Shown: piece by piece, positions 1 through 64,000 of the stretch
Numbering within the stretch: position 1 is the first letter of the stretch
Layout of the letters: the number at the start of each line of letters is the position of its first letter
Source: Candidatus Aenigmatarchaeota archaeon
GTDB taxonomy: Archaea; Aenigmatarchaeota; Aenigmatarchaeia; GW2011-AR5
Direction of reading: 5' to 3'
Assembly: GCA_016187335.1 (NCBI GenBank)
Contig: JACPJW010000002.1
Span: forward strand, 32,510 to 96,509
DNA: 64,000 bases
Program-made: the position numbers and the translations under genes
Notes under the pieces: generated by a model
The model's database searches: none
The model's input: the letters and a program-made list of their open reading frames with translations, nothing else
Told to the model about the DNA's origin: nothing

Positions 1-3
1 GGC

Positions 4-1461
4 ATGAAGTCTGACGAAGCGAGGAAGGAAATGATAAGACGCCTTAAGGAAGAAGGCTTGCTGGTGAAGCAGGAGCAGATAATGCACAATGTTCCCATTT
101 GCGAGCGCAGCAAGCATGTTATTGAGTACATCACGATGCCTGAGTTTTACCTGAAGCAGACCGAGTACAAGGATGAAATCCGTAGGATTGCCTACGAGAT
201 AAATTTCTTCTCGCCCAAATCCCGCCAAATCTTGCTGGACTGGATTGACTCCGTAAGCATTGACTGGGCAATATCGCGGCGCAGGTATTACGCGACGGAA
301 ATCCCGCTGTGGTATTGCAAAAAATGTAATGAGACAATTGTCCCGCCGAAAGGAAAATACTACCAGCCCTGGCGCGAGCCGCCGCCGGACAGCATGACGC
401 CCGAAGGGCGTCGAGTTCCTTTCAAGTGTCCTTCGTGCGGCTCTGCTGAATTCCGTGGCGAGGAGCGGGTTCTGGACACATGGTTTGATTCCTCGATATC
501 GCCTTTATACGTCCTGCACTATCCGGAAGAATTTTTCCACAAGCATCCCGTTTGCACGCTGAGGCCGCAGGGGAAGGAAATAATACGCAACTGGCTTTAC
601 TATACATTGCTCAGGTGCTTCCACGCAACGGGCCGAAGCATCTTCAGGGACGTCTGGATTCATTATCACGTCGTTGACGAATCAGGAAAGAAGATGAGCA
701 AGTCCGTGGGAAATATCATAGACCCCCACGAAATCCTTGAAAGATACAGCGCCGAGCCCTTCAGGTTCTGGGCAGCCATTGAAGGCAACATAACGTCTGA
801 TGACTTCAGGTGCTCTTTCGAGCGCATAGAAGGCGCAGGCAAGACAATAACGAAATTATGGAACGTCGCGCGCTTTGTTTCGTTGTTTGAGCGCCCCGCT
901 GAAAAGCCGGAACTCGCTGAAACGGACAGGTGGATAATGCAGGAAATGAACGAGCTTATAGGTTTTTCACGGAGCTCTTACGAAAACTATGATTTCCACA
1001 ATCCGGCAGCAAGAATAAAGCATTTCATCTGGGAAACTTTCGCTTCGCATTACATAGAGCTGGTAAAGAGCCGCGCGTACAACAGCGCCGGCGTCTTCAC
1101 GAAAGAGCAGCAACAATCAGCATTGTACACGCTGCATTACTGCCTCGACACCCTGCTGAAGCTCCTCGCGCCTGTGATTCCGATGATAACGTACAGGATA
1201 TACATGGACCTTCGCGGAAAAAATATACACAAGGAGAATTTCCCTGAAACTGATGAGGAATACAAAATTCCTTTCAGCACAGCGGAACTGGAGCAATTAA
1301 ACAGCGCTATATGGAAAGCAAAAAAAGATGCTTCGCTGTCGCTGAAGGCGCCCGTGAAGCTGCTGGCATTAGACGAAAAATTCCGCGTCATCGAGCATGA
1401 CCTGAAAGCCGCGCACAGCGTGCAGAAGATAGAATACGGCAAGTTCGCTGTCGAGCTTTGA
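4..1461 (+). CDS. valS: Valyl-tRNA synthetase, 3' part (gene probably begins upstream of window)
   Basis: DWAISRRRYYATEIP, DTWFDSS and KMSKS class I motifs; helical anticodon-binding domain follows; no HIGH in window. Confidence 0.93.
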   Translation: MKSDEARKEMIRRLKEEGLLVKQEQIMHNVPICERSKHVIEYITMPEFYLKQTEYKDEIRRIAYEINFFSPKSRQILLDWIDSVSIDWAISRRRYYATEIPLWYCKKCNETIVPPKGKYYQPWREPPPDSMTPEGRRVPFKCPSCGSAEFRGEERVLDTWFDSSISPLYVLHYPEEFFHKHPVCTLRPQGKEIIRNWLYYTLLRCFHATGRSIFRDVWIHYHVVDESGKKMSKSVGNIIDPHEILERYSAEPFRFWAAIEGNITSDDFRCSFERIEGAGKTITKLWNVARFVSLFERPAEKPELAETDRWIMQEMNELIGFSRSSYENYDFHNPAARIKHFIWETFASHYIELVKSRAYNSAGVFTKEQQQSALYTLHYCLDTLLKLLAPVIPMITYRIYMDLRGKNIHKENFPETDEEYKIPFSTAELEQLNSAIWKAKKDASLSLKAPVKLLALDEKFRVIEHDLKAAHSVQKIEYGKFAVEL

Positions 1462-1579
1462 CTTCTTTGAAGGTATTTATTATGACCTTTATAATTAATC
1501 AAATAATCAGATTGGGAGGGAAAGTTAGAGTTCTGGTTTCTTGAAACGACCTTTCTCTTCAACCTTGATGGTGATTATC

Positions 1580-2791
1580 ATGTCAGCCGCAGAAGAAGAA
1601 AAGATGGCGAAGATGAAGCTGAAGCTGAAAAAGCTGGTGAGAGAGCTCGCGAGAATAAGGGGCAGGCACACCGAGCTTGTCAGCGTTTACGTTCCTGCCG
1701 GCTACAACATCAACGAGATCATGAGCCAGCTTCGCAGCGAGCAGTCCACGGCAGAAAACATCAAGTCCAAGCCCGTCCGGAAGAACGTGACAACTGCTTT
1801 GGAAAAAATCATGCGCCACCTGCAGCTGTACAAATCCACGCCTGCGAGCGGCCTTGCGCTCTTCTGCGGCAACGTCTCGGACCAGGAAGGCAAGGAAAAC
1901 ATGGAGATGTGGGCGATAGAGCCGCCGGAGCCCGTGAAGGTGAAGATGTACTGGTGCGACCAGAAATTTGTTACCGAACCTTTGGAGGACATGATTGCCG
2001 AGAAGGAAATTTATGGTATCATCAATTTAGACAGGAGCGAGGCTGACATAGCATTGCTTGTCGGGAAGAAAATTGAGCCCTTGGTGCATTTTGAATCCAT
2101 CGTGCCCGGAAAAACGCGCGCTGGGGGGCAATCCTCAGCCAGGTTCAGCAGGGTCCGGGAGGGCCTGCTCAACGACTGGCTGAAGCAGGTCGCCGAAGCC
2201 GCAAACAAGATATTCATGGAGAAGAAAGAAGTCATCGGCGTTATCGTTTCGGGTCCGGGGCCCGTGAAGGACATGTTCCTGAAGGAGGATTATCTTTTCG
2301 CTGACGTCAAGAACAGGGTCATCGGCACCGTGGACACTTCCTACACAGGCGAGTTCGGCGTCGATGAAACGATACAGCGGGGAGCGGAAATATTCAAGGA
2401 AGCTGCGGTGATGAAGGAAAAGAAAATCCTGGAGCGTTTTTTCACGGAACTCCAGAAGCCTTACGGTCTGGCGGTTTACGGCTTTGAGCAGGTGAGGGGT
2501 GCAATAGAAGCAGGCGCAGTTGACTACGTCATCCTGAGCGAATCTCTGGAAGCAAGGGTTTTTGATTTCACGGACGAAACCGGCGCGCAGAAAACGCTGG
2601 TTTATGTTATAGGCAAGGAAGTCCCGCCCGGCTTTTCCATGGGCAGTTCCAAGGATATAGTGGAATACTTCGAGGACAAGGCAATCAGCTACGGCTCGCG
2701 CGTTGAACTGGTGTCCAGGGATACAAGGGAAGGCGAGCAGTTCCTGCAGCTGGGCGGAATAGGCGCTATTTTAAGGTACAGGGTGTCGTGA
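1580..2791 (+). CDS. prf1: Peptide chain release factor aRF1/eRF1
   Basis: ENIKS (NIKS) and GGQSSARF motifs; start moved from the track's TTG 1541 to ATG 1580 after a GGTGAT SD-like site. Confidence 0.97.
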   Translation: MSAAEEEKMAKMKLKLKKLVRELARIRGRHTELVSVYVPAGYNINEIMSQLRSEQSTAENIKSKPVRKNVTTALEKIMRHLQLYKSTPASGLALFCGNVSDQEGKENMEMWAIEPPEPVKVKMYWCDQKFVTEPLEDMIAEKEIYGIINLDRSEADIALLVGKKIEPLVHFESIVPGKTRAGGQSSARFSRVREGLLNDWLKQVAEAANKIFMEKKEVIGVIVSGPGPVKDMFLKEDYLFADVKNRVIGTVDTSYTGEFGVDETIQRGAEIFKEAAVMKEKKILERFFTELQKPYGLAVYGFEQVRGAIEAGAVDYVILSESLEARVFDFTDETGAQKTLVYVIGKEVPPGFSMGSSKDIVEYFEDKAISYGSRVELVSRDTREGEQFLQLGGIGAILRYRVS

Positions 2792-3498
2792 TGAAAGAAA
2801 AGGTTGACTGGTCTTATTTCCTGAAATACGCTGATATTGTGACGCCTTCCAGAAACGAACAGCTTGACACAATTGTTTCTCTTATACCTGCCAAAACCGG
2901 CGAGAAATTCACTGTTGTTGACCTGGGCTGCGGCGGCGGGCTTTTGTCAGAAAAAATACTGAAAAAATTCCCGAAATCCAAAGTCATTGCTGCGGACGTA
3001 TCCGGCCTTATGCTGAAGAATGCAAGGAAAAACTTGGCTCCGTTCGGAAAAAGGGCGGAAACAAGGAAGCTCGATTTGCACGACAAAAATCTGCTTTATC
3101 ACTTGCCCAAAGCAAGGTGCTTCGTTTCTTCTCTTGCTATACATCATCTTGATGCCGGAGAAAAGAAGCGGCTGTTTAAAGAGCTTTTCAAAAAACTGGA
3201 CGGCAAAGGCGCAGTCCTGATAATAGATTTGGTTGAGCCGCCTTCTGGCTTGGTAAGGAAATATTTCGGCGAATCGTGGGATGAGATAGCAAAAAAACAG
3301 CTGAAAGAATCCGGAACGCGCATCTCTTTCAGGAAACTGAAATCCATCGAATGGAACCATTACTTTTATCCTGATGATTACGACAAGCCCTCGCGGCTCT
3401 TCGACCAACTGAGATGGCTTGAGGAAGCAGGCTTCAGGGAAGTTGACTGTTTCTGGATGAGGGCGGGGCATGCAGTGTTTGGCGGGTTTAAACAGTAA
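2788..3498 (+). CDS. Class I SAM-dependent methyltransferase
   Basis: VVDLGCGGG motif I, ADVS motif II, SSLAIHHL; overlaps aRF1 stop. Confidence 0.9.
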   Translation: MMKEKVDWSYFLKYADIVTPSRNEQLDTIVSLIPAKTGEKFTVVDLGCGGGLLSEKILKKFPKSKVIAADVSGLMLKNARKNLAPFGKRAETRKLDLHDKNLLYHLPKARCFVSSLAIHHLDAGEKKRLFKELFKKLDGKGAVLIIDLVEPPSGLVRKYFGESWDEIAKKQLKESGTRISFRKLKSIEWNHYFYPDDYDKPSRLFDQLRWLEEAGFREVDCFWMRAGHAVFGGFKQ

Positions 3499-3511
3499 GT
3501 TTCGTGATATC

Positions 3512-3592
3512 ATGCCAGAAGAAACGTTCCTGTCGCGTCACGCAAAGAAAAAAGGAAAGGGGCGCGAATGGGAGAAGGAGAAGTACAGGTAA
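3512..3592 (+). CDS. Candidate 26-aa basic small protein (MPEETFLSRHAKKKGKGREWEKEKYR)
   Basis: ATG 3512 to TAA 3590-3592, GTGA just upstream, 13 nt after MTase stop; below ORF-track cutoff. Confidence 0.3.
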   Translation: MPEETFLSRHAKKKGKGREWEKEKYR

Positions 3593-3611
3593 TAAGAATT
3601 ATTGATAAAAC

Positions 3612-3833
3612 CTAAGCCACTTCGAATTTCGCTTCTATAGGCACTCTGAAGCCCTTTTCGATTTCAGATCTTTTTTGGAAATTGAGTATTGTAAAGCCTA
3701 TTATTTTGCCTCTCTTATCTTTCCTCACTACTATATCCTTGCCTATTTCCTCAGAAACCGCTTTTTTCGGCTTGCCTATAGAAATGTCCAAGACATCTCC
3801 ATCTTCATCATAAAAAAACGTCATTTTTTCCAT
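3612..3833 (-). CDS. DUF2283-family small protein
   Basis: FFYDEDGDVLDISIG and GKIIGFTI pattern typical of DUF2283. Confidence 0.8.
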   Translation of the reverse strand: MEKMTFFYDEDGDVLDISIGKPKKAVSEEIGKDIVVRKDKRGKIIGFTILNFQKRSEIEKGFRVPIEAKFEVA

Positions 3834-3854
3834 ATTATTTCGCCTTTAACGAAT

Positions 3855-4076
3855 TTATTTTCGGTAGATTCTCATAAATTCTTCTCTTGAAATCCCGCAA
3901 TCGTCAAGGATAGACTTCAGCGTTCCAATGTCCAATTCTCTGTGAAGCGGAATAGTAACGAAAGCTTTGTCATTTGTTATTGTTATATGGTCGCCACGCT
4001 GCCTTATGGGGCGGAAACCAAAACGTTTGTAGAGGATTTTCAGCAGTTCTTTTCCAGAAATAATTGGAAGCTTCAT
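3855..4076 (-). CDS. hicA: HicA-family toxin (mRNA interferase)
   Basis: ISGKELLKIL..FGF..RQRGDHI..VTIPLHRELDIGTLKSIL. Confidence 0.9.
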   Translation of the reverse strand: MKLPIISGKELLKILYKRFGFRPIRQRGDHITITNDKAFVTIPLHRELDIGTLKSILDDCGISREEFMRIYRK

Positions 4077-4080
4077 AGAA

Positions 4081-4287
4081 TCAGGCTTGGATTATTTTGC
4101 CCCTTTCAATGTGCACTTTTCCGTGCTCTATCATGTATTCAACCATGGATTCCAGGTGCAAGTCAATAGCTTCCTTTAAATTTTCCTTTGCCTCTTCCAA
4201 AGTCTTTCCTTGGGTTGTAACGCCTAACTCAGGGCATCTTGCTATGAAATATTTCCTTCCTTTCTTTATATTTACTGAAAGTTGCAT
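4081..4287 (-). CDS. hicB: HicB-family antitoxin (short form)
   Basis: FIARCPELGVTTQGKTLEEAKENLKEAI; directly upstream of hicA. Confidence 0.9.
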   Translation of the reverse strand: MQLSVNIKKGRKYFIARCPELGVTTQGKTLEEAKENLKEAIDLHLESMVEYMIEHGKVHIERGKIIQA

Positions 4288-4322
4288 ACTAATTATTTCT
4301 CAAACGAATATTAAAACCTTTT

Positions 4323-5105
4323 TTATATCTCCAGCCCGAACACCTTCGCCGCGTTCGCTTCTGTCGCCTGCAAAATATGCTCCGGCTTCATCTCCTTGAT
4401 TTCCGCAATAATTTTCGCGCTCTCGATTATATTCCACGGATAATTCTTGCCCTCGCGCTCAAACGGATGCAGCCACGGCGAATCCGTTTCCAGAAGCAGT
4501 TTATCCAGCGGCGTTTTCGCCGCAAGCCGCTTGTGCTTGCTGCTGCGTCCGATTATTGTCGATATGGAAATGTAGTAGCCCTGCTCTACAGCATGTAGCA
4601 ACTCCTCGTCGCTGCCGGAGAATGAATGCATGGCAACGCCGCGCGCGTTGTTGTCCGTGAGCAGCTTCAGGGCATCGCTGAACGCCGTTTTCTTTTCCTC
4701 GCTGTTGCGCGCATGTATCTGCAGAGGCTTTTTTAACTGGTTGGATAGTTCAATGAACTGCACGAAAGCTTCCTCGGCGCGCTTCCGCTTTTCCTGCTCC
4801 TTCACCCAGAAATAATCAATGCCCACTTCGCCGATGCTCACCAGATGCTTCTTGTTGTCCTTGATGAACTGGAGCACCTCATCCATTTCCTTTTCAGAAG
4901 CTGACGCAGCTCCTTCGGGATGTAGTCCTGCTGAGGAGAAAACGAATTTCGGGTATTTTTTGCTAAGGTCAAGGGATTGCACAGCTTCCTTGATGTCCGT
5001 TGCTATGTTTATGAGTGCTTTCAGCTTGTGCATTGACTCCTTGATGACTTCATCAGGATTGCCCATCAGGATAACATGGCAATGGATGTCGATGCCGTGA
5101 TTCAT
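4323..5105 (-). CDS. tatD: TatD-family deoxyribonuclease
   Basis: IDIHCH, GLHP, IGEVGID, IHAR, MHSF, LLETDSPW motifs. Confidence 0.95.
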   Translation of the reverse strand: MNHGIDIHCHVILMGNPDEVIKESMHKLKALINIATDIKEAVQSLDLSKKYPKFVFSSAGLHPEGAASASEKEMDEVLQFIKDNKKHLVSIGEVGIDYFWVKEQEKRKRAEEAFVQFIELSNQLKKPLQIHARNSEEKKTAFSDALKLLTDNNARGVAMHSFSGSDEELLHAVEQGYYISISTIIGRSSKHKRLAAKTPLDKLLLETDSPWLHPFEREGKNYPWNIIESAKIIAEIKEMKPEHILQATEANAAKVFGLEI

Positions 5106-5136
5106 GCAAGAACATTAATGCCTTCCGTTTTAATTC

Positions 5137-5769
5137 TTATTCATACCCGTGCTTGCCTTTGAGCGGCACGAAGGCGTAATAGCCAAGAAAAGTTTTCTTA
5201 ATTTCTTTGTTCTTTTCAACCAAGAACATCTCGTCGCCGACGGGTATGACGAGCTTGCCGCCCTTTTTTAATTGGTCTATTAATGGTTCGGGTATGTTCG
5301 GTGCCGCCGCTGTAACAATGATGCGGTCGTAGGGTTTTTCTTTTTCGTAGCCTTGTGAGCCGTCGTGAAGAATGACGAAAACGTTTTTGTAGCCGCAGCG
5401 TTTCAGGTTCTCTTCGGCGAATTTGGCCAATCCAGGGATAAATTCCGTCGTGATGATTTTTCCTTTGTTGCCGGCAATCTCGGCGAGGATGGCTGCCTGG
5501 TATCCGCTGCCTGAGCCTACTTCCAGTATTTTCTGTCCCTTTTCGGGCTGCAGCGCCTCGGTCATTGCAGCAACAGTCAGCGGCTGCGATATTGTCTGCC
5601 CCGCTGCTATCGGCAAAGGCTCGTTGGCGTAGGCATGGTCACGGAATTGCGGAAGAACGAACTCCTCGCGGGGAACTTTTCTGAAGGCGGCTATTATTTC
5701 TTCTGTCCTGAGAAAGCCCGTTTCGATTATTTCCCTGACCAGCTTCTCCCTTTTTTCTTTGAAAGACAT
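5137..5769 (-). CDS. pcm: Protein-L-isoaspartate O-methyltransferase
   Basis: VPREEFV, GQTISQP, LEVGSGSGYQAA, PYDRIIVTAAA. Confidence 0.96.
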   Translation of the reverse strand: MSFKEKREKLVREIIETGFLRTEEIIAAFRKVPREEFVLPQFRDHAYANEPLPIAAGQTISQPLTVAAMTEALQPEKGQKILEVGSGSGYQAAILAEIAGNKGKIITTEFIPGLAKFAEENLKRCGYKNVFVILHDGSQGYEKEKPYDRIIVTAAAPNIPEPLIDQLKKGGKLVIPVGDEMFLVEKNKEIKKTFLGYYAFVPLKGKHGYE

Positions 5770-5811
5770 TATTATATAGTGTCAGAAAGAGCATTTAGGT
5801 TTGCCAGATTG

Positions 5812-6528
5812 CTATTGTGAGATCCGCGCTCTTGACTTTTGCGCATATACAGGGATTTCGACGCACGCCTTCAGCCTTCTCCTGCCGAAATCGAGCGCGT
5901 CTCTTTTGCTCTCGAAATAGACGTCCAGCCTCCTGCCCTTTATGGCGCCTCCTCGGTCCTCTGTATTCAGAACCGGCGGAACGCCTGCTCTCTGAAGCGC
6001 CTTTTTCGCGATAGGCGGTAATGCCGTGGATTCATGGCTAGAAGGATCGAAAGCTTCTATTCTTATCATTGACCCGAACGGGATTGAAGGGTCCGCCGCC
6101 GCCATCCCGAGTTTCACGGGCTTTCCTCTGTTGGCCGCCAATCCTTTGCAGTTCATCCCAAAGTCGCAGGCAGTGTAGGCCGTTACCTCGTATTCCGAGC
6201 ATATTCCAGCTGATGCCCTGTAAGGCATTTTCTGCGGCCTGAAGTACGGGACTTTGGTGCCTCTTCCGTTTTCTTTAAAGGATTCTACGCCGCCTTTGTA
6301 TTGATGCCATTGAAAGAACGGTACAGGGACGTTCAGGTAATTTTCACCCGCAGCTGTGCTGGATTTTTCTGGAAGCGATGAATATTTCTTCTGCACGTCA
6401 ACAATGGAAGGCTTCGCAACCAGAAGCGCAGCCGCCGCCAGCAAAGCCGCAAAAAATCTCCTGCTTCTGTACTGCATAAAATCACGTTTAACAGTCAAGA
6501 AATTAAGATGACTATTAATCAGGAACAT
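5812..6528 (-). CDS. Secreted 3D-domain (MltA-like) protein
   Basis: N-terminal hydrophobic signal; VTAY, AAADPSIPFGS, EDRGGAIKGRRLDVYF with three Asp residues; start codon uncertain. Confidence 0.82.
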   Translation of the reverse strand: MFLINSHLNFLTVKRDFMQYRSRRFFAALLAAAALLVAKPSIVDVQKKYSSLPEKSSTAAGENYLNVPVPFFQWHQYKGGVESFKENGRGTKVPYFRPQKMPYRASAGICSEYEVTAYTACDFGMNCKGLAANRGKPVKLGMAAADPSIPFGSMIRIEAFDPSSHESTALPPIAKKALQRAGVPPVLNTEDRGGAIKGRRLDVYFESKRDALDFGRRRLKACVEIPVYAQKSRARISQ

Positions 6529-6757
6529 AGCGTCCCGCTAGAATATCCGGCATTCTTTTCCATATTTTTTCTTCTGCCTGCGCAGCATCATTGAGCATCC
6601 TGATTGTGTCTTCGTTTCTCACGGGTCTGTAAAATGTAAAAATCCAGAATCCGTGACGCCGGTAGTATTCTCCATCCGGGTCTACGTAATACCGCCCGAG
6701 CTCTCTCCTTCGGGGGGAAACCATCCGGAAGGAATATTGAGGATTTTTCAGGGACAT
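6515..6757 (-). CDS. Hypothetical protein
   Basis: 80-aa ORF filling the gap, co-oriented with and slightly overlapping the 3D gene. Confidence 0.5.
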   Translation of the reverse strand: MSLKNPQYSFRMVSPRRRELGRYYVDPDGEYYRRHGFWIFTFYRPVRNEDTIRMLNDAAQAEEKIWKRMPDILAGRYVPD

Positions 6758-6840
6758 TATGACAGTTGACGGGATAATGATATGAAATCATAACTTCATA
6801 CGTATGAATACAATATTGCAAAAGTATTAAAATATACTGT

Positions 6841-7239
6841 ATGCTAATTATTACAATGAAATCAAGGATTATCGGAAAGGAGTTTTGTGACCTTACCAGA
6901 TTTCTCCAGCTTAGCCCGGCGAAGATCAACATCTACAGGCTGCTTTTCATGAAGCCGATGACGATAACCAGCCTGGAAAGGAATACAAAGCTTTCCGAGC
7001 GCATGGTAAGGGGGCATATCAGGGACATGCTGCGCAAAGGCTTTGTCGAAAGGAATCCTGTCATAGAGAATAACCGTCTAGCCTACGTTTACCGCGCTGT
7101 GTCGCCGCTCCGCGCGCTTGACATGATAGAGGACATTGCGAAGAACGCCGAGAAGCTGAGAAAGGAATACAGGCACCAGATTTTGAAAGGAACAAATGAG
7201 AGCATAAATAAAAGCCGCTGGGCAATGAAGAAATTATAA
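6841..7239 (+). CDS. Winged-HTH transcriptional regulator (TrmB/MarR-like)
   Basis: PMTITSLERNTKLSERMVRGHIRDMLRKGFVER..YVYRAV helix-turn-helix-wing pattern. Confidence 0.78.
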   Translation: MLIITMKSRIIGKEFCDLTRFLQLSPAKINIYRLLFMKPMTITSLERNTKLSERMVRGHIRDMLRKGFVERNPVIENNRLAYVYRAVSPLRALDMIEDIAKNAEKLRKEYRHQILKGTNESINKSRWAMKKL

Positions 7240-7260
7240 TCCAAAGACACCTGACTCATG

Positions 7261-7566
7261 CTATCTTTTAGCCTGGGCTGGGTTGAAATCAAATTTCACG
7301 CCTTGAATTCTGCCTAAAGTCCTCTGAACTTGGCCTATTTTTCTTTCCGGAAAGACTTTGTCATATGTTACGCCGACAGTCAAGCCTGAATAGATTGTTC
7401 CTGAAAACTCAGCAGCCAAACTGCTGAGCAGAGTGTCAAGGTCACCCGTTCTTTGTTCCTGTTTTGGTTCTGGGATTCCGGCATAAATTATCGTAACCCT
7501 GTTCACGCCGGCAAAATAGCCTTCCTGGAATTCAATCCCGAATGTCAGGCTTCTTATTGGTGCCAT
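7261..7566 (-). CDS. Hypothetical protein
   Basis: 101-aa ORF in an otherwise empty gap. Confidence 0.5.
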   Translation of the reverse strand: MAPIRSLTFGIEFQEGYFAGVNRVTIIYAGIPEPKQEQRTGDLDTLLSSLAAEFSGTIYSGLTVGVTYDKVFPERKIGQVQRTLGRIQGVKFDFNPAQAKR

Positions 7567-7610
7567 AAGAGAACTTATTTCAAAGAAAAAGCTTTTATTC
7601 TTTGTCTTGA

Positions 7611-7844
7611 CTATCCCAGCTTCCTGTCTATGTCGGTCAGAATCTGCGAGACGTCCTCTACGTCGCCGCTTATGTTGGTGACAGCTTCTCCGACCTCGCT
7701 CTCGCTTTTTATCGTTGTTTTCGGCTGGGAAACGCAGCCTGACAGGAAGACCACGGAAATAAGCAGGAAAATTATCAAGACGGAAGCTATTGTTCTTTTT
7801 AGTTTATTGCTGGAAGTTCTGCTGGTTTTTTCTGACGCTGGCAT
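7611..7844 (-). CDS. Small putative lipoprotein
   Basis: Basic N-region, hydrophobic stretch, lipobox-like LSGC. Confidence 0.65.
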   Translation of the reverse strand: MPASEKTSRTSSNKLKRTIASVLIIFLLISVVFLSGCVSQPKTTIKSESEVGEAVTNISGDVEDVSQILTDIDRKLG

Positions 7845-7918
7845 TTTTTCACCACATTTTTCATCTTTATTTTACTCAAACTTAACTTTCCATTCTATTT
7901 TTATTACTCCAAGCCGGC

Positions 7919-10900
7919 TTACGCCGGCTTTGCTTCCGCCCTTCTGCAGTCAGGGCAGAACGAGCATTCGCCGGGGTCGCATATGTTGTTGCTCAGGCAG
8001 CCGGAGCACTGCTCGCCTTGCGGCGGCTGGAATTGCTGTTGCGGTGCCGCCGTTGCTGTTCCGCCCGCTCCGCCTCCGCTTGTCCCGCCCCTGCAGTCAA
8101 CCTGGCATGCAGTCGGATTGTTCCGCTCGAAGTCGTCGCAGATGCCGTCGCCGCAAAGGTTGTAGCCTTCCTGCGGCTGCTGTTGAATTGATTGCACCTG
8201 CTGCACCGGCTGCTGGAATTGTCCTTGTGGCTGCTGGAACTGCTGCGGCTGATTGAATTCGCCGCCTTCAAATTCGCTGAACTCTTCTCTTCTTCCAAAG
8301 CCAGAGCCGCCTCCTTTGCCGCTTGCTAGCTGCTCAAGTCCCTGCTTTGCTTCTGCTGGCAGATACTGCCCTAAATATTGCAGGCATTCTTTCGCTTCTG
8401 AAGGTCCGCGGCCGCAGTAATCCTTGCATTCCTCGCCGCTGCATTTGCCCGGCACGCCTGGCGCATTTTGCCCGCCTGTTCCATACTTCTTCATCAGTTC
8501 AACCATAGGGCCCTCGCAGTAAGGGAATATATCCTTCTCAGGGTTGTTCACGCCGAGTGCGTAATTCTTTATCTTGCACGTCATGTCGTAAGGCGGCTTG
8601 ACTCCGGGTATTGCTCCCGCAGGCGGACCCTCTCCTTCCGGCAGCACGGCGTACATAATGCAGGCGTCGCCTTCAAGCCCGCGCACTTCAACCTTCGGCC
8701 CCTTGCTGCCTTCAGGATAGAATATGAGCTTCTTGCACAGCCGGAATCCCCTGTTGAAGCACTCTCCGTCAGAGCCGCACTCAGTGTCGCTGGTTGCCGC
8801 TACGGCCTCGAAGTTGTCGCCTACCTTGACAGCCTGCGACTCCTTTATGCTGTTGACGTCATCACTGGAGCTCAGCATGAGATACAAGGCATCCTTCATC
8901 ATGACGTCTTTTATATAGCGGATGTCGCCCTTGACTCCGATGAGGTCGTTCTCGCCCGGCGTTCCTTTCTGGACAATGTCCCGCAGCTTTGTTTTTATCT
9001 CGTCAACCTTGCCTTTTGCTGCCGAGAACATGTTTGAAACGCGCCTGTACCGGCCTTCGTCTGCTGATTTCGTCGATTCGTAATAATTCGCGATATCCTC
9101 TGTTTTCTTTGCCAGCCTGTCCAGTTCTATTCTCAGTTCCTCCATCTTGAATGCCATCGAAAGAAGGTCCGATGATTCGGGTATTTTCTCTATGGACTCT
9201 ACATCCGCTTCCCTTATGTCGCCCTTTACAACGCATTGCGAGAGCGACACGCATCCGCTGTTGTCCCTTCGCACAATCATTTCGCCGCCCTGCTGCCCGC
9301 ATTTTTCGTAGGCTTCTTTCGGCAGGTCGCGCGAGCACTGCGACGTCTCGCCGCATTTCATCAGGGGGCATCCGCTTTCATCAAAATCTTTTATGACGGA
9401 AAGCCCCTTTTCAAGGCAGCTGCCTTCAATTCTCTGCCTCTGCTCCAGCGGTATTGGCTCGCATCCGCTTTTCGTCGGCTTTGAAGAGCATTTGGAAATC
9501 CTGCAGCCGCCCTGGGTAGAAAACACAAGGCCGAGACCCAGCTGCTCGCAGCCTTTTCGCGTCGCCTCTACTTCCCTTTCAGTTTCGCTCCGGCACTTCT
9601 TTCCCTGCTCAAGCGGGTTCAGTTCCGGCAGAAGCTGCGGCGAAGATTCGCCGAAAGAGCAGTCAGGAAAGCTGCAGCCGTTGACATCGTTCCTTATTTG
9701 GAATCTTCCTCCTTTTGCTTCGCATGTCTGCTTTGCATCATGCGGTATTGAAAATTCAGGGCACGTGCGCCTTATGTCTTCGCACACGACCTTCACGAAG
9801 CCTGTTTCCTTCTCAACTTCCTGCCTGCATCCCTGCGGTATTCTGTCTTCTGAAACGCGGCACGGCTCGCAGAACCTGCCGCCCCTTGGGTCTGTCCTGC
9901 ATGCCGCAAAAGATCCGTCAGGGCATTTTATCCTGTCCGGTTCCGCTCCGACGCAGTCCTGCCGGCAGTTTTGCGAGTTTTCTCCGCCGCTGCATACGCT
10001 GTCGCCGCAGCATGTTGCAGGACCCCTACATCCTCTCTCGTCGAACGAGCCGCTGACTGAATAGCCGCGCTCGCACACAGGCGCGGGATGGACAGGACAC
10101 TCCTGCCTTTGGCAGTCGCTCGGGCACGTTCCTGCATAAGACGGCTGTCCTAAGCAGCCTGGGTCGGCTCCCGGCCCGCATCCTCCCGTCACATCCGCTT
10201 CTCCTTCTTCGCATATATTGTTTCCGCAGGCGGCTTTCCCTCTGCAGTCATCAGGGCACGTCACGGAACTTTCTGCTGCTTCGCATACGCCGTTGCCGCA
10301 CGTGCTTGTCCTGCCCGGGCACCTGTCAACCTTGTTCCATCCGGGCGGCAGGCATGAATTAGAGAATTCCTTGCAGTTGCCTGCTGCATCCGTCGCGGGC
10401 GTTATGACGGTAACGCATGCTTCCGTCTTTCCCAAAGGCGTGCATAAATATCCGGTCACGCAGCCCTTGCTGTCGTATTCCGCTCTCGCGTAAGCGCCCG
10501 AAGAGCATTGTGGTTGCGCAGGCGGCGTTGGGCATGTTGTTGTCTGGTTTTGGGGAGGTTGCGGAGGAGGCGATGGCGGCGGCGCTGTTGTTTGGTTTTG
10601 TTGTGTCGTGGTTGTCTGCTGCTGCTCATGTCCCGTGCATGATGCATCGCAAGGTCTGCAGCCTGAACCGGCGTCGCAAGTCTGCTGGCACTTTGCTTCA
10701 AATCCGTCGGGGCATACTTTTTTTGTTTCCCCGCAGGAAGTTGCCTGCTCATTATATTTACATTGCCCTGTGGAAGATTCGCATGTTCCCGGAGAATATG
10801 TGATATAGCTGTTGCCCCTGCACGAAGCGGCAGGCGGGCTGTTGCACGAAACGCCGGCGCACGGGTCCGGCGGCGGTGCCTGTTGCTGTCCCGACGTGTC

Positions 10901-10966
10901 ATTTTGCGCGAAAACGACTGAGAGGAACAAAGAAGCAACTAACGCAATTACGAACGCCTTGCGCAT
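7919..10966 (-). CDS. Large Cys-rich secreted protein with CG[DN]GxC repeats and central helical domain
   Basis: Signal peptide MRKAFVIALVASLFLSVVFA; several CG[ND]xxC..C..DC modules; Q/P-rich linkers. Confidence 0.85.
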   Translation of the reverse strand: MRKAFVIALVASLFLSVVFAQNDTSGQQQAPPPDPCAGVSCNSPPAASCRGNSYITYSPGTCESSTGQCKYNEQATSCGETKKVCPDGFEAKCQQTCDAGSGCRPCDASCTGHEQQQTTTTQQNQTTAPPPSPPPQPPQNQTTTCPTPPAQPQCSSGAYARAEYDSKGCVTGYLCTPLGKTEACVTVITPATDAAGNCKEFSNSCLPPGWNKVDRCPGRTSTCGNGVCEAAESSVTCPDDCRGKAACGNNICEEGEADVTGGCGPGADPGCLGQPSYAGTCPSDCQRQECPVHPAPVCERGYSVSGSFDERGCRGPATCCGDSVCSGGENSQNCRQDCVGAEPDRIKCPDGSFAACRTDPRGGRFCEPCRVSEDRIPQGCRQEVEKETGFVKVVCEDIRRTCPEFSIPHDAKQTCEAKGGRFQIRNDVNGCSFPDCSFGESSPQLLPELNPLEQGKKCRSETEREVEATRKGCEQLGLGLVFSTQGGCRISKCSSKPTKSGCEPIPLEQRQRIEGSCLEKGLSVIKDFDESGCPLMKCGETSQCSRDLPKEAYEKCGQQGGEMIVRRDNSGCVSLSQCVVKGDIREADVESIEKIPESSDLLSMAFKMEELRIELDRLAKKTEDIANYYESTKSADEGRYRRVSNMFSAAKGKVDEIKTKLRDIVQKGTPGENDLIGVKGDIRYIKDVMMKDALYLMLSSSDDVNSIKESQAVKVGDNFEAVAATSDTECGSDGECFNRGFRLCKKLIFYPEGSKGPKVEVRGLEGDACIMYAVLPEGEGPPAGAIPGVKPPYDMTCKIKNYALGVNNPEKDIFPYCEGPMVELMKKYGTGGQNAPGVPGKCSGEECKDYCGRGPSEAKECLQYLGQYLPAEAKQGLEQLASGKGGGSGFGRREEFSEFEGGEFNQPQQFQQPQGQFQQPVQQVQSIQQQPQEGYNLCGDGICDDFERNNPTACQVDCRGGTSGGGAGGTATAAPQQQFQPPQGEQCSGCLSNNICDPGECSFCPDCRRAEAKPA

Positions 10967-11296
10967 TTTAAAACTTGGTTTTGGTTCATATATAAGCGTT
11001 TTATGTAGGGTAAAAAAGAATCAAGGCAAAAACGAAACAAAAAAATCCGGAACCGCTTCAATTTCCTGAAAACCGATTTTGACGAATAAGGAGCTTCTGA
11101 AAAACTCAAGGGGACGTTGCGCTTTCGCCTTCGACTCACCATCACTTAACAGGCATTAGACAAAATATTTTTATACTCGTTTTATATATTGCACGGTCGT
11201 CGGACGCAAAGTATTATCTACAAGGGCTTGAATTTTTAACAAATTAGATGGATGAACCGATTGAAACATTTTATATTTATCTAGGCTACTTTAATT

Positions 11297-12139
11297 ATGG
11301 GAATTTTCGACAGATTCAAAAAGTCTATTATTTCAAAAGAAGATGTTATAGAAAATTTTATTTATTTAAAAGAAGATCCGACCCAACAAATACAATATGA
11401 AATTAAAAACGGAATTATACATTTTCGAAATCTAAATGTCACCAATGTTCTAGGAGTTGATTTGCGAATTAATAAGACTTGGTATAGACTTTGCAACTGG
11501 GAGGGATTTCATATTTATGTCATGGGATTGGTTGGGGGTTGGAATGCAATAGAAGGCATGATACAGCTTAGTGATTCTTTGAAAAAAGGAAATATACCAG
11601 ATATGATAAAAAATGCTGATGAAAAAACATTAAAAGAAATTAAAAACTATAAACCACCAGAAAATTTTGTTACTATTAAAGATAAAATTGAGAAAATGAG
11701 TAAATCGGAAATAAAAAAGATAAAGAAAGTCAAGGAAATTATAGGAAGCGAGAAATTAATTCTTTCGCATACAGTAGATCAACTAAGTTTTATAATTAAT
11801 CTTATCAAGAAGGACAAAAAAATACAAACAACTAAAAATAAGCCTGTTGCTGAAATAGAAAGTTTTATCTACAAAAAACCTGTATTTTCCATGGATACAG
11901 ATGAAATGGAACTAAAATTAGTTAGATTTTTCATATTACAAGATAAAATTACCCCAGAACACGCAAAACTAATTCTACCAGTCGTCAAAGATTTTCTTGA
12001 TGGAATAATGAATCAACCAGGAGTTCTAATACCAAAAGAAACAATTGAATTGGAAATAAAATACTTCAAAAACTATATCAAAATTTTAAAAAAATCAATA
12101 AAAGATAATTCAACAATAGAACCTCTGCTCTTGAAATGA
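11297..12139 (+). CDS. AT-rich hypothetical protein (ORFan-like)
   Basis: 280-aa ORF, Lys/Ile-rich, visibly more AT-rich than flanks. Confidence 0.75.
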   Translation: MGIFDRFKKSIISKEDVIENFIYLKEDPTQQIQYEIKNGIIHFRNLNVTNVLGVDLRINKTWYRLCNWEGFHIYVMGLVGGWNAIEGMIQLSDSLKKGNIPDMIKNADEKTLKEIKNYKPPENFVTIKDKIEKMSKSEIKKIKKVKEIIGSEKLILSHTVDQLSFIINLIKKDKKIQTTKNKPVAEIESFIYKKPVFSMDTDEMELKLVRFFILQDKITPEHAKLILPVVKDFLDGIMNQPGVLIPKETIELEIKYFKNYIKILKKSIKDNSTIEPLLLK

Positions 12140-12310
12140 AATAGGGAACTTAGGTCCCCCATAACCCTCCTTGTGTGCGACTCGCTTCCACTGCGGGTTC
12201 CTATGAAATTTGTGAAGAACCCACAGTATTCCCGCTAGGCGAATAACTACGGAATTTGCCCTCCGTCATACGCCTTAAAATCAATCTAAGTTAATGAAGG
12301 TCTCCAGAGG

Positions 12311-14473
12311 CTAAGCTCTCGCCGGCAGCTCGACCCTGCTGATTTCTTCCATGCTGTCAAGATTGTTCGCCTTCACGAATTTGTCTGATATCGTGTAAAG
12401 CGCATTGCCTATGTACAATGACCTTCTCACCTGATGGCGCGGGTAATAATACTCGCCGTCTTTTTCCTTTTCGTCGTGCGTTACCTTTCCTTTCAGCACA
12501 AAGCCTTTCTCAAGCGTCACGTCAAATACATAGGCGCCCTGCCACGAATATTCATAAGGCTTCTCTGCCAGAAGCGCGGGGATAACAAGCAGGTTCTTTG
12601 CCCTGCTGAACAGGAACGCCTTGTGGTCTCTCAGGGCTTCGGAATCCGTCCCCCTTTCGCCTATTTCGAATTTCGCCAGCTCTTTCGGGTTTGAAACATC
12701 GCTTACGTCGAACAGCGATATTTTCAGCCCCTTGAATACAGCCCTCTTCTCATCTTCTGTTGCCCTGCCCACTCCAATGATATGGTTCTCATCGTAAGGG
12801 TGCAGGTAATCGGACACGCCGGGAATCTTAAGCTCGCCCAGCGCTCGCGGGTTCGCGGGATCCTTCAGGTCTATCACGAAAAGCGGGTCTGTCCTGACAA
12901 AAGTCACAAGATAAGCGCGGTCGCCCATGAAGCGCGCTGAAAATATCCTTTCGCCCGGCGCAAGGTCTTCTACCCTGCCTGCAATTTTCATGTCGCTGTC
13001 AAGGACGTAAACATTGTTCAGGGTTGAAGACCGCGGCCTTTGCGGCGGTGGCTGCGAAGGAGGTGAAGACGCTGAAGTCTCAACTGTCACCACCGGTACC
13101 GCGGGTTTTTCTATAGCTCCAGATGCCTGCGCAATTCTTGATCCGGCATTCACATCAGCTGCTGCAATTTCGACTGAGGCACCGCCAAAGCCAGGGTTTG
13201 TCGTCGTTGCTATCCTGAAATAGCCTTTGTATTCGTCCATCGAGAACTGGTTCAGCGGCTGTCCTGGGACTTCTCCGTTGGTTTTGTATTCTATCTTCCC
13301 GCCGCTTATCGCTATTTTATGTACTACACTCTTGTCCATTTCTTTTGCAATTTCCCCCTGTATTTCCGCATATTTTTCCTCCATTCTCTTCATGATACGC
13401 GCGGCTTCCTCGGGGTTCAGTGACTCAAGCCACTCGCGCAGCGTTTTTTCGGTTTCGGATATTTTTTGGTAGTAAGGCTTTTCCGAATTTCTTATTTCCC
13501 TTATCCTGCCGGCAGTTTCATCAGGCACCCTAGGGATTATCACATCGTCGATAAGCCGCTCAATTGCATAGGAATCTTTCACGTGTTTCTGGTAAACCAT
13601 GTATATGTTGCTATCAGAAACGTAGAGCGTGCCCGAGCGTCCTAAAAGGAAAACCTTGTTTTCCTCGTTTTTTGAATCGTCTCTAACGTTAAACGAAGCT
13701 ATGTTCGTGAACTGGTACGACCTGTCGGGGAAGTCAAAATAGTGGATATCGGGAAAGTCTTTTCCGCCAGATGAGAACGGCAGCACTACTTCGTCGCCGT
13801 TATAGAATGCCGGCGCTGTTATTATGGCATAAACATAATCGCCTATCATGCGCGAGCTGAAGTAGGTCCCGTTGAAATTAAGGTTTCTTTTAAGGACGGG
13901 GCTCGATTTGTCCGAAACGTCATAAACATGCAGGAACGTGGCCGCGAAATAAGGCCTGGCAATAACAGGGGATTCTTTTCTTCCGAACACGACAAGCTTA
14001 TCTCCGTTTATGTAAATTTCCTGGACGTTGCTGTCTGTAAAGTTTACGTAAGAAAGGAGCTTCGCGCTTTCCGGCGGGTAAGCATCTATAATCGCAATGC
14101 CGTTTTCAGCGGCTGCGTAAATGTATTTCCCGTCGCTTTTTACAATATCCGCTTCGTCAACGCCGGCAACCTGGATGTTTGTCGTGGAGTAATCATCTGA
14201 GCGCTGCGTTGTTTCCGCTTTCATTTCTGATCCGGCTGCTGCCATAACAGCTTCCGTTGAAACAAACCCGTATTCTTCTGCATTGGCCTTGAGGAAATTT
14301 TTCAGCTCTTCCGGAGATGAGAACTTCTTTAATTCTGACTGCGAAGTGCCTTGTTTTGCTACTGCGAATAAAACAACCGCTGCTGCCAAAAAAGCAATCA
14401 AAGCAAGGTAAACCAGCGACTGTGACTCTCCTTTGTGCCTATGAACTCTTCTGTTGTAATTTTCTCCGGACAT
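12311..14473 (-). CDS. Secreted/membrane-anchored beta-propeller domain protein
   Basis: N-terminal TM; YSTTNIQVAGVDEADIVKSDGKYIY, NQFSMDEY, GERIFSARF, GELKIPGVSDYLHP. Confidence 0.88.
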   Translation of the reverse strand: MSGENYNRRVHRHKGESQSLVYLALIAFLAAAVVLFAVAKQGTSQSELKKFSSPEELKNFLKANAEEYGFVSTEAVMAAAGSEMKAETTQRSDDYSTTNIQVAGVDEADIVKSDGKYIYAAAENGIAIIDAYPPESAKLLSYVNFTDSNVQEIYINGDKLVVFGRKESPVIARPYFAATFLHVYDVSDKSSPVLKRNLNFNGTYFSSRMIGDYVYAIITAPAFYNGDEVVLPFSSGGKDFPDIHYFDFPDRSYQFTNIASFNVRDDSKNEENKVFLLGRSGTLYVSDSNIYMVYQKHVKDSYAIERLIDDVIIPRVPDETAGRIREIRNSEKPYYQKISETEKTLREWLESLNPEEAARIMKRMEEKYAEIQGEIAKEMDKSVVHKIAISGGKIEYKTNGEVPGQPLNQFSMDEYKGYFRIATTTNPGFGGASVEIAAADVNAGSRIAQASGAIEKPAVPVVTVETSASSPPSQPPPQRPRSSTLNNVYVLDSDMKIAGRVEDLAPGERIFSARFMGDRAYLVTFVRTDPLFVIDLKDPANPRALGELKIPGVSDYLHPYDENHIIGVGRATEDEKRAVFKGLKISLFDVSDVSNPKELAKFEIGERGTDSEALRDHKAFLFSRAKNLLVIPALLAEKPYEYSWQGAYVFDVTLEKGFVLKGKVTHDEKEKDGEYYYPRHQVRRSLYIGNALYTISDKFVKANNLDSMEEISRVELPARA

Positions 14474-14499
14474 GAATACATTAATGAGCTCTATTTTAT

Positions 14500-15048
14500 T
14501 TATATTGTCTGATTTGTTAGGGTCTTTGCCCTAAGATTTCTGATTGCCACATACGTTATGCCGGTTATGCCGATAAAAGTGAGAACCAGACCTAGGATGG
14601 CATCAGGATTCATTGGTTCAGGCGCAGGAGGCTCGGCAGGCGCGGATTGCTCCGCGGGCGAGACTTTTTGCGCAGCGGTGGCCGATTCCTGCGCACCGGT
14701 AACCGCGTCCATTGCCATGAAAACGTCCTGCGATGATGTGTAAAGATACGTTCCTGCAGCGGCTATGAGGAAGAACATGGAAAACATCACAGCCCAGGAA
14801 TAATTCGGCTTCAGCAAGCTTTCGCCCTTTTGTGTCAGCTTGTAGTAAACCCATTTATTCCCTTCCTGCCTGTAAACTAAACCGGATTTTTCCAAGACTC
14901 CCAGATGCTCTGCTACCGTCGTGACGTGCTTGTCAAGTATCTTCGAAAGCTCAGAAGCCGTGTAAGGCCTTCTGGCTATGTGCTTTATGATTTCCTGCCT
15001 TGTCGATGTATTCAGAGCTTTCAGCGTTACAGAGTCCATTATTTCCAT
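14500..15048 (-). CDS. ArsR-type HTH regulator with two transmembrane helices
   Basis: LKALNTSTRQEIIKHI..TASELSKIL..HLGVLEKSGLV, then two hydrophobic segments. Confidence 0.85.
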   Translation of the reverse strand: MEIMDSVTLKALNTSTRQEIIKHIARRPYTASELSKILDKHVTTVAEHLGVLEKSGLVYRQEGNKWVYYKLTQKGESLLKPNYSWAVMFSMFFLIAAAGTYLYTSSQDVFMAMDAVTGAQESATAAQKVSPAEQSAPAEPPAPEPMNPDAILGLVLTFIGITGITYVAIRNLRAKTLTNQTI

Positions 15049-15133
15049 AATAGAAATCTTCAGGTGATAGTTATTAAATGTTACGTTTTGTTAGGGTGGT
15101 AAAAAATTTATCCTTTGCGCAACAGTTATATTC

Positions 15134-15832
15134 ATGCCCCAATTCTCTTTGGTGGTTCTGGAAAGCAGAAAGGAAGCAGCAGACACCATGGCGATAAAGT
15201 TTGAAAAGCCGCAGATAGATTACAAGCCCGGCCAGTACATGCTTTACGAGCTGCCTGTGCAGGACCCGGAAGGCCCGACGCGTTCCTTCTCGCTTGCCTC
15301 GTCGCCCACCGAAAGCTTCCTGATGCTTACAACAAAACTTACAGGAAGCGTATTCAAGAGCAAGCTGGCGCAGATGAAAAAAGGCGACACCATAAATGCA
15401 AGCGGACCTTCAGGACGCTTTGTTCTGCAGGACTCGCCAAAACATCTTTTCATCGCCGGCGGCATCGGGATAACGCCGTTCCGCTCCATGATAAAGTACG
15501 CTGTTGACACAGAACTGCAAGAAAAGATAACGCTGCTTTATTCAAACAAAGTTCCGGAGGAGATAGCTTTTTTCGATGAGCTTGATAAATGGCAGAATCA
15601 GAACAGATTCTTGCGCGTTGTCCACACGATAACTAAGCCCGAGGAAAGCGAGGAGCAATGGAACGGACGAGTTGGCAGGATTGATGCCGCACTGATAAAA
15701 GAGCATCTGGACGCTGAAACTATTGTTTACGTATGCGGACCGCCGGGGATGGTTGACGCCATGGTTGCCGTGCTCAAGGACATAGGCGTGCCTGAGAAAA
15801 GAATCAAGGCCGAAAGATTTGAGGGGTACTGA
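15134..15832 (+). CDS. FAD/NAD(P)-binding oxidoreductase (ferredoxin-NADP reductase family)
   Basis: YKPGQY, RSFSLAS, IAGGIGITPFRSM, YVCGPPGMV, ERFEGY. Confidence 0.93.
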   Translation: MPQFSLVVLESRKEAADTMAIKFEKPQIDYKPGQYMLYELPVQDPEGPTRSFSLASSPTESFLMLTTKLTGSVFKSKLAQMKKGDTINASGPSGRFVLQDSPKHLFIAGGIGITPFRSMIKYAVDTELQEKITLLYSNKVPEEIAFFDELDKWQNQNRFLRVVHTITKPEESEEQWNGRVGRIDAALIKEHLDAETIVYVCGPPGMVDAMVAVLKDIGVPEKRIKAERFEGY

Positions 15833-15881
15833 TATAATTTTAAAAGGCTTCATGCTTCGGATATTGTAAAGTGATTATAAC

Positions 15882-16073
15882 TTGCACTGGTTAAAACCTG
15901 GTTATGAACTTAGGGAGGGAGATTGGGCAATTACTAGAGATGGTCATGTACTGGTTGTTGAAAGATTCGTCATTACCCCGAAAAGAGGAACGGTAGAATG
16001 CACCATTTACCCGAAAAACGAACTTCCTTACTGGCCTGATGAAATCGCTGTTTATATAAGGGTACGCGGCTGA
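15882..16073 (+). CDS. Hypothetical small protein
   Basis: 63-aa ORF with TTG start. Confidence 0.4.
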   Translation: MHWLKPGYELREGDWAITRDGHVLVVERFVITPKRGTVECTIYPKNELPYWPDEIAVYIRVRG

Positions 16074-16107
16074 CGAATCATTTAATAATCAATCATTCAT
16101 AATAGAA

Positions 16108-16335
16108 TTGATAATCATGTTCGGCTTCTTGGAAAAGATAAAGCGCTTGTTCAGGAAAAAGGAAGAGCCTCAGCAGCCGCAGCAACCTGTCGAGATAAAA
16201 GAAGTGAAAGAACCTCAAAAGGAGCAACAAAAACAGAGGAAAGACCCCGACCGCCCGGAAAAGAACTGCCCCCACTGCGGCGCGCCGAATGACACCTTCG
16301 TGCATGTCTGCTGGCTCTGCAAGAAGGATATATGA
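16108..16335 (+). CDS. Small zinc-ribbon protein
   Basis: CPHCGAPN..VCWLC at C-terminus; FGFLEKIKRLF amphipathic N-terminus. Confidence 0.7.
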   Translation: MIIMFGFLEKIKRLFRKKEEPQQPQQPVEIKEVKEPQKEQQKQRKDPDRPEKNCPHCGAPNDTFVHVCWLCKKDI

Positions 16336-16567
16336 CACAAATTATTTCTGCGCGGCTTTTTCCTCAACCAAGACGGCGTTTAATACCACGTTCTGCTCGG
16401 AACTGGCAGCATCTTTCTGACAAGCATTTATCATTTAACGCTTTTATTTGTAGGCGTTGATGGGTCGTTGATATGCCGTTGATATTGTATTTATTGAGAG
16501 CGGTAGAAAATATTCTGAATCTAACACACTGCGATATTTTTATAAACATTACGCTACAGCTCTTATC

Positions 16568-17623
16568 ATGGTTCTCGAGGTTATAAAAGCTGTTCCTTAC
16601 GGAGATTGGATTCTTGCAGCGGCGATAGTGGCTGTTTTTGTTGTCGCATCAAAGCTATTTGTGATATTTCTTGAGCGTGTAGTGCTCCGCATCACTTCAA
16701 AGACAAAAACGGCATTGGACGACGCGATATTGAAAGCCGTGAAGAAGCCCCTGTACATCGGGATAATTCTTGCCGGCGTTTTTCTTGCCATCGATTCGCT
16801 AAATTATGTCGATATTTATCTGGACGCCATAAAGGCGGGGTTCACCGTCATATGGGTACTTCTCGGCGCGTACACAGCAAGCAGGGTGCTAAAAGCTTTC
16901 TTCTCTTGGTACGCTACGGAAATAGCGCAAAAAACCAAAACGAAATTAGACGAAACAATGATGCCCATAATAAGGAAGATATTGAACGTGTTCATCTACG
17001 CCATTGCCTTGATGATAATACTCAAAGGTTTCGGCGTAGAGATCACGCCATTAGTCGCAGGTCTCGGCATAGGCGGCTTGGCCATTGCGCTCGCCCTGCA
17101 GGATTCTTTGGCGAACCTGTTTTCAGGCGCGTTCATGGTCTCGGACAAGATAATAAAAGCCGGGGATTTCATAGAGCTCGAGGGCGGGATTAAGGGCTTT
17201 GTCGAAGAAATAGGCTGGAGAACCACAAAGGTAAGGACGCTCCCCAACAACCTTGTCATAATACCAAACTCAAAAATTGCAAACAGTACTATAACAGACT
17301 ACAGTGCTCCGATAGAGGAGATGTCTGTTGTAGTTCCAGTGGGGGTCGCCTACGATTCCGATTTAGGAAAGGTGGAAAAGATGACTATAGAGGTTGCAAA
17401 AGACACATTAAAAAATGTTGCGGGCGGCAAGAAGGATTTCGAGCCTTTCATACGCTACAATGCATTCGGCGATTCCAACATAAACTTTTCTGTTATACTG
17501 AGGGTGGAGAAGTTTGTCGACCAGTACCTTGTGGTGCACGAATTCATAAAGGCCCTGAAGAAGAGATACGACGAGGAGGAAATAGAGATATCGTTCCCTG
17601 TGAGGAAGATTGTGCAAAAGTAG
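16568..17623 (+). CDS. mscS: Small-conductance mechanosensitive channel
   Basis: GLGIGGLAIALALQDSLANLFSG, GDFIEL, IGWRTTKVRT, IPNS. Confidence 0.96.
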   Translation: MVLEVIKAVPYGDWILAAAIVAVFVVASKLFVIFLERVVLRITSKTKTALDDAILKAVKKPLYIGIILAGVFLAIDSLNYVDIYLDAIKAGFTVIWVLLGAYTASRVLKAFFSWYATEIAQKTKTKLDETMMPIIRKILNVFIYAIALMIILKGFGVEITPLVAGLGIGGLAIALALQDSLANLFSGAFMVSDKIIKAGDFIELEGGIKGFVEEIGWRTTKVRTLPNNLVIIPNSKIANSTITDYSAPIEEMSVVVPVGVAYDSDLGKVEKMTIEVAKDTLKNVAGGKKDFEPFIRYNAFGDSNINFSVILRVEKFVDQYLVVHEFIKALKKRYDEEEIEISFPVRKIVQK

Positions 17624-17708
17624 AGTTTGTTTAAGTTATTTCTCTTTTTAGTATTACGCAAAGCGTCCGCTTCAATCTCAGTCCGCAAAACCTCGGCTTG
17701 ACTTCTTT

Positions 17709-19364
17709 CTACACACTTGTGTTTTTCCTGAGCTCGAACCACATGAAGCGGTGGCCGGTCAGCGTAAAGGAGTAAGGCTCTTTCTTAATAGCTGGAAAAT
17801 TGGTGTTGCCGAACATCTCAACCGGAATCATGCCGGCGTATTGGCCAAGATTTAGCTCAAAATACTGAGCGTGCCTTGACAGGTTAAAGATGCATAAAAT
17901 TCTTTCATCATCGTATTCTCTTATGAACGCCAGTATTTTTGTGTTGGAAGGCTTCAGGATTTCTATATAGCCCCTACCAAATGCTTTTTTTTGCTTGCGG
18001 ATTCCGATGACATTTTTCATCCAGTTCAGAAGCGAGTAAGGAAGCCTTTTTTCGGCGTACACATTTATTGCTTCATAATGATAATTTGGGTTTGTGATAA
18101 CAGGCAAATAAAGCTGTTCTGAGTCGGCGGAAGAGAACCCTGCATTCTTGTCAGGTGACCACTGCATGGGAGTTCTGACGCCATTGCGGTCTCCCAGAAA
18201 GATGTTGTCACCCATGCCAAGCTCGTCGCCGTAATAAATTAATGGACTTCCAGGCAGGGAAAACAACAAGCCATAAAGCAGCTCAATTCTAAGGCGGTCG
18301 TTGTCAGCCAGCGGCGCAAGCCTTCTTCTGATGCCGAGGTTGAACCGCATCTTTGGGTGCTTTGCGTATTCGCGCCACATTACGTCCCTTTCCTCGTCGT
18401 TAGTCATCTCTAATGTGAGTTCATCGTGGTTTCTTAGAAATATGGCCCACTGGCAGGCTTCCGGTATGCTCTTTGTCTGGTTAATGATATCCGCTACGGG
18501 CTGATAGTGCTCTTTTGCAAGAGCAATAAATATCCTTGGCATGAGCGGAAAGTTAAACAGCATATGAAATTCGTCGCCGTTGCCGAAATAAGAAATGGCT
18601 TCCGTGGGCCATTGGTTTACCTCTGCAAGAAGTATTCTACCAGGATATTCCTCATCAAGCATTTTCCGGCCTTCTCTGAAGAATAAGTGCGTTTCAGGCA
18701 GGTTTTCGCTGCTTGTGCCGTCCCTGTCAAAAATGTAAGGCACTGCATCACACCTGAACCCGTCAATTCCCGTATCAAGCCAGAAGCGCATCACATTTTT
18801 CATCTCTTCCCTTACTTCCGGATTATCGTAGTTCAGGTCAGGCTGGTAACCATAGAATCTGTGCCAGTAATACGCCTTGGCTTCGTCGTCCCACGCCCAG
18901 TTGGACTTTTCCGTATCGCTAAAAATAATCCTTGCCGAAATGTTCTTTTTGTTGGTGTCAGACCAGATGAACCAGCTCTTTTTCTGCGACTCTGGATGGC
19001 TGCGCGCTTCTTTGAACCACGAATGCTCACTCGATACGTGATTGAAGACAAGGTCTACAATTACTTTGATCCCTCTCTTGTGAGCCTCGTGGACAAACAC
19101 TCTGAAGTCTTCTATTGTGCCAAGATCGGGATGGATGCTGTAGAAGTCGGAAACGTCATAGCCGTCATCCTTGAGCGGGGATGGGTAGAACGGGAGTAGC
19201 CATATGCAATCTACATCCAGCCACTGGAGATAGTCCAGCTTCGTAGTAAGCCCTTTGAAATCCCCTACGCCATCACCATTGCTGTCACAAAATGTTCTTA
19301 CATGCAGCTCGTAGAATACAACATCCTTGTACCAAAAGTTGTCGCTTTTGTTGCCGGCTTCCAT
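17709..19364 (-). CDS. treS: Trehalose synthase (maltose alpha-D-glucosyltransferase, GH13)
   Basis: WYKDVVFYELHVRTF, YWHRFYGYQPDLN, GFRCDAVPY, FLRNHDELTLE, DRNGVRTPMQW. Confidence 0.95.
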   Translation of the reverse strand: MEAGNKSDNFWYKDVVFYELHVRTFCDSNGDGVGDFKGLTTKLDYLQWLDVDCIWLLPFYPSPLKDDGYDVSDFYSIHPDLGTIEDFRVFVHEAHKRGIKVIVDLVFNHVSSEHSWFKEARSHPESQKKSWFIWSDTNKKNISARIIFSDTEKSNWAWDDEAKAYYWHRFYGYQPDLNYDNPEVREEMKNVMRFWLDTGIDGFRCDAVPYIFDRDGTSSENLPETHLFFREGRKMLDEEYPGRILLAEVNQWPTEAISYFGNGDEFHMLFNFPLMPRIFIALAKEHYQPVADIINQTKSIPEACQWAIFLRNHDELTLEMTNDEERDVMWREYAKHPKMRFNLGIRRRLAPLADNDRLRIELLYGLLFSLPGSPLIYYGDELGMGDNIFLGDRNGVRTPMQWSPDKNAGFSSADSEQLYLPVITNPNYHYEAINVYAEKRLPYSLLNWMKNVIGIRKQKKAFGRGYIEILKPSNTKILAFIREYDDERILCIFNLSRHAQYFELNLGQYAGMIPVEMFGNTNFPAIKKEPYSFTLTGHRFMWFELRKNTSV

Positions 19365-19462
19365 GAATTACATACATCAGCTTGTTGCTTAAGAAGTTAA
19401 TGCTACTGTATGAGGATAGAATTATTTATGACCTTCCACATGCGCCTACACTTCTTCTGTTT

Positions 19463-19858
19463 TTAACCCTTTTGACTATCCTTTTCCTCTACTATCACCG
19501 CGTTGACGACGCCGTGCTGCCCGGGCCTTGAAGTTACCCTGGCTTTGCCAAGCTCCGTCTGCACGACTGCTCCCTTTGTTATGATATTGCGCCTCACGAA
19601 CTGGGAATCCGCCTTGTTTTCAACAACGCTCGTTATCTTCACTTTTTGCGCCTTGCCTTTAACAACGATATTAGCAACATTGGAACTCAGCGCCATGATT
19701 TTCTCGTTGCCTCCCATGGAGCGGATTTTCCTTTTCTTGTATTCTCCTACGTGGGCAGGGACGAAATCGCGGCCGCGCTGGTACCGCTTTTTCTTTGCGT
19801 GCCTTTTCAGCAGGCCGCCTGTTTTCTTCCTGTTGCTTCTTAATTGCCATTGCGTCAT
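19463..19858 (-). CDS. rps8e: 30S ribosomal protein S8e
   Basis: RKKTGG, RRNIITKGAVVQTELGKARVTSRPGQHGVVNAV. Confidence 0.97.
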   Translation of the reverse strand: MTQWQLRSNRKKTGGLLKRHAKKKRYQRGRDFVPAHVGEYKKRKIRSMGGNEKIMALSSNVANIVVKGKAQKVKITSVVENKADSQFVRRNIITKGAVVQTELGKARVTSRPGQHGVVNAVIVEEKDSQKG

Positions 19859-20072
19859 TTTGAAAACCTCTGTTTTTCGAAAGAAGTGTCATTCTAATGA
19901 ACACTTCATGATTAATCACTCCTGTCAAAACGGAGCGGAAAGTTGTTTCAGAAAAGATCCGGGCTTTTCTTTCCGTTTTTGATATAGAGTCGTCTCCATG
20001 TCTTTCTTTCGCAAACTTATTTAAACATACTTACATCTATAAACGTATCTTTTATGGAGGTTTTAGGATTTT

Positions 20073-20300
20073 ATGGAAAGACCGATAGACGTTCTTAACA
20101 ACGCGAAAGGCAAGAGGGTTCTGATAAAGCTGAAGAAAGGAACGGAAATCTCAGGCATCCTGCATGCAATGGACCTGCATCTCAACATGTGGCTTGAGGA
20201 CGCCGAGCAGGTAAGCGAGGAAAAGAAAGTGAAGCTGGGGACCCTTCTGGTGCGCGGAGACAACATAATTTATGTTTCTCCGGCCGAGAAAGCGGATTAA
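20073..20300 (+). CDS. Sm/Lsm-family RNA-binding protein
   Basis: RPIDVL..G.L.A.DLHLNMWL..LLVRGDNI Sm1/Sm2 motifs; upstream of rpl37e as usual in archaea. Confidence 0.95.
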   Translation: MERPIDVLNNAKGKRVLIKLKKGTEISGILHAMDLHLNMWLEDAEQVSEEKKVKLGTLLVRGDNIIYVSPAEKAD

Positions 20301-20409
20301 GAAAAACGAAAAGACAAAGCCGTTTGATTGAAAGACGAAACCTGAGTCTTTGTTTCCGCTTTAGTGAAAGGGAAATGCACGCTCACATGCAGTTTTCAGA
20401 GTGATAAAA

Positions 20410-20655
20410 ATGAAAGGCACGCGCAGCTTCGGCAAGCACAACAAGATTGTTCACATACGATGCCGAAGGTGCGGCCGCCATTCCTTCCACGAGCGCCTCG
20501 GCAAGTGCAGCGCGTGCGGATACCCGCGGGCAAAGATAAGAAAGGAAGCATGGCGCTGGAAGCCTGTGAACCGCGCAGCCCGCCGCTTCATTAAGCCGAA
20601 GCACCAGAAGCCGAAGACGAAATACATTGGCAGGCAGACAGCGAAGATAAGATAA
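20410..20655 (+). CDS. rpl37e: 50S ribosomal protein L37e
   Basis: KGTRSFGK, HIRCRRCGRHSFH..CSACGYP; ATG 20410 after GTGA. Confidence 0.96.
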   Translation: MKGTRSFGKHNKIVHIRCRRCGRHSFHERLGKCSACGYPRAKIRKEAWRWKPVNRAARRFIKPKHQKPKTKYIGRQTAKIR

Positions 20656-20657
20656 AT

Positions 20658-20852
20658 ATGCCAAAACTGTCCAGGATCGACAAGCTTGTTCTGAAGGCAG
20701 GAAAGCAGAGGAAGAAAGCGGGAAGATTCTGTCCCGTCTGCAAGGGCACTGACGTTGTGCTTGACGCAAGGATGGAAATGATCTGGTATCGGTGCCGTAA
20801 ATGCTCACACAGCGCCGCGTCGTTCCCGGAGAAAGCCGTTAATTTTGGTTAA
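20658..20852 (+). CDS. Small zinc-finger protein
   Basis: CPVCKG and CRKCSH pairs; 2 nt after rpl37e. Confidence 0.7.
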   Translation: MPKLSRIDKLVLKAGKQRKKAGRFCPVCKGTDVVLDARMEMIWYRCRKCSHSAASFPEKAVNFG

Positions 20853-20900
20853 ACTTTTTGGAAAAGTTTAATTTATAAGCCGGCGCGACAAGGGATAATC

Positions 20901-21086
20901 ATGAACCCGTCAACCCTGGAGAAATTAAGCGCCCTGTCGTTCCTGCTTATCGGCATTTCTTTGCTTTTGTTCGCCATGACGCTGGTAGGCGTAAACACGC
21001 AGTTTTTGGGGATTGCAATGGTCGTTTCGGGCATAGTTGCTGTCATAACAGGCGCGTTTTTGTGGCTTGACAGCAGGAAGCAGTAG
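20901..21086 (+). CDS. Small two-TM membrane protein
   Basis: Two hydrophobic helices in 61 aa. Confidence 0.65.
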   Translation: MNPSTLEKLSALSFLLIGISLLLFAMTLVGVNTQFLGIAMVVSGIVAVITGAFLWLDSRKQ

Positions 21087-21194
21087 ACCCTTTGCAACTT
21101 TTCAGAAAAGTTGCATCAAAATGGAGAAAGCGTCTGCGGAAAGAAAATACATTAAAAATCATGTACGGAAACTTCGTTTTCTGGGCAAAGAACA

Positions 21195-21202
21195 TTTAAA
21201 AG
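21195..21202 (+). promoter_or_regulatory. TATA box of tRNA gene
   Basis: TTTAAAAG about 25-32 nt upstream of tRNA 5' end at 21227. Confidence 0.6.
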
Positions 21203-21226
21203 ATATTACACTGATTATTTCTGCAC

Positions 21227-21426
21227 GGGCCTGTAGCTCAGATGACCCTTTGCACCCTTTTTAGAAAAAAGCGTGCACGGAAAAGGGAGGGTCAGAGAAA
21301 CCTGGTAGAGTAGCGGCCTCTTAATATGGCGAAAGCCTTTAAGGGAAAGGAGTTAACCTAAGAGGAAAACCGTAGGTTGTCTCTCTGGTAAGCCGCCTGT
21401 CGCGGGTTCGAATCCCGTCGGGCCCA
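21227..21426 (+). tRNA. tRNA-Lys(CUU)-like gene with two introns (about 21242-21300 at 15/16 and about 21324-21390 at 37/38)
   Basis: Acceptor GGGCCTG/CGGGCCC, D-arm GCTC/GAGT, anticodon stem GCGGC/GCCGC, T-arm GCGGG-TTCGAAT-CCCGT; removing 59+67 nt gives a 74-nt cloverleaf; no encoded CCA; isotype less certain than the tRNA itself. Confidence 0.85.
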
Positions 21427-21443
21427 TCCCTTTTTATCCCGCC

Positions 21444-21953
21444 ATGACAATGTTTTACATGGGGCTTGTCCGGCTAAGCGATTACCAAGAGTGGATTTCT
21501 CCGCTTCATGAAGCTGAAACCCTTCTTTATTTTGCTTTGCATAAAACCGAAATAGAGCAGACTGCAAACGCCATACTGGCTGAATACCAGACGAACGGCT
21601 TCCACGCCGAAGCTATTCCATGCAGGCGCGTCGGTGTGAAAGGCGACGCGCAATCCTATGAATTCGCCATTTCTGTCAACGGTTTAAAGCCTGACGGTTC
21701 CGAGATTGCGAAGATTGCGGCAGGTATATGCAGGACAAAGAGAATGTCCATAAGGGAAAGGTGGGCCGCAATGAGAATGCCCTACTCTACGGTTGCTGAT
21801 GAAATAGCAAGCAGGCTCACGAGCGAGGTAAGGAACGTGAACACAATTCTCTGGGAAGTGAAGCCGAACAGCAGAAAGAGTTTGCGCCAAAGGATATATA
21901 GCGCTGCCGCACAGTTTTATCATGCAGTCCGCTATACAGCATTTCCTCTTTGA
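21444..21953 (+). CDS. Stand-alone GMP synthase C-terminal-like domain protein
   Basis: IPCRRVGVKGDAQSY and IASRLTSEVRNVNTILWEV resemble the GuaA C-terminal VGV.GD.R.Y and I.N.V..VNRV motifs. Confidence 0.6.
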   Translation: MTMFYMGLVRLSDYQEWISPLHEAETLLYFALHKTEIEQTANAILAEYQTNGFHAEAIPCRRVGVKGDAQSYEFAISVNGLKPDGSEIAKIAAGICRTKRMSIRERWAAMRMPYSTVADEIASRLTSEVRNVNTILWEVKPNSRKSLRQRIYSAAAQFYHAVRYTAFPL

Positions 21954-22794
21954 CCTGAAGAAGGAAATAAAAAAATCAGCTGTGCGCAAGGACATTGTTT
22001 CCGTCATCCTCATCGGCAGTGCAGCGCGCGGCGACTGGGTGCGCGGCAAGAGCGACGTGGATTTTTTGGTTGTTGCAAAGTCAGGCAAAGAAAAAAGAAA
22101 GGTCTCGTCTTTTTTCCGGAAGGCTTTGGACAAGCTCAACAAAAAGCATGACCTTCGTCTGGAGGATTCATGCACGGACGAGAAGAAATTCCACAATGCA
22201 ATATTGAATGCTGTTTTGAAATTGGAATCAGGTTTTCTCTTCGGCGTTCCGTTTTACGTGATATCGCAGGAAGATTTTGATTTGGTGAAGAAAAAAATCA
22301 GCGACAGGAAGATATGGTTCATGATGACCTTTGTCGCTTCATTGTCATCGTTCCTGAAAAACATCAAAGAGACGGGAAAGGTTGTTTACGGCGCTGATTT
22401 GGTCAGGGAAATAAAAGAATCGCGCCTTTCGTTTTTTGACCATGTCAAGATATTCCTTGTTCCTTATTACATACTTGCCTTGGGCTTTCTTTCCCTTCAC
22501 GACGGCAAGACAGCAATGAACCACGCTATAAAGGCGTGCCTGCTGGAAGCCGACGATGAATTGCTGTTATTGGAAAGGCACCTGGGCAGCTACGATAAGG
22601 ATGAGCATGCTTACGAAAGAATTTTCTCGCGCCTGCCGTACAACATTGAGCATCTGAAGAAATGCGTGGAGTACAGGAAGAATTTTGCAGGCATTAACCC
22701 GAAATTTTTCGGGACTTTATCATTCCTTTTCCATTCCTTTTTCTTCATTTTAACAAGCCATTTATTTTACCTGCTTAACCTTGTGAAGCGATGA
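21922..22794 (+). CDS. Nucleotidyltransferase (Pol-beta superfamily) with helical C-terminal domain
   Basis: ILIGSAARGDWVRGKSDVDFLVV (GS..DxD). Confidence 0.85.
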   Translation: MQSAIQHFLFDLKKEIKKSAVRKDIVSVILIGSAARGDWVRGKSDVDFLVVAKSGKEKRKVSSFFRKALDKLNKKHDLRLEDSCTDEKKFHNAILNAVLKLESGFLFGVPFYVISQEDFDLVKKKISDRKIWFMMTFVASLSSFLKNIKETGKVVYGADLVREIKESRLSFFDHVKIFLVPYYILALGFLSLHDGKTAMNHAIKACLLEADDELLLLERHLGSYDKDEHAYERIFSRLPYNIEHLKKCVEYRKNFAGINPKFFGTLSFLFHSFFFILTSHLFYLLNLVKR

Positions 22795-22832
22795 GAAAAG
22801 TTTATTATCTGCAATAGACAAATTAAATTGCG

Positions 22833-23114
22833 GTGATAGTGTTTAAAATGAAAATCCCCGTGTCTGCCGAAGGAACCGAATTTGACGTTAAAGTCAGGCA
22901 AACTCATGGGCTGAGCGAGAGGGAATCCCGGGAATTGCTAAGGAATGCTTACGTAAGGGATATAGTTGAAGGATACTCACTCCGGGATCTTGTTTCCATA
23001 TGCGATTACATCGACCGGTTCATGGAACATCCTAATCACATGTACCTTAGAACCAAAATTTTTGGCAGGATAAATGAAATAAGGCTCGAACTAGGCCTTG
23101 TTTCCCTGCATTAG
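22833..23114 (+). CDS. Hypothetical protein
   Basis: 93-aa ORF in gap. Confidence 0.5.
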   Translation: MIVFKMKIPVSAEGTEFDVKVRQTHGLSERESRELLRNAYVRDIVEGYSLRDLVSICDYIDRFMEHPNHMYLRTKIFGRINEIRLELGLVSLH

Positions 23115-23515
23115 CACACGTCGCACTGCGCGTCAGGGCAGTCCGCTTTGACGCGCGCGCAGCATGATTCCTTGTTCGCGCGGCTGAATTCGTTGCCGCG
23201 GCACGCGTTGCAAAGGCCGGAACACAGGATGTCCTTCGTCTCGACGCAGCATTGCTGGTAAAGGCACGAATAGTCGCCGGCAGTGTCGCCGAAAAGCACC
23301 CTGCACGAGTCCATGAACCCTGTGAAATCGCTCCGCTGCCGCACGGACCAGTCGCACTTTTCTTTCTTGTAATCATCGCACGTGGAATAGAATATCCTGT
23401 TCGCTTCCGTCCTGCTCAGCTGTTCGCCGGACTGCTGGGAAAAGAAAATGTAGAAGGTGGTGAGCAGGAACGCGACGAGCGCAACGGATATTATAACCTT
23501 GAACGGAAGCTCCAT
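23111..23515 (-). CDS. Small Cys-rich exported protein with pilin-like hydrophobic N-terminus
   Basis: MELPFKVIISVALVAFLLTTFYIFF, then a domain with many Cys. Confidence 0.75.
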   Translation of the reverse strand: MELPFKVIISVALVAFLLTTFYIFFSQQSGEQLSRTEANRIFYSTCDDYKKEKCDWSVRQRSDFTGFMDSCRVLFGDTAGDYSCLYQQCCVETKDILCSGLCNACRGNEFSRANKESCCARVKADCPDAQCDVC

Positions 23516-23579
23516 ATGTTATCTATGCAAGGAAGCGGGATAAATAATTATCAAGGCTGAAGCAGCAGTTCTGTTTTTT

Positions 23580-23879
23580 CTAAGCTCCAAGAAAATATAG
23601 TTCCACTAAATGAACTTCATAATGTGCGCTCAGAGGTGTGCCATCATCTAAGTGATGGTCATCCGTAATACGATGGGTACATCCAAGATCGCAATAAGCG
23701 TTAGGGGTTGGATTCGTTCCTCGAACAGCCTTATCAAAATCTCCAGAATACCAAGGGAGCCAGCCGGTCTGCATCTTGCATTCTATTGTTCTTAATGGCG
23801 GTGACCTTCTGAACCTAATTCCATCCGAATCTATCAGAAAATTTCCATCATCTGACAACGTCAGTTGTTTTATCCTCAT
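23580..23879 (-). CDS. AT-rich 99-aa hypothetical protein
   Basis: ATG 23879 preceded by GGAGGAG; AT-rich; the track's 5' extension to 24251 overlaps the upstream gene. Confidence 0.6.
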   Translation of the reverse strand: MRIKQLTLSDDGNFLIDSDGIRFRRSPPLRTIECKMQTGWLPWYSGDFDKAVRGTNPTPNAYCDLGCTHRITDDHHLDDGTPLSAHYEVHLVELYFLGA

Positions 23880-23893
23880 TATAGTCTCCTCCT

Positions 23894-26800
23894 TTACCCA
23901 AAGCGATAATTCCACCAGACCTTGAGCGCTGATATGCGTTCTTTCAGGTTTTCGCGGAAATGGTACGCAAGGCCCGCTGCAAGGATGAGGAACGCTATCA
24001 GGATTACGTTGAAAATCATCGAGCTGTCCGTGTTTTCCGTGACCTGCTGATCGTCGTCCAGCGTCCTCAGCTGCGCGGGCTGGTCGACCCTGAACGCCCT
24101 TCCGGATGAAATGGAAATGCCGTCGCGCACATCCTTGGCAACAACGTAGTATGACTGCTCGCCCGACCTTTCCGCATTGTAAACGCACGTCCCTGATATG
24201 CCTTCGAATGTCAGCGAGCACAATACGCTGCTGCACGTCTCGTCGCCGCATACAGCAGCGGATGCAATAGCATCGCCCTCGGGGTCGATTATGTCGGCAT
24301 AGAATGCTATCTGCTCCCCGATTTTCGCGAGCGGCGGGTCGTGCGCGATGTTCGCCATGTAAGGCGGCGCGTTTGTCAGGGCGCTTATAATCGTCACGTA
24401 CTCAGCAGTCCTTTTTCCGTCGCCCGCGCTTTGTATTTCCACGGTGTTCTTCTGCTCGTCCCCTTCCGCTTTCGTTCCTGGAACAACCCTCACCCTTATT
24501 TCTTTCTGGGCGCCTGGCTCGAGCCCGGTCTGGTAGCTTTCCTGGCCGTCAATGAATATCTTCGTTCCGTTCGGGTTGAAGGCATAGCTGTCCGTCTCGG
24601 GGCCCTCGTTCCTGAGGATGCTTATGTAGTCAACAGACGCGCCCCCTTTTGAGGTGCCCAGGCTCTTCAGGGGGTCGAAAACAAAGCTGTGCTTTCCCGA
24701 GCAGTCCTTTACCCAGTCGCAGGCATCTCCGCATTTCATCACGCATCCTTCCTCGTCCGAAGGCCTTTCATCGCCCTCGTCGCACGTTGCGCCGCATTTG
24801 TCGGCGACGCATTTGTAGGCAAAATCGCTTTGTACGCACGAGCATGCGCTGCAGATGCCTGTTTCGCTCCTCTCGCCGTATTTCTTCGTCGCATCGTCGC
24901 ATATGAACGGTGTCTGGCTGCATGCGTTTTCATTTGCCTCGCACTCTTCTCTTTCACCCTTCACACCGTCGCCGCATCCCTCTATCCTTGCCGTGGCTGT
25001 TTTGCTCTTGGGCTCGGCAGGAACGCAGTCGGCTGTAGGAAAAACATAGCCGCTGACGGATACCTGGCCCGCGGCTGAAGGGCATTCGAATGCTGTTGTT
25101 TCGGCAGACTGCCTTATTTTCCTGCACTCGGCTGTTCCTAGCCTGCAGCCGACGCATTGCGCCGTCCGGCTTGTCCTGACACTGCATACGATTCCCGAAG
25201 CTCCTTTCGCGGCCGCCACGTCCTGGACGAATATTTCCCTGCTGAATGCGTCAAAGCTGAGCAGCGCTGATTCATCATGGACCTCGCTGCTGCAGTCAGA
25301 TTTCAGCGAGCCGATAACCCTGCACCTGAACTTCCAGTCGCCGCTTGCGTTTATGTCGTGGCTCAGTGAAGACGAGCTCAGGGTTCCCTGCGGTATGGAA
25401 GTGCACGAGCTTCGCTCGCGCTCTGGTCGGCCGCTGGGGCTGACAAAATCGCACTCAACGTATCCGTAATAGTTCACATTGCCGATGTTCTTCACGTCAA
25501 CCCGCGCCGTGGCTTTCTTTCCGACCTCAACGTTTCCCGGCGGCTCAATCTTGTCTATGTGCAAAATCCCTAATGTTGTTTTGCAGTAGGTGCTGAAGGT
25601 ATTCTCTATGAACAGCTGCGTCTGCAGCGCCCTCGCCCTTGCCAGCGTCGTGTTCTGCTTGCCCGGGAATTCTATGACGCCGTTAAGGAAGCTGGCAAAA
25701 TCCGTTATGTTGTCCGCTATCAGCTCAAGCCCCTGGCTGCACGGCTGGTACTTTGCCTTTTCCGTCGTATTTGACGTTCTTCTGATTATTTCTTCCAGGG
25801 CCGAATGGGACTTTTCGTATTCCGTCCTCGCCTTCAGGAAGTCGTCCCTTATATCCAGTATTTCATTCAGGTTCACGAACGGGCATGCGTAACTGTAATT
25901 GGCTGAAACAAGCGTCTTGCCGACGCTCTTTGCCGCCATGTAATAAACGCCTTTCGTGTCCACGCAGCGCGCGTCGCATTCAGTGCCCAGCGATGAGCCG
26001 CATACGCATGGTTTCCCGGCGCCGCAGTTATTGCTGACGAAAGCCGCCTCGCACTCCGCGGCTGTTGAACCGCGCCTGCAGACAATGAACCGGGTTGTCA
26101 ATGAGTCAATATTAGCCTTGAAATTAACCCCCCAGTCCAGCTCGCTTTCACATCTGCCGCTGCATTTTATGTCCGTCAGCGGGCAGTCCACGGCGCAGCT
26201 TCCTGATGCTCCTTCTTCGCCCACCTGGCATATGCCGTCGCCGCATAATGTTATTGTATAAGAAATGAATGACGATGTCGTCGTGTTTGACAGCGTTGTC
26301 ATCCTGACTTCTATCTGGTGTGCGCCCTCATCAGGCGTTGAGTTTGGCTGTATTTCCAGGGAAACCTGCTTGCTCTCGGAAGGTCGTGTCACGACAGACC
26401 TGCTCGACAGCTTCGGCACCCAGCCGGAAGGCGCTTTCACATCCAGGATATAAGCCGAGGAAGGAAAAGTGCTCGGGTTGTTATCCGTTACCGTTATCGT
26501 GAAAAATCCCCGCTGGTCAGGCGTTCCCTTGAACGACTGCGGCGTTACCGAAAGCGTCGGCGCATTGGAAGGCGTTATAATATAGATTACTGAGGCGACG
26601 CTGGCGATTTTCAGCTTGGTGTTCACGGCGGCGACCTTTATTTCATACCTGCCCGCGGCGGTTCCCTGCGGCGGCGCCACGGCAAGAGGTATTGACTGCG
26701 AAGCCCCTGCCTTGAGCTGCACCTGGCTCACTGTCTCCGCGCTCCATCCTGTCGGCGCGGAAACGGCGAACTGCAGCAGGATGTCAACGGGCAGGGGATT

Positions 26801-27352
26801 TTTTACAAAAACCTCGAAGGCGGCGGGCTGCGCGTTTGGGAACTGCGCCTCGGGCGGGTTTACCTCAACCTGTATTGAAGACACGTCGAACGTGACCAGG
26901 CTCAGTATGTTTTTCTGTCTGCCTGAAGCAGCGGCGCCGCACTGGCTCAGCGCATTGCAGCCGACGCACCGCGCGCCTAATGCCGCATCCTGGCAGGTGT
27001 TGCTGCACGAAGAAGACGAGCCGTCCCTGCAGATAGCGGATGTAACGCCGCACGAGCTGCAGGAAACTATGCTGGTTTCTGTGTTCCCGCTGAAATCAAC
27101 GCACGTCTGCGTCTCGCATATCTCGCCACCCCTGCACGAAGTTCCTGAAAAGCAGAACTTTGCCGTCTGCTCCTGTGCAGCAGACGGGGAGGCAAATAAT
27201 GAAAAGAAAACTGCAGCAATTATGATAACAATTAATCCAGTAAAGCGGAAGGATTTAGAAAAGCCGGAGGCATGAGTTCGTTTATTTATTTCAAAATCAA
27301 GCTTTCCCTTCCGTTCTGGCAAACTTTCAAAAATTTCTGGCTTCTTTTCCAC
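23894..27352 (-). CDS. Large Cys-rich cell-surface protein with Ig-like domains and C-terminal TM anchor
   Basis: Hydrophobic N-segment, beta-rich NEW3/CARDB-like repeats, CGDGIC module, helical bundle, C-terminal MIFNVILIAFLILAAGLAY plus basic tail. Confidence 0.85.
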   Translation of the reverse strand: MEKKPEIFESLPERKGKLDFEINKRTHASGFSKSFRFTGLIVIIIAAVFFSLFASPSAAQEQTAKFCFSGTSCRGGEICETQTCVDFSGNTETSIVSCSSCGVTSAICRDGSSSSCSNTCQDAALGARCVGCNALSQCGAAASGRQKNILSLVTFDVSSIQVEVNPPEAQFPNAQPAAFEVFVKNPLPVDILLQFAVSAPTGWSAETVSQVQLKAGASQSIPLAVAPPQGTAAGRYEIKVAAVNTKLKIASVASVIYIITPSNAPTLSVTPQSFKGTPDQRGFFTITVTDNNPSTFPSSAYILDVKAPSGWVPKLSSRSVVTRPSESKQVSLEIQPNSTPDEGAHQIEVRMTTLSNTTTSSFISYTITLCGDGICQVGEEGASGSCAVDCPLTDIKCSGRCESELDWGVNFKANIDSLTTRFIVCRRGSTAAECEAAFVSNNCGAGKPCVCGSSLGTECDARCVDTKGVYYMAAKSVGKTLVSANYSYACPFVNLNEILDIRDDFLKARTEYEKSHSALEEIIRRTSNTTEKAKYQPCSQGLELIADNITDFASFLNGVIEFPGKQNTTLARARALQTQLFIENTFSTYCKTTLGILHIDKIEPPGNVEVGKKATARVDVKNIGNVNYYGYVECDFVSPSGRPERERSSCTSIPQGTLSSSSLSHDINASGDWKFRCRVIGSLKSDCSSEVHDESALLSFDAFSREIFVQDVAAAKGASGIVCSVRTSRTAQCVGCRLGTAECRKIRQSAETTAFECPSAAGQVSVSGYVFPTADCVPAEPKSKTATARIEGCGDGVKGEREECEANENACSQTPFICDDATKKYGERSETGICSACSCVQSDFAYKCVADKCGATCDEGDERPSDEEGCVMKCGDACDWVKDCSGKHSFVFDPLKSLGTSKGGASVDYISILRNEGPETDSYAFNPNGTKIFIDGQESYQTGLEPGAQKEIRVRVVPGTKAEGDEQKNTVEIQSAGDGKRTAEYVTIISALTNAPPYMANIAHDPPLAKIGEQIAFYADIIDPEGDAIASAAVCGDETCSSVLCSLTFEGISGTCVYNAERSGEQSYYVVAKDVRDGISISSGRAFRVDQPAQLRTLDDDQQVTENTDSSMIFNVILIAFLILAAGLAYHFRENLKERISALKVWWNYRFG

Positions 27353-27357
27353 CTTGA

Positions 27358-28998
27358 TTACCTCGTTGACGTCACGTTGACTATGTCAGTCGCGACCTTG
27401 GGGTCCTCCGTTGAGACGACAATGCTGTAAGACCCGGCAGGGCTCGGCGCGGGGAAGCTGAATGAATAGAAGCCTGTCGCATCCGTTGCCGTCGTGTCGC
27501 TGCGCACGATTTTGTTTGAAGCATCCCTGACCTCTATTGTCACATCCTTGCTTTCAAAGCCGCCGCAGTTCGTTAGCCTGCATCTGTAGTGGCTGACATT
27601 CTGCTCGACAGCGTATCCGCGGCACAAAGGCGTCGCTGCTATCGCCGTGGTCCCTTCGTTCCTGCCGCATATGCTGTTGCACCCGTCGGGAACGTAAACC
27701 TGCTGGCTGCGCTGCATGAGTTGTATCGCAACCTGCCCTATGTTCTTGCCGAACACGGATTCTAGTTTTGCCAGAACAGATGTTGTTGTAGCTGCAGCTT
27801 TACCTGCCTGTGTTGTTCCTTCCAATCCTTTCTTTACAGATTGGAAAGCGCCGAAAACAGAAACAGCCAGCAGGACAAGGCCGATAATCTGGAACCAGTT
27901 CCAGCTGCACGATGCGCCCTGCTGCATGATTACCTTGTCGCCTGTGTTGCAGGAATTGTAGACAACGCATGTCCTGAGAAAGCCCTGCTCAACGCGGCAG
28001 TTTTTCTGGTACTGGAACCTGCATGTGTAGGAAACCCCGTTGCAGGCATCCGAGAACTTCGCGACTTCGCCGCTCACTGTCACGGACGCCCCGACAGGAA
28101 CAGCTGCAGCGGATATTGTCGCGTTGATGCTCACCTTTGTCGGCAGGGAGCAGTCAACATCGTTGGCGGCAAATGTTTTCGGGTTTTTTATCTGCTCGGG
28201 ATCGTCAACAAGACCCGCTGTTCCTGGTATTGATGTCGTCCCGACGCTGTAAGTCCTTGATTGCGTTATTGTGTTTATAGCTGCCAGGGTTCCCTGGGGG
28301 TTTACGCCCACGCAATAGCATCGCTGCGCCTTGCCGTCAGGGGACAGCGGGCATTTCACGGTTGTCAGCGCCGTGGCAACAACCGTCCCGCCGGCGGTGC
28401 TTGGCGGCGTCTCGGCGCACCCTCCGCCCGTTGCGACGGTATTGCTGCCGATGTTCCTGCCGTTGCACTGCCTGGCGCATTCGTCAGAAGAAATTTCCTC
28501 GACGGTGTAGGATGTGCTGCTGATTTTCTTTACATCCCACCGGCTCTTGTCGTATTTTGCAGCCAGGCTCGCAAGCTCGCTTGCACACGCGCTTTCCGAA
28601 ATGAAATGGTCGTCAGAAAATGTCGCAGGAACGTCGGCTTCTGAGATTATTCTTCGCGTCCCGGAACCGCAGTTGTATTGCTTGCAGTAAATTTCCGCTT
28701 TCTGCCTGTCAGCGAACGCGTCGTTTATGCACAAATAATAGTTCGCGCAACTGCTGTCCTCGTAAATGCCGCCGCCGCAGGTAAAACCTTCGGCTGGTTC
28801 CTCACCTGCCGGAATGCATTGGTATTTGTTCCTGTCTTTCGGGTCAGAGCAATACTTGTGCCTCTCGGTGCTTGCCCATGCCAGCCCTGCTGATTCAGAA
28901 GAAAATCCGTTCACTGACAAAGAAAAAATATGGCTGTACGGCACGGCAATCGTGGCTATGAGCCATATGACAGCCAAGGCTATTATTTTTCTGTTCAT
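27358..28998 (-). CDS. Cys-rich secreted protein with internal hydrophobic segment
   Basis: Signal peptide MNRKIIALAVIWLIA; internal WNWFQIIGLVLLAVSVFGAF; Ig-like C-terminus. Confidence 0.82.
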   Translation of the reverse strand: MNRKIIALAVIWLIATIAVPYSHIFSLSVNGFSSESAGLAWASTERHKYCSDPKDRNKYQCIPAGEEPAEGFTCGGGIYEDSSCANYYLCINDAFADRQKAEIYCKQYNCGSGTRRIISEADVPATFSDDHFISESACASELASLAAKYDKSRWDVKKISSTSYTVEEISSDECARQCNGRNIGSNTVATGGGCAETPPSTAGGTVVATALTTVKCPLSPDGKAQRCYCVGVNPQGTLAAINTITQSRTYSVGTTSIPGTAGLVDDPEQIKNPKTFAANDVDCSLPTKVSINATISAAAVPVGASVTVSGEVAKFSDACNGVSYTCRFQYQKNCRVEQGFLRTCVVYNSCNTGDKVIMQQGASCSWNWFQIIGLVLLAVSVFGAFQSVKKGLEGTTQAGKAAATTTSVLAKLESVFGKNIGQVAIQLMQRSQQVYVPDGCNSICGRNEGTTAIAATPLCRGYAVEQNVSHYRCRLTNCGGFESKDVTIEVRDASNKIVRSDTTATDATGFYSFSFPAPSPAGSYSIVVSTEDPKVATDIVNVTSTR

Positions 28999-29100
28999 CC
29001 GTATCTAAGAGAAATATATTTTCCGCTCAATATAAAGGTTAACATCAATCAAGAAGTAAAGCAGGGATAAATTGGCAAAAACGAAACGCCATAAAAGCAA

Positions 29101-29196
29101 TCATTCCCATTTTTTAACGCGTCCGTCCTTAATGTCCTCGAGCCCCTTGAATATCTTAATAAGAAGCTCGCTGTCAACTTCATATATTTTTGACAT
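29101..29196 (-). CDS. 31-aa small protein (MSKIYEVDSELLIKIFKGLEDIKDGRVKKWE)
   Basis: ATG overlaps metG stop (TAATG), AGGTGA SD upstream, TGA 29101-29103; missed by ORF track. Confidence 0.6.
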   Translation of the reverse strand: MSKIYEVDSELLIKIFKGLEDIKDGRVKKWE

Positions 29197-31124
29197 TATC
29201 TCACCTTCAGCCCGTCTTTTACTTTCTTCTCAGGCGTGAGCAGCGTCCCGTCGTCGCATGCCAGAAGCATTCCTTCACTGGTTTCGCCGCGCAGCTTCGC
29301 GGGCTCTAAGTTGGCTAAAATAACTACCTGCTTTCCCATTAACTGCTTTTTATCATAAATCCCTTTCAGGCCCGCGACCAATTGCCGCACCTCGCCGCCG
29401 ATGTCCACTTTCAGCAGCAGCAGTTTGTCAGCATTAGGATGGTCCTTGACGTCCACAACCGTACCTGTCCTTATGTCAAGCCGCTGGAAATCCTCGAGTT
29501 TCACGTATTTCCCTCCTGTCAAGGCGGAACCTCTTTCCGGTTTCTCTGCCTGAACTGGAACTTCCTTTTCTTTCTTCCTTAATTCTTCTTCGTCAATTTT
29601 TTTAAAGAGCATGACAGCGGAAATTTTTGTTCCCGTCTTCAGCGCAAAGGAATCAGCGTCTTTCCATCTGCCTGGCGTTGTTCCCAGTGCACGCAATGCT
29701 TTCGCCGATGCATCGGGTATGTAAGGAGAAAGCAGCAGCGTTATTGTCCGCAGCGCATTGAGCGACGTGTAAATGCACGAAGCCGCGTCCTTCCTGTCAG
29801 CCGCCCAGGGCTTCTTTTTCTGGAAATACTTGTTCGTTTCCGAGGCAAGATTCAGAATATCTTTCAAAGCCAAGTCTATGCGATAATTTTCCATGTGTTC
29901 TTCGGCGCTCTTCTTGGTTTTCTTCATTAGCGAAGCAATATACCTTTCGTCATTGCCCATTTTTCCTTTGGGTATCTTTCCATCAAAGTTCTGCACAGCG
30001 AAATGCGTCGCGCGGTAAAACAGGTTGCCGTAGTTAGCAATTAACTCGTTGTTGACGCGGTCAACCAAAGCCTCCTCGGAGAAGTCGCCGTCCTCGCCGA
30101 AAGGAATCTCCCTTGCAAGGAAGAACCGCAGGTAATCCGAGGAATATTTCTTTTTGATGTGCACTGGATCAATGACAGTGCCGCGGCTCTTTGACATCTT
30201 CTCGCCGCCGACGTTCACGAAGCCGTGGACAAGCACGGTCTTGGGCAGGGAAATGCCGGCAGAAAGCAGGATGGAACCCCATATCACCGTGTGGTGCCAG
30301 ACGATGTCCTTGCCTATGACATGAACAGCGGGCCAGTATTTCCTGTATGCTCTAGCAGGATAGCCTATGCTTGACAAATAATTCACGAGCGCGTCCATCC
30401 ATACGTACATAACATGTTTGCTGTTGTCCGGCAATGGTATGCCCCATTTGAACGTCTTGCGCGAAATGCTCAGGTCGTGCAGCGGCTCTTCTAACCGGGA
30501 AAGGATTTCGTTCCTCCTGCTTTCCGGGATGATGAACGATTTGTTCTTTTTTATGTGAGCGATAAGAGCCTTTTGATACCTGCCCATCCTGAAGAAATAG
30601 CTTTCTTCTTCTACAATTTCCAGGGGCTTTTTATGCGTAGGGCATATGCCATCAGGCGCTTCGCTGTCCGTGTAGAACGTCTCGCACTCAACGCAGTATT
30701 TCCCCGTGTATGTTCCTTTGTAGATATCCCCGCGCTTTTTCACGGCATTGTAAACAGCCAGCACCGCTTTCTCGTGCCGCTGCTCCGTTGTCCGGATGAA
30801 GTCGTCGTATGATATGTCCAGCGCCTTGCACAGCCCGCGGAAATGCTCCTGCATCTCGTCAACAAACTGCCCCGGGCTTTTCCCTGCCTCTTCCGCTTTC
30901 CTCTGCATCTTGATGCCGTGCTCGTCCGTGCCCGTGGAGAAATGAACATCGTAGCCCTGCAGACGCTTGAAGCGCGCGATGACGTCCGTAGATATCTTCT
31001 CGTAAGCGTGACCCAGATGCGGCTTGCTTGAGGGATAATCAATTGCCGTGGAAATGAAGAATGTTTCTTTGAATTCAGACACCTCTCTAATATCATCCGA
31101 AGGTAAATTTAATAAATGTTGCAT
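29196..31124 (-). CDS. metG: Methionyl-tRNA synthetase with C-terminal OB-fold (Trbp111-like) domain
   Basis: TAIDYPSSKPHLGHAY, GTDEHG, YVWMDAL, KMSKSRG, C-terminal HPNADKL..SEGMLLA. Confidence 0.97.
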   Translation of the reverse strand: MQHLLNLPSDDIREVSEFKETFFISTAIDYPSSKPHLGHAYEKISTDVIARFKRLQGYDVHFSTGTDEHGIKMQRKAEEAGKSPGQFVDEMQEHFRGLCKALDISYDDFIRTTEQRHEKAVLAVYNAVKKRGDIYKGTYTGKYCVECETFYTDSEAPDGICPTHKKPLEIVEEESYFFRMGRYQKALIAHIKKNKSFIIPESRRNEILSRLEEPLHDLSISRKTFKWGIPLPDNSKHVMYVWMDALVNYLSSIGYPARAYRKYWPAVHVIGKDIVWHHTVIWGSILLSAGISLPKTVLVHGFVNVGGEKMSKSRGTVIDPVHIKKKYSSDYLRFFLAREIPFGEDGDFSEEALVDRVNNELIANYGNLFYRATHFAVQNFDGKIPKGKMGNDERYIASLMKKTKKSAEEHMENYRIDLALKDILNLASETNKYFQKKKPWAADRKDAASCIYTSLNALRTITLLLSPYIPDASAKALRALGTTPGRWKDADSFALKTGTKISAVMLFKKIDEEELRKKEKEVPVQAEKPERGSALTGGKYVKLEDFQRLDIRTGTVVDVKDHPNADKLLLLKVDIGGEVRQLVAGLKGIYDKKQLMGKQVVILANLEPAKLRGETSEGMLLACDDGTLLTPEKKVKDGLKVR

Positions 31125-31180
31125 TATACTGCTTTGATTTTTAGGACGATGAAAAGAAATGCATGGTCAACCTAACACAA

Positions 31181-31444
31181 CTACGAGCCCTTCATTATCT
31201 TTTCTTCTATCTCCTTTTTGAACTTCCAGTTGAGGTACCACTGATAATCGTGATGGGTAGGGAATTTGACTAGAAAGCCTTTCTTTCTTAGATCGTCTGC
31301 GATTTCCAGCACGCGCTTCCTTAGATGAGGCGGAAACCCTTTCGGAAGATTCCTTTCAGAAGTATGCCTCGTGCCCCAACAGCCCATGGTATAAAGCTTT
31401 TTCAGCAGGATCCGTTCAATCTCTTTATCGTCTTTAATTTCCAT
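31181..31444 (-). CDS. Small basic hypothetical protein (possibly winged-helix)
   Basis: 87-aa ORF, divergent from a wHTH gene. Confidence 0.6.
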   Translation of the reverse strand: MEIKDDKEIERILLKKLYTMGCWGTRHTSERNLPKGFPPHLRKRVLEIADDLRKKGFLVKFPTHHDYQWYLNWKFKKEIEEKIMKGS

Positions 31445-31541
31445 GAAATCACTATTGTATATTTTTTATACATTTAATGCTTAATTATTTAAGTCTATCT
31501 TTTGCATAGAATCTATATACGAAATTATAGTATAATAAAAA

Positions 31542-31883
31542 GTGAGAAATATGGAAGCAAAAAACTCTGTATTCGTAGAGACGTTTGGAGAAACGCCTGC
31601 TGTAAAGGTATTGGATTTCTTTCTGACATTTGACAGCTTCGACTACTCAAAAAGCCAGGTTTCGGAAGAAACCGGTGTGTCCAGAATTACACTTGACAAG
31701 ATATGGAAAGAGCTTGTAAGCCAGAAAACTATAGTCAAGACGAGAACTATAGGCAGGGCAGACATGTACAGGCTGAATAATGAAAACCCTAAGGTTAAGG
31801 TTCTTCAGGAACTCAGCTTCAAGTTAGCTTCGGCATTTGCAGAAGAAGAAATTGGAAGTATCAAAAAGAAATTAGAAGCGTAG
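31542..31883 (+). CDS. Winged-HTH protein
   Basis: VKVLDFFL..YSKSQVSEETGVSRITL..W..L..IVKTRTIGRADMYRLN. Confidence 0.8.
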   Translation: MRNMEAKNSVFVETFGETPAVKVLDFFLTFDSFDYSKSQVSEETGVSRITLDKIWKELVSQKTIVKTRTIGRADMYRLNNENPKVKVLQELSFKLASAFAEEEIGSIKKKLEA

Positions 31884-31913
31884 AAATTTCTAAAAAATAA
31901 ATGAGGCTGTGTC

Positions 31914-32483
31914 ATGCCAAAAAAAGTATTTCTAGTGCACAGATGGGAAGGCTCGCCGGAAAAGGACTGGATGCCTTGGCTGAAAAGAGAACTGGAGAAA
32001 AAAGGGTTCAGGGTGTTTGCTCCTTTGATGCCGGATGCCGCAAATCCTGAAATGGATTCATGGCTGAACCACCTGCTGCACATTACAAAAATCGCCGGGG
32101 ATCCCAACAAGGATTGGTTTTTTGTCGGGCACAGCCTCGGCTGCATAACAATTCTAAGATACATTGAAACGCTAAAAGAAAACCAGAAAATAGGCGGCGC
32201 TGTGCTGGTAGCAGGATTCGCGGATGACTTGGAAATTCCCGAGTTAAGCGATTTCTATAAAGAACCTGTTGATTGGCAAAAAATAAAATCGCACTGCAGA
32301 AATTTTATTGCTGTTAATTCCGACAACGACCCGTATGTTCCGCTGAAACACGGCTATGCCTTTAAAGAGAAATTGGGCGCAGAGCTTGTTGTGATGCATA
32401 AGCACGGGCATTTCAGCGGTTCCGAGGGCTTTGTTGAACTGCCTGTCGCGCTTGAAGCTGTGCTGAAGATGGCGGAAGAATAA
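31914..32483 (+). CDS. RBBP9/YdeN-family alpha/beta hydrolase
   Basis: VHRWEGS, GHSLGC nucleophile elbow, SDNDPYVP, HGHF. Confidence 0.92.
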   Translation: MPKKVFLVHRWEGSPEKDWMPWLKRELEKKGFRVFAPLMPDAANPEMDSWLNHLLHITKIAGDPNKDWFFVGHSLGCITILRYIETLKENQKIGGAVLVAGFADDLEIPELSDFYKEPVDWQKIKSHCRNFIAVNSDNDPYVPLKHGYAFKEKLGAELVVMHKHGHFSGSEGFVELPVALEAVLKMAEE

Positions 32484-32571
32484 TTTCTTGTTTGATTTTG
32501 CTAAGTTGAAACAGCAAATTCTTCGCCCACAATTCTTGAAAGAAACAGAAATCCGCTTTCCGCTTTAATTC

Positions 32572-34053
32572 TTACTTCTTGCCGTAGCTGTAAGGCTTCT
32601 TCTCTATGAAGTTCCTGTATATGTAATAGCCGCCGCCCACGACGACAACTATGCCGACAAGCCATATCAGCATGTCAACAATGCTGGAGGGAAGCTGGAA
32701 TCCGCCTGTCTGGTTTCCTGTCGCGTTCTGTTGCTGCTGCGCCGCTTGCTGCGCTGCCTGATCTGCTGCCGCCTGCGCTTCTGCTGTTTTCTCGCCGCTT
32801 ATCGCGAACGTGCTCAGGCCAGGTAATGAAGCCGAGTAGTAAACATAAGTCTCGTCATCGGTCAGCTTTGTCGTGTCCATCTTGTCCCATTGCGCTGTAT
32901 ATCTGTACAATGCCACGGTGCTGTCGTTGATGCCGTTCGCGGTTACCCAGCTTTTTTCAACCCTGAATTCGAGCTTTGCTGATTTTACGTTGGCATCGGT
33001 AAGGTTCTCCTTTGAAATGGTCAGGTACTGGAATACGTTTCCCGGCGCGGTATTGCCCGAAGGCGCGGACGATTTTTCAATGATTATTTTCACGTTGTTT
33101 GCAGTCACGCCGACAGAAACTTCTATTTTTCTTACGTTGGTTTCCGTCGCCGTCAGATCTGTTGATGACGTCGAGCCGCCGGATATCGAAGTTATCGTTA
33201 TGGCTGCCTTCCCCGTGCTGTATATTTTTGTCGTTGATGGAGCAACTCCGCTGCCGCTGCTGCTGCTTGATGATGAGGAAGATGAGCTGCTGCCTGTGCC
33301 GCACGTGCTGTTTCCTGTCACGCTCACGGACGCGACGCCCGTGCTGCCGCCGAGGTCAAATGTTACGGTCTTGGTTCCCGTGAAGCATGTGGTATGCGCA
33401 ATGGTGATAGAAAGCGTTTTCGTGCTTGACCCACTAACGGTTGTTCCTGAAGACGTTAGAACGTCTCCGCTGCTCCTTGTCAGTTCCGTAGGAAGGTTAA
33501 CGGCATAAGACGTTGAGACGTCGCTGGACTGGGGATTCTGTATATTTACGGTAAGCGAGAAAGTCTGGCCCTGCGTGACCGAAGCCGAGGAAGGCGTTGC
33601 CGTTACCGTAAGGTCCGAAGGCGATATGAATTCCAGAATTGCTGATGATGAATCAACAGAGCCGTCGGGTGTTGTTCCGCGCGCATAATAAGTATAAGTC
33701 CCCGACGTTCCGGCGGTCACCGTGAATGATTTCGTAGAGCCTGCCGAAAATCCGCTGTACTGGCCCGAAGCAGGGTCGTTTACCGTAAGGGACGGTGACG
33801 AAACAAGGGAAAGCGTGCTGACCGTGCACGAGCTTCCGGAAGTCGGGACGTTTATTGTCACGCCAGTTCCCGTCGTCGCGCGCGATGCAGACGCTGAAGG
33901 CGCCGACACTGTAAGGCACTGCGCCCCGAATGCAAGGGATGAAAGCAGCGTGACGCTTAAAATCGAAACGGCAAAGATTGCCAAAGCAGAAACATAATTC
34001 ATTTCATTCACAATTTTTGTCCTTGTTTTCTGATTCATTTTTCTTGTCCTCAC
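32572..34053 (-). CDS. PGF-pre-PGF domain cell-surface protein
   Basis: VFQYLTI, F.VEKSWV..NGI, V.LYRY, Y.ASLPGLSTFAI; Ser-rich linker; C-terminal TM. Confidence 0.85.
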   Translation of the reverse strand: MRTRKMNQKTRTKIVNEMNYVSALAIFAVSILSVTLLSSLAFGAQCLTVSAPSASASRATTGTGVTINVPTSGSSCTVSTLSLVSSPSLTVNDPASGQYSGFSAGSTKSFTVTAGTSGTYTYYARGTTPDGSVDSSSAILEFISPSDLTVTATPSSASVTQGQTFSLTVNIQNPQSSDVSTSYAVNLPTELTRSSGDVLTSSGTTVSGSSTKTLSITIAHTTCFTGTKTVTFDLGGSTGVASVSVTGNSTCGTGSSSSSSSSSSSSGSGVAPSTTKIYSTGKAAITITSISGGSTSSTDLTATETNVRKIEVSVGVTANNVKIIIEKSSAPSGNTAPGNVFQYLTISKENLTDANVKSAKLEFRVEKSWVTANGINDSTVALYRYTAQWDKMDTTKLTDDETYVYYSASLPGLSTFAISGEKTAEAQAAADQAAQQAAQQQQNATGNQTGGFQLPSSIVDMLIWLVGIVVVVGGGYYIYRNFIEKKPYSYGKK

Positions 34054-34086
34054 TTTCTTTCTATTTGATTCGTTTCCAATGGATTC

Positions 34087-37000
34087 TTATGGCGCAGGAC
34101 CGCCGCCCCCTCCGCCACCGCTTCCGAACGAGCATCCCTGGCAGACGAAGACATTGCCAAGGAATGCCTGCTCCGTGGAGCCGCCGGATGTTATGGCGCC
34201 CTTTATCTCGTTAGGCATGCCTGACCTCCATCCGCCTGTTCTTGTGACATTGAACGCCGCGCAGCCGCTCGGTCCCGTGAGCACGCTGAGCGTGACGCTG
34301 TTCGTGAACGGGTCAAACATCGTAAGGTTCTCCGTAGTCGGCGGTCCGTTGAAGCTGAAGCTCTGCGTTGTCACGTTGGTCACGTTCGCGCCTATGAGCG
34401 GCGTTTCGGGCCTTGAATACGTGAAAGCGCACGCCCTGACCGTGATATTTCTTGAGTCAGTCGCCGAGTTGCTTGCTATGACCGTTGTAGGAGAGCCCTC
34501 GTTGCGCTTTCCTAAAATGATTTTCATGACAGTGCTGTTAACGGTCTGGTTGCCGTCTACCTTGTACGCGTCCTGAGGGGAGAAAGCTATCTGCGCCGTC
34601 CAGTTGCCGAATGCCGGCGGAGATCCTACATCTACCATTGTATTGTTCGTGTTCAGGTGCGAGTCATCATCTATGACAAGCTCGGTGAGATGACCACCCG
34701 CTATGGGCGTGAGAGGCCCCCCGAAGGCGTAGCCACCGGCCTGCGTCGCGTTTCTCAATGCAAAGTAATAAAATTCGCTGCTGGAGCTGCTGTTTACAAT
34801 ATCTCCTTGCGTTGACTCGTTCCATGTACCGAGGTAGAAGGTCTCCCCGGTGATTGTCGCGTTGTAAGTTGCGTTATTTGCTGTTCTCGTAAGCGTGATT
34901 ACATGAGGAGCGTAGCCGGATGTTCCGCTGTCTAAATCAGTTCTAAAGGCCTTCACCTCAATAGGCACGCCTTCCGAGAAGTCAGCGATATCTGAATCGC
35001 TGCCGTCCGTGAAGTTCCACATTATGCTGTAAAGCCCGCTTTTGCTGACGTTCAGTTGCAGGAACGCCACGCCGTTGGCATCCGTCGTTGCCGCTGTCTT
35101 TGTGAAATTGCTTGCAGGCAGGAAGTCCTTGAAGCCGAAGCCGCCCCTTCCGCCGCCGAAGTCCTCCTGCTGTATCATCTGGAAAACGTCCATTATCACG
35201 CTGGGCTTTGCCGCTGTTCCCTGCTTCACGACGAAAGGTATCGTTGCTATCGTGTTCACGGCATGCTGGCCGCCGAAGCCCGAGCCGCGGTCGCTCTCGG
35301 TTATCGTGCTGTTAAGCAGCTTTACGTAGCCGCACTCTTCCACTTTTACAAGATAAAGTCCGCCGAAGCCCGCTGATGCAAGGGAGCGGTTGTTCGCGTT
35401 TACAACAGCTATGCGGTTGCTGTTGTTTATAACAAGGGTGTCGTAAACGCCTGCTGTTGCATTGTCCAAAGCAACCAAAGTCGTAGTGGCATTATAGGTT
35501 ATGCGCTGGTCGCCTCCCATACCGAAGCGCGTCACGTTGAAACTATTGATTACGCATACGCGCCCGGATTTTGAAGTCGTACTCTTAAAACTGGCATTTA
35601 TCGCTGTTAAGACTACCTTGTGGTTGTTGTAGAAGTTTGTAACATTGGTGGCGTCACTCCCGTCGGCTTCCACTCCGAAGTTCGACATCAGCGCGCCTTC
35701 CGTGTCCGGCACTGCTATTGACAGCTTTGAAGCCGTGCCAAACATCATGACGTCAACGGATTCGTTGAGGTAGTTGTGAACCTTGATGATTATCATGTTG
35801 AAGCCCTTCCTGAGGTTTGACGGAACAGTGAATGTGACGTTCCACCGCTCGAAATCGTTCCAGCCTATGTGAGCGGAATTGTTCCATCCGTCCGATTTCT
35901 TGCTGTAATTGGTAATAGTTGCGTCCTGGATAGAGCCTTCCCAAGGCAGCCCTACCTGCACCGTGAAGTTCAGCAGGCTTGTCGTAACGTTCGTCCTTGC
36001 CATGATGTTGTACGTCACTGCCTGCCCTGCCGTAAGCGCCTGCTGCGGGTTTCCGGACTGGAAATCAGGGAACGCGTCAAATGCCACTACCATGAAGCCG
36101 CCGAAACTTGTATCGCATACGTCATCAGCGGCGTTAGTGTTGTTGTTATCGTCGCACACGCGTATAATCAGGTTATTGAATCCGTTGAACCACTTGCCGC
36201 CTAGGCTTGAAAATGCCGTTGCTGAAAGGTTGAAGTTCACTACGCCGTTCGTGATGTTGTAGGTTGTTACAAGCCCCGGCACGAATTTCGGCCCTCTGGA
36301 AGGGTCGAAACTCTCAAGCCGCACTATGCTGACCGTGCCGTTCACCGTGCTGTTCCTTGTGTTCAGATTCTTCACACCGCTTATCGTTATATTCAGCAGG
36401 GAAGTCGGCGCGACGAAAGATCCTCCCGTGCCCGTGGAACCGACAGCTGCTATCTGCGGGAAGAACGACAGCTGCCTGCACTCAAACCCTCCAGGCAGCG
36501 TATCATATTTGCCGTCAGCCGTCGTGATGTTGACAAGCATGAAATGGAATCCGGACAGCGAGCCTGAAAAGTTCAGCGTCATGTTGCCGACGCCGTTGCT
36601 GTCCGTAGCCGCTGATGATGCTAATGCCACTGAGCTTGCGACGCTTCTTCCCGTCAGTTCCTCGCGCACTTCCTGTATCGAGTTGAACACAACATTTCTT
36701 GCCGCCCCTCGAGTGCGTACATCAAAGATGCGGGCTGAAAAGTTCTGCAGGCCGCTGCACCGGAAATTGCCGCCTTCAAAATTGCCGCCTGGGCTTTCTC
36801 CGGGACCTCCTCCAGGTCCTGCGTCAAACCCGCCGCCGAAGCTGTCAGGAAACACGAAGCCTTCCACGTAGCGCGCAAAATAAAATGCAGTTCCCCTGAT
36901 GATGGTTGAATTGGCAACTGTCGCCTGGAACTCTATCTGGAACGGTCCTGTCCTGTTCTCGGGCAGTTTGAGTTTGAGTTTAGGGTTTGCTGTCGCTGTG

Positions 37001-38625
37001 CCGTTCGTGTAGCCGTCAGCAGGCACAAAAATATTCGTTATCTCGCTCTGCCCGCCGCCGATGAAGTCCATCGGCGTTATCTTTGTGACATTGAAATTGG
37101 TAATCGAGCTTCCTGCAACGGCCGCGCCGCTTGCGGACAGGTTGCGCACCGAGAATTCAAAAGTTGCGTTGTCCCCAGGCATCAGAAATGACAGGAACTC
37201 TTTGCCACCTCCCAGCGATGACACAGGGCTCGGCTTCAGTATGTACGATTGCACGGCGAAATATCCCGTGGCAGCAACGGACATGTTGTTTGTCTGGTTT
37301 GCACCTACTGTTGCATTTACCGTCATCGAATAGATGCCGTCGGTGTTCGGCGCCGCGAACCTTATCTTGCACACGGTTTGTCCCGCGAAAAGATTTGTCG
37401 TTTTATTTGCTAATGCTATTGTAGGCACTGGTTCTGTGCTGCCATTGAGCACGTTCTTCAGCTCCACTGCCCTTAACGCAGTGCAGTTGACATCCGTGCC
37501 GCTGTTTGTAGTTATGCTCCCGTTGAGCAAAATGTCGTTGCCGCTGCTTAAATTGAAAATCAGAACATTGAACTCCACGTTGCCGCCTTTCTGGAAGGCT
37601 GACTGCGAGCCGAAGTCAAAGAAGAAGTCCTTGACTATTTCCATCTTGCCTTCAAGCGCCTGCACGGTCGCTGACGATGTTGACTTGACAATTTTTCCGG
37701 AAGCATTAGCCACGATTTCTATCTTGTACTCGCCCGCAAAGCTGCCGAACTGGCTCGTGTTGAATGTTCCGTTATATGTCCCGTCGGTTCCGGTCCCGTT
37801 GTGGGTCAGCGTCATGTTAACGATGGTGCCGTTCGGCAAGGTTATGAAGGCGTTTACTACCGCATTTGTTATCGCGTTGTTCTCGTCCCTGACCTTGCCC
37901 AGGATTGTTATGCTCTCTCCCTGGCCGAATGACGTTGCCGTGGAATTCGCCGTGTCCTGGATATTTGCAACAGCCACTACCGACGATTTGACCAGGAATA
38001 TGGTTACGCCAACGCCCTCGTCAAAGAAGATTACGTATCTGCCGTCGGCTGCGGCGGGCACGGTTATGTTGTATAAAATTGTGTTCGTGTTTATGCTCGT
38101 GGTCAGGTTTGCTATGCCCCATCCCGTGGAAACTAAGCCGTTCGGGTTGAATATCGACAGGTTCGGGACAGTCGGCGATGTTCCCACGAACGAAACGTTT
38201 AATTCGAAGTAGGAGCCGTTTGCGAAAGGCGGCCTCTTGTTGGTGAAGTTGAAAGTGGCATTAGCGAGAGAACCCACCTTTATCTCAATGTTTTCCCTGA
38301 TTACCGTTCCGTTATTCAGGGTTACGTTAAGGCTTACGTTGTATCTTCCTGTTGTGTTCGGCGTCGTGACATTGAATTCATAGAATCCTAGGCTGGAGAA
38401 GTTGGCGGAAAAAACGGTGAAATTTGAGCTGCCCAGATACCCCGTGACGTTTGTATAATTGCCCAGGGACGAATTGTCAAATTTTATGTACCCCTTCACC
38501 GTCAGGTTTGTGCCGTTGCGCGTGTAAAGCTTCGCGTCGGCGTCAATGTAGTCGGCGAAAGCCAGAGAACTTGCCAAAAGAACTAAAAATACTGTGAACA
38601 TTACGGGAAAATTACTGCGTTTCAT
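34087..38625 (-). CDS. Very large Asn/Thr/Gly-rich secreted glycoprotein (S-layer/adhesin-like)
   Basis: Likely start MKRSNFPVMF at 38625 with signal peptide; very many N-x-S/T sequons; beta-rich repeats. Confidence 0.82.
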   Translation of the reverse strand: MKRSNFPVMFTVFLVLLASSLAFADYIDADAKLYTRNGTNLTVKGYIKFDNSSLGNYTNVTGYLGSSNFTVFSANFSSLGFYEFNVTTPNTTGRYNVSLNVTLNNGTVIRENIEIKVGSLANATFNFTNKRPPFANGSYFELNVSFVGTSPTVPNLSIFNPNGLVSTGWGIANLTTSINTNTILYNITVPAAADGRYVIFFDEGVGVTIFLVKSSVVAVANIQDTANSTATSFGQGESITILGKVRDENNAITNAVVNAFITLPNGTIVNMTLTHNGTGTDGTYNGTFNTSQFGSFAGEYKIEIVANASGKIVKSTSSATVQALEGKMEIVKDFFFDFGSQSAFQKGGNVEFNVLIFNLSSGNDILLNGSITTNSGTDVNCTALRAVELKNVLNGSTEPVPTIALANKTTNLFAGQTVCKIRFAAPNTDGIYSMTVNATVGANQTNNMSVAATGYFAVQSYILKPSPVSSLGGGKEFLSFLMPGDNATFEFSVRNLSASGAAVAGSSITNFNVTKITPMDFIGGGQSEITNIFVPADGYTNGTATANPKLKLKLPENRTGPFQIEFQATVANSTIIRGTAFYFARYVEGFVFPDSFGGGFDAGPGGGPGESPGGNFEGGNFRCSGLQNFSARIFDVRTRGAARNVVFNSIQEVREELTGRSVASSVALASSAATDSNGVGNMTLNFSGSLSGFHFMLVNITTADGKYDTLPGGFECRQLSFFPQIAAVGSTGTGGSFVAPTSLLNITISGVKNLNTRNSTVNGTVSIVRLESFDPSRGPKFVPGLVTTYNITNGVVNFNLSATAFSSLGGKWFNGFNNLIIRVCDDNNNTNAADDVCDTSFGGFMVVAFDAFPDFQSGNPQQALTAGQAVTYNIMARTNVTTSLLNFTVQVGLPWEGSIQDATITNYSKKSDGWNNSAHIGWNDFERWNVTFTVPSNLRKGFNMIIIKVHNYLNESVDVMMFGTASKLSIAVPDTEGALMSNFGVEADGSDATNVTNFYNNHKVVLTAINASFKSTTSKSGRVCVINSFNVTRFGMGGDQRITYNATTTLVALDNATAGVYDTLVINNSNRIAVVNANNRSLASAGFGGLYLVKVEECGYVKLLNSTITESDRGSGFGGQHAVNTIATIPFVVKQGTAAKPSVIMDVFQMIQQEDFGGGRGGFGFKDFLPASNFTKTAATTDANGVAFLQLNVSKSGLYSIMWNFTDGSDSDIADFSEGVPIEVKAFRTDLDSGTSGYAPHVITLTRTANNATYNATITGETFYLGTWNESTQGDIVNSSSSSEFYYFALRNATQAGGYAFGGPLTPIAGGHLTELVIDDDSHLNTNNTMVDVGSPPAFGNWTAQIAFSPQDAYKVDGNQTVNSTVMKIILGKRNEGSPTTVIASNSATDSRNITVRACAFTYSRPETPLIGANVTNVTTQSFSFNGPPTTENLTMFDPFTNSVTLSVLTGPSGCAAFNVTRTGGWRSGMPNEIKGAITSGGSTEQAFLGNVFVCQGCSFGSGGGGGGGPAP

Positions 38626-38789
38626 TCCATCACTTGAAAATAATGCTAACAAAAGATGGTTTTGGGCGGTATAAATAGTTTTTAAACTACGCCGGAAAAG
38701 AAAAAAGTATGAATTTATCATACTTAAAACCGGAGCGGAAAAATCCGGATTCTTCCGCGCCTTTAATTATCTGAAAGCAAAATGTAATC

Positions 38790-40202
38790 ATGCTCCGACC
38801 CGCGCGCCTGGTGAAGCTGTACTGCTTCTTTCCGAAAAAATCTGCCGGTGTAGTCGCCGAAAGGCTTCAGGACATCGGACTTGTGCACCTGTTTGACATA
38901 AAGGAAGAGGACCGCTCCCTGAGGCCGCTGGCTGCTGCAAGCAGAAAAGAATCCGGTGAATTGAAAGAAAAACTGAAAAAATATTTGGCCGGGATGAAAA
39001 AAGAAAAGCCTCTTGAAATGCTGATAGGCCCCGGATACGTTGAACTGGGCAAAAAGAAAGACGCCGAGCTTATTGGAGAGGCAAAAAGCCTTGTGAAAGA
39101 AATTGAGAAAAGCGGGGATGGCGGAAGAAAGAGGCTCTACAGCAGGGTGCTGTCCGTGGCCGAAAGCCTTGAAGACCTTGAAAAAAGGCTTGACGCCATG
39201 GAAAAATTCGGTTCGACGCAGCGGACAGCTTCTTTCGCCTGCTTTGTGAAAGAAGAAAATGTGCCCGACGTCACGAACACCCTTGACGCAGTGGCAAAAG
39301 GCAAGTTCGCCTTTGAAGTGAAAAAAGCCGGCGATAAAGCCCCGACGCTGCTTGACAATGCAGCAATTGTAAAGCCCTTTGAAATCCTGACGGAAAGCTA
39401 CGGGATGCCGCCGTATAATGGGTTTGACCCGACCTTGCTGCTGGCAGTGACGTTCACGCTGTTCTTCGGCATCATGTTTCCCGACGCAGGCTACGGAGCT
39501 GTCATCGCGGCGATGAGCGCCCTGGCGTATTATATAACAAGGAAGGCGTCAAGATTCGCCAGAAATTTAAACATCATACTGGTTTATTGCGGGCTTTCCT
39601 CAGTTGTCTTTGGCCTTTTTTTCGGCGAGCTTTTCGGTGTAAAAATACAGCCAATCCTTTTTGAGCCGACAAGGGACCTGATAGCGATATTCCTGATTTC
39701 AATAATCATAGGCATTGTCCACCTTTCTGCCAGTCTTGCATCAAGAGCGGCTGTGGAAAAGGAAAAGATTTATTCCCTTAGTGTCCTGGCTGCTCTCTGG
39801 TCTGCCGTGCTGTTCGCCTACTCAAGAGAAATGATTTATTTGGGATTGTTCGCCGCGGCTTTTGCCGTAATGCTCCACAAAAAGGGATTTTACGCTGCGA
39901 AGGATATTGCGGGGATTTTCACGAGAATCCTGTCCTACCTGAGAATAGGAATCCTGAGCATAGCCCACATATCGGTGTCAAGGGTTTTCGTGAACATAGC
40001 AATAAGCGCGCCGAAAACCCTTGAAGGGGTATTGCTTGCGGCGTTCCTCATAGTAATCGGCGTGTCCCTCTCGTTTGCCATAGGCGTCGCCGTCGTGTTC
40101 CTTCAGTCGCTGCGCCTCGAGTGGCTTGAGTTCTTCGGCGAGCTGGAAATGGGCGGCACAAAGTTCGAGCCGTTCCGCCGCAGGAAGGAATATTTGTATT
40201 AG
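38790..40202 (+). CDS. atpI: V/A-type ATPase subunit I (a)-like protein, shortened and isolated
   Basis: FGIMFPDAGYG, LSYLR, LRLEWLEFF..GGTKFEPF; short N-terminal domain. Confidence 0.85.
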   Translation: MLRPARLVKLYCFFPKKSAGVVAERLQDIGLVHLFDIKEEDRSLRPLAAASRKESGELKEKLKKYLAGMKKEKPLEMLIGPGYVELGKKKDAELIGEAKSLVKEIEKSGDGGRKRLYSRVLSVAESLEDLEKRLDAMEKFGSTQRTASFACFVKEENVPDVTNTLDAVAKGKFAFEVKKAGDKAPTLLDNAAIVKPFEILTESYGMPPYNGFDPTLLLAVTFTLFFGIMFPDAGYGAVIAAMSALAYYITRKASRFARNLNIILVYCGLSSVVFGLFFGELFGVKIQPILFEPTRDLIAIFLISIIIGIVHLSASLASRAAVEKEKIYSLSVLAALWSAVLFAYSREMIYLGLFAAAFAVMLHKKGFYAAKDIAGIFTRILSYLRIGILSIAHISVSRVFVNIAISAPKTLEGVLLAAFLIVIGVSLSFAIGVAVVFLQSLRLEWLEFFGELEMGGTKFEPFRRRKEYLY

Positions 40203-40221
40203 GAGGAATATTTGTATTAGG
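40186..40221 (+). repeat. Perfect 18-bp tandem duplication AGGAATATTTGTATTAGG x2
   Basis: Copies at 40186-40203 and 40204-40221; includes the atpI stop codon. Confidence 0.9.
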
Positions 40222-40261
40222 ATTTGCTCAAGATATGTTACATAATATCACGCAAATCCTA

Positions 40262-40309
40262 TATAGAGAATTGCGTTTCGATGTAGCATAATCAACGCAA
40301 TTCTCTATA
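40262..40309. repeat. Perfect 16-bp inverted repeat with 16-nt spacer
   Basis: TATAGAGAATTGCGTT (40262-40277) / AACGCAATTCTCTATA (40294-40309), intergenic. Confidence 0.9.
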
Positions 40310-40427
40310 CTCAAAGACATTAATTTTTGTACAAATAATGTCTTTGGTATATCTGAATGACATTATAATATGTTCAATAAATTATGTCATTCAGTATATA
40401 TTAAAGATTTCCTGCGCATTGCTAATT

Positions 40428-40844
40428 GTGATAACAAAAATTCTCGTGCCGACGGACGGTTCCGTGTTTTCGCGCAAGGCCTCAAAGCTTGCCATAGACA
40501 TAGCCAAAGCCGCAGGCGCCGAAGTCGTCGCCGTGCATGTAATAGAGGTGAAACCGCCCAAGCTTCTGGAAGGAGCCGACATAGAAAAGCTGAAATCAAA
40601 ACAAGCAGACGTATGCTTCAGGGATTTCGAGGAAGAGGCAAAGAAATCCGGCGTTGCCTTTGATTCGCGGATGCTGGTTTCCAGAAGCGTTTCAAAAACA
40701 ATAATTGAATACATAGACGCGGAAAGCCCCGACATCGTTGTGATGGGCTCCAAGGGCCTTACGGGCCTGAAGAAGATAATGATGGGCAGCGTGACAACGG
40801 CGGTCCTGGAAAAAACTGCCGTGCCGCTGCTCGTGGTGAAGTAA
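40428..40844 (+). CDS. Universal stress protein (UspA family)
   Basis: KILVPTDGS, VVAVHV, DIVVMGSKG..MMGSVT..V; start moved to GTG 40428. Confidence 0.93.
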   Translation: MITKILVPTDGSVFSRKASKLAIDIAKAAGAEVVAVHVIEVKPPKLLEGADIEKLKSKQADVCFRDFEEEAKKSGVAFDSRMLVSRSVSKTIIEYIDAESPDIVVMGSKGLTGLKKIMMGSVTTAVLEKTAVPLLVVK

Positions 40845-40882
40845 ACTTTTTCTCGATGCTGTCGCGGCATTCGCTTTCCGTC

Positions 40883-41986
40883 TTACTTAAGCATGTAGTC
40901 ATCAATATTCTTCTTTGCCTTCTCCCTTTTCTTTTTGTGGTCTTTCAGGAACGCCGCTAATTTCTTTATCAACAGTTCCTTCACTTCGCCCGTGAACATC
41001 GAGCCGTTCCTGTAATTGCTGAAAATTTCTGAGATTTTTTTGTCGCTTTCCTCAAAGAGAAAATACAGGTACTGGCACGCCACGTCCACGTCAGGGTTGC
41101 CGCCCTTCTCCTTGTGTTCCTGTAATGTCCTTCCTCCGCCGGAAAATGCCGAGCGTATTTTTTTCGCGGCTGTCTCCGGGCTGTCGCTGAGAAATATGCA
41201 AGTCTCAGGCTTGCTCCCGCTCATTTTTCCGCCCTGCAGGCCCGGCATGAACTTGTGGTATGTCGATGACGGCTTCACCATGCCGACCTTCTCTGCCAAA
41301 TCACGCGACAGCCGCATGTAAGGGTCCTGGTCGATGCCTATTGGAACCACGGTCGGTTTCGGCCCGCCAAAATCCTGCAGTTGCGGCAGCAGGATGTGCG
41401 CTGCTTGCACGATAGTGTAGAAAATAGCGCCCGGGTTCGTCTCGTTGTCAAAGCCGAATATGGCTTTGATAGTGGAAAATGTCGTGCGCGTCGATAATTT
41501 CACAGCCAGCTCATAAACCCGCTTCTCCTCCGTGGAAACGAAAATGTGCGTCCTGCCTTTCTTGAAGCCTAAAGCAATTATGTCTGGTATCACTTGTTCA
41601 TAGGCAATCTGCGTAGCCTTTTCCAGCGAAGCCTGCTTTTTGAAAACGTAAGTCTCGTCGTTGCTTATTGGAATGAAAACGTCCGCGCCCATATCCTGGA
41701 AGAACAATGCCTGCTTCAGGAACAGCAGGTTTCCCAGATGCGGCGGCCCGCTCGGATTAAAGCCGGTCAGCACAGCGAACCTTTTCTTATTCATGATGGA
41801 ATCGTAGATGCGCTGGAAATTCCTGTGCGCGAACACGATGCCGCGCCTGTACATGGGCGGAAGCTTCTTCCTGTCCATTTTTTTCATGAATTCATCTATC
41901 GGCTCGACGCCGAATTCTTTCATTAAAGCATCGTAGTCTACTTCCCCTTCCACGCCTGAAACGGTTACTTTTGCCATTAGAATCAC
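40883..41986 (-). CDS. trpS: Tryptophanyl-tRNA synthetase (archaeal type)
   Basis: VDYDALMKEFG, TGFNPSGPPHLGN, VVPIGIDQDPY, KMSGS. Confidence 0.96.
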   Translation of the reverse strand: MILMAKVTVSGVEGEVDYDALMKEFGVEPIDEFMKKMDRKKLPPMYRRGIVFAHRNFQRIYDSIMNKKRFAVLTGFNPSGPPHLGNLLFLKQALFFQDMGADVFIPISNDETYVFKKQASLEKATQIAYEQVIPDIIALGFKKGRTHIFVSTEEKRVYELAVKLSTRTTFSTIKAIFGFDNETNPGAIFYTIVQAAHILLPQLQDFGGPKPTVVPIGIDQDPYMRLSRDLAEKVGMVKPSSTYHKFMPGLQGGKMSGSKPETCIFLSDSPETAAKKIRSAFSGGGRTLQEHKEKGGNPDVDVACQYLYFLFEESDKKISEIFSNYRNGSMFTGEVKELLIKKLAAFLKDHKKKREKAKKNIDDYMLK

Positions 41987-42018
41987 TATGTTATTGTTGT
42001 TTATGGTTTTTATTTGGT

Positions 42019-42705
42019 TTAATGGTTCATCTGATGGTATACAGACTCCAGAAGTATTTCCATGCTGTCAATGATTTGGACGCCAAAGTCATTCTTTAAT
42101 ACAAGCTGGAGGTCTGTGCACCCCAGAACTATTGCCTCTGAGCCCCTTCCTTTCAGGTTTCTGATTACTGCTTCCATTGTATTAATATCATCATCCGAAA
42201 CCCTGTTTTCCAGTATCTGAACTATTATTCTGGATATTTCTTCCTGCTCGTCTTTTTCAGGCAGGATAACCTTTATGCCGTTGTTCTCCACCGGAATTTC
42301 GTATAGTTTGCTTTCTATTGTCTTGGCGGTTGCAAGCAGCCCGACCTTTTCAAGATTGTTTTCCTTCACGGCACTGATGGTTTCGTCTATTATGCTCAAA
42401 ATCGGCGCTCTGGATTCTTTTCTCAATTCATCTATGAAAATATGCACAGTGTTGCATGGAATTGCTATGAAATCCACTCGGCTGTAATTAAGTCTTTTGA
42501 TGCTTTCCTTGAGAAAAGGCAGCAGTCTGCCTTCATTCACGGAATTCTGTATTATATCTCTTTCCAGATGGAAGGGGAACGGAACGTTGTCTATGATTAT
42601 CGATGGATACGAATCACCGTTGTTCCTGAATTTTTTTATCAGTTCCAGATAAAATTCCGCGGTCGTTTCGGGACCCAGACCGCCGACTATTCCTACGGAT
42701 TTCAT
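42019..42705 (-). CDS. Aspartate/glutamate racemase
   Basis: VGIVGGLGPETT, IPCNTVH and LGCTDL (both catalytic Cys), GLLAT; ATG 42705 overlaps the upstream TGA. Confidence 0.9.
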   Translation of the reverse strand: MKSVGIVGGLGPETTAEFYLELIKKFRNNGDSYPSIIIDNVPFPFHLERDIIQNSVNEGRLLPFLKESIKRLNYSRVDFIAIPCNTVHIFIDELRKESRAPILSIIDETISAVKENNLEKVGLLATAKTIESKLYEIPVENNGIKVILPEKDEQEEISRIIVQILENRVSDDDINTMEAVIRNLKGRGSEAIVLGCTDLQLVLKNDFGVQIIDSMEILLESVYHQMNH

Positions 42706-43604
42706 ATTAACGCCCTCTGGTAAGGTTCCAGGATATTCTGCACAACAAGGCGCTGAGCGGTTTTTTTCAGCTTGTTGCCGTTCATGGAGTTTATCTGCTC
42801 TTCCGCAAGGCATTCTACCCCTCTCATGTAACCTGCAACGGAAGCGACCCTCAGGAAATAGCGCAAAGCCTGGTCGTTGGCCATGGAAAGCTTTGTCAGG
42901 GCTTTCCGATGATTAAAATCATAGTCTTCAAGAAAAATTCTCTGCCCGATTTCTCCGTTCTCCCCGTTTCCCCTGTCGCCCGGTATATAATGCACAACTT
43001 TCTGCGGCTCTCTCGTGTCCAGAGCATACGCATCGGTCAGATAAGCGAAATATAACGGCAGGCCTATTTTTCTCATTATAAAATCGTAAGCTGTTTCCTG
43101 GGAAGGCCCGACTTTCACCTCTATTCCTCTTGTCCTGTTGAGGAAAGCCGTGCACGCGATTTCATTGAGCGGGTAATTTATCGCATCGTCCATAAATTTT
43201 CGTCTTTTGGGAACGGTTTCCAGAAGAAATCCTTCCATTCCGCAATCCAGCACCCGGCTGTGCATTTCCATGACAACTGACTTGTATTCCGGCGTCCTCA
43301 TGAAATCAGAAGAAACGATTATTTCAGGAAAAAATCCGTAAACGTCGCCCAGCCTTTTCAGCGCCTCCTGCGTCTGCCCCAGATAAAAGGCAACTTCCTC
43401 TTCGGGCACACTATTGAAACGCTGGAACTCATCAACAAGCAGCAGGTGGTATTTTCCCGCCTCGCGTCCCGCCAGAAAAACGGTCGCTACATCTATCGGC
43501 ACTCTCTGGCCGTAATTCATGCCGAGAAACGCCGATTTCTGCGCCAAATCAATCCCGATAGGGTCCGTGGATTGTACAAGGCTCGGCGGTTTTGTTTCGT
43601 TCAT
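42702..43604 (-). CDS. Divergent TyrRS-like (class Ic fold) protein lacking HIGH/KMSKS
   Basis: Colinear by-eye similarity to archaeal TyrRS: KSAFLG, LLLVD..FN, SSDF..EY, YPLNE, VKVGP, RIFLED, C-terminal KLKK..NILEPYQRAL. Confidence 0.6.
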   Translation of the reverse strand: MNETKPPSLVQSTDPIGIDLAQKSAFLGMNYGQRVPIDVATVFLAGREAGKYHLLLVDEFQRFNSVPEEEVAFYLGQTQEALKRLGDVYGFFPEIIVSSDFMRTPEYKSVVMEMHSRVLDCGMEGFLLETVPKRRKFMDDAINYPLNEIACTAFLNRTRGIEVKVGPSQETAYDFIMRKIGLPLYFAYLTDAYALDTREPQKVVHYIPGDRGNGENGEIGQRIFLEDYDFNHRKALTKLSMANDQALRYFLRVASVAGYMRGVECLAEEQINSMNGNKLKKTAQRLVVQNILEPYQRALI

Positions 43605-44048
43605 TTTTCATCGCCTATCGTAGTTTTTCAAAATATGATGAACCAGATAATCCGGCAGAAGCCCCGCTCTCCCTCTCATCCTGATTTTAACGGATTGCCC
43701 TTCCATTTTAGAAAGCGTTTCTAATTTTTCTCGAGGAAATATGTCATTACCAGATAGAAGAATTGCTGATAATTCATCATGATAACTAGCTACAGGTTTT
43801 CTCTCGCAAGCAAAATACATGCCAGTAAATGTCCTTCCTGTTTGTATTTCTGTAGCTTCGATTGATACTTTTCTTCCGTTGGTGGTGGAATAACTCGTAA
43901 TATCAAATGGAGAAAGTTTTCCTCCTGTAGGCACTGCATAACTAACCTTCATTTCCTGTCCTACATCAACCTTGTCTAACCTCAAAGTTCTCTCTGGTCC
44001 AACAAGGATATTCAGAAGTGTACTAGCTAGTGCCATTTTTCATCGCCT
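43602..44048. repeat. 15-bp direct repeat CATTTTTCATCGCCT at 43602-43616 and 44034-44048
   Basis: Identical junction AGGCGA-TGA-AAA-ATG (minus strand) on both sides of the 142-aa gene. Confidence 0.9.
43608..44036 (-). CDS. AT-rich hypothetical protein flanked by 15-bp direct repeats
   Basis: 142-aa ORF with 3-nt gaps to both neighbours. Confidence 0.65.
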   Translation of the reverse strand: MALASTLLNILVGPERTLRLDKVDVGQEMKVSYAVPTGGKLSPFDITSYSTTNGRKVSIEATEIQTGRTFTGMYFACERKPVASYHDELSAILLSGNDIFPREKLETLSKMEGQSVKIRMRGRAGLLPDYLVHHILKNYDRR

Positions 44049-44267
44049 CAAAAATTCCGACTCATTGTATTCTACCATACCGGCATCCTTCAGTCTGTTC
44101 AGCAATGTTTCGTAGTCACTTTTCGGCAAGCTTGCAAAGTATATGGTTAATGCTTTGATGAAAGCTTCCGGTTTTTCTGAAGGGCTCTCAAATTTGTGCA
44201 CAGAGGCATTGGGTTTAACCCCTATATGATAATCCAAGCTTCCGTCATTGGTTTCCATTACAATCAC
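44040..44267 (-). CDS. Hypothetical protein
   Basis: 75-aa ORF, GAGGTGA SD-like; start could be ATG 44258. Confidence 0.55.
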   Translation of the reverse strand: MIVMETNDGSLDYHIGVKPNASVHKFESPSEKPEAFIKALTIYFASLPKSDYETLLNRLKDAGMVEYNESEFLRR

Positions 44268-44516
44268 CTCGAAAATTCTCGTTCAGAAAATAAACCTTCC
44301 TTCTTCTATCCTGAAAGGAACCTCTGGCAGAAATCAAGCCTAGAGAAACCAGCTGAGCCAAGGCGTACTTTACAGCGCGCTTCGACAACCCCGTTTTGCT
44401 CCGGATATAGCCTTGGCTTATGTCATTACTGATGCCAGGGCGTCGAAGAGCTCCGAGAACTAATTAAATCCAGTATCCTACTTTCCGATTTTGTCAGACT
44501 GATTCCAGGGTTGCAT
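44245..44516 (-). pseudogene. Frameshifted MarR-like winged-HTH remnant
   Basis: One frame gives SLTKSESRILDLISS; another gives ISQGYIRSKTGLSKRAVKYALAQLVSLGLISARGSFQDRRRKVYFL; no in-frame start for either. Confidence 0.6.
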
Positions 44517-44582
44517 CACGATTCACTTCACCTATAATGTAAGTCAGTTTTTAAATGGCTAACGATAGGTGCAAAAATTAAT

Positions 44583-44927
44583 CTAACGCATCGGCAACGC
44601 TGCGTATCTGGTGTCTCTGCTTTCCCACAAAAGCCTTAGGTTCTCCCTGTCCACAGGACTCCACTGAGCGGGGCGCGATTGTTCCAGCGGAAAATGTTTT
44701 CTTGCAATTCTTTCGGCTTCCGCTTTGTCAGGAAGAACTCTGTTATCGCCGTAAGGCCTAATTGCAACCTTTCGAAGATTATAGCCTTGATAGAGACCAG
44801 AAACCGAAAGTCCGTTGTCCAACAGAACCTCTTCAGCACTGAGGGATAGGTTGTCGCCCGGCGTTGTCCGGTTTTTCGGAACCAGTTCCATGGAACCGTT
44901 CTCAAAGGATATTTGGTAGATGCTCAT
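44583..44927 (-). CDS. Hypothetical protein
   Basis: 114-aa ORF in gap. Confidence 0.5.
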   Translation of the reverse strand: MSIYQISFENGSMELVPKNRTTPGDNLSLSAEEVLLDNGLSVSGLYQGYNLRKVAIRPYGDNRVLPDKAEAERIARKHFPLEQSRPAQWSPVDRENLRLLWESRDTRYAALPMR

Positions 44928-45030
44928 GCTGTTATTTTCCCGGTTTTCTTATTAATATTTTCCTGCCAGAAATATTCCAATCGGAATAAAGAAACAAATG
45001 ATTTAAAAGGTTTTCTGTCAAAATTTATTC

Positions 45031-45579
45031 ATGCTTCCGGAAATTGGCGAAATAAAGAGAAGGCGGATGCGACTCGGGCTGAAGCAACTTGAGCTTGCGC
45101 GCGCCAGCAACGTCAGCCAGTCGCTGGTTGCCAAGATAGAATCAGGAAAGCTCAATCCTTCCTATGAAATTGCAAAAAGAATTTTCGCCGCGCTGGACCA
45201 CCACGAGCGCGGAGAGGAAAAGAAAGCGAAGGACATAATGGCGGAGAAGCTGATTTTCGCGAGAAAGACTGATACAGTGAAAGACATTACGACAACGATG
45301 AAGAAGCACGGCATATCGCAGCTGCCTGTGCTGGACAAGAACGCAATTATCGGCAGCATCTCGGAGAAGGCTATAATGGATCACATAGGCAACGGCGGCG
45401 ACGTCAGCAGCCTCAGTGTGGGAAAAATTATGGAAGAACCCTTCCCTACTGTCGGCGAAAGCGCGCCTGTGTCGATGCTGAAGTCCCTGCTGACTCACAG
45501 CCAAGCGGTTGTCGTGATGAAAAATAGCAGGCCCGAAGGCATTATAACCAAGTCGGACTTGCTGAAGATGGCGAGATAG
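45031..45579 (+). CDS. XRE-type HTH plus CBS-pair transcriptional regulator
   Basis: RRMRLGLKQLELARASNVSQSLVAKIESG, then CBS pair (GISQLPV, GIITKSDL). Confidence 0.93.
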   Translation: MLPEIGEIKRRRMRLGLKQLELARASNVSQSLVAKIESGKLNPSYEIAKRIFAALDHHERGEEKKAKDIMAEKLIFARKTDTVKDITTTMKKHGISQLPVLDKNAIIGSISEKAIMDHIGNGGDVSSLSVGKIMEEPFPTVGESAPVSMLKSLLTHSQAVVVMKNSRPEGIITKSDLLKMAR

Positions 45580-45585
45580 AGTAAT

Positions 45586-45975
45586 TTATCTTAATTTTAT
45601 CAGCTTCAGGCACTTTATTTTTCCGAAATGTTTTGTATCATCCGTGAACAAGGGCGTTTTAGAATCAATGGCGTGCTGCGCGATTATGGCGTCATTAATC
45701 AGAACATGTTCAGTTAGTTCTAATGCCTTTTCAATCGTTTCCTTCTCAACAGGAATGTAAACAAAGCTTTTGCTTGACAAAATATTTTTTGTTCTTTTCA
45801 ATGCTTCTTCATGATTTTTTATAATGCTTAATTTGTGAAAAACTTCAGAAATAATTATTGTGTTGATCAAAATACCTTCCTCGGCAAAACTAGATAGTTT
45901 TTCCACAGCAATTTTATGTTCTGGGTATTCTTCTGTCTCCGAAAAAATTATAACATTAGAATCGGCGAGAATCAT
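45586..45975 (-). CDS. vapC: PIN-domain toxin (VapC-like)
   Basis: ILADSNVII, SEV, NDAIIAQHA, LFTDD; ATGA overlap with the antitoxin. Confidence 0.88.
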   Translation of the reverse strand: MILADSNVIIFSETEEYPEHKIAVEKLSSFAEEGILINTIIISEVFHKLSIIKNHEEALKRTKNILSSKSFVYIPVEKETIEKALELTEHVLINDAIIAQHAIDSKTPLFTDDTKHFGKIKCLKLIKLR

Positions 45976-46232
45976 GGAAGCCACATTTCTTCTTCAATTT
46001 TCTTAAGGTCAATTTTCTTCAATTTTTTAGGGTCTACGTGGATTGGATTTCTTATGTCGTTCAAAAACGGATCGACTTCCTTAACAGCTTTATCATCTTT
46101 TAGCTTTTTCAGGACAATAGAATCCTTATCAACCTGAAGTCTAAAACGCTGGCTCTGCTTCAGTCTTATATTTTTTCTTACCTGCTTCGGCAGGACAATT
46201 CTCCATTTTTTGTCTATTTTCACGATAGCCAT
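45972..46232 (-). CDS. AbrB/MazE-type antitoxin
   Basis: VKIDKKWRIVLPKQVR..SIVLKK swapped-hairpin pattern. Confidence 0.85.
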   Translation of the reverse strand: MAIVKIDKKWRIVLPKQVRKNIRLKQSQRFRLQVDKDSIVLKKLKDDKAVKEVDPFLNDIRNPIHVDPKKLKKIDLKKIEEEMWLP

Positions 46233-46272
46233 ATTTTGACCCACTAATATGTGGGCTAATTCTTATTTAAAG

Positions 46273-48126
46273 TTATTTCTTTCTTCCCCAGACGTAATAG
46301 TATTCCGTGAACTTTTTCTTCTCTTTTCTGATGCTGAAAGAAACGCCCAGCCCGGAAAACAGATGGCTTATTTTCTGCTCGTTCTCAAGGAAATCGTTCG
46401 CCGGCAGCCCGAATGACCTGCCGAAGCTGAGAAATGAAAAGGAGCCGCCTTTTTTCAGCGTTTTGAACATTTTTCTCAGAGAGGCCTTGGGCTTGTCCAG
46501 ATATTCCAGAACGCCGACGCAAACCACGGCGTCAAAGGAGTTTTTGGGGAAATCCGCGCTGTCTTCCTTCACGAAAACAACGTTGGGCATCTTTGACTTT
46601 TTTGCCTTGTCCAGAGCCTTTTCCAGCTGCTTCTGGCTCAGGTCAACCGCAACAACCCGCTTCGCTTTCCTGGCGACAGCCAATGCAGTTGTTCCCGAGC
46701 CGCAGCCGAAGTCCAGGACAACGCTGCCTTTTTTCAGTCCAAGCCTTGAAACCACAAGATTCACTTCCCTTTTGCCGTACCATACCGAGAACAGTTTTTC
46801 CCAGAAAAACGAGGCGTCGTTGAAAAATCCTTCAACGAATTTCTTGTCATGCTGCAGCTTGATTATGGCATAAAGAGGGAATCCCATGAGAACCAGTATC
46901 AGGCCCAGCAAAAATATGTCCGCAGCGCCGGGCACTGTTTCTATCCATATGCTTAACAACAATATATTGAAAGCAGCGACAAGGAGCGGCAGCTTGTCGT
47001 TCATCGGGGAGGTGTAGCCGCGTTTTCCCCGGTATGTTCTGCTTAATTTGACAACGCAAAGAAGCACGACAGAATAAACTATGACAACAAGCGGTATGAG
47101 AAGCGATATCAATATCATGTAACTCCCGAGACCAATTATTGTTACCAAAGAAGACACAATAGTCTGGAAAATTATCGCATTGTGCGGCGTCCTGTATTTT
47201 TTGTGAACTTCCCCGAGGCTTTTTATCAGGACGCGGTCGCGGGACATGGCGTAAAGCAGCCGCGGCGAGGATACCATCCAGCCGGCTGCTGTTCCTATAA
47301 GTGGAATAAAAACGATGATGGCAAACAGCGGTGCAAAATCGCTGCCGAAAATCTTTGAAGCGATAAAAACGAGAGGCGCCTGCTGGGCGGAAAATTCTTT
47401 CCAGTCAGCAACGCCCAGTGAAACAAATACAATCAAGATTGATATGACAGCAATTATAGATGTCGCAATCACAAGAATTTTAGGCAGTGTTTTCCTGACA
47501 TCCTTGATTTCTTCCGCAAGGTATGTAGTTGTTTCCCATCCGAAAAATGTTTCTGATATGAAATATATGGCAAGGAATATCGAACTGGCAGGGAACAGAA
47601 AGAAAGGATGAAAGTTGGAATAATCGACCTTTAGCATGCCCGGAAATATTATGAAGAGAAGCGAAAGCGCCGTTACAATGCCGAAAATCAGGAGCAGCCT
47701 TGACGACCAGTCGATGCCCCGGTAATTTATGTAATTGAAAAGTATTATTATGAAAAGCGACGCAATAATGTAGAAGTTCATTCCCTGCAACGGAAAAAGA
47801 TAGTAGAGGGATCCGACGACGAGCATCGCTATTGTTATGTTGGCGATGATCCATGCAGTCCATCCCATGATGAAAGACCACTTCTCGCCGAAAGCCCTTT
47901 TAACGTACTCGTAAACGCCTCCGGCCTTAGGGTACATAGAAACAAGCTCGGCGAAGCACATGGAAATAAGTATAGCAATAGCGCCCATGACTGCCCACGA
48001 TATTAGGGATGCGGGCCCTGCGTAAGCGGCGCCTATTGCAGGAAGAAAGAATATTCCTGTGCCGAGTATCGCATTTATGGCAAGGAGCAGCAGCGTGAAC
48101 TTGCCTATGCTTCTCTTGAGCTTCAT
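46273..48126 (-). CDS. APC-family amino-acid permease fused to C-terminal class I methyltransferase
   Basis: ILGTGIFFLP, AELVSMYPKAGGVYEY, GWET, PRLLYAMSRD; then VLDFGCGSG, VDLS, FDAVVCVGVLEY in one ORF. Confidence 0.88.
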   Translation of the reverse strand: MKLKRSIGKFTLLLLAINAILGTGIFFLPAIGAAYAGPASLISWAVMGAIAILISMCFAELVSMYPKAGGVYEYVKRAFGEKWSFIMGWTAWIIANITIAMLVVGSLYYLFPLQGMNFYIIASLFIIILFNYINYRGIDWSSRLLLIFGIVTALSLLFIIFPGMLKVDYSNFHPFFLFPASSIFLAIYFISETFFGWETTTYLAEEIKDVRKTLPKILVIATSIIAVISILIVFVSLGVADWKEFSAQQAPLVFIASKIFGSDFAPLFAIIVFIPLIGTAAGWMVSSPRLLYAMSRDRVLIKSLGEVHKKYRTPHNAIIFQTIVSSLVTIIGLGSYMILISLLIPLVVIVYSVVLLCVVKLSRTYRGKRGYTSPMNDKLPLLVAAFNILLLSIWIETVPGAADIFLLGLILVLMGFPLYAIIKLQHDKKFVEGFFNDASFFWEKLFSVWYGKREVNLVVSRLGLKKGSVVLDFGCGSGTTALAVARKAKRVVAVDLSQKQLEKALDKAKKSKMPNVVFVKEDSADFPKNSFDAVVCVGVLEYLDKPKASLRKMFKTLKKGGSFSFLSFGRSFGLPANDFLENEQKISHLFSGLGVSFSIRKEKKKFTEYYYVWGRKK

Positions 48127-49043
48127 AGAACCGCCAGCGATATTAAGTATAGGGCGTACAGCCCTATTAATGTCGTTCCTGCAATTCGGTCGAAGTGCAT
48201 CCTTGTCGCGATGAGCAGGAAAACCAAGGATGTGAAAATAAAGAAGCCTAAGACAAACGATTCTACTGTTCCTATGCTTATCGGGTTTATTACCGAGGAA
48301 ATGCCCAGAATAAGCGTAAGGTTTGTGACTATCGAGCCTATCGTATCGCCCACAGCAAGCCCGAAGTCTTTCTTTCTCAAAGCAGCGATATTGACGCTTA
48401 GCTCGGGCAGCGTGGTGCCCAGAGATATGATAGTTGCACCTATTATCGTTTCGGCTATTCCAAATGACTTGGAAATGTTTACAGCGCTTGTCGTTACAAA
48501 ATAGGCGCTTGCAACGACAACAAGAACCGATGCCACAAGCTCCGATGCGGCTTTCATTTTTTCTGTTGCAGGCAGGTTCTTGTTATGGTTCATGCCGACA
48601 TCTATGCCTTCTTTGACAATCTGCTCCAAAAAAACGTAGAAAAGAATTACAGCAAACATGCCGACCGCGATATTTGAAACCTTTAGCACCAGCAGAAACA
48701 GCGCCATTATTGTCGTGATGATAACGGCCTGGTCAAGCTCGATGAAATCCTTTCTCTTCGGCCTGAATCCTGCAAAAATCATTATGCCAAGGACGAGCGT
48801 CAGAAGCGTTATGTTCGCGCCCACAAGATTGCCGAAGCTCAGCTGGTTTTCCTTTGCGGCAGCGGAAATGACCGCTATTGAAAGCTCAGGCAGCGATGTC
48901 GACAGCGCGATGAAGACGAAGCCGATGACGAAATGGTTTATGCCGGTGAGCTTCGAGAGCCGCGCCGCTTTCTTCACCGTGATGCCGCTGAATTTTGCGA
49001 GAATAAGCAATGCAACGGCAAGTATGACAAAATCCAGAGCCAT
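48123..49043 (-). CDS. Na+/Ca2+ (CaCA-family) antiporter
   Basis: Two alpha repeats: ALSTSLPELS..GNLVGAN and SLGTTLPELS..GDTIGS. Confidence 0.92.
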   Translation of the reverse strand: MALDFVILAVALLILAKFSGITVKKAARLSKLTGINHFVIGFVFIALSTSLPELSIAVISAAAKENQLSFGNLVGANITLLTLVLGIMIFAGFRPKRKDFIELDQAVIITTIMALFLLVLKVSNIAVGMFAVILFYVFLEQIVKEGIDVGMNHNKNLPATEKMKAASELVASVLVVVASAYFVTTSAVNISKSFGIAETIIGATIISLGTTLPELSVNIAALRKKDFGLAVGDTIGSIVTNLTLILGISSVINPISIGTVESFVLGFFIFTSLVFLLIATRMHFDRIAGTTLIGLYALYLISLAVL

Positions 49044-49086
49044 AAATCTATTCTGTCCGGATATTTAAAATAGCCGGATCCAAAAT

Positions 49087-49617
49087 TTATTCGAGAAAAA
49101 CCGCAAGAATTCCGGGGTTGCTGGCAAGGTACAGCGCAAGCAGTATGTTGAATATTACGTTCATCAGTTTTTTCGGCGTCAGCGGTAGCGCTTCCAAGGC
49201 GAGGTCAGTCAGAAAGTTCATCAGGATTTTCAGAAGAAAAACCGCTGTAAATATGATGAAAAAGTCAAAGCCTTTCATGAAATGCGCAGCCAGGGTCGAC
49301 AATGCGTCTACGAAATGAGGGGCCATCGGAACGAAAGGCATTATATCCCCGCCGAAAAGGTAGAATTTCAGTGCGTCAAGCAGAATTGATATTAAAAACA
49401 CGTATAGAAAAGCGAAAAAGCCGAATTTGATTCCTATGATCACCGCCAGGAATGTTGTAAGCTCTATTCCTATGCTCCACAGGCGCGCCCCGCTCAGGAT
49501 TATCTTGTCAAACCAGAGGAGAAAGAAAATAAGAGTAAGGAGCCATCCTCCGATGACATAAGAAATCACTATGCCTCCCAGAAAAGTGTATACGAACGCG
49601 TCCCGCTTCCATTCCAT
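49087..49617 (-). CDS. Hypothetical multi-pass membrane protein
   Basis: Several hydrophobic helices. Confidence 0.7.
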   Translation of the reverse strand: MEWKRDAFVYTFLGGIVISYVIGGWLLTLIFFLLWFDKIILSGARLWSIGIELTTFLAVIIGIKFGFFAFLYVFLISILLDALKFYLFGGDIMPFVPMAPHFVDALSTLAAHFMKGFDFFIIFTAVFLLKILMNFLTDLALEALPLTPKKLMNVIFNILLALYLASNPGILAVFLE

Positions 49618-49731
49618 GGTAAAAAATTAAAAGAAATCTATAAAAAATTCAAAACCCAGCGTGAAATTATTTTGCGCCGACGGTATTTATAAAAATTTCC
49701 CGGATAAAATTATGCCCAGAGTATTAGAAAA

Positions 49732-52700
49732 TCATCCGCCGAAATAGCGCAGGAATCCCAAGTCTACTATGTAATTTTCGCTTGCGCGCCCGCCGAGCGG
49801 CTGGCTGACTATTGATGCTTCGCTTTCGTAGTTCTGGCTGGTTCCCTTTATGACTGCCACACTTATCCTGATTCCCGGCGGCTCTTCAAACGCCTGGGCT
49901 GCTGACAGCCAGCTTATTGTGTTCAGCAGTAACCTGCTTCTTGTTGCTGCATCGCTGACGGAATCCAGGGAGAACGCCATGTAAGCTATTTTCTGGCTGC
50001 CTTGGTAAGCGACGATGGCTGATTTGCCGCTGTTCCATCTGGCGACTTCAATGCTGTTGCTGGTGACAGAATCAGGATAAGGTCCTGCGGCGCTGTTGAT
50101 AAGTATCCTGCCTATTCCTGATGTTATTTTGTGCGCTGTTGTGCTTATGTAATTGGAATCCTCGGCTATTATGTCCTTGTCAATGCTCACGGACAGGCCG
50201 CCCACGGTGAAATTGCTGTTGTCAAAGGCTATGTCAGAGCCTTCTATGATTATTCTTTTGGCTTCGCTGAGCAGGGATGCTTCCGTCGCGTTAAGAACGC
50301 CGCCCCAGTAATCGCCCGCGCTCCATATCACGATGTCATGCTTCTTTATTTCCTCCTTTGAAGGCATTCCTTTCTCGCTCTGCTTCCATGTTTTGAAGCA
50401 GTAGCCGCCGGATTTCAGTATGTTCAGCGTATCTTCTACGCTGCTGCCGTTCCCTGAAACGAAAGGCGCGTCGTTGTCTTCAACAACCAGAACGCTCGCA
50501 TTGTTGCAGCCATATAGGGATGATGTGTATCTTTCGGTTGTTCCTCTGGATACATCCTTCGACTGAGCGACAAGTTCATGCACCCCGCTCTCGGTTTTCC
50601 ACAAAAATTCCTGGCTTTGGGTTGAGCCGGGAATAATCGAGCCTGTTTTCTTGCCCAGCGATTTATTCTCGACAAACAGTTCTGTTTCATAGCCTGTTGT
50701 TGCGCCGCCTGCGTTCGAGATGTTTGCAGTTATTTTGGTTGTGTTGCCGCTTCCCGTGGATTCAGGCACGGACAGCAACGTCACCAGCCTGGATTGCGCA
50801 GGAGCGACGCTTACATTAATCTTCATGGAATTGTTGAAATAGGTTGTTTCGGCAATTGCAAATTCCGGGTTTATGAAGAATTCTATCTCATGATTGCCCT
50901 CTATCAACAATAGAGATATTTTAGCTCTTTTACCTTCTGCAGCGACTGTTTTTTGTCTGATTCCATCAACATACGCAGATACAAACAATTTGGGAGGTGT
51001 GTAATTTTCCAAAAAGATGAAAAGTTCATAAGGATTTTTTAGTTCAAGTGAAAACTCAGCTTCAGAAGCGGCTGAGATAAATGTCGGATACGTTGTATTT
51101 TTTATGGCTGAGTCATCAGTAGCTTTTTCAATAAGCCATTTTAATGTATTGTTGGCTAAAGTTTTCTTTTCGCTGTCGACCAGAGAGTCAAATAAAAACG
51201 GCATGAACAGAACCCTGCTGGAGCCTTCATAAGCAACCAATGAAGATTTTCCAGAGCCCCATGATGCTATCTCAACGCCGCCGTTTGCCGGTGTAACTGT
51301 CTCAGGCGATGCGGATAAATTTCCTAACTTGAGCGCCGACAGGCCTTCTACAACAGGGTGCCTTCTTGTCACGTTTATTTCTGACAGTGACTGTGTTGTC
51401 AATACATTTTCAGTTATAACAGCATGAGCCACTTCTTTCATGAAATCGTCGTCAATATGCCTTGATGCGATGTCCTCGCCTTCGAGGAGCAGTTTTCCCT
51501 CAGAAGCTGTATAATTCTTCAGCAAATCAGCGTCTGCATCATCTATGTTTACCTGGTCGTTGCCCTCGCTCCATATTACGGCCGGGAATTTTTTCATGTG
51601 TTCAAGATTTGGTTGGCCGAATATCTTCTTGTCCCAGCGTATCGGGCAGTATGTGCTGTTCAGCGCTTTTTCAAAATCGTTATCACTGTCCACTAGAAGA
51701 ACTTTTTCTTTTGTGCAAGGCTCAACATTAATTTTGCTAACATTTGTAAACACGCAGTTGTCAAACTCATCGCATGCTTTTATCTTGAAAGGAACAGAAC
51801 TTACATTGCTTACAATTTTTATTTCAAAATCATAGGAACTGTCGGAAAATCTGAAAAGGCTCCCTTTTACATTAGGGAATTTCGGGCAAACAGCTCCTAC
51901 TACAGGCAGACATGTAACGTTTTCTGAGACTGTTTCAACTGATTTCACAGAGCTGTCGTCAGAAACCTTTCCTCTTATAATAAAAGGCTCGTCTTCTTTG
52001 ACTTTGTTGTTGAAGCTTATTTCGTCAATTTTTGGCAGATTCTTGTCTATTATTCTTATTGTCTGGTTACTGCTATCATAGTTTCCTTCGTAGAAAACAT
52101 TGAAGCTTACTGAATAATATCCGGTTTTTTTAGCGACAAATGTCCCGTTCAAGGTCTTCTGTGAGGCTGCAGGAACATCAGTATAGCCCATGTCAACAAT
52201 AGAATAAGAATCATTGTCCTTGTAAACAACCGTTTCTGTATGAACGCCAATTGTCATGTTCCAGGGGTTTTCAAATGCAATGCTTACTGGAATTTCTTTG
52301 TTCACCTCCGATTCCGTAGGAACATATGAGGAAACTATCCTTAATATTCTTGGTACAGTAACGTTCATCTGTTTTGTAACGTTTTCTCTCCTGTTCCCAT
52401 AAATTATTGACGCCTTGGATGAGTAAATGCCTCCGGGAATGCTCATTGTTTCTTTCAGGATGAATTTCTTTTCTGATGCAGGGGATATCTCGGATATGTC
52501 AGAGCCGAAAACGTCAAAGGATTTGCCGCTGCTCTCTATTCTTATTTCAACTGAAGCGTTCACGGCAAAGGAATCGTTATTTTTTGCCGTTACTTGGAAT
52601 TCAGCTGCGCTTCCTTTTTCAGACTGCTGCGGCGATACGAAAGAAGTTATTTCAACGGAATCGGGGACGAAAACGGTGAAATTTTTCTGGAATACGCTTC

Positions 52701-54987
52701 TCTTTCTGGTTCCGTCTTCCAAAAATTCTATCCTTAAAGTGTAATCCTTCGGTTCGCCTGAAGCCCAGGTAAAGTTGAATGTGTGCTCTTCGTCGCCTCT
52801 CATGTCCAGCGTTTCGCCGAATGTTTTCCTGTAATCCCCGCCTATCTCGCTTATTTCCATTCTGGATTCAACTTCGTGCGATATAGTATCGGTATTTTTG
52901 TATCTTGCAGAAAATCCGTACTGCCTGTTTGTCGTGAATTCTCCTGGCATTGCAACAATGTAGTCTGTCAGCTCAAACAATGCAGAAAGGTTGGTAACAT
53001 GATTATCCGCATCAGACGAGAAAACCGTAGCCGTGTAGTTTCCAAGCATGGCGTCAGCAGGGAATCTGTATATTTTATCCCATAAAAATTCTCTTTGCTC
53101 TAATTGTATTGTAACCGCGCTATTATTTGGAGCCGTGAAAACAACGCTTACGCTTTTCACCCCTTTGTTGTCGGTCGTGTTCACGGCCAGAAGCACTTCT
53201 TCCCCCCTGAAAATAATCCTGGAAAGGTTGAAGCTGTATATGATAGGCTCGTCGGACTGGTATATGTCAATGCTGACCCTTACCGTCGCGTTCCTGTCGT
53301 TCGTTTCCACGGCAATATTCTCGCTGAATTTTCCCAGACCGAAAGAAGCCGGGTTGAATTCTATGTCCATGTATTCGTCGGTCACCGGCTGGACTACGCT
53401 GCTTGTCAGGGAAACTTTCAGCCTTCCGTCATGTGTTGCATTGCTTATAACCAGGTCTTTCGCTCCAGTGTTGTTCATCTTAACCCGCTTCTTGACCTGC
53501 CTGCTTATCGGCGTTTCTACTGTTACGTTTTCATCCAGACCGATTTTCGGCGGTATTATCTTGCCAAGTTTCACAAGGCCCGAGCCGTGCTTCACGTCCC
53601 TGCCAGCAGGACCTAAATCCAGTGCATTCAGTTCAATCAGTTTTTTGATTTGGCTAGGGTTAAGTTTCGGATTCGCTTCCAGAAGCAAAGCCGCCGCGCC
53701 GGCAACATGAGGCGCTGCCATGCTGGTCCCCCGAAGCAATGAATAGCCTCCTCCAGGAACAGAAGAATTTATCCACTCTCCAGGCGCGACCACGTCCGGC
53801 TTTGTCCCGTAGCCGGATATTTCTCCATAGCTCGAGTAACAAACATATTCATTTCTCTTGTCAACAGATCCTACCGTAAGCGCGTAAGGCGAGCATCCGG
53901 GAGTTGTGACGCCTAAGTAGGATCCGCAGTTTGAGCTTGCGCAATTCAGCTCTCCGCAGTTCCCGGCTGCGACAACAACGAGAACCCCGCGTTCAGTCGC
54001 GTCTTTTATTGCGAGGGATTCGGGCGATGCGAAAGGATTCGAGCATTCCGGCGACCCGAGGCTCATGATTATAACATCGGCACCGTCATCCGTGTTATTG
54101 TCGCCGTCAGGGTCAACAGCCCAGTTTATGGCTGCTATGATGCCGCTCATGCTGCCACTGCCAGAGTCGCCCAGAACCTTCGCGTTGTACAGAAGCACGT
54201 CCGGCGCAACTCCTTTCAGCGTTCCGTTGCCTGCTGCAATCCCCGCAACGTGCGTCCCGTGGCCATAAACATCCGTTGAACTGCCTTCCCCGGTGAATAT
54301 CTTTTCCTTCACCACCTTGCCGCGGAGAATCTCGTGCCTGGAATCAATGCCCGTGTCCAGAACAGCGATCTTGATGCCTTTGCCCGTATAGCCCTTTGCC
54401 CACAGGGAAAGCGCCTCTATCTGCGGCACGCTCTGTTCAAGCATCGCATACACCGGTGTGTCTTGCCATACGCTGACAACGCTCACGCCGCTTGCTATGC
54501 TTTGAACCTTGTTTCCGGGAATTTCGGCTACAACGATGCTGCCGACGGAATAAGAGCCGGAAACGCTTCCTCCGGCTTTTTCTATCTCGGAAGAAACCTT
54601 TTCAAACTCCGAATCGTCCGAAACGTGGAGCAGCACTTTAACCTTTTCATCGGGCTTTTTTTGTATCTCCGATTTGAGCGCAGGCTGTATCTTTTCCGCC
54701 GGCGGCGAACCACCGCCACCACCGCCGCCCCCTCCGGTCCTTGTGATATTTGTGGCGTTTGTTTTCGGTTTTGTTTCATTCCCGGAAAGTTTTTGCCCCT
54801 CTATGGTATTTTTCTGAAAATCAGGCAAAAATGCGGCGACATCCCTTATCTTTGCATCCGCAGTTCTTTCGGGTAGTTTCCCTGAATTATCCTGGGCTAC
54901 GTTTCCTGTAGCGTTTTGCATGCTGAAGAATAATAAAACAGCGGCTACCAGTAACGCCGCGACGCCGACCACAACCCGATTTTTCAT
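49732..54987 (-). CDS. Large secreted S8 (subtilisin-like) serine peptidase, multidomain
   Basis: Signal/anchor, propeptide, VLDTGID, HGTHVAG, GTSMAAPHVAG; Ig/CARDB-like domains; duplicated alpha/beta domain; shared C-terminal domain. Confidence 0.93.
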   Translation of the reverse strand: MKNRVVVGVAALLVAAVLLFFSMQNATGNVAQDNSGKLPERTADAKIRDVAAFLPDFQKNTIEGQKLSGNETKPKTNATNITRTGGGGGGGGGSPPAEKIQPALKSEIQKKPDEKVKVLLHVSDDSEFEKVSSEIEKAGGSVSGSYSVGSIVVAEIPGNKVQSIASGVSVVSVWQDTPVYAMLEQSVPQIEALSLWAKGYTGKGIKIAVLDTGIDSRHEILRGKVVKEKIFTGEGSSTDVYGHGTHVAGIAAGNGTLKGVAPDVLLYNAKVLGDSGSGSMSGIIAAINWAVDPDGDNNTDDGADVIIMSLGSPECSNPFASPESLAIKDATERGVLVVVAAGNCGELNCASSNCGSYLGVTTPGCSPYALTVGSVDKRNEYVCYSSYGEISGYGTKPDVVAPGEWINSSVPGGGYSLLRGTSMAAPHVAGAAALLLEANPKLNPSQIKKLIELNALDLGPAGRDVKHGSGLVKLGKIIPPKIGLDENVTVETPISRQVKKRVKMNNTGAKDLVISNATHDGRLKVSLTSSVVQPVTDEYMDIEFNPASFGLGKFSENIAVETNDRNATVRVSIDIYQSDEPIIYSFNLSRIIFRGEEVLLAVNTTDNKGVKSVSVVFTAPNNSAVTIQLEQREFLWDKIYRFPADAMLGNYTATVFSSDADNHVTNLSALFELTDYIVAMPGEFTTNRQYGFSARYKNTDTISHEVESRMEISEIGGDYRKTFGETLDMRGDEEHTFNFTWASGEPKDYTLRIEFLEDGTRKRSVFQKNFTVFVPDSVEITSFVSPQQSEKGSAAEFQVTAKNNDSFAVNASVEIRIESSGKSFDVFGSDISEISPASEKKFILKETMSIPGGIYSSKASIIYGNRRENVTKQMNVTVPRILRIVSSYVPTESEVNKEIPVSIAFENPWNMTIGVHTETVVYKDNDSYSIVDMGYTDVPAASQKTLNGTFVAKKTGYYSVSFNVFYEGNYDSSNQTIRIIDKNLPKIDEISFNNKVKEDEPFIIRGKVSDDSSVKSVETVSENVTCLPVVGAVCPKFPNVKGSLFRFSDSSYDFEIKIVSNVSSVPFKIKACDEFDNCVFTNVSKINVEPCTKEKVLLVDSDNDFEKALNSTYCPIRWDKKIFGQPNLEHMKKFPAVIWSEGNDQVNIDDADADLLKNYTASEGKLLLEGEDIASRHIDDDFMKEVAHAVITENVLTTQSLSEINVTRRHPVVEGLSALKLGNLSASPETVTPANGGVEIASWGSGKSSLVAYEGSSRVLFMPFLFDSLVDSEKKTLANNTLKWLIEKATDDSAIKNTTYPTFISAASEAEFSLELKNPYELFIFLENYTPPKLFVSAYVDGIRQKTVAAEGKRAKISLLLIEGNHEIEFFINPEFAIAETTYFNNSMKINVSVAPAQSRLVTLLSVPESTGSGNTTKITANISNAGGATTGYETELFVENKSLGKKTGSIIPGSTQSQEFLWKTESGVHELVAQSKDVSRGTTERYTSSLYGCNNASVLVVEDNDAPFVSGNGSSVEDTLNILKSGGYCFKTWKQSEKGMPSKEEIKKHDIVIWSAGDYWGGVLNATEASLLSEAKRIIIEGSDIAFDNSNFTVGGLSVSIDKDIIAEDSNYISTTAHKITSGIGRILINSAAGPYPDSVTSNSIEVARWNSGKSAIVAYQGSQKIAYMAFSLDSVSDAATRSRLLLNTISWLSAAQAFEEPPGIRISVAVIKGTSQNYESEASIVSQPLGGRASENYIVDLGFLRYFGG

Positions 54988-55000
54988 AGGGACGCCTAGG

Positions 55001-55843
55001 TTATTTTTCTTTTCTGAATTTTCCCAGTATCTTGGAAAAGAAGCTTTTCTTTTTTCCCTGCTTTTCTTCGCTTTTTTCTTTTAGTTCGTCTTTCTTTTCA
55101 AAATCCTCTTTCTTTATCCACTTCGTGCCTTCGGGATCAACGTTCCAATAAATCGCCCTTTTTTCCGGAACGTCAGACTTTATCTTGAAACCTAATTCTC
55201 TCAATCTTTTCCGAATCCAGTAGCGAGGGCCTATTTCTTTGCCATCTGCTCCAACGCCTCTTTTACCTAGCCAAACTTTTTCCGAATGTTCCTTGATTAT
55301 GGAAATCAAATCTTTTCTTGAAAGCTTTTTCTTGTAGTTCTTTTTGATTTTAGCAAGAGATTTATCTCTCAAAAATTCATGACTTTTAAAACCTGGAAAC
55401 CATTTTCGACTTATTTGATAATTTTTCAAATATGGTACAATGCAGAAATCGTAAGGGTCTCTGTAGTATTCAAATGCACACACTTCAAGATTACTTATTT
55501 CATCGTTATCTCCAACTCCATACGCGCAAGCCGGATCAATTTCAGCTATTTTGTCGGCTATTGATTCAATTAGAATTTCATAATATCCGTGATTAGACGT
55601 TTCAAAATGAAATCCTACTAAAGGCTCTTCAAAAATTTCTCCTGATTTAGCTGTTTTAATTTTGAAAGCTCCTGCGCCTTTTTCACGGTCCTTATTGTCG
55701 TAAATATAGTATTGGCCAATTTCGTCAATTTTATCTGAGACAAGATTTCCGCTTTTCATTAAAGCTTCAAAAAGCATTTTCCTTGATTTTTCTATATCAG
55801 AATCTTTTTCCAAGATTACATTGACGTAATATCTTACTCCCAT
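55001..55843 (-). CDS. Candidate immunity protein
   Basis: No signal peptide, AT-rich, ATG immediately after toxin stop (TAAATG) with AGGAGG SD; immunity role inferred from position. Confidence 0.55.
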   Translation of the reverse strand: MGVRYYVNVILEKDSDIEKSRKMLFEALMKSGNLVSDKIDEIGQYYIYDNKDREKGAGAFKIKTAKSGEIFEEPLVGFHFETSNHGYYEILIESIADKIAEIDPACAYGVGDNDEISNLEVCAFEYYRDPYDFCIVPYLKNYQISRKWFPGFKSHEFLRDKSLAKIKKNYKKKLSRKDLISIIKEHSEKVWLGKRGVGADGKEIGPRYWIRKRLRELGFKIKSDVPEKRAIYWNVDPEGTKWIKKEDFEKKDELKEKSEEKQGKKKSFFSKILGKFRKEK

Positions 55844-58800
55844 TTACGGACCTCCTGATTTGAATTTATCCACTAGTTGTCTAGCTATATTCTCAAAATC
55901 TATGCCTTTAATAATGTCAAAATCAGCATCAAATCCTTTTTTTGTAAGTTCAGAAACTGTTTTTTGGAGTTTCTTTGTAAGTGCAAAATCCTCTTTACCA
56001 GCCATCAAAAGTATAGAAGGTTTTTCGCCAAAAATTTTTTCTATTTCTTTAGCTCTGCTTATTAAATCATCTAAAGACTCTACAGTGGCATGTTTGACAT
56101 CAAGATAAACTATTTTTTCATCAACAATAATAAGACCGTCTATTTCTTTTATTGCAGACCCTACTCTTTTACCATTAACAACTTTATAAATCTCATATGT
56201 TCCTCTAGAAACATCTTCAACTAGTTCTCGGGTTCCGTCTGGAGACAAATATCGCTTTCCTGCTGAGAAATCTAAAAATCTTAATTTGACTCCTTCCTTT
56301 TCGGCTTTTTCCTTAATTATATTTAGATAAACTTTGTTTGTTACCCTTTCAGGAAGATATCCTTTAAGAGCATCTATCTTTTTCAAATCATTTTCAGCAT
56401 TGAATAGATTTTTAGGCAAATCTTCAGGCTTGAGTCCTTTAAGAAACGTCTTAGATTTTTCCGTTATTTCTGGAGCGTGCCTTTCACCAAGTTTTGCAAT
56501 GTATTTTCCGACATTTCTGAATCCTTTGAAAATATATTTTGCTTCTTTCGCTATCCATTCAACAGCAACATCGATTTCGCCTTTAGCGATTATGTAAGCT
56601 TTACCTACTCTATTTATTACTGTTTTTCCAAAAGGCAATGCTTCCAAACCTTTTACACCATAGAAAGCTATTTTGGATCCTACCTTTTCAATTATTTTAT
56701 CTATGAAAAATCCTGGGACAAAACTTACACCGAAAAACACTTGTTCCGAACCGCATTTTTCCCATATTTCTCCACCGCCTATAAATTTACCCATGCAGTA
56801 CGGAAGCGGCTTATTGCCTACAAGGCATTCATTCATAATACTTGTGCATTTGTTGACAGCATCCATGCCTTCTGAACTAACAGCGCACTGACACAGATCA
56901 TATGCGGTCCATGCGATAAACCCAACGTAAAGAGCGTATCCTATTAATACAGGTAAAAAAGTAGTTCTTACTTTACCGTTTTCATCAGTTTCCAAAACCA
57001 TTATATGTGTGGAATTGTATTGTTGAGATTTTACAGGGAAAAGATTCGTATTATCAAGTTTAACTAAGATTTCAGTTTTAAATGCCGTTATAGTAATATC
57101 TTTTTCATATTTCATTATTTCAGAAGAAACATAATCTTTTGTTATGTTTACAAATATTGATAATTTATGATTACCAAAATCAACATCGTTTATTATAACT
57201 TTTCCAAAGGGATTGCTTAATTTTCCTTCTTGGCTGTTATCTAATATAACATAAGCATTCGCAACAGGAACTTCCTGTTCACCTGTAACGTTTATCTTCA
57301 GTGTGGCTTTCCTCGAACACGCGCAGTCGAAAACGGCAGAAACGGTGCTGCTGCTACTTACGAAAATATTCTTTGTGCCGCAAGTGCTGCCGCTCGGGCA
57401 GTAAACCCCGACCGTGTGGGTCCCGCTTGAAGCGGAAGTGGAAAGTTTTCCTGAATTGTCGGTTTCTCCCTGCAGCGTGCTGTCCATGAAAACTTTGGCC
57501 TTGGGGAGCGCGGCTCCGCTGTCCTTGGCTGTGACGACTACCCGGCCGGCATTGTCATATACGGTTATTTTTTTTACGATTGTTGCCGAATTGTATCCGG
57601 GCTTGCTTGCCGTTATGCGGAAATAGTTCAGCCCTGTTCTCGAAGCGGTTGTCGTGTATTCGTATCTTCCCGAGGAGTCCGTCTTCGACGAAACGTATTT
57701 CTGCGCCATAGGATCGTAGATTGTCAGGTCAGAGCCAGTCACAGGCGAAGAAGAAGTGGCCGTGCTGATTGTTATTCTGGCGCTGTCTCCTTTCCTGTAC
57801 ACCTCGTTTCCTGTTGCCGTCAATATAATGTTCTGCGCTGCCGCGCATACCTGGCATTGAAATTCCAGGTTATCGTTGTCGCCGTCCCAGTCGGTGATTG
57901 CAGATTTTGTAGCGCAGCTTACCCCGCTTTTGCACCTGATTTCAACATTATGCGTTTTTCCGCAGGAAGAATCCGTGACGCTTAGCAAAGCTTTTCCTGA
58001 GATGTCCGTTGTCGTCGTAAAGGAGCCGTCGAGATAAACGTTCGTTCCCTGAAGCGGGTTTCCGTATCTGTCTCTTACGTACGGCGTTATCGTTCCTCTG
58101 CATGTGGTAGGATTGGACGTGCATGTGGAAGGGATTGCGGGATAAGCCGAAGTGTACCTTGTTTTCGTGCTCGAAGGGCAGCTTCCGACTATTTCGGCCT
58201 TGGATTCGTAGCTGCCTGATTGCCACGTGCCGCCGGAGGGAACCCATTTTACCCACCAATAATAGTTTCCTCCCGCATCCATTATGCCGCTGTTTGAAAC
58301 CTTATCGAGCTGTATCCCGTCGCGGTAAAGGTAGAAGTTTATCTTGAAAGGGATGTTAGTCGTTTTCGTGTTCCTGAACTCGTGATGCGTTATTATGTTG
58401 TCCCTGCACCGGTTGTCCTGGCCTACGTAGGATCTTGTCGTCTCGAAATCGCAGTTTTCGCACGCTTTTGCGGAGAATGTTATGCGGGTGTAGTCTATGT
58501 CTTCTGTCCTGCATTTCGTTACAAACTTCCCCTCTACGGTGTATGTGCCGTCAAGAGGCCATCCTCCCGATGGCGGGTAATTGACCAATGTCCATCTGAC
58601 TTCCGTCCTTGCCGGGAGCTTCTCGTTCGCCTTTGTGATGGAGCCAATCACTTTGCCTTGGGGATCGTAAAGATTGAACGTGACATCGTAGGTTATTTCC
58701 GCGTATGTGGGATTCTCGAAGAAATGATATGTAGTTACGTCCTCCCTGCAGCTGAAATCCCTTTTGTCCATCCTGACGCTTATGGCATTTCCCGAGCATG

Positions 58801-59569
58801 TGGTGCAGGTGTTTGACTTGCACATCTCGTCCGATTTGCTGCAGTGAGAGTCCTGGGTGCATAGCATGTTGACGTAAACATCCTTGGAATGTTCGGTGCC
58901 GTCGATATTGTCATGCGTGACGAATTTCAGTCTCCATTTTCCGGCATAGCCTAATCTTAATTCAAACCACTGAGATACGCACAACCATGGGGAATTCCCG
59001 GAATTCTTGAAATTGGATTGTATATAGTATTGTCCGTTATTCCATTTGAGCTGGTTTCCGCCAGAATCATAAAGATAAACTCTTTGGTAATAATCCCATC
59101 TCTGGTTATGGACAACATCGTTCACTCTCTGGTAAACGTAAAACCTGTCCCCGCTTTTTACAGAACTTATCTGGTTGCAGCTTGATTCCCAGTTCCCGCA
59201 GTATTGGCCGCTGGGCTGGTTCGAGCAGAGCATGTGGTTGCTCGTGTAAATCTCGGCGGAGAAATTACCGCTTTCTGCGATTCCGCTTGAGGATGATGTT
59301 GCGTCGCCGACAAACCCTCCTGACGCCGTTACAAGCGGCGCAATGGTCTGCTCCTGCGGCGCTGTTCCGTTTTGCACGATTCCTGTTATCGCGTAATTTT
59401 CTTCGCTCACGTTTGACTTCGGTATTATCGTATATGTCGCTACCAGCGGCGGGTACGTGACATTTTCAGGCGCGTAATTTTCAACATAGCCGGTATAAAC
59501 AGAAGTTGAGCTGGATGTTGCTTCAGCATGGGAAAACGCCACAAAAATAAGTGTAAAGAAAACGAACAT
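55844..59569 (-). CDS. Secreted polymorphic-toxin-like protein with C-terminal PD-(D/E)xK nuclease-like domain
   Basis: Signal peptide from ATG 59569; Cys/Ig-like stalk; hydrophobic region; tip with GYLPE, EIDGLII, YLDVK. Confidence 0.7.
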   Translation of the reverse strand: MFVFFTLIFVAFSHAEATSSSTSVYTGYVENYAPENVTYPPLVATYTIIPKSNVSEENYAITGIVQNGTAPQEQTIAPLVTASGGFVGDATSSSSGIAESGNFSAEIYTSNHMLCSNQPSGQYCGNWESSCNQISSVKSGDRFYVYQRVNDVVHNQRWDYYQRVYLYDSGGNQLKWNNGQYYIQSNFKNSGNSPWLCVSQWFELRLGYAGKWRLKFVTHDNIDGTEHSKDVYVNMLCTQDSHCSKSDEMCKSNTCTTCSGNAISVRMDKRDFSCREDVTTYHFFENPTYAEITYDVTFNLYDPQGKVIGSITKANEKLPARTEVRWTLVNYPPSGGWPLDGTYTVEGKFVTKCRTEDIDYTRITFSAKACENCDFETTRSYVGQDNRCRDNIITHHEFRNTKTTNIPFKINFYLYRDGIQLDKVSNSGIMDAGGNYYWWVKWVPSGGTWQSGSYESKAEIVGSCPSSTKTRYTSAYPAIPSTCTSNPTTCRGTITPYVRDRYGNPLQGTNVYLDGSFTTTTDISGKALLSVTDSSCGKTHNVEIRCKSGVSCATKSAITDWDGDNDNLEFQCQVCAAAQNIILTATGNEVYRKGDSARITISTATSSSPVTGSDLTIYDPMAQKYVSSKTDSSGRYEYTTTASRTGLNYFRITASKPGYNSATIVKKITVYDNAGRVVVTAKDSGAALPKAKVFMDSTLQGETDNSGKLSTSASSGTHTVGVYCPSGSTCGTKNIFVSSSSTVSAVFDCACSRKATLKINVTGEQEVPVANAYVILDNSQEGKLSNPFGKVIINDVDFGNHKLSIFVNITKDYVSSEIMKYEKDITITAFKTEILVKLDNTNLFPVKSQQYNSTHIMVLETDENGKVRTTFLPVLIGYALYVGFIAWTAYDLCQCAVSSEGMDAVNKCTSIMNECLVGNKPLPYCMGKFIGGGEIWEKCGSEQVFFGVSFVPGFFIDKIIEKVGSKIAFYGVKGLEALPFGKTVINRVGKAYIIAKGEIDVAVEWIAKEAKYIFKGFRNVGKYIAKLGERHAPEITEKSKTFLKGLKPEDLPKNLFNAENDLKKIDALKGYLPERVTNKVYLNIIKEKAEKEGVKLRFLDFSAGKRYLSPDGTRELVEDVSRGTYEIYKVVNGKRVGSAIKEIDGLIIVDEKIVYLDVKHATVESLDDLISRAKEIEKIFGEKPSILLMAGKEDFALTKKLQKTVSELTKKGFDADFDIIKGIDFENIARQLVDKFKSGGP

Positions 59570-59582
59570 TGAGGCATTAATT

Positions 59583-60920
59583 TTATATCGCAAGGAAATC
59601 CCACCAAGGCTTCTTGACGGATAAGATTTCAGAGTTAGATGCGTCAATCTTGACATTGTAAGAAATCTTCACGGGTATAATGCCAAGAATCTTCTTTTCC
59701 TTCTTCGCTTCAACGCTGTAAACGGGCTTTTCGTTCTCGCTCTCTATTGTTATCTTCTCAGAAGAAGCTCCTGTGCTGTTTCTGGCTATTTCAGAAGCTG
59801 CATCCGGAAGCGTCTTGATTCTGGCTCCGGTTTTATCATCCGTATATATGCCCTCGCCTGTTATTTTTATTGGAAGATTTGATTCGGCGCTGGAATTCTG
59901 GGAAACGACCGTCACTGAGCCGGAGGTTCTTTCTATTTTTACTTCCTTGGTTCCGCTGCCTGATTTTATCCTTGCATTAACGACTACATTGTTTTCATCC
60001 TTGGTTACGTTTACTATACTGAGGGTTTGACCCTCGGCTGGCGATATTTCAGAATATTCCTTTTTTTCTGCGTCAAATGAAAACGAGAAATTAATCGCAA
60101 TCGGCGGCGAAACTAGCGGTTTTATTTCAATAGCATCTTTTCCAGGACCTTCTAGCGATTTGTTATCTTTCAAAGGCTTTTCTTGTTCCGCTGCTTCATA
60201 AATACCGCCGGCTGCTGAACCGCCTCCGCCTCCTCCTCCACCACTGCTGCTGCTACTTCCGCCTCCGTATGATTCATTATAAGGATATGGCGCCGGCGTG
60301 TAGTTCTTTTTCCTTTCGCGCTCCCTTTCCTCGGCTATCCGAATTTCCTCTTCCGTCATCGGCCTTTTCTCGTAAGTTAGGATAGGCGGCGGGTAAGTCA
60401 CGTTTTCCGGCTCTTCTACGTAGCCTGTATAGATAGAAGTTGAGCCGGTCGTGGCGCTATATTCTGCTTGACCGCCGGAGTCGCCACCTCCTGAACTTGA
60501 GCTGGAACTTGATCCCCCAAGAGATGGGCAGACATCAACTTTTTTCCACTCTTTTGGCAGGCATGAAGAGGGGAATGACAAACAGCTTCCATCCGGACCG
60601 ACGGCTAGCGTTGAAACCTCTGGGCATATAACAGGATTTTTGCAGTCTTTTTCATCAACAAGTCTAAATCCTCTAGGAATACAAGAATTAAGGAAAATCA
60701 TGCATGTGTCGTTTTCATTAACCGTATAGTATGTTCCGGGCTTGCACCAACCTATAGTAGAAAATTCCTGTCCTTCGGATGTGTTAACAAAAAATGATAA
60801 AATTATCGCTCCCAGCATTATCAGGAAAAATTTTTTGTTCATTGTGATGGCTACGGTTTTCAGAAGAAGTGCGGCCTTTTTGGTGATGCTGGCGCAGTCA
60901 GCCTTAGGACACAACCCCAT
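59583..60920 (-). CDS. Secreted protein with Cys-rich N-terminus, Gly/Ser linkers and PepSY-like C-terminal domain
   Basis: Signal peptide; PVYSVEAK..KILGIIPVK..KIDASNSEILSVKKPWW; start may be a later Met (MNKKFF). Confidence 0.75.
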   Translation of the reverse strand: MGLCPKADCASITKKAALLLKTVAITMNKKFFLIMLGAIILSFFVNTSEGQEFSTIGWCKPGTYYTVNENDTCMIFLNSCIPRGFRLVDEKDCKNPVICPEVSTLAVGPDGSCLSFPSSCLPKEWKKVDVCPSLGGSSSSSSSGGGDSGGQAEYSATTGSTSIYTGYVEEPENVTYPPPILTYEKRPMTEEEIRIAEERERERKKNYTPAPYPYNESYGGGSSSSSGGGGGGGGSAAGGIYEAAEQEKPLKDNKSLEGPGKDAIEIKPLVSPPIAINFSFSFDAEKKEYSEISPAEGQTLSIVNVTKDENNVVVNARIKSGSGTKEVKIERTSGSVTVVSQNSSAESNLPIKITGEGIYTDDKTGARIKTLPDAASEIARNSTGASSEKITIESENEKPVYSVEAKKEKKILGIIPVKISYNVKIDASNSEILSVKKPWWDFLAI

Positions 60921-60996
60921 TAAGATTAAATGAAACTTAAAACCCTCTTAAAACAATTTACCAGAAGAATTGCTTACTGAAAAGTCATGAAACTCA

Positions 60997-63666
60997 TTAG
61001 CCGAAGAATTCGGAATATCCCACCCTTACGATGTAGTTCGTGCCGTTGTACACGCCGACGGGCATGTGGAAGACTCCCGCCTGCGTGTTGTAATTCGTGC
61101 CGGAGCCGTTGAAGCTTCCGCCGCCCTTCACGTTTTCCGGTATGGTGTAGTTTGAAACCACCGTGGTGTTGAGGGTGAATCCGACGGCGGAAGAGTTGAA
61201 TATCGTTCCCGCCGTGTTGTTTGCAAAAACCGTCATGGAATTGGCGCCTGCTGCCACGGTGAAAGTGGCGTTCGCGCAGCCGGGCAGGCTCGTGTTGGCG
61301 TTGTTATGCCTGTACCAGCACGCCTGCGCTGTCCCGTTCAGGGTGTAGTTGAGCTGTATGACTGTGTCCGTGTATGTCCTGTTCGCAGGCGACGCTAATA
61401 CTATTGTCACGTCTCCGGCCGCGGCCGATATGAGCGCCGAATTGTTCGCATTGAAAGTCTCGCCGTACGAGCTCGAGGATGCGTTCACAAGAAAGTTAAA
61501 TGTTCCCGTGCTGGCTGATGTTAATATCCAAGAAGCTGTTTTATTAGAACTCGCATTCAGAAAGCCAAGCGACTGCGGGTTCGAGCCGGAAACTATGGTA
61601 AGGAAGGATGAGGTCAATGTGAGGTTCACGCTGACATTATGCGCGGCTAAATCGCCGCCGTTAGCCACATTCGCGGTGAAATTAAATTCTTGGCTCACGA
61701 AAGCTGTAGGAGAACCCAGCGATACGCTGAGCGAAGGCGGGTCTGCAGCGCTTATGCTTTTCGACGCTGCGACGGCGTACTCTTCGGTATTGCTGTTGTG
61801 CGTGAAGTTGGTGGTGAAGGCGTGGACCTTCACGACCACGCTGGAGTAGCTCGCGCCCGTGCCGACCTGCTCCGTGTTCTCAACGCCCGTGATGGACCTC
61901 GATATCTGCGTGTTCGCCGACTCGTTATAAATGTAAATGTCAAGGTCGTTCAGCGAATAATATGTTGTCGGGCTGTTTGCGCCGTTATATACAACATGCC
62001 TGTTCCATTCCAGGGTCGCTTTGTTGCCCGCGCTCATGTTGGTGATTTTGTAAAATTTCACTGCGCCTTCGGTTATGTTGTCAAGAACGACGTTGTTGCG
62101 CTGCGCGTACGCCTCGCCCAGGTCCATCACGCCCCAGCCGAACGCCCTCCTGTCGGAAAATGTCGCGTTCTTGGCACTGTTGAGCATGAGCGCCCTTATC
62201 GCAATCGGGTTCCACTTTAATCCTTTATAATTAAGCACGAGCGCTACCGCTCCGGAAACGTGCGGCGTCGCCATGCTCGTCCCGCTCGCGCCCACAAAAT
62301 CGTCCGTGGTTTCCCATATATTATAAGCAGAAATTATGCTGCTGCCAGGCGCCGCTATGTCCGGCTTTACCCGGCCGTCCGAGGTGAATCCGCGTGAACT
62401 GAAGGAAGATATGGCGTCATCGCTTGTATCGCCGACGGAATCGCACGTGTTCATGTCATTCTGAGAAGCGACGCTGAAGAAGTTGTAGCCTGGTGCGCCG
62501 ACTGTGCTGTTCGACGGGCCGTCATTGCCCGCGGAGTTAGCAACAGAAACATCAAGATCATCAACAATTGCGTCGAGATATCTCGCGTTGGCGCAGTCGC
62601 TGACGCCGCTTCCACACAGCCCGAAACTTCTGCTTATTACGTCCGCTCCTGCAGTTGAAATTGCCCAGTCCATTGCCTTCATGCCGTCGGAATTATACAT
62701 CCATCCTCCTGTTGTGCTGTTCGCGCCCGCCTTTGCGTTTATCAGCCTTGTGCCGTAAGCGATTCCCCTGTACTTGGAATCCCTGCTTGCTATAATCCCG
62801 GCCACATGCGTGCCGTGAAAGTGCAGGTCGTCCGTCGTGTTAGGATTATCCCTGTATGAGGAATCCGTTACAGCCGTATCGTGGAAAGTTCTATTCGCTG
62901 TGACGACTCCTGTAAGCGCAGGATGATTCGCATCAACGCCTGTATCAAGGTCGGTAACATCCCATCCTGTCCCGTTGTATCCGGCAGAATAAAATGTATC
63001 TGCCCCGGTTGCGCAGACGCTCTTGTCGAGCGTTGCAAAAGTTTTCTCATCCTCGTAAACAGCTGCGATCTCGCCGCTTTCCTTGAGCGCCTGAAGGCAT
63101 TTCTTCGGTATCCTTGCGAAAACGCTGTTGATCACTATTCCCGTGCCGGTAGCGCTTCCTCCGCATTTTTCCACTATATCGCCGACCAGGTTCTGCTGCG
63201 GCTCCGCGAGATTTTTCTGCCTGAGCATTATGTCCCTTTTCATCATGTCCTTTATGGAGTCTATTTTTTCAACAGTTTCTTTCATCCTGCTTTTTTCCTC
63301 CTTCGTCAGGGCGGAAGTCTGGTACTCCACGGCCTTTTCCAGTCCTAATGACCTTATCTGTCCTTCATCCAGCTGCCTGAACTTTTTTTCTATTTCCTCG
63401 AGCACCTTCGCCTCTTCATCAACTTTCTGGTCGTACTGCGGCTTCACGTTCCTGCTGATTTCGTGCAGCGGCTGGTCCTTGAGGACGATTATTGCCGGAA
63501 ATTCACCGGGAGCAATTTCCGGATTTGCCAGGAGATCCGACGTATCAGGCTCCTGCGAAGGGGCGGGACCCTTCACTGCCTCGGCGAACGAAAGGGGAGC
63601 TAGAACCAGTATGCATATCGTAAAAACAGCGAATCTTATCTTTGCCGGATTCAAAACAGCTTGCAT
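60997..63666 (-). CDS. Secreted S8 serine peptidase with Ig-like domains and shared C-terminal domain
   Basis: Signal peptide, DLDTGVD, HGTHVAG, GTSMATPHVSG, NDLDIYIY. Confidence 0.93.
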   Translation of the reverse strand: MQAVLNPAKIRFAVFTICILVLAPLSFAEAVKGPAPSQEPDTSDLLANPEIAPGEFPAIIVLKDQPLHEISRNVKPQYDQKVDEEAKVLEEIEKKFRQLDEGQIRSLGLEKAVEYQTSALTKEEKSRMKETVEKIDSIKDMMKRDIMLRQKNLAEPQQNLVGDIVEKCGGSATGTGIVINSVFARIPKKCLQALKESGEIAAVYEDEKTFATLDKSVCATGADTFYSAGYNGTGWDVTDLDTGVDANHPALTGVVTANRTFHDTAVTDSSYRDNPNTTDDLHFHGTHVAGIIASRDSKYRGIAYGTRLINAKAGANSTTGGWMYNSDGMKAMDWAISTAGADVISRSFGLCGSGVSDCANARYLDAIVDDLDVSVANSAGNDGPSNSTVGAPGYNFFSVASQNDMNTCDSVGDTSDDAISSFSSRGFTSDGRVKPDIAAPGSSIISAYNIWETTDDFVGASGTSMATPHVSGAVALVLNYKGLKWNPIAIRALMLNSAKNATFSDRRAFGWGVMDLGEAYAQRNNVVLDNITEGAVKFYKITNMSAGNKATLEWNRHVVYNGANSPTTYYSLNDLDIYIYNESANTQISRSITGVENTEQVGTGASYSSVVVKVHAFTTNFTHNSNTEEYAVAASKSISAADPPSLSVSLGSPTAFVSQEFNFTANVANGGDLAAHNVSVNLTLTSSFLTIVSGSNPQSLGFLNASSNKTASWILTSASTGTFNFLVNASSSSYGETFNANNSALISAAAGDVTIVLASPANRTYTDTVIQLNYTLNGTAQACWYRHNNANTSLPGCANATFTVAAGANSMTVFANNTAGTIFNSSAVGFTLNTTVVSNYTIPENVKGGGSFNGSGTNYNTQAGVFHMPVGVYNGTNYIVRVGYSEFFG

Positions 63667-63724
63667 AGCGATCGGAAACCTAGTTTATTTTTTCTTTAGT
63701 TTATTTAAATCCGGGAATTCCACC

Positions 63725-64000
63725 TCAGCCGAAGTATTGGTTGTAGCCTATCTCTATCACGTAATTGGAGCTTGTATTCCTGCCGACCGGGCCTCTCCCC
63801 ACGGTTGTTTCTGTGTTGTAGTTTGCGCTCGAGTTTTTCGACGAGCCGTGGCCGATGCCGATTTTCTTCCTCGGCACTATGTAATTCGCGGATATTTCCC
63901 TCCACGTTCCGCTGTCGCATTTTTCATTTTTATTGTCGTCGTTCACGTCGCCTACAAAGCTGTCAGGGTAGCATGTTTTCCCGTAAACGCAGCTTTCGTT
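63725..64000 (-). CDS. 3' end of a Cys-containing protein carrying the shared C-terminal domain (partial)
   Basis: Frame is open to the window edge (NESCVYGKTCYPDSFVGDVNDD...YVIEIGYNQYFG*). Confidence 0.8.
   Translation of the reverse strand, partial: NESCVYGKTCYPDSFVGDVNDDNKNEKCDSGTWREISANYIVPRKKIGIGHGSSKNSSANYNTETTVGRGPVGRNTSSNYVIEIGYNQYFG

What the first reader, a model, noticed from the sequence alone, without database searches (positions are those of the whole stretch)
40883..43604. TyrRS-fold paralogue without ATP-binding motifs coupled to an Asp/Glu racemase
The 300-aa ORF tracks archaeal TyrRS end to end as I recall it: KSAFLG~KSAYIG, LLLVD..FN~ILLAD..LN, SSDF..EY~GSEF..DY, YPLNE..VKVGP~YPIMQ..VAVGG, ILEPYQRAL~ILEPIRKRL. 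It has neither HIGH nor KMSKS. Cyclodipeptide synthases are established class Ic-fold enzymes lacking these motifs and using a YxxxE motif; YPLNE fits, but the CDPS catalytic Ser (GxS) appears as GMN. An ATGA overlap with a two-Cys racemase, 32 nt upstream of trpS, suggests an undescribed tRNA-dependent transferase or D-amino-acid pathway (inference).
Basis: partly seen in the sequence, partly recalled or inferred. Interest (0 to 1): 0.78.

Follow-up and report, generated by a model that had tools for sequence, protein, structure and literature searches.

The report
Trp-linked pseudo-synthetase paired with racemase
A tiny groundwater archaeon carries a full structural copy of a tyrosine/tryptophan tRNA synthetase that can no longer use ATP. 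It is locked in one operon with an amino-acid racemase and the real tryptophan tRNA synthetase, and the set most likely lets the cell use tryptophan of either handedness when tryptophan is scarce.

Summary
ORF 42702-43604 (-) has the whole TyrRS/TrpRS fold (pLDDT 94; TyrRS Z 22.3; CDPS Z 12-15, Rossmann part only). It has no HIGH or KMSKS and no Pfam/NCBIfam hit. It overlaps by ATGA a two-Cys racemase lying 32 nt before the genome's only trpS; a canonical tyrS lies on the other contig.

It belongs to a broad family of ultra-small archaea.
- Of 51 non-redundant members, 33 touch a racemase on the same strand, and 24 of those pairs have overlapping stop/start codons.
- 46 touch a racemase or have TrpRS, TyrRS or HisRS nearby.
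- Racemases beside HisRS lack His (0.10% vs 1.51%). Those beside TyrRS lack Tyr (1.1% vs 3.0%). The window-type pseudo-synthetases lack Trp (0.05% over 27,529 residues).
- The pocket helix changes with the branch. The Tyr branch keeps TyrRS's Y..Q..D; the window branch has YPLNEIAC.
- Other relatives are fused to chorismate mutase.

Best reading: a Trp-specific salvage module built to be made during Trp starvation. The pseudo-synthetase binds the cognate amino acid, or aminoacyl end, as partner of the racemase. Whether it senses or catalyses is open. CDPS membership fails. Mukai et al. 2017 described a probably related 'ORF1' of unknown function, and this scan met the family in other genomes.

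The parts
42702..43604 (-). X300: 300-aa TyrRS/TrpRS-fold pseudo-synthetase, Trp-linked branch. HIGH is replaced by VPID (35-38) and KMSKS by GQR (220-222). The pocket helix is YPLNEIAC (144-151) with F26. It contains no Trp.
42019..42705 (-). Two-Cys PLP-independent amino-acid racemase (Asp/Glu racemase family), 228 aa. Its start overlaps the X300 stop (ATGA). It contains no Trp and falls in the TrpRS-linked racemase clade.
40883..41986 (-). trpS, the only tryptophanyl-tRNA synthetase of the genome (PHLGN, KMSGS), 32 nt after the racemase. It contains no Trp.
43608..44036 (-). up142: 142-aa protein of unknown family, 3 nt before X300. It contains no Trp and is conserved upstream of X300 in L005 and L006. 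The model is of low confidence and shows a small beta-barrel.
44040..44267 (-). up75: small ORF of about 72 aa, 3 nt before up142 and joined by the same GGCGATGAAAAATG junction. It contains no Trp. Probably the first gene of the operon.
46273..48126 (-). Amino-acid permease fused to a SAM methyltransferase domain (617 aa). It recurs near racemase/X300 modules in L011, L012, L050 and L058. Possible uptake step; the link is loose.

Best explanation
Shown: the operon up75-up142-X300-racemase-trpS encodes a full-length TyrRS-fold protein that has lost both ATP signatures. It is translationally coupled to a two-Cys racemase and followed by the cell's only TrpRS. X300 is the Trp branch of a family whose members pair with racemases next to TrpRS, TyrRS or HisRS. 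Both partners are depleted in the amino acid of the neighbouring synthetase, and the former amino-acid pocket changes with the branch.

Inferred: the module supplies one amino acid, here tryptophan, and is built to be made while that amino acid is short. The archaeon shows neither TrpA nor chorismate mutase and takes up amino acids. The racemase turns D-Trp into L-Trp for TrpRS. X300 binds the cognate amino acid, or the aminoacyl end of its tRNA, in the inherited stereo-selective pocket. It acts as a non-aminoacylating partner of the supply enzyme, as a sensor or gate that keeps the reversible racemase from wasting L-Trp. This is the logic of HisZ with HisG. In other lineages the same domain is fused to chorismate mutase. 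Whether X300 only binds or also catalyses a step is not settled.
For: Fold and lost motifs.

Gene linkage:
- 16 of 19 window-type and 33 of 51 family genes touch a racemase. 46 of 51 touch a racemase or have a W/Y/H synthetase within 3 genes.
- All 33 pairs lie on the same strand, and 24 have overlapping stop/start codons.

Cognate depletion:
- His-linked racemases (n=13) have His 0.10% against 1.51% (p 6e-7).
- Tyr-linked racemases (n=8) have Tyr 1.11% against 3.0% (p 2e-4).
- In each class the cognate residue is the most depleted of the 20.
- His-type X300 have 0-1 His in 9 of 9.
- Window-type X300 have Trp 0.05% over 27,529 residues, and 81 of 93 have none, against a background of 0.94-0.97%.
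- The window's five genes form the longest Trp-free run of the genome (gene-order shuffle P 0.04).

Pocket co-variation:
- The Tyr branch has Y-E-R-x-Q-L-A-D plus Tyr at the F26 position, which is the TyrRS motif (own TyrRS: YPMMQTAD, AYDG).
- The His branch has Y-x-P-x-E-x-A-E.
- The Trp branch has YPLNEIAC plus F26.
- The CM-fused forms have F-A-x-N-E-L-S-V.

Fusion to an apparently intact chorismate mutase, beside an aminotransferase.

Auxotrophy and chirality setting: no CM_2, no TrpA over cut-off and no DTD1 or DTD2 in the genome. DTD2 occurs in 1 of 371 genomes of the phylum.
Against: - No biochemical data exist, and racemase specificity for Trp is inferred only from context and composition.
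- All racemases of the phylum are Trp-poor (0.07%), so Trp depletion of the racemase itself does not discriminate.
- The Tyr-linked X300 keep 8-13 Tyr.
- Many racemases sit next to TrpRS or HisRS with no X300 (L093, L097, L103, L068, L083, L090), so X300 is not required for the racemase.
- About 25 invariant polar residues lie where the synthetase active site was (K164, E170, D174, R222). This fits an enzyme as well as a sensor.
- The basic C-terminal domain (pI about 10) leaves tRNA binding open.
- The classes are few clades, so the number of independent events is small.
Confidence: 0.45

Rival explanations
1. X300 is an enzyme that works on aminoacyl-tRNA. The most plausible version is a synthetase-derived D-aminoacyl-tRNA deacylase (chiral proofreading). 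It would clear D-Trp-tRNA(Trp) made by TrpRS when the racemase or uptake fills the cell with D-Trp, and the racemase would recycle the released D-Trp.
For: - CDPSs, class Ic derivatives without ATP motifs, are established users of aa-tRNA (established knowledge).
- X300 keeps the whole synthetase architecture, including a basic C-terminal domain.
- DTD1 and DTD2 are absent from the genome, and DTD2 from the phylum (1 of 371).
- TyrRS and TrpRS are known from E. coli work to mischarge D-amino acids (established knowledge).
- A PheRS-type B3/4 editing-like domain takes the racemase's place, fused to TrpRS in L008 and free-standing in L060.
- Protein-language features place it nearest CDPS-like clusters (0.92).
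Against: - The fusion to chorismate mutase and the link to an aminotransferase have no place in proofreading.
- The His branch lies by a class II HisRS, whose tRNA a TyrRS-type domain would have to relearn.
- The catalytic-like domain is acidic (pI about 5), while true synthetases of these genomes have pI 8.5-9.
- No candidate nucleophile is universal: C151, E148 and D58 vary between branches.
Confidence: 0.22
2. X300 is a CDPS-like, tRNA-dependent peptide-bond-forming enzyme or aminoacyl transferase. It would join Trp from Trp-tRNA to a D-amino acid made by the racemase.
For: - The Y144...E148 spacing matches the Y178/E182 pair of CDPS.
- CDPS structures are the next-best fold class (Z 12-15).
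- Atlas features are CDPS-like.
- A paralogue in L017 gives a faint TIGR04539 hit (E 0.027).
Against: - The catalytic Ser position is not conserved.
- E148 is Q in the Tyr branch.
- There are no CDPS HMM hits.
- No tailoring genes lie nearby.
- Cognate depletion points to supply under starvation, not to spending the scarce amino acid on a secondary product.
Confidence: 0.07
3. X300 is a non-catalytic subunit that binds or heterodimerises with the neighbouring TrpRS (the idea of Mukai et al. 2017 for ORF1). It would change TrpRS affinity or stability when Trp is scarce.
For: - Class Ic synthetases are obligate dimers, and pseudo-dimers exist (PMC5370408, PMC9437257).
- TrpRS adjacency occurs in 8 of 19 window-type loci.
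- The Trp-free composition is shared with ORF1.
Against: - The tightest and most general partner is the racemase, not the synthetase.
- The His branch lies by a class II enzyme with which a TyrRS-like dimer interface makes no sense.
- The CM fusions are not explained.
Confidence: 0.1
4. X300 is a small-molecule enzyme of aromatic or cognate amino-acid metabolism. It would catalyse a cofactor-free step on an amino-acid-like precursor, for example an arogenate or prephenate-type dehydratase in the CM-fused forms, or a hydrolase that releases the amino acid from a derivative.
For: - In L017 and L061 the fused forms combine an intact CM and a HisC-like aminotransferase with X300, and no prephenate dehydratase or dehydrogenase lies in those loci.
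- Charged residues are invariant in the old active site.
- Hydrolases lie nearby in other loci: VanX-like M15 in L033 and FmdA amidase in L060.
Against: - The window genome has no chorismate mutase.
- No single reaction fits both the racemase and the CM contexts.
- The pocket keeps the alpha-amino ligands of TyrRS, which suggests the finished amino acid.
Confidence: 0.1

Closest known systems
Archaeal/eukaryal-type tyrosyl- and tryptophanyl-tRNA synthetases (class Ic, PF00579; e.g. A. pernix TyrRS 2cya, M. jannaschii TyrRS)
   Same: - Whole fold: Rossmann domain, CP1 and C-terminal helical domain (Z 22.3 over residues 8-300).
- The order of motifs is colinear.
- The pocket helix has the pattern Y-P-x-x-[QE]-x-A-x.
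- In the Tyr-linked branch the Tyr-OH ligands are kept.
   Different: - No HIGH and no KMSKS, so no amino-acid activation.
- No PF00579 hit.
- The catalytic-like domain is acidic.
- Always paired with a racemase.
- Purged of the cognate residue.
HisZ, the HisRS paralogue that is the regulatory subunit of ATP phosphoribosyltransferase HisG (compare also the HisRS-like domain of GCN2)
   Same: A synthetase paralogue that no longer aminoacylates but keeps amino-acid (or tRNA) recognition and serves an enzyme of that amino acid's supply. This is what X300 is proposed to work like.
   Different: - Class II rather than class I.
- The partner is a biosynthetic transferase, not a racemase.
- Binding of X300 to its partner is not shown.
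- There is no homology.
Cyclodipeptide synthases (PF16715, TIGR04539)
   Same: A class Ic-derived Rossmann fold without ATP motifs, and a Y...E pair on the pocket helix in the window's branch.
   Different: - No conserved catalytic Ser.
- X300 has an extra C-terminal domain.
- The structural match is weaker and partial.
- No HMM hit.
- The E is not universal in the family.
ORF1 next to TrpRS-A / TrpRS-A-like in CPR bacteria and DPANN archaea (Mukai, Reynolds, Crnkovic, Soll 2017, Life 7:8; PMC5370408)
   Same: - An unknown class-I-synthetase-like protein always beside TrpRS genes in ultra-small organisms.
- It lacks Trp residues, and its function is unknown.
- Loci L017, L029 and L061 fit that description, and their 315-336-aa paralogues hit the X300 profile.
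   Different: - That paper reported putative HIGH/KMSKS-like motifs and no Rossmann fold.
- It did not mention racemases, Tyr or His branches, CM fusions or cognate depletion.
- Identity with X300 could not be checked residue by residue because no ORF1 sequences were held.
D-aminoacyl-tRNA deacylases DTD1, DTD2 and DTD3
   Same: A possible functional niche: D-Tyr/D-Trp-tRNA clearance in a phylum without DTD1 or DTD2.
   Different: Unrelated folds, and no activity has been shown for X300.

Membership tests
Class Ic aaRS (TyrRS/TrpRS, PF00579) | Rossmann catalytic domain + CP1 + C-terminal helical domain | tested here: met
   VIA Z 22.3 (2cya; 260 aligned, rmsd 2.8); Foldseek E 1e-10; Atlas TM 0.75
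Class Ic aaRS (TyrRS/TrpRS, PF00579) | HIGH and KMSKS ATP-binding signatures | tested here: not met
   VPID and GQR stand at the colinear places and are conserved in 28 homologues
Class Ic aaRS (TyrRS/TrpRS, PF00579) | Match to the family HMM | tested here: not met
   No Pfam or NCBIfam hit at E<=1. The profile finds no PDB synthetase
Cyclodipeptide synthase (PF16715/TIGR04539) | Catalytic Ser in the G-x-S loop | tested here: not met
   The position is N in the window and G, S or C in homologues. The equivalence rests on colinearity, not on a printed structural alignment.
Cyclodipeptide synthase (PF16715/TIGR04539) | Y178/E182-type pair on the pocket helix | tested here: inconclusive
   Y144/E148 are present in the Trp, His and CM branches. 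E is Q in the Tyr branch.
Cyclodipeptide synthase (PF16715/TIGR04539) | Family HMM match and single-domain architecture | tested here: not met
   No hit. CDPS structures cover only residues 7-193 (Z 12-15), and X300 has a C-terminal domain.
Asp/Glu racemase (PF01177, TIGR00035), the neighbouring gene | HMM over cut-off and two catalytic Cys | tested here: met
   139.5 and 173 bits. C85 and C197 are invariant in 27 sequences. 1JFL at 5e-36.
TrpRS (TIGR00233), the downstream gene | Equivalog HMM over cut-off, HIGH/KMSKS present, only copy in the genome | tested here: met
   268 bits against 176.75; PHLGN and KMSGS. The only other PF00579 gene is TyrRS.
HisZ-like regulatory pseudo-synthetase (a 'works like' comparison, not homology) | Physical association with the supply enzyme | not testable with these tools
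   Only indirect evidence: fusion to chorismate mutase in relatives and overlapping stop/start with the racemase in 24 of 33 pairs.
ORF1 of Mukai et al. 2017 | Unknown class-I-like ORF beside TrpRS-A / TrpRS-A-like, devoid of Trp | tested here: inconclusive
   The context is matched by loci L017, L029 and L061, whose paralogues hit the X300 profile. The window's TrpRS is the sole copy, and no ORF1 sequences were at hand.

The most novel reading that the evidence does not exclude
Ultra-small auxotrophic archaea (and, by this scan's earlier notes, CPR bacteria) run amino-acid-specific 'mirror-image salvage' units for Trp, Tyr and His. In each unit a synthetase-derived pseudo-enzyme reads side chain and chirality. 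It either gates a dedicated racemase or clears D-aminoacyl-tRNA. That would make it a new class of chiral quality control or supply factor standing in for the missing DTD enzymes and feeding the neighbouring synthetase.
Probability: 0.3. Interest if true: 0.88.

Novelty: new variant of a known kind. Interest (0 to 1): 0.76.

Why it matters
Synthetase paralogues with new jobs are few, and each has been informative (HisZ, CDPS, AsnA, GenX). This one is a whole family with three or more amino-acid specificities that can be read from the sequence. It is tied to racemases and to the cognate synthetase in organisms that cannot make amino acids and lack the known D-aminoacyl-tRNA deacylases.

If the reading holds, it shows how episymbiotic archaea could live on D-amino acids released by bacteria, and how translation is shielded from them. 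It also offers natural TyrRS-fold scaffolds with pockets retuned for Trp, His and probably Phe.

The cognate-depletion signal gives a sequence-only way to assign substrates to uncharacterised racemases.

Tried and rejected
- Sequence-level homology to TyrRS/TrpRS: phmmer and profile searches against PDB and hhalign against the genome's own TyrRS and TrpRS were not significant. Only a low-stringency colinear alignment was obtained.
- Complex prediction of X300 + racemase: no verdict (score 0.00, below the mark). It counts neither for nor against binding.
- Expression: no RNA holder was listed among sequencing runs; all holders are groundwater metagenomes. No reads were laid.
- tRNA genes near the modules: ARAGORN found none in the window or in 9 loci. 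tRNA genes of this genome are intron-rich according to earlier notes, so this is not evidence of absence.
- Rfam scan of 40000-46500 at E<=1: nothing, so no known leader or riboswitch.
- up142: no Pfam or NCBIfam hit, and no relatives in the word-indexed search. The AF2 model has pLDDT 66, and the best structural matches are small beta-barrels/OB-like domains at Z about 5, which is noise level.
- X300-racemase or X300-synthetase fusions: none among the 90 hits of the exhaustive search, only CM fusions.
- DTD absence as a discriminator: rejected, because DTD2 is missing from the whole phylum.
- C151 as a universal nucleophile: rejected, because it is V, D, E or T in other branches.
- One search of earlier findings failed on a word limit.
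Full report
**1. What is there.**
On the minus strand lies a tight string of genes:
- up75 (44040-44267);
- up142 (43608-44036);
- the 300-aa ORF, here called X300 (42702-43604);
- a racemase (42019-42705);
- trpS (40883-41986).

The junctions are 3 nt, 3 nt, an ATGA overlap and 32 nt.

The racemase is a bona fide two-Cys Asp/Glu-family enzyme. It scores PF01177 1.7e-40 and TIGR00035 173 bits, and it matches 1JFL at 5e-36 with both catalytic Cys kept.

trpS is a normal archaeal TrpRS and the only one in the genome. A canonical TyrRS lies on the other contig.

The genome is about 1.01 Mb, 91% complete, and comes from groundwater. Its relatives are labelled Woesearchaeota or Aenigmatarchaeota.

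**2. The fold.**
X300 has no Pfam, NCBIfam or PDB sequence match. It has about 90 clusters of relatives at 50% identity, and 25 residues are invariant among 28 aligned homologues.

The AF2 model is confident, with pLDDT 94 and pTM 0.91.
- Foldseek puts M. jannaschii TyrRS first, at E 1e-10.
- The Foldseek-independent search gives TyrRS at Z 20-22 and TrpRS at Z 17-19, both over residues 8-300. CDPSs score only Z 9-15 over residues 7-193.
- The Atlas search gives TyrRS clusters at TM 0.70-0.75.

Sequence statistics do not show it.

HIGH is replaced by a conserved V-P-I-D and KMSKS by G-Q-R. The protein therefore cannot be an amino-acid-activating enzyme by the class I mechanism. This follows from established knowledge of class I aaRS.

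**3. Linkage.**
In 13 genome loci found with the X300 profile, the racemase follows directly in 12 and trpS follows in four. L008 has two TrpRS genes and no racemase.

A scan of 371 genomes of the phylum gave these counts:
- X300 profile hits in 18 genomes;
- racemases in 82 genomes;
- DTD2 in 1 genome.

Sixty racemase loci were then fetched from genomes where the narrow profile had found nothing. Many of them hold divergent X300 paralogues right beside the racemase, followed by TyrRS or HisRS.

Over all loci there are 51 non-redundant family genes.
- 33 touch a racemase.
- 24 have TrpRS, TyrRS or HisRS within three genes.
- 46 have one or the other.
- All 33 pairs lie on one strand, and 24 have overlapping stop/start codons (the start choice is heuristic).

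Caveat: the later loci were picked by their racemase. The unbiased figure is the window-type one: 16 of 19 are adjacent, one more is within two genes, one is cut by a contig end, and one (L008) has a B3/4-TrpRS fusion in the racemase's place.

Racemases also sit directly beside TrpRS, HisRS or an Asp/Asn-type synthetase without any X300. Some genomes hold three or four racemase paralogues, each by a different synthetase.

**4. Cognate depletion.**
The four window proteins up142, X300, racemase and TrpRS contain no Trp in 1038 residues. The genome mean is 0.96%, so P is about 5e-5 for random composition. With the neighbouring Usp gene they form the longest Trp-free run of genes in the genome. 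A shuffle of gene order gives only P 0.04 for that run.

The family-wide signal is stronger. The 93 X300 representatives hold 0.05% Trp, and 81 have none. Other ORFs of the same loci hold 0.94%.

The 80 non-redundant racemases were sorted by the nearest synthetase.
- His-linked racemases have 0.10% His against 1.51%.
- Tyr-linked racemases have 1.11% Tyr against 3.0%.
- In each class the cognate residue is the most depleted of all twenty.

By tree clade the figures are His 0.15% (n=21) and Tyr 0.86% (n=14). The two Asx-linked racemases are most depleted in Asp.

The X300 partners follow the same rule.
- His-type proteins have 0-1 His in 9 of 9.
- Trp-type proteins have no Trp.
- Tyr-type proteins have fewer Tyr, 8-13 against 13-18.

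Low cognate bias is the known mark of enzymes that must be made while their own amino acid is lacking (established principle). I read it as evidence that each racemase/X300 pair serves the supply of one amino acid.

The classes form few clades, so the independent events are few. The match of depleted residue to neighbouring synthetase holds in every class.

**5. The pocket.**
The helix that carries Y-x-x-x-Q-x-x-D in TyrRS binds the alpha-amino group and the Tyr hydroxyl (established knowledge). In the genome's own TyrRS it reads YPMMQTAD. In X300 it changes with the branch:
- YPLNEIAC with F26 in the Trp branch;
- Y-E-R-x-Q-L-A-D, with Tyr at the F26 position, in the Tyr branch, which is the TyrRS solution;
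- Y-x-P-x-E-x-A-E in the His branch;
- F-A-x-N-E-L-S-V with Phe in the CM-fused forms.

K164-x-G166, E170, D174 and R222 are universal. C151, E148 and D58 are not.

This is direct sequence evidence that the old amino-acid pocket is in use and is tuned to the amino acid of the neighbouring synthetase. The residue equivalences rest on colinear motifs and on the range of the structural match. They do not rest on a printed superposition.

**6. Other relatives.**
Thirteen proteins of 478-494 aa join X300 to a C-terminal AroQ chorismate mutase. Its catalytic residues are invariant, and an extra H1-like helix precedes it.

In L017 and L061 these proteins lie by a HisC-like aminotransferase, further X300 paralogues and two TrpRS genes. 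This is the layout published for ORF1/TrpRS-A by Mukai et al. 2017. That paper left the function open and noted the lack of Trp residues. No later paper was found.

The window genome itself has no chorismate mutase, no TrpA over cut-off, and neither DTD1 nor DTD2.

**7. Reading.**
The common theme of racemase, chorismate mutase with aminotransferase, permease, and nearby VanX-like, S66 and amidase genes is supply of an amino acid to its synthetase.

A reversible racemase is dangerous when L-Trp is scarce unless it is gated. A stereo-selective, side-chain-specific binding protein derived from a synthetase is a natural gate. This is how HisZ serves HisG. The fusion to chorismate mutase and the translational coupling fit a physical partnership. 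I hold this reading at about 0.45.

The main rival is an aa-tRNA hydrolase for chiral proofreading, at about 0.22. It explains the synthetase architecture, the basic C-terminal domain, the B3/4 domains and the absence of DTD. It does not explain the CM fusion or the His branch.

CDPS-like chemistry, a TrpRS heterodimer and a small-molecule enzyme are less likely.

**8. Earlier notes of this scan.**
I read these after my own analysis. They report the same family beside racemases in other archaea and CPR bacteria, and racemase-synthetase wiring for His, Tyr and Trp under starvation leaders. They agree with the linkage.

They do not contain the cognate-depletion and pocket co-variation results, as far as was shown to me. 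One note with the proofreading reading was later marked 'part of it fell'.

**9. Verdict.**
The protein is not a CDPS and not a synthetase. It is the Trp branch of an amino-acid-specific pseudo-synthetase family that partners racemases. The function is inferred, not shown.

Noticed in passing
window 43600-43612 and 44032-44044: The same 14-nt junction GGCGATGAAAAATG (…RR stop, AAA, ATG) joins up75 to up142 and up142 to X300. This may reflect duplication of a coupling signal or a shared C-terminal RR motif.
   Followed up: no
window 46273-48126 (-): A 617-aa fusion of an amino-acid permease (PF13520) with a SAM methyltransferase domain. Relatives lie near racemase modules in L011, L012, L050 and L058.
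   Followed up: partly
L008 2797-4590; L060 6873-7541: A PheRS-beta-type B3/4 (editing-like) domain is fused to the N-terminus of a TrpRS in L008 and is free-standing just before TrpRS in L060. In L008 it stands where the racemase stands elsewhere.
   Followed up: partly
L060 5032-6009 (also L077, L087): A separate 325-aa TrpRS-derived pseudo-synthetase without HIGH or KMSKS and with no Trp. The gene order is racemase, pseudo-TrpRS, FmdA/AmdA-type amidase, B3/4 protein, TrpRS. This looks like a second, independent recruitment of a dead class Ic synthetase next to a racemase.
   Followed up: partly
L017 5703-7163; L061 10001-11437; alignment A3: The X300-chorismate mutase fusions carry an extra H1-like helix (VRPELDSI..., with invariant R330) about 50 residues before the Pfam-matched CM domain. 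This may make a natural monomeric AroQ mutase.
   Followed up: partly
L043 4024-7826; L044: A racemase is followed by two ATP-grasp ligases (RimK-like, YheC/D-like) and an LD-carboxypeptidase. This is a D-amino-acid peptide-type context different from the synthetase-linked one.
   Followed up: no
L046 4185-6191; L069: Two racemases lie next to a class II Asp/Asn/Lys-type synthetase. Their most depleted residue is Asp (3.3% vs 5.5%; n=2).
   Followed up: partly
window 45586-46244 (-); 45031-45579 (+); 40338-40844 (+): A PIN/MazE-type toxin-antitoxin pair, an HTH-CBS regulator, and a Trp-free universal stress protein convergent with trpS.
   Followed up: no
window 34087-38721 (-): A 1544-aa ORF with only a faint DEX1 beta-sandwich hit; probably a large surface protein.
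   Followed up: no
racemase tree: WIN vs L003-L015: The window's racemase belongs to the TrpRS-linked clade, which usually lacks X300 (nearest L097, 62% identity). Its X300 belongs to the branch that is usually paired with a different, divergent racemase clade. The window's operon therefore looks like a recombinant of two module types.
   Followed up: partly

Follow-up and report, generated by a model that had tools for sequence, protein, structure and literature searches.

A cluster of secreted-protein genes

The DNA analyzed here (the window) is a stretch of 64,000 nucleotides from a Candidatus Aenigmatarchaeota archaeon, a groundwater archaeon with a tiny genome of 1.01 Mb. Between positions 49732 and 64000 lie six co-oriented open reading frames, which a sequence-only reading had described as a candidate polymorphic toxin system that would display, proteolytically release, and deliver a nuclease. 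The six genes are all on the minus strand and in the places given by that reading (Table 1), and, as judged by hydropathy, export-type N-termini are found on P0001, P0002, P0003, and P0005 and are lacking on P0004. For P0003, the gene call on record begins at Met30 (position 59569), which gives a protein of 1241 aa.

The window ends at the contig end, and there its terminal 377 nt align at 95% identity with the initial 362 nt of contig 2; P0006 is therefore the tail or a near-copy of the 1293-aa protein P0007, its near-identical complete form on that contig. The cluster of secreted proteins extends ca. 8 kb further beyond the window end.

Table 1. Positions of genes and features of the locus, in coordinates of the window
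Feature	Position	Strand	Remarks
P0005, giant secreted subtilase, 1751 aa	49732..54987	-	Peptidase_S8, E 8.3e-56
Tag 1 on P0005, C-terminal, ~54 aa, three NY motifs	49738..49899	-	
P0004, candidate partner/immunity protein, 280 aa	55001..55843	-	No hydrophobic segment
Compositionally foreign cassette	55230..57289	-	GC3 change point
P0003, 1270 aa	55844..59656	-	Stalk, TM helix, and predicted PD-(D/E)xK domain
Predicted PD-(D/E)xK nuclease-fold domain of P0003, residues ~1048-1265	55862..56515	-	
Candidate catalytic residues D1186 and K1188	56099-56101 and 56093-56095	-	D-x-K on the strand consecutive with that of D1173
Candidate catalytic residue D1173	56138-56140	-	Strand
Candidate catalytic residue E1103	56348-56350	-	First helix
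Juxtamembrane module of P0003	56699..56959	-	TM helix, 4-Cys loop, short hydrophobic segment
Tag 2 in P0003, immediately behind the signal-type segment	59447..59518	-	
P0002, secreted protein, 445 aa	59583..60920	-	Sub-threshold PepSY match
Tag 2 in P0002	60387..60449	-	
P0001, secreted subtilase, 889 aa	60997..63666	-	Peptidase_S8, Pfam E 1.5e-42; tag 1 at 61000-61158
P0006, partial Cys-rich protein, C-terminal 91 aa, with tag 1	63725..64000	-	Cut by contig end

A three-gene unit conserved in distant genomes

When homologous loci were compared, the conserved unit comprised only the 1270-aa surface protein (P0003), the 280-aa cytoplasmic protein (P0004), and the 1751-aa subtilase (P0005). The triad was found in 7/7 other loci, all of them Woesearchaeota MAGs where the record has a name, and always in the order big protein, P0004-like protein, and giant S8 protease (G000, L003, L011, L012, L013, L022, L023-25, and L026-28). 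The linkage among all genes that had been proposed from the sequence holds for this core trio, adjacent in 8/8 loci (those with enough sequence, window included), and breaks down for P0001, P0002, and the Cys-rich protein, which are not co-conserved with it.

The three genes occur together or not at all. None of 370 other genomes sampled from the phylum had the module, the non-catalytic region of the P0005 type was missing in 43 genomes of the window's own family, and scans of the metagenome_contigs and viral_contigs collections found no relatives. Word-indexed protein searches gave no matches with the whole P0003 or its N-terminal part, only the query itself with P0004, and only P0018 with a profile of the module against longer proteins; these blanks mean little because the same tool missed P0013 and P0019, which were found by other routes. 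The locus is covered in almost identical form by contigs from four groundwater runs of two studies, none of which shows another tip at this place; this is not evidence of absence, because contigs drop rare variants.

Architecture and topology of the surface protein

P0003 begins, in order, with a signal-type N-terminus, tag 2, and a Cys-rich Ig/CarboxypepD_reg stalk, in which profile searches identified Big_1, CarboxypepD_reg, and Fn3_arc-type domains. In this respect it resembles polymorphic toxins, being a large protein, apparently exported as judged by hydropathy, with a repeat or filament region. The protein continues with a TM helix (residues 900 to 918), an acidic loop with four Cys (919 to 972), a short hydrophobic F.P segment (973 to 986), a helical region, and the predicted PD-(D/E)xK domain. 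P0013 is a full-length collinear orthologue, with 32% identity over 1213 aa. Every member of the family has a strong TM helix ahead of the nuclease, and the four Cys of the loop are invariant. The earlier display-and-release model leaves this helix between stalk and nuclease unexplained.

Beyond the second hydrophobic segment, the sequence is Lys-rich and Cys-free in 8/8 aligned members, a composition that is usual for cytoplasmic domains and may indicate one here. The simplest topology would place the nuclease, and the ART-like and HExxH ends found in relatives (see below), inside the producer cytoplasm. The post-TM regions of the 8 members contain no N-x-S/T sequons (0 observed versus 12.5 expected). 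Sequons are also scarce in the ectodomains of the family (26 versus ca. 85 expected), while the adjacent subtilases are rich in them (44 in P0005 versus 16.8 expected); cytoplasmic proxy proteins gave an observed/expected ratio of 0.94, and the genome has a gene for STT3/AglB. This pattern was counted in favor of a toxin/immunity reading.

A predicted PD-(D/E)xK nuclease domain

The sequence-only reading had taken the tip of P0003 to be a nuclease, which structural modeling supports at the level of the fold. With an 8-sequence alignment as input, AF2 modeled residues 1045 to 1270 with a pLDDT of 70 to 92 (an alignment-free structure of the C-terminal 411 aa had a pLDDT of 42), and the elements of the model (helix 196-226; strands 269-276, 280-284, and 287-294; helix 301-315; strand 320-325) match the alpha-beta-beta-beta-alpha-beta core of the PD-(D/E)xK superfamily. 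Among the best 30 VIA structural matches, nearly all were restriction-type PD-(D/E)xK nucleases (Z 5.0 to 6.8), and the CdiA-CT toxin 4g6u appeared with a Z of 5.8, 119 residues aligned, and an rmsd of 3.4; Foldseek and Atlas neighbors were of the same kind. The Z scores are middling, all below 8.

The E/D/(D/E)xK residues fall in the correct structural elements of the fold. All family members have the E and the D, and 7/8 sequences have the K; P0013, the closest orthologue, has ELS in place of the (D/E)xK motif and still keeps its partner gene. From the model, the C-terminal domain of P0003 is thus predicted to be a PD-(D/E)xK nuclease fold, and its tip would presumably be an active nuclease and toxic. 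Pfam profiles of Tox-REase-2, -3, and -7 and others, NERD, and Mrr_cat gave no match at E ≤ 0.1 to P0003 or its relatives, although a language model gave weak resemblances of the Tox-REase/NERD/Mrr_cat type (scores of 0.78 to 0.84). PDB sequence and profile searches with the nuclease part, P0004, and the extensions of two relatives returned nothing meaningful.

The partner gene and its co-variation with the tip

Homologues of P0004 occupy the same position in every locus, the small gene adjoining the big one directly downstream in 8/8 loci, with a partner type that tracks the tip type. The protein carries the motifs EYYR[DN]PYxFC and PRY[WF][IV]RK, had no Pfam, NCBIfam, PADLOC, or PDB sequence match, and belongs to a new family. 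The nuclease family and the partner family are both new to the profile libraries. We regard P0004 as a candidate cognate partner or immunity protein that would neutralize the nuclease; a complex prediction of P0004 with the nuclease domain, both given as alignments, returned a score of 0.00 ("no answer"), which is neutral on binding.

The tips fall into four diverged nuclease types, A to D, represented in G000/L003, L011/L012, L013/L023, and L027, and the partners group likewise; nuclease and partner types co-vary as in polymorphic toxin/immunity systems. Further tip/partner cassettes are found as orphans downstream of the main gene in the relatives L022 and L026-28. In L022, an orphan tail of 78 aa, 60 to 62% identical to the L013/P0018 type and different in type from the main-gene tip of that locus, is followed by a partner of matching type (224 to 233 bits). 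L027 has two orphan tails, which share 39 to 43% identity with the main tip, and behind them a second partner with 38.6% identity to the first. The window itself holds no orphan cassette, P0004 abutting P0005.

A different kind of variation was seen in L011 and L012, whose proteins are 48.5% identical through the nuclease domain and then run into unrelated extensions, one ART-like and the other with the sequence HELAH (HExxH), each followed by its own unrelated extra ORF. The ART-like extension, that of P0016, matched a Scabin-like Pfam family with E 0.0024 (18.2 bits, below the cut-off of 27); its Atlas features point to ART families (0.89 to 0.92), and it has the motifs FRGR, STS, and ESE. 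Tip and partner types vary together among the loci, but all the tips found share one and the same fold, as follows from a search seeded with the tip. An N-terminal-seeded search found no protein with the same N-terminal part and another tip fold.

A compositionally foreign cassette across P0003 and P0004

The GC3 of P0003 changes at codon 789, from 0.58 to 0.22 (LLR 83), the strongest break among 64 ORFs of at least 600 codons in a genome with a median GC3 of 0.59. The low-GC3 block covers the last ca. 480 codons of P0003 and the first ca. 204 codons of P0004, after which GC3 recovers. Within it lie the final domain of the stalk, the TM helix with the Cys loop, the nuclease domain, and most of P0004, and the break coincides with the start of the module conserved across the family. 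Amino acid composition was ruled out as the cause, given an expected GC3 of 0.545. A milder version of the pattern was found in L011. P0007 is likewise a compositional mosaic.

The subtilase and the lineage-specific neighbors

P0005 has an N-terminal hydrophobic anchor, a Gly run, and an S8 domain (residues 202 to 470), behind which come Ig-like and CARDB domains, an alpha/beta domain present twice, and C-terminal tag 1. The catalytic motifs DTG, HGTH, and GTSMA are readable in both P0001 and P0005, and the Peptidase S8 profile gave 146 and 190 bits, respectively (cut-off, 21.8). In L003, L011, L012, L013, L022, L023, and L027, the partner gene is directly followed downstream by an orthologue of P0005. 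P0005 is the third member of the conserved triad, in which it probably acts as a protease.

In the other loci, no counterpart of P0001 was found beside the triad and no homologue of P0002 upstream of it; P0001, P0002, and the Cys-rich P0007 are lineage-specific neighbors outside the conserved module. P0002 is rich in Cys and Gly/Ser, and its PepSY match (residues 373 to 435, E 4.2e-4) had 21.0 bits against a cut-off of 24. The two private peptide tags previously thought to interlink the locus are real, and both are confined to this archaeon's genome. Tag 1, of ca. 54 aa and ending in NY[IVM][IV]x[ILV]G[YF]xx[YF]FG, is carried in the 1.01-Mb genome by exactly P0001, P0005, and P0006/P0007; in 69 other genomes of the order it was absent but for one weak match (E 7.3e-4) in a stop-interrupted frame. 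Tag 2 (STS[VI]YTGYVE..PENVTYPP) is carried only by P0002 and P0003, and its copies differ mostly at synonymous sites. P0006 weakly matched the NCBIfam profile of the CPR pilus protein PamT (E 4.4e-5, 23 bits versus a cut-off of 240) (PMC13278184). This sub-cut-off match was the sole support for tag 1 as a pilin-like acceptor, an idea that we rejected.

Comparison with known systems

The module resembles the bacterial CdiA-CT/CdiI and Rhs-CT/RhsI systems (PMC3482391) in having a large exported protein on a repeat or Ig stalk with a C-terminal effector, followed by a small cytoplasmic partner gene with which it is exchanged as a unit, and in the orphan C-terminal pieces with their own partners in L022 and L027. 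PD-(D/E)xK nucleases and ARTs are also effector types of bacterial polymorphic toxins. Subtilisin-type proteases are listed among the processing proteases and neighbors of Sec-exported toxins, so that the architecture, put forward in the sequence-only reading as undescribed, is not wholly so (PMC3482391, Table 1). It differs from the bacterial systems in its DPANN-type archaeal host, in nuclease and partner families without Pfam or NCBIfam match, in the TM helix and 4-Cys loop between stalk and effector, in keeping the nuclease domain even where a second toxin-like end is appended, in having a giant subtilase gene as obligatory third member, and in lacking a known dedicated secretion machinery. 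The CdiA-CT of Escherichia coli EC869 (4g6u), neutralized by the CdiI protein encoded just downstream, is likewise a PD-(D/E)xK toxin domain that forms the C-terminal end of a surface protein, but there is no sequence similarity, many restriction enzymes match structurally just as well, and CdiI and P0004 are unrelated.

In Pseudomonas exotoxin A and diphtheria toxin, a binding part is followed by a segment with hydrophobic helices or a disulfide loop and then by the catalytic part, and the activating cut is made by furin, a protease of the S8 family. The module would have the same domain order, with an ART as catalytic part in one relative. This is an analogy of function alone; no homology was detected, and the protease here is encoded by the producer. 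By this analogy, the TM helix and disulfide loop might, as a variant reading, form a translocation segment nicked by the module's own subtilase, as furin nicks AB toxins.

Among archaea, the VARTIG proteins of Thermococcales are large Ig-domain proteins whose C-terminal part is recombined between genomes and followed by small variable genes, modules that their authors liken to polymorphic toxin systems (PMC8416519). The variable part of VARTIG is itself an Ig domain, unlike the situation here, and there is no enzyme-like effector and no subtilase; the families are different.

A proposed toxin/immunity module and the alternatives

Linkage, co-variation, orphans, and extra ends make up the logic of polymorphic toxin/immunity systems, and the first reading is therefore largely right in this respect; taken with the neighbors that fall outside the module and the helix that it did not account for, the earlier toxin-system interpretation is partly supported. 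We consider it fairly probable that positions 49732 to 59656 represent a three-gene module of Woesearchaeota-type DPANN archaea that is rare, moves laterally, and follows this logic, with P0003 as nuclease effector and P0004 as its partner. P0003 would be exported through its N-terminal signal and would display its variable, adhesin-like distal part on the conserved Ig/CarboxypepD_reg stalk, with the PD-(D/E)xK domain behind the juxtamembrane module as the effector. Cytoplasmic P0004 would neutralize the cognate nuclease type, and P0005 would be a dedicated accessory, whose most likely task is to process or release the effector part or else to open the surface layer of the target. Nuclease and partner would be swapped between lineages as a unit via recombination inside the big gene, and such an exchange in this archaeon's genome may have replaced codons ca. 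790 to 1270 of P0003 and most of P0004. We infer that the domain behind the TM helix has a target and a route to reach it.

The topology can also be read without any toxin delivery. P0003 would then be a type I receptor or adhesin for host contact, similar to the giant, membrane-anchored SPEARE proteins of Nanohaloarchaeota, with a variable ectodomain that binds the host, a subtilase that opens the host S-layer, and a permanently cytoplasmic, tethered nuclease that breaks down incoming DNA under the control of P0004, either as a source of nucleotides or for protection. Both belong to DPANN archaea, and the variable adhesin-rich ectodomain, C-terminal TM helix, and conserved post-TM part of P0003 reproduce the SPEARE architecture, in which a serine protease and nuclease theme was proposed for host interaction (PMC6642349); the Lys-rich, Cys-free post-TM part, the missing export signal of P0004, and a genome of ca. 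1 Mb, typical of host-dependent DPANN archaea, would fit as well. In the present module, however, the fold is PD-(D/E)xK, a gene of its own encodes the protease, and cognate partners and orphan cassettes occur as well. What was once taken for a "restriction" domain in SPEARE has since been reinterpreted as a VirB4/TraG ATPase (PMC10266531), which rules SPEARE out as a homologue, and the post-TM domain of P0003 matched no ATPase family. A receptor also leaves unexplained the orphan nuclease tails with their matched partner genes, the ART-like and HExxH ends that relatives append, each with a private ORF, the replacement of a cassette within the gene, and the total lack of sequons behind the TM helix, and the patchy distribution would be odd for a core device of host interaction. 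We therefore consider this alternative unlikely, if still worth weighing.

A related possibility, to which we give rather little credence, keeps the toxin and does away with its release. The effector would stay TM-anchored on the inner face of the symbiont's membrane and would reach the host once the membranes of the two cells join up at a contact site that adhesin ectodomain and subtilase have helped to open. There, in the host cytoplasm, the tethered nuclease (or the ART or metalloprotease of relatives) would act, e.g., by freeing nucleotides, and P0004-type proteins would shield the producer and its kin.

The effector types (nucleases, ARTs, and metalloproteases) are common to conflict systems, and the adjacent, co-varying effector and inhibitor genes, the patchy distribution with signs of lateral transfer, and a TM topology that suits effectors on the inside could belong to a TM defense system of the abortive-infection kind, in which the variable ectodomain would detect viruses or foreign cells at the surface and thereby activate cytoplasmic effectors kept in check by P0004-type inhibitors. 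PADLOC gave a weak REase_II match (E 0.0041), but otherwise only generic subtilase/IetS matches, and no known system was matched. Start-less orphan tips are typical of secreted polymorphic toxins and not of defense systems, the giant, glycosylation-rich secreted subtilase would have no obvious role, the ectodomain is built of adhesin-type domains (Ig, CARDB, and CarboxypepD_reg), and the lack of post-TM sequons would again go unexplained, which makes defense a very improbable function.

That there is no functional system at all, and that neighboring surface genes, compositional break, and tags are by-products of frequent recombination, might be argued from the mosaic composition of P0007, the tags private to this archaeon's genome, and the missing conservation of P0001, P0002, and P0007 with the rest, but this already unlikely reading is hardly credible against the same three genes in the same order at 8 loci from distant genomes, the co-variation of nuclease and partner types, and the presence or absence of the triad as a unit.

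Significance for DPANN archaea

To our knowledge, the ways in which DPANN archaea combat or exploit their neighbors and hosts are hardly known, and the archaeal polymorphic toxins that we know of rest almost entirely on prediction. The toxin/immunity module proposed here offers a small, clearly delimited candidate pair, a nuclease domain of ca. 225 aa and a partner of ca. 240 aa, together with four natural specificity types, a dedicated protease, and an unusual membrane-spanning segment before the effector, all of them concrete objects for testing. If the effector is delivered, the module would show how a Sec-only cell with a single membrane passes a toxin to another; were membrane continuity at the contact site to prove true, it would be a membrane-exchange route for archaeal polymorphic toxins without a translocation step. 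If it is not delivered, P0003 would represent a new kind of surface receptor with a nuclease on the inside. Either outcome would inform models of the contact between DPANN archaea and their hosts.

Gene content and continuation of the locus

The assembly consists of two contigs (1.01 Mb, 91% complete), with the window as the final 64 kb of contig 1. The locus layout proposed by the sequence-only reading (co-oriented genes with export-type N termini, interlinked by two private tags) was confirmed, and hydropathy analysis gave N-terminal hydrophobic segments in P0001, P0002, P0003, and P0005 and none in P0004. Tag 1, a C-terminal piece of ~54 aa with three NY motifs, is limited to P0001, P0005, and P0006/P0007; a scan of 69 further genomes of the order yielded no copy, except for a single weak match (E 7.3e-4) in a stop-interrupted frame. 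Tag 2 is common to P0002 and P0003 only. The tag-1 region of P0006 weakly matched the CPR pilus tip protein PamT of NCBIfam (E 4.4e-5, far under the cutoff); given this match and the strand-like Y-T-G-Y-V of tag 2, a strand-donation contact between both tags is conceivable. A third secreted subtilase, encoded outside the locus and without tag 1, shares 31 to 33% identity with P0001 and P0005.

The window end is also the contig end, and its last 377 nt (63624-64000) match the start of contig 2 (L002:1-362) at 95%, while the contig 1 start (window 1-250) matches the contig 2 end at 97.6%. Both junctions are thus overlaps of 95 to 97.6% identity and not true gaps, so the locus most likely continues into contig 2; the genome is probably a single circle interrupted at sites that vary between strains or are repeated, one of which falls within the gene of the Cys-rich protein. 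On contig 2, P0007 is complete and has the same C-terminal tail as P0006. Its C-terminal third is very Cys-rich, and its HEYGH motif is possibly the mark of a zinc protease. P0007 looks mosaic too: near codon 674 its GC3 changes from 0.37 to 0.72, the second strongest internal break in the genome. Beyond it lie three paralogous lipoprotein-like genes (P0008 to P0010), followed by genes for a secreted protein of 420 aa and a P-type ATPase, in this order. The paralogs contain repeated LPEGFxLVxGNLSWxG units, gave no family matches, and have far more N-x-S/T sequons than expected (7 versus 1.5).

Features of the locus, its continuation on contig 2, and the related loci
Feature	Position	Strand	Length	Description
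P0006	63725-64000	-		Partial, Cys-rich
P0001	60997-63666	-	889 aa	Peptidase_S8
P0002	59583-60920	-	445 aa	PepSY match, subthreshold
P0003	55844-59656	-	1,270 aa	Large surface protein
P0004	55001-55843	-	280 aa	Candidate partner/immunity protein
P0005	49732-54987	-	1,751 aa	Peptidase_S8, giant subtilase
P0007	L002:87-3968	-	1,293 aa	Secreted; CARDB domain, HEYGH motif, tag 1
P0008-P0010	L002:3989-6700	-		Three tandem paralogs, lipoprotein-like N termini
Third subtilase	Contig 2, ~501400-504440	-	~920 codons	Secreted
Split large gene	L012:1387-5852		691 aa + 741 aa	Two ORFs
HELGH protein	L011:14080-14658			Polytopic membrane protein
KFFKKIFGIFR-type end	L011:7309-7968			Small secreted protein
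KFFKKIFGIFR-type end	L013:6441-7175			Small secreted protein
KFFKKIFGIFR-type end	L027:424-939			Small secreted protein
KFFKKIFGIFR-type end	L023:716-1465			Small secreted protein
KFFKKIFGIFR-type end	L022:884-1843			Small secreted protein
Y1 transposase	L026:12097-12531			IS200 type
Y1 transposase	L027:11919-12353			IS200 type
Y1 transposase	L028:9083-9517			IS200 type

A conserved three-gene core

When 1.8 billion cluster representatives were searched exhaustively with the C-terminal 411 residues of P0003, six proteins only were retrieved, and further relatives came from genome scans and contig look-ups. The eight loci in total include three Woesearchaeota MAGs, the others deriving from assemblies and metagenome contigs. 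Wherever enough sequence was available, the large gene was followed by a P0004 homolog and then by a giant subtilase whose homology to P0005 extends well past the catalytic domain (30% over 1,668 residues in L012). None of 370 other genomes sampled from the phylum contained the module, and the noncatalytic part of P0005 was missing from the 43 other genomes of the family; the triad is therefore present or absent as one. The earlier interpretation is largely right for the P0003-P0004-P0005 core but wrong in counting P0001, P0002, and the Cys-rich protein as parts of one machine with it. In the other loci, nothing corresponding to P0001, P0002, or P0007 lies next to the triad. At this locus, the population was nearly uniform across two groundwater studies.

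P0013 is collinear with P0003 over 1,213 residues (32% identity). The distal N-terminal parts of P0014, P0015, P0018, and the L011 and L013 proteins differ from that of P0003, and all five keep the last stalk domain, transmembrane (TM) helix, Cys loop, and nuclease domain. In one Woesearchaeota MAG (L012), the large gene is split into two ORFs that lie in different frames and share an overlapping open stretch; either the gene is a pseudogene with a frameshift, or the assembly is wrong here. In L011, the partner genes are separated from the giant subtilase by a polytopic membrane protein with a HELGH motif, and L022 encodes a 139-aa multi-TM protein at the matching position. Upstream of the large gene, five relatives have small secreted low-complexity proteins ending in a basic amphipathic motif (KFFKKIFGIFR type); in our genome a similar motif, SFFSKILGKFR, instead ends P0004 (C-terminal ~40 aa, window 55001-55130, in the normal-GC3 part).

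Nuclease fold and probable exchange of the C-terminal tip

Past the stalk, P0003 continues with a hydrophobic helix (residues 900 to 918) and an acidic loop in which four Cys are invariant. A short F.P segment, also hydrophobic, and a helical stretch rich in Lys follow, and then comes a domain bearing the motifs GYLPE, EIDG, and LDVK, which no sequence library recognized. A structure model built from the alignment of eight relatives was confident over residues 1045 to 1270 (pLDDT 70 to 92). Among ~48,000 solved chains, nearly all its structural neighbors were PD-(D/E)xK nucleases (Z 5.0 to 6.8), including NgoMIV, SgrAI, NucS, Can2, Card1, HamA, FokI, McrC, NucC, and a CdiA-CT toxin, and Foldseek and the ESM Atlas agreed. 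E1103 falls on the first helix of the model, and D1173 and D1186-x-K1188 on consecutive strands. Despite the middling Z scores, the uniform matches and correctly placed conserved residues establish a PD-(D/E)xK fold for the modeled domain, from which nuclease activity is predicted.

The AT-rich, swapped tip suspected from the sequence was borne out. At codon 789 of P0003 (window ~57289), GC3 falls from 0.58 to 0.22 (genome median, 0.59) and stays low through ~200 codons of P0004; none of the 64 longest ORFs of the genome has a stronger internal break. The block uses A/T-ending codons for every amino acid (GC3 expected from composition, 0.545), and the break coincides with the point where the module conserved across the family begins. 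L011 shows the same pattern, milder.

Four nuclease types were distinguished, and the adjacent partners group identically (our genome and L003; L004, L011, L012, and L022; L013 and L023; L027), a pattern for which phylogeny alone could suffice. Two loci provide more than this grouping. In L022, the main gene with its type-A tip and its own partner are followed by a 78-aa ORF, 60 to 62% identical to the L013/P0018-type tail, and a second partner of exactly that type (224 to 233 bits). Similarly, in L026 to L028 the main gene and partner precede an ORF of two tail pieces (39 to 43% identical to the main tip) and a second partner, 38.6% identical to the first. This arrangement is the orphan-cassette layout known from CDI and Rhs loci. 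In the three loci carrying the orphan-tail ORF P0017, an IS200-type Y1 transposase gene directly follows the giant subtilase.

The proteins of L011 and L012 share 48.5% identity as far as the nuclease domain extends and then continue into unrelated extensions of ~240 to 280 residues. One is R-S-E ADP-ribosyltransferase-like (Scabin-like, E 0.0024; Atlas features, 0.89 to 0.92; motifs FRGR, STS, and ESE), and the other has a HELAH motif. Each is followed, ahead of the P0004-like gene, by an extra ORF, the two being mutually unrelated.

Topology and comparison with known systems

In every member, helix 900-918 makes a good membrane anchor, and the segment past the Cys loop is too short for a sure second span, so that a plain reading would place the nuclease inside the producer. 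This would suit a surface receptor whose nuclease stays in the cytoplasm, an explanation that we regard as unlikely though the strongest of the rivals. A sequon-free tail, expected for something crossing or entering another cell, speaks against such a placement: in eight members, the parts past the TM helix have no N-x-S/T sequons versus 12.5 expected, and the two extensions also contain none. Significance lies between ~1e-5 and 0.02, the sequences being related. The family ectodomains are likewise sequon-poor (26 observed versus ~85 expected), the subtilases and small secreted proteins nearby are rich in sequons, and cytoplasmic proxies (ratio 0.94) and the P0004 family (3 versus 3.8) are neutral. 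The genome encodes an STT3/AglB homolog, and the counts suggest that glycosylation sites are kept out of the whole P0003-type protein, its tail as well. A defense system appears improbable, and the lack of any functional system more improbable still.

The overall architecture of P0003 is shared with SPEARE proteins (PMC6642349). The domain past their TM helix has since been reinterpreted as a VirB4/TraG ATPase (PMC10266531), which makes them analogs and not relatives. In VARTIG, another archaeal locus (PMC8416519), C termini recombine, but without an enzyme-like tip. The P0003-P0004-P0005 module follows the same logic as polymorphic toxin systems, for which subtilisin-type proteases are listed with Sec-exported toxins and PD-(D/E)xK and ART domains among the toxins (PMC3482391). 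We favor a module of the polymorphic toxin/immunity type, equipped with a subtilase of its own, as the probable nature of this triad. Compared with the known systems, its DPANN host, two unrecognized families, obligatory giant subtilase, TM/Cys-loop segment, and persistence of the nuclease where a second end has been added are new or unusual.
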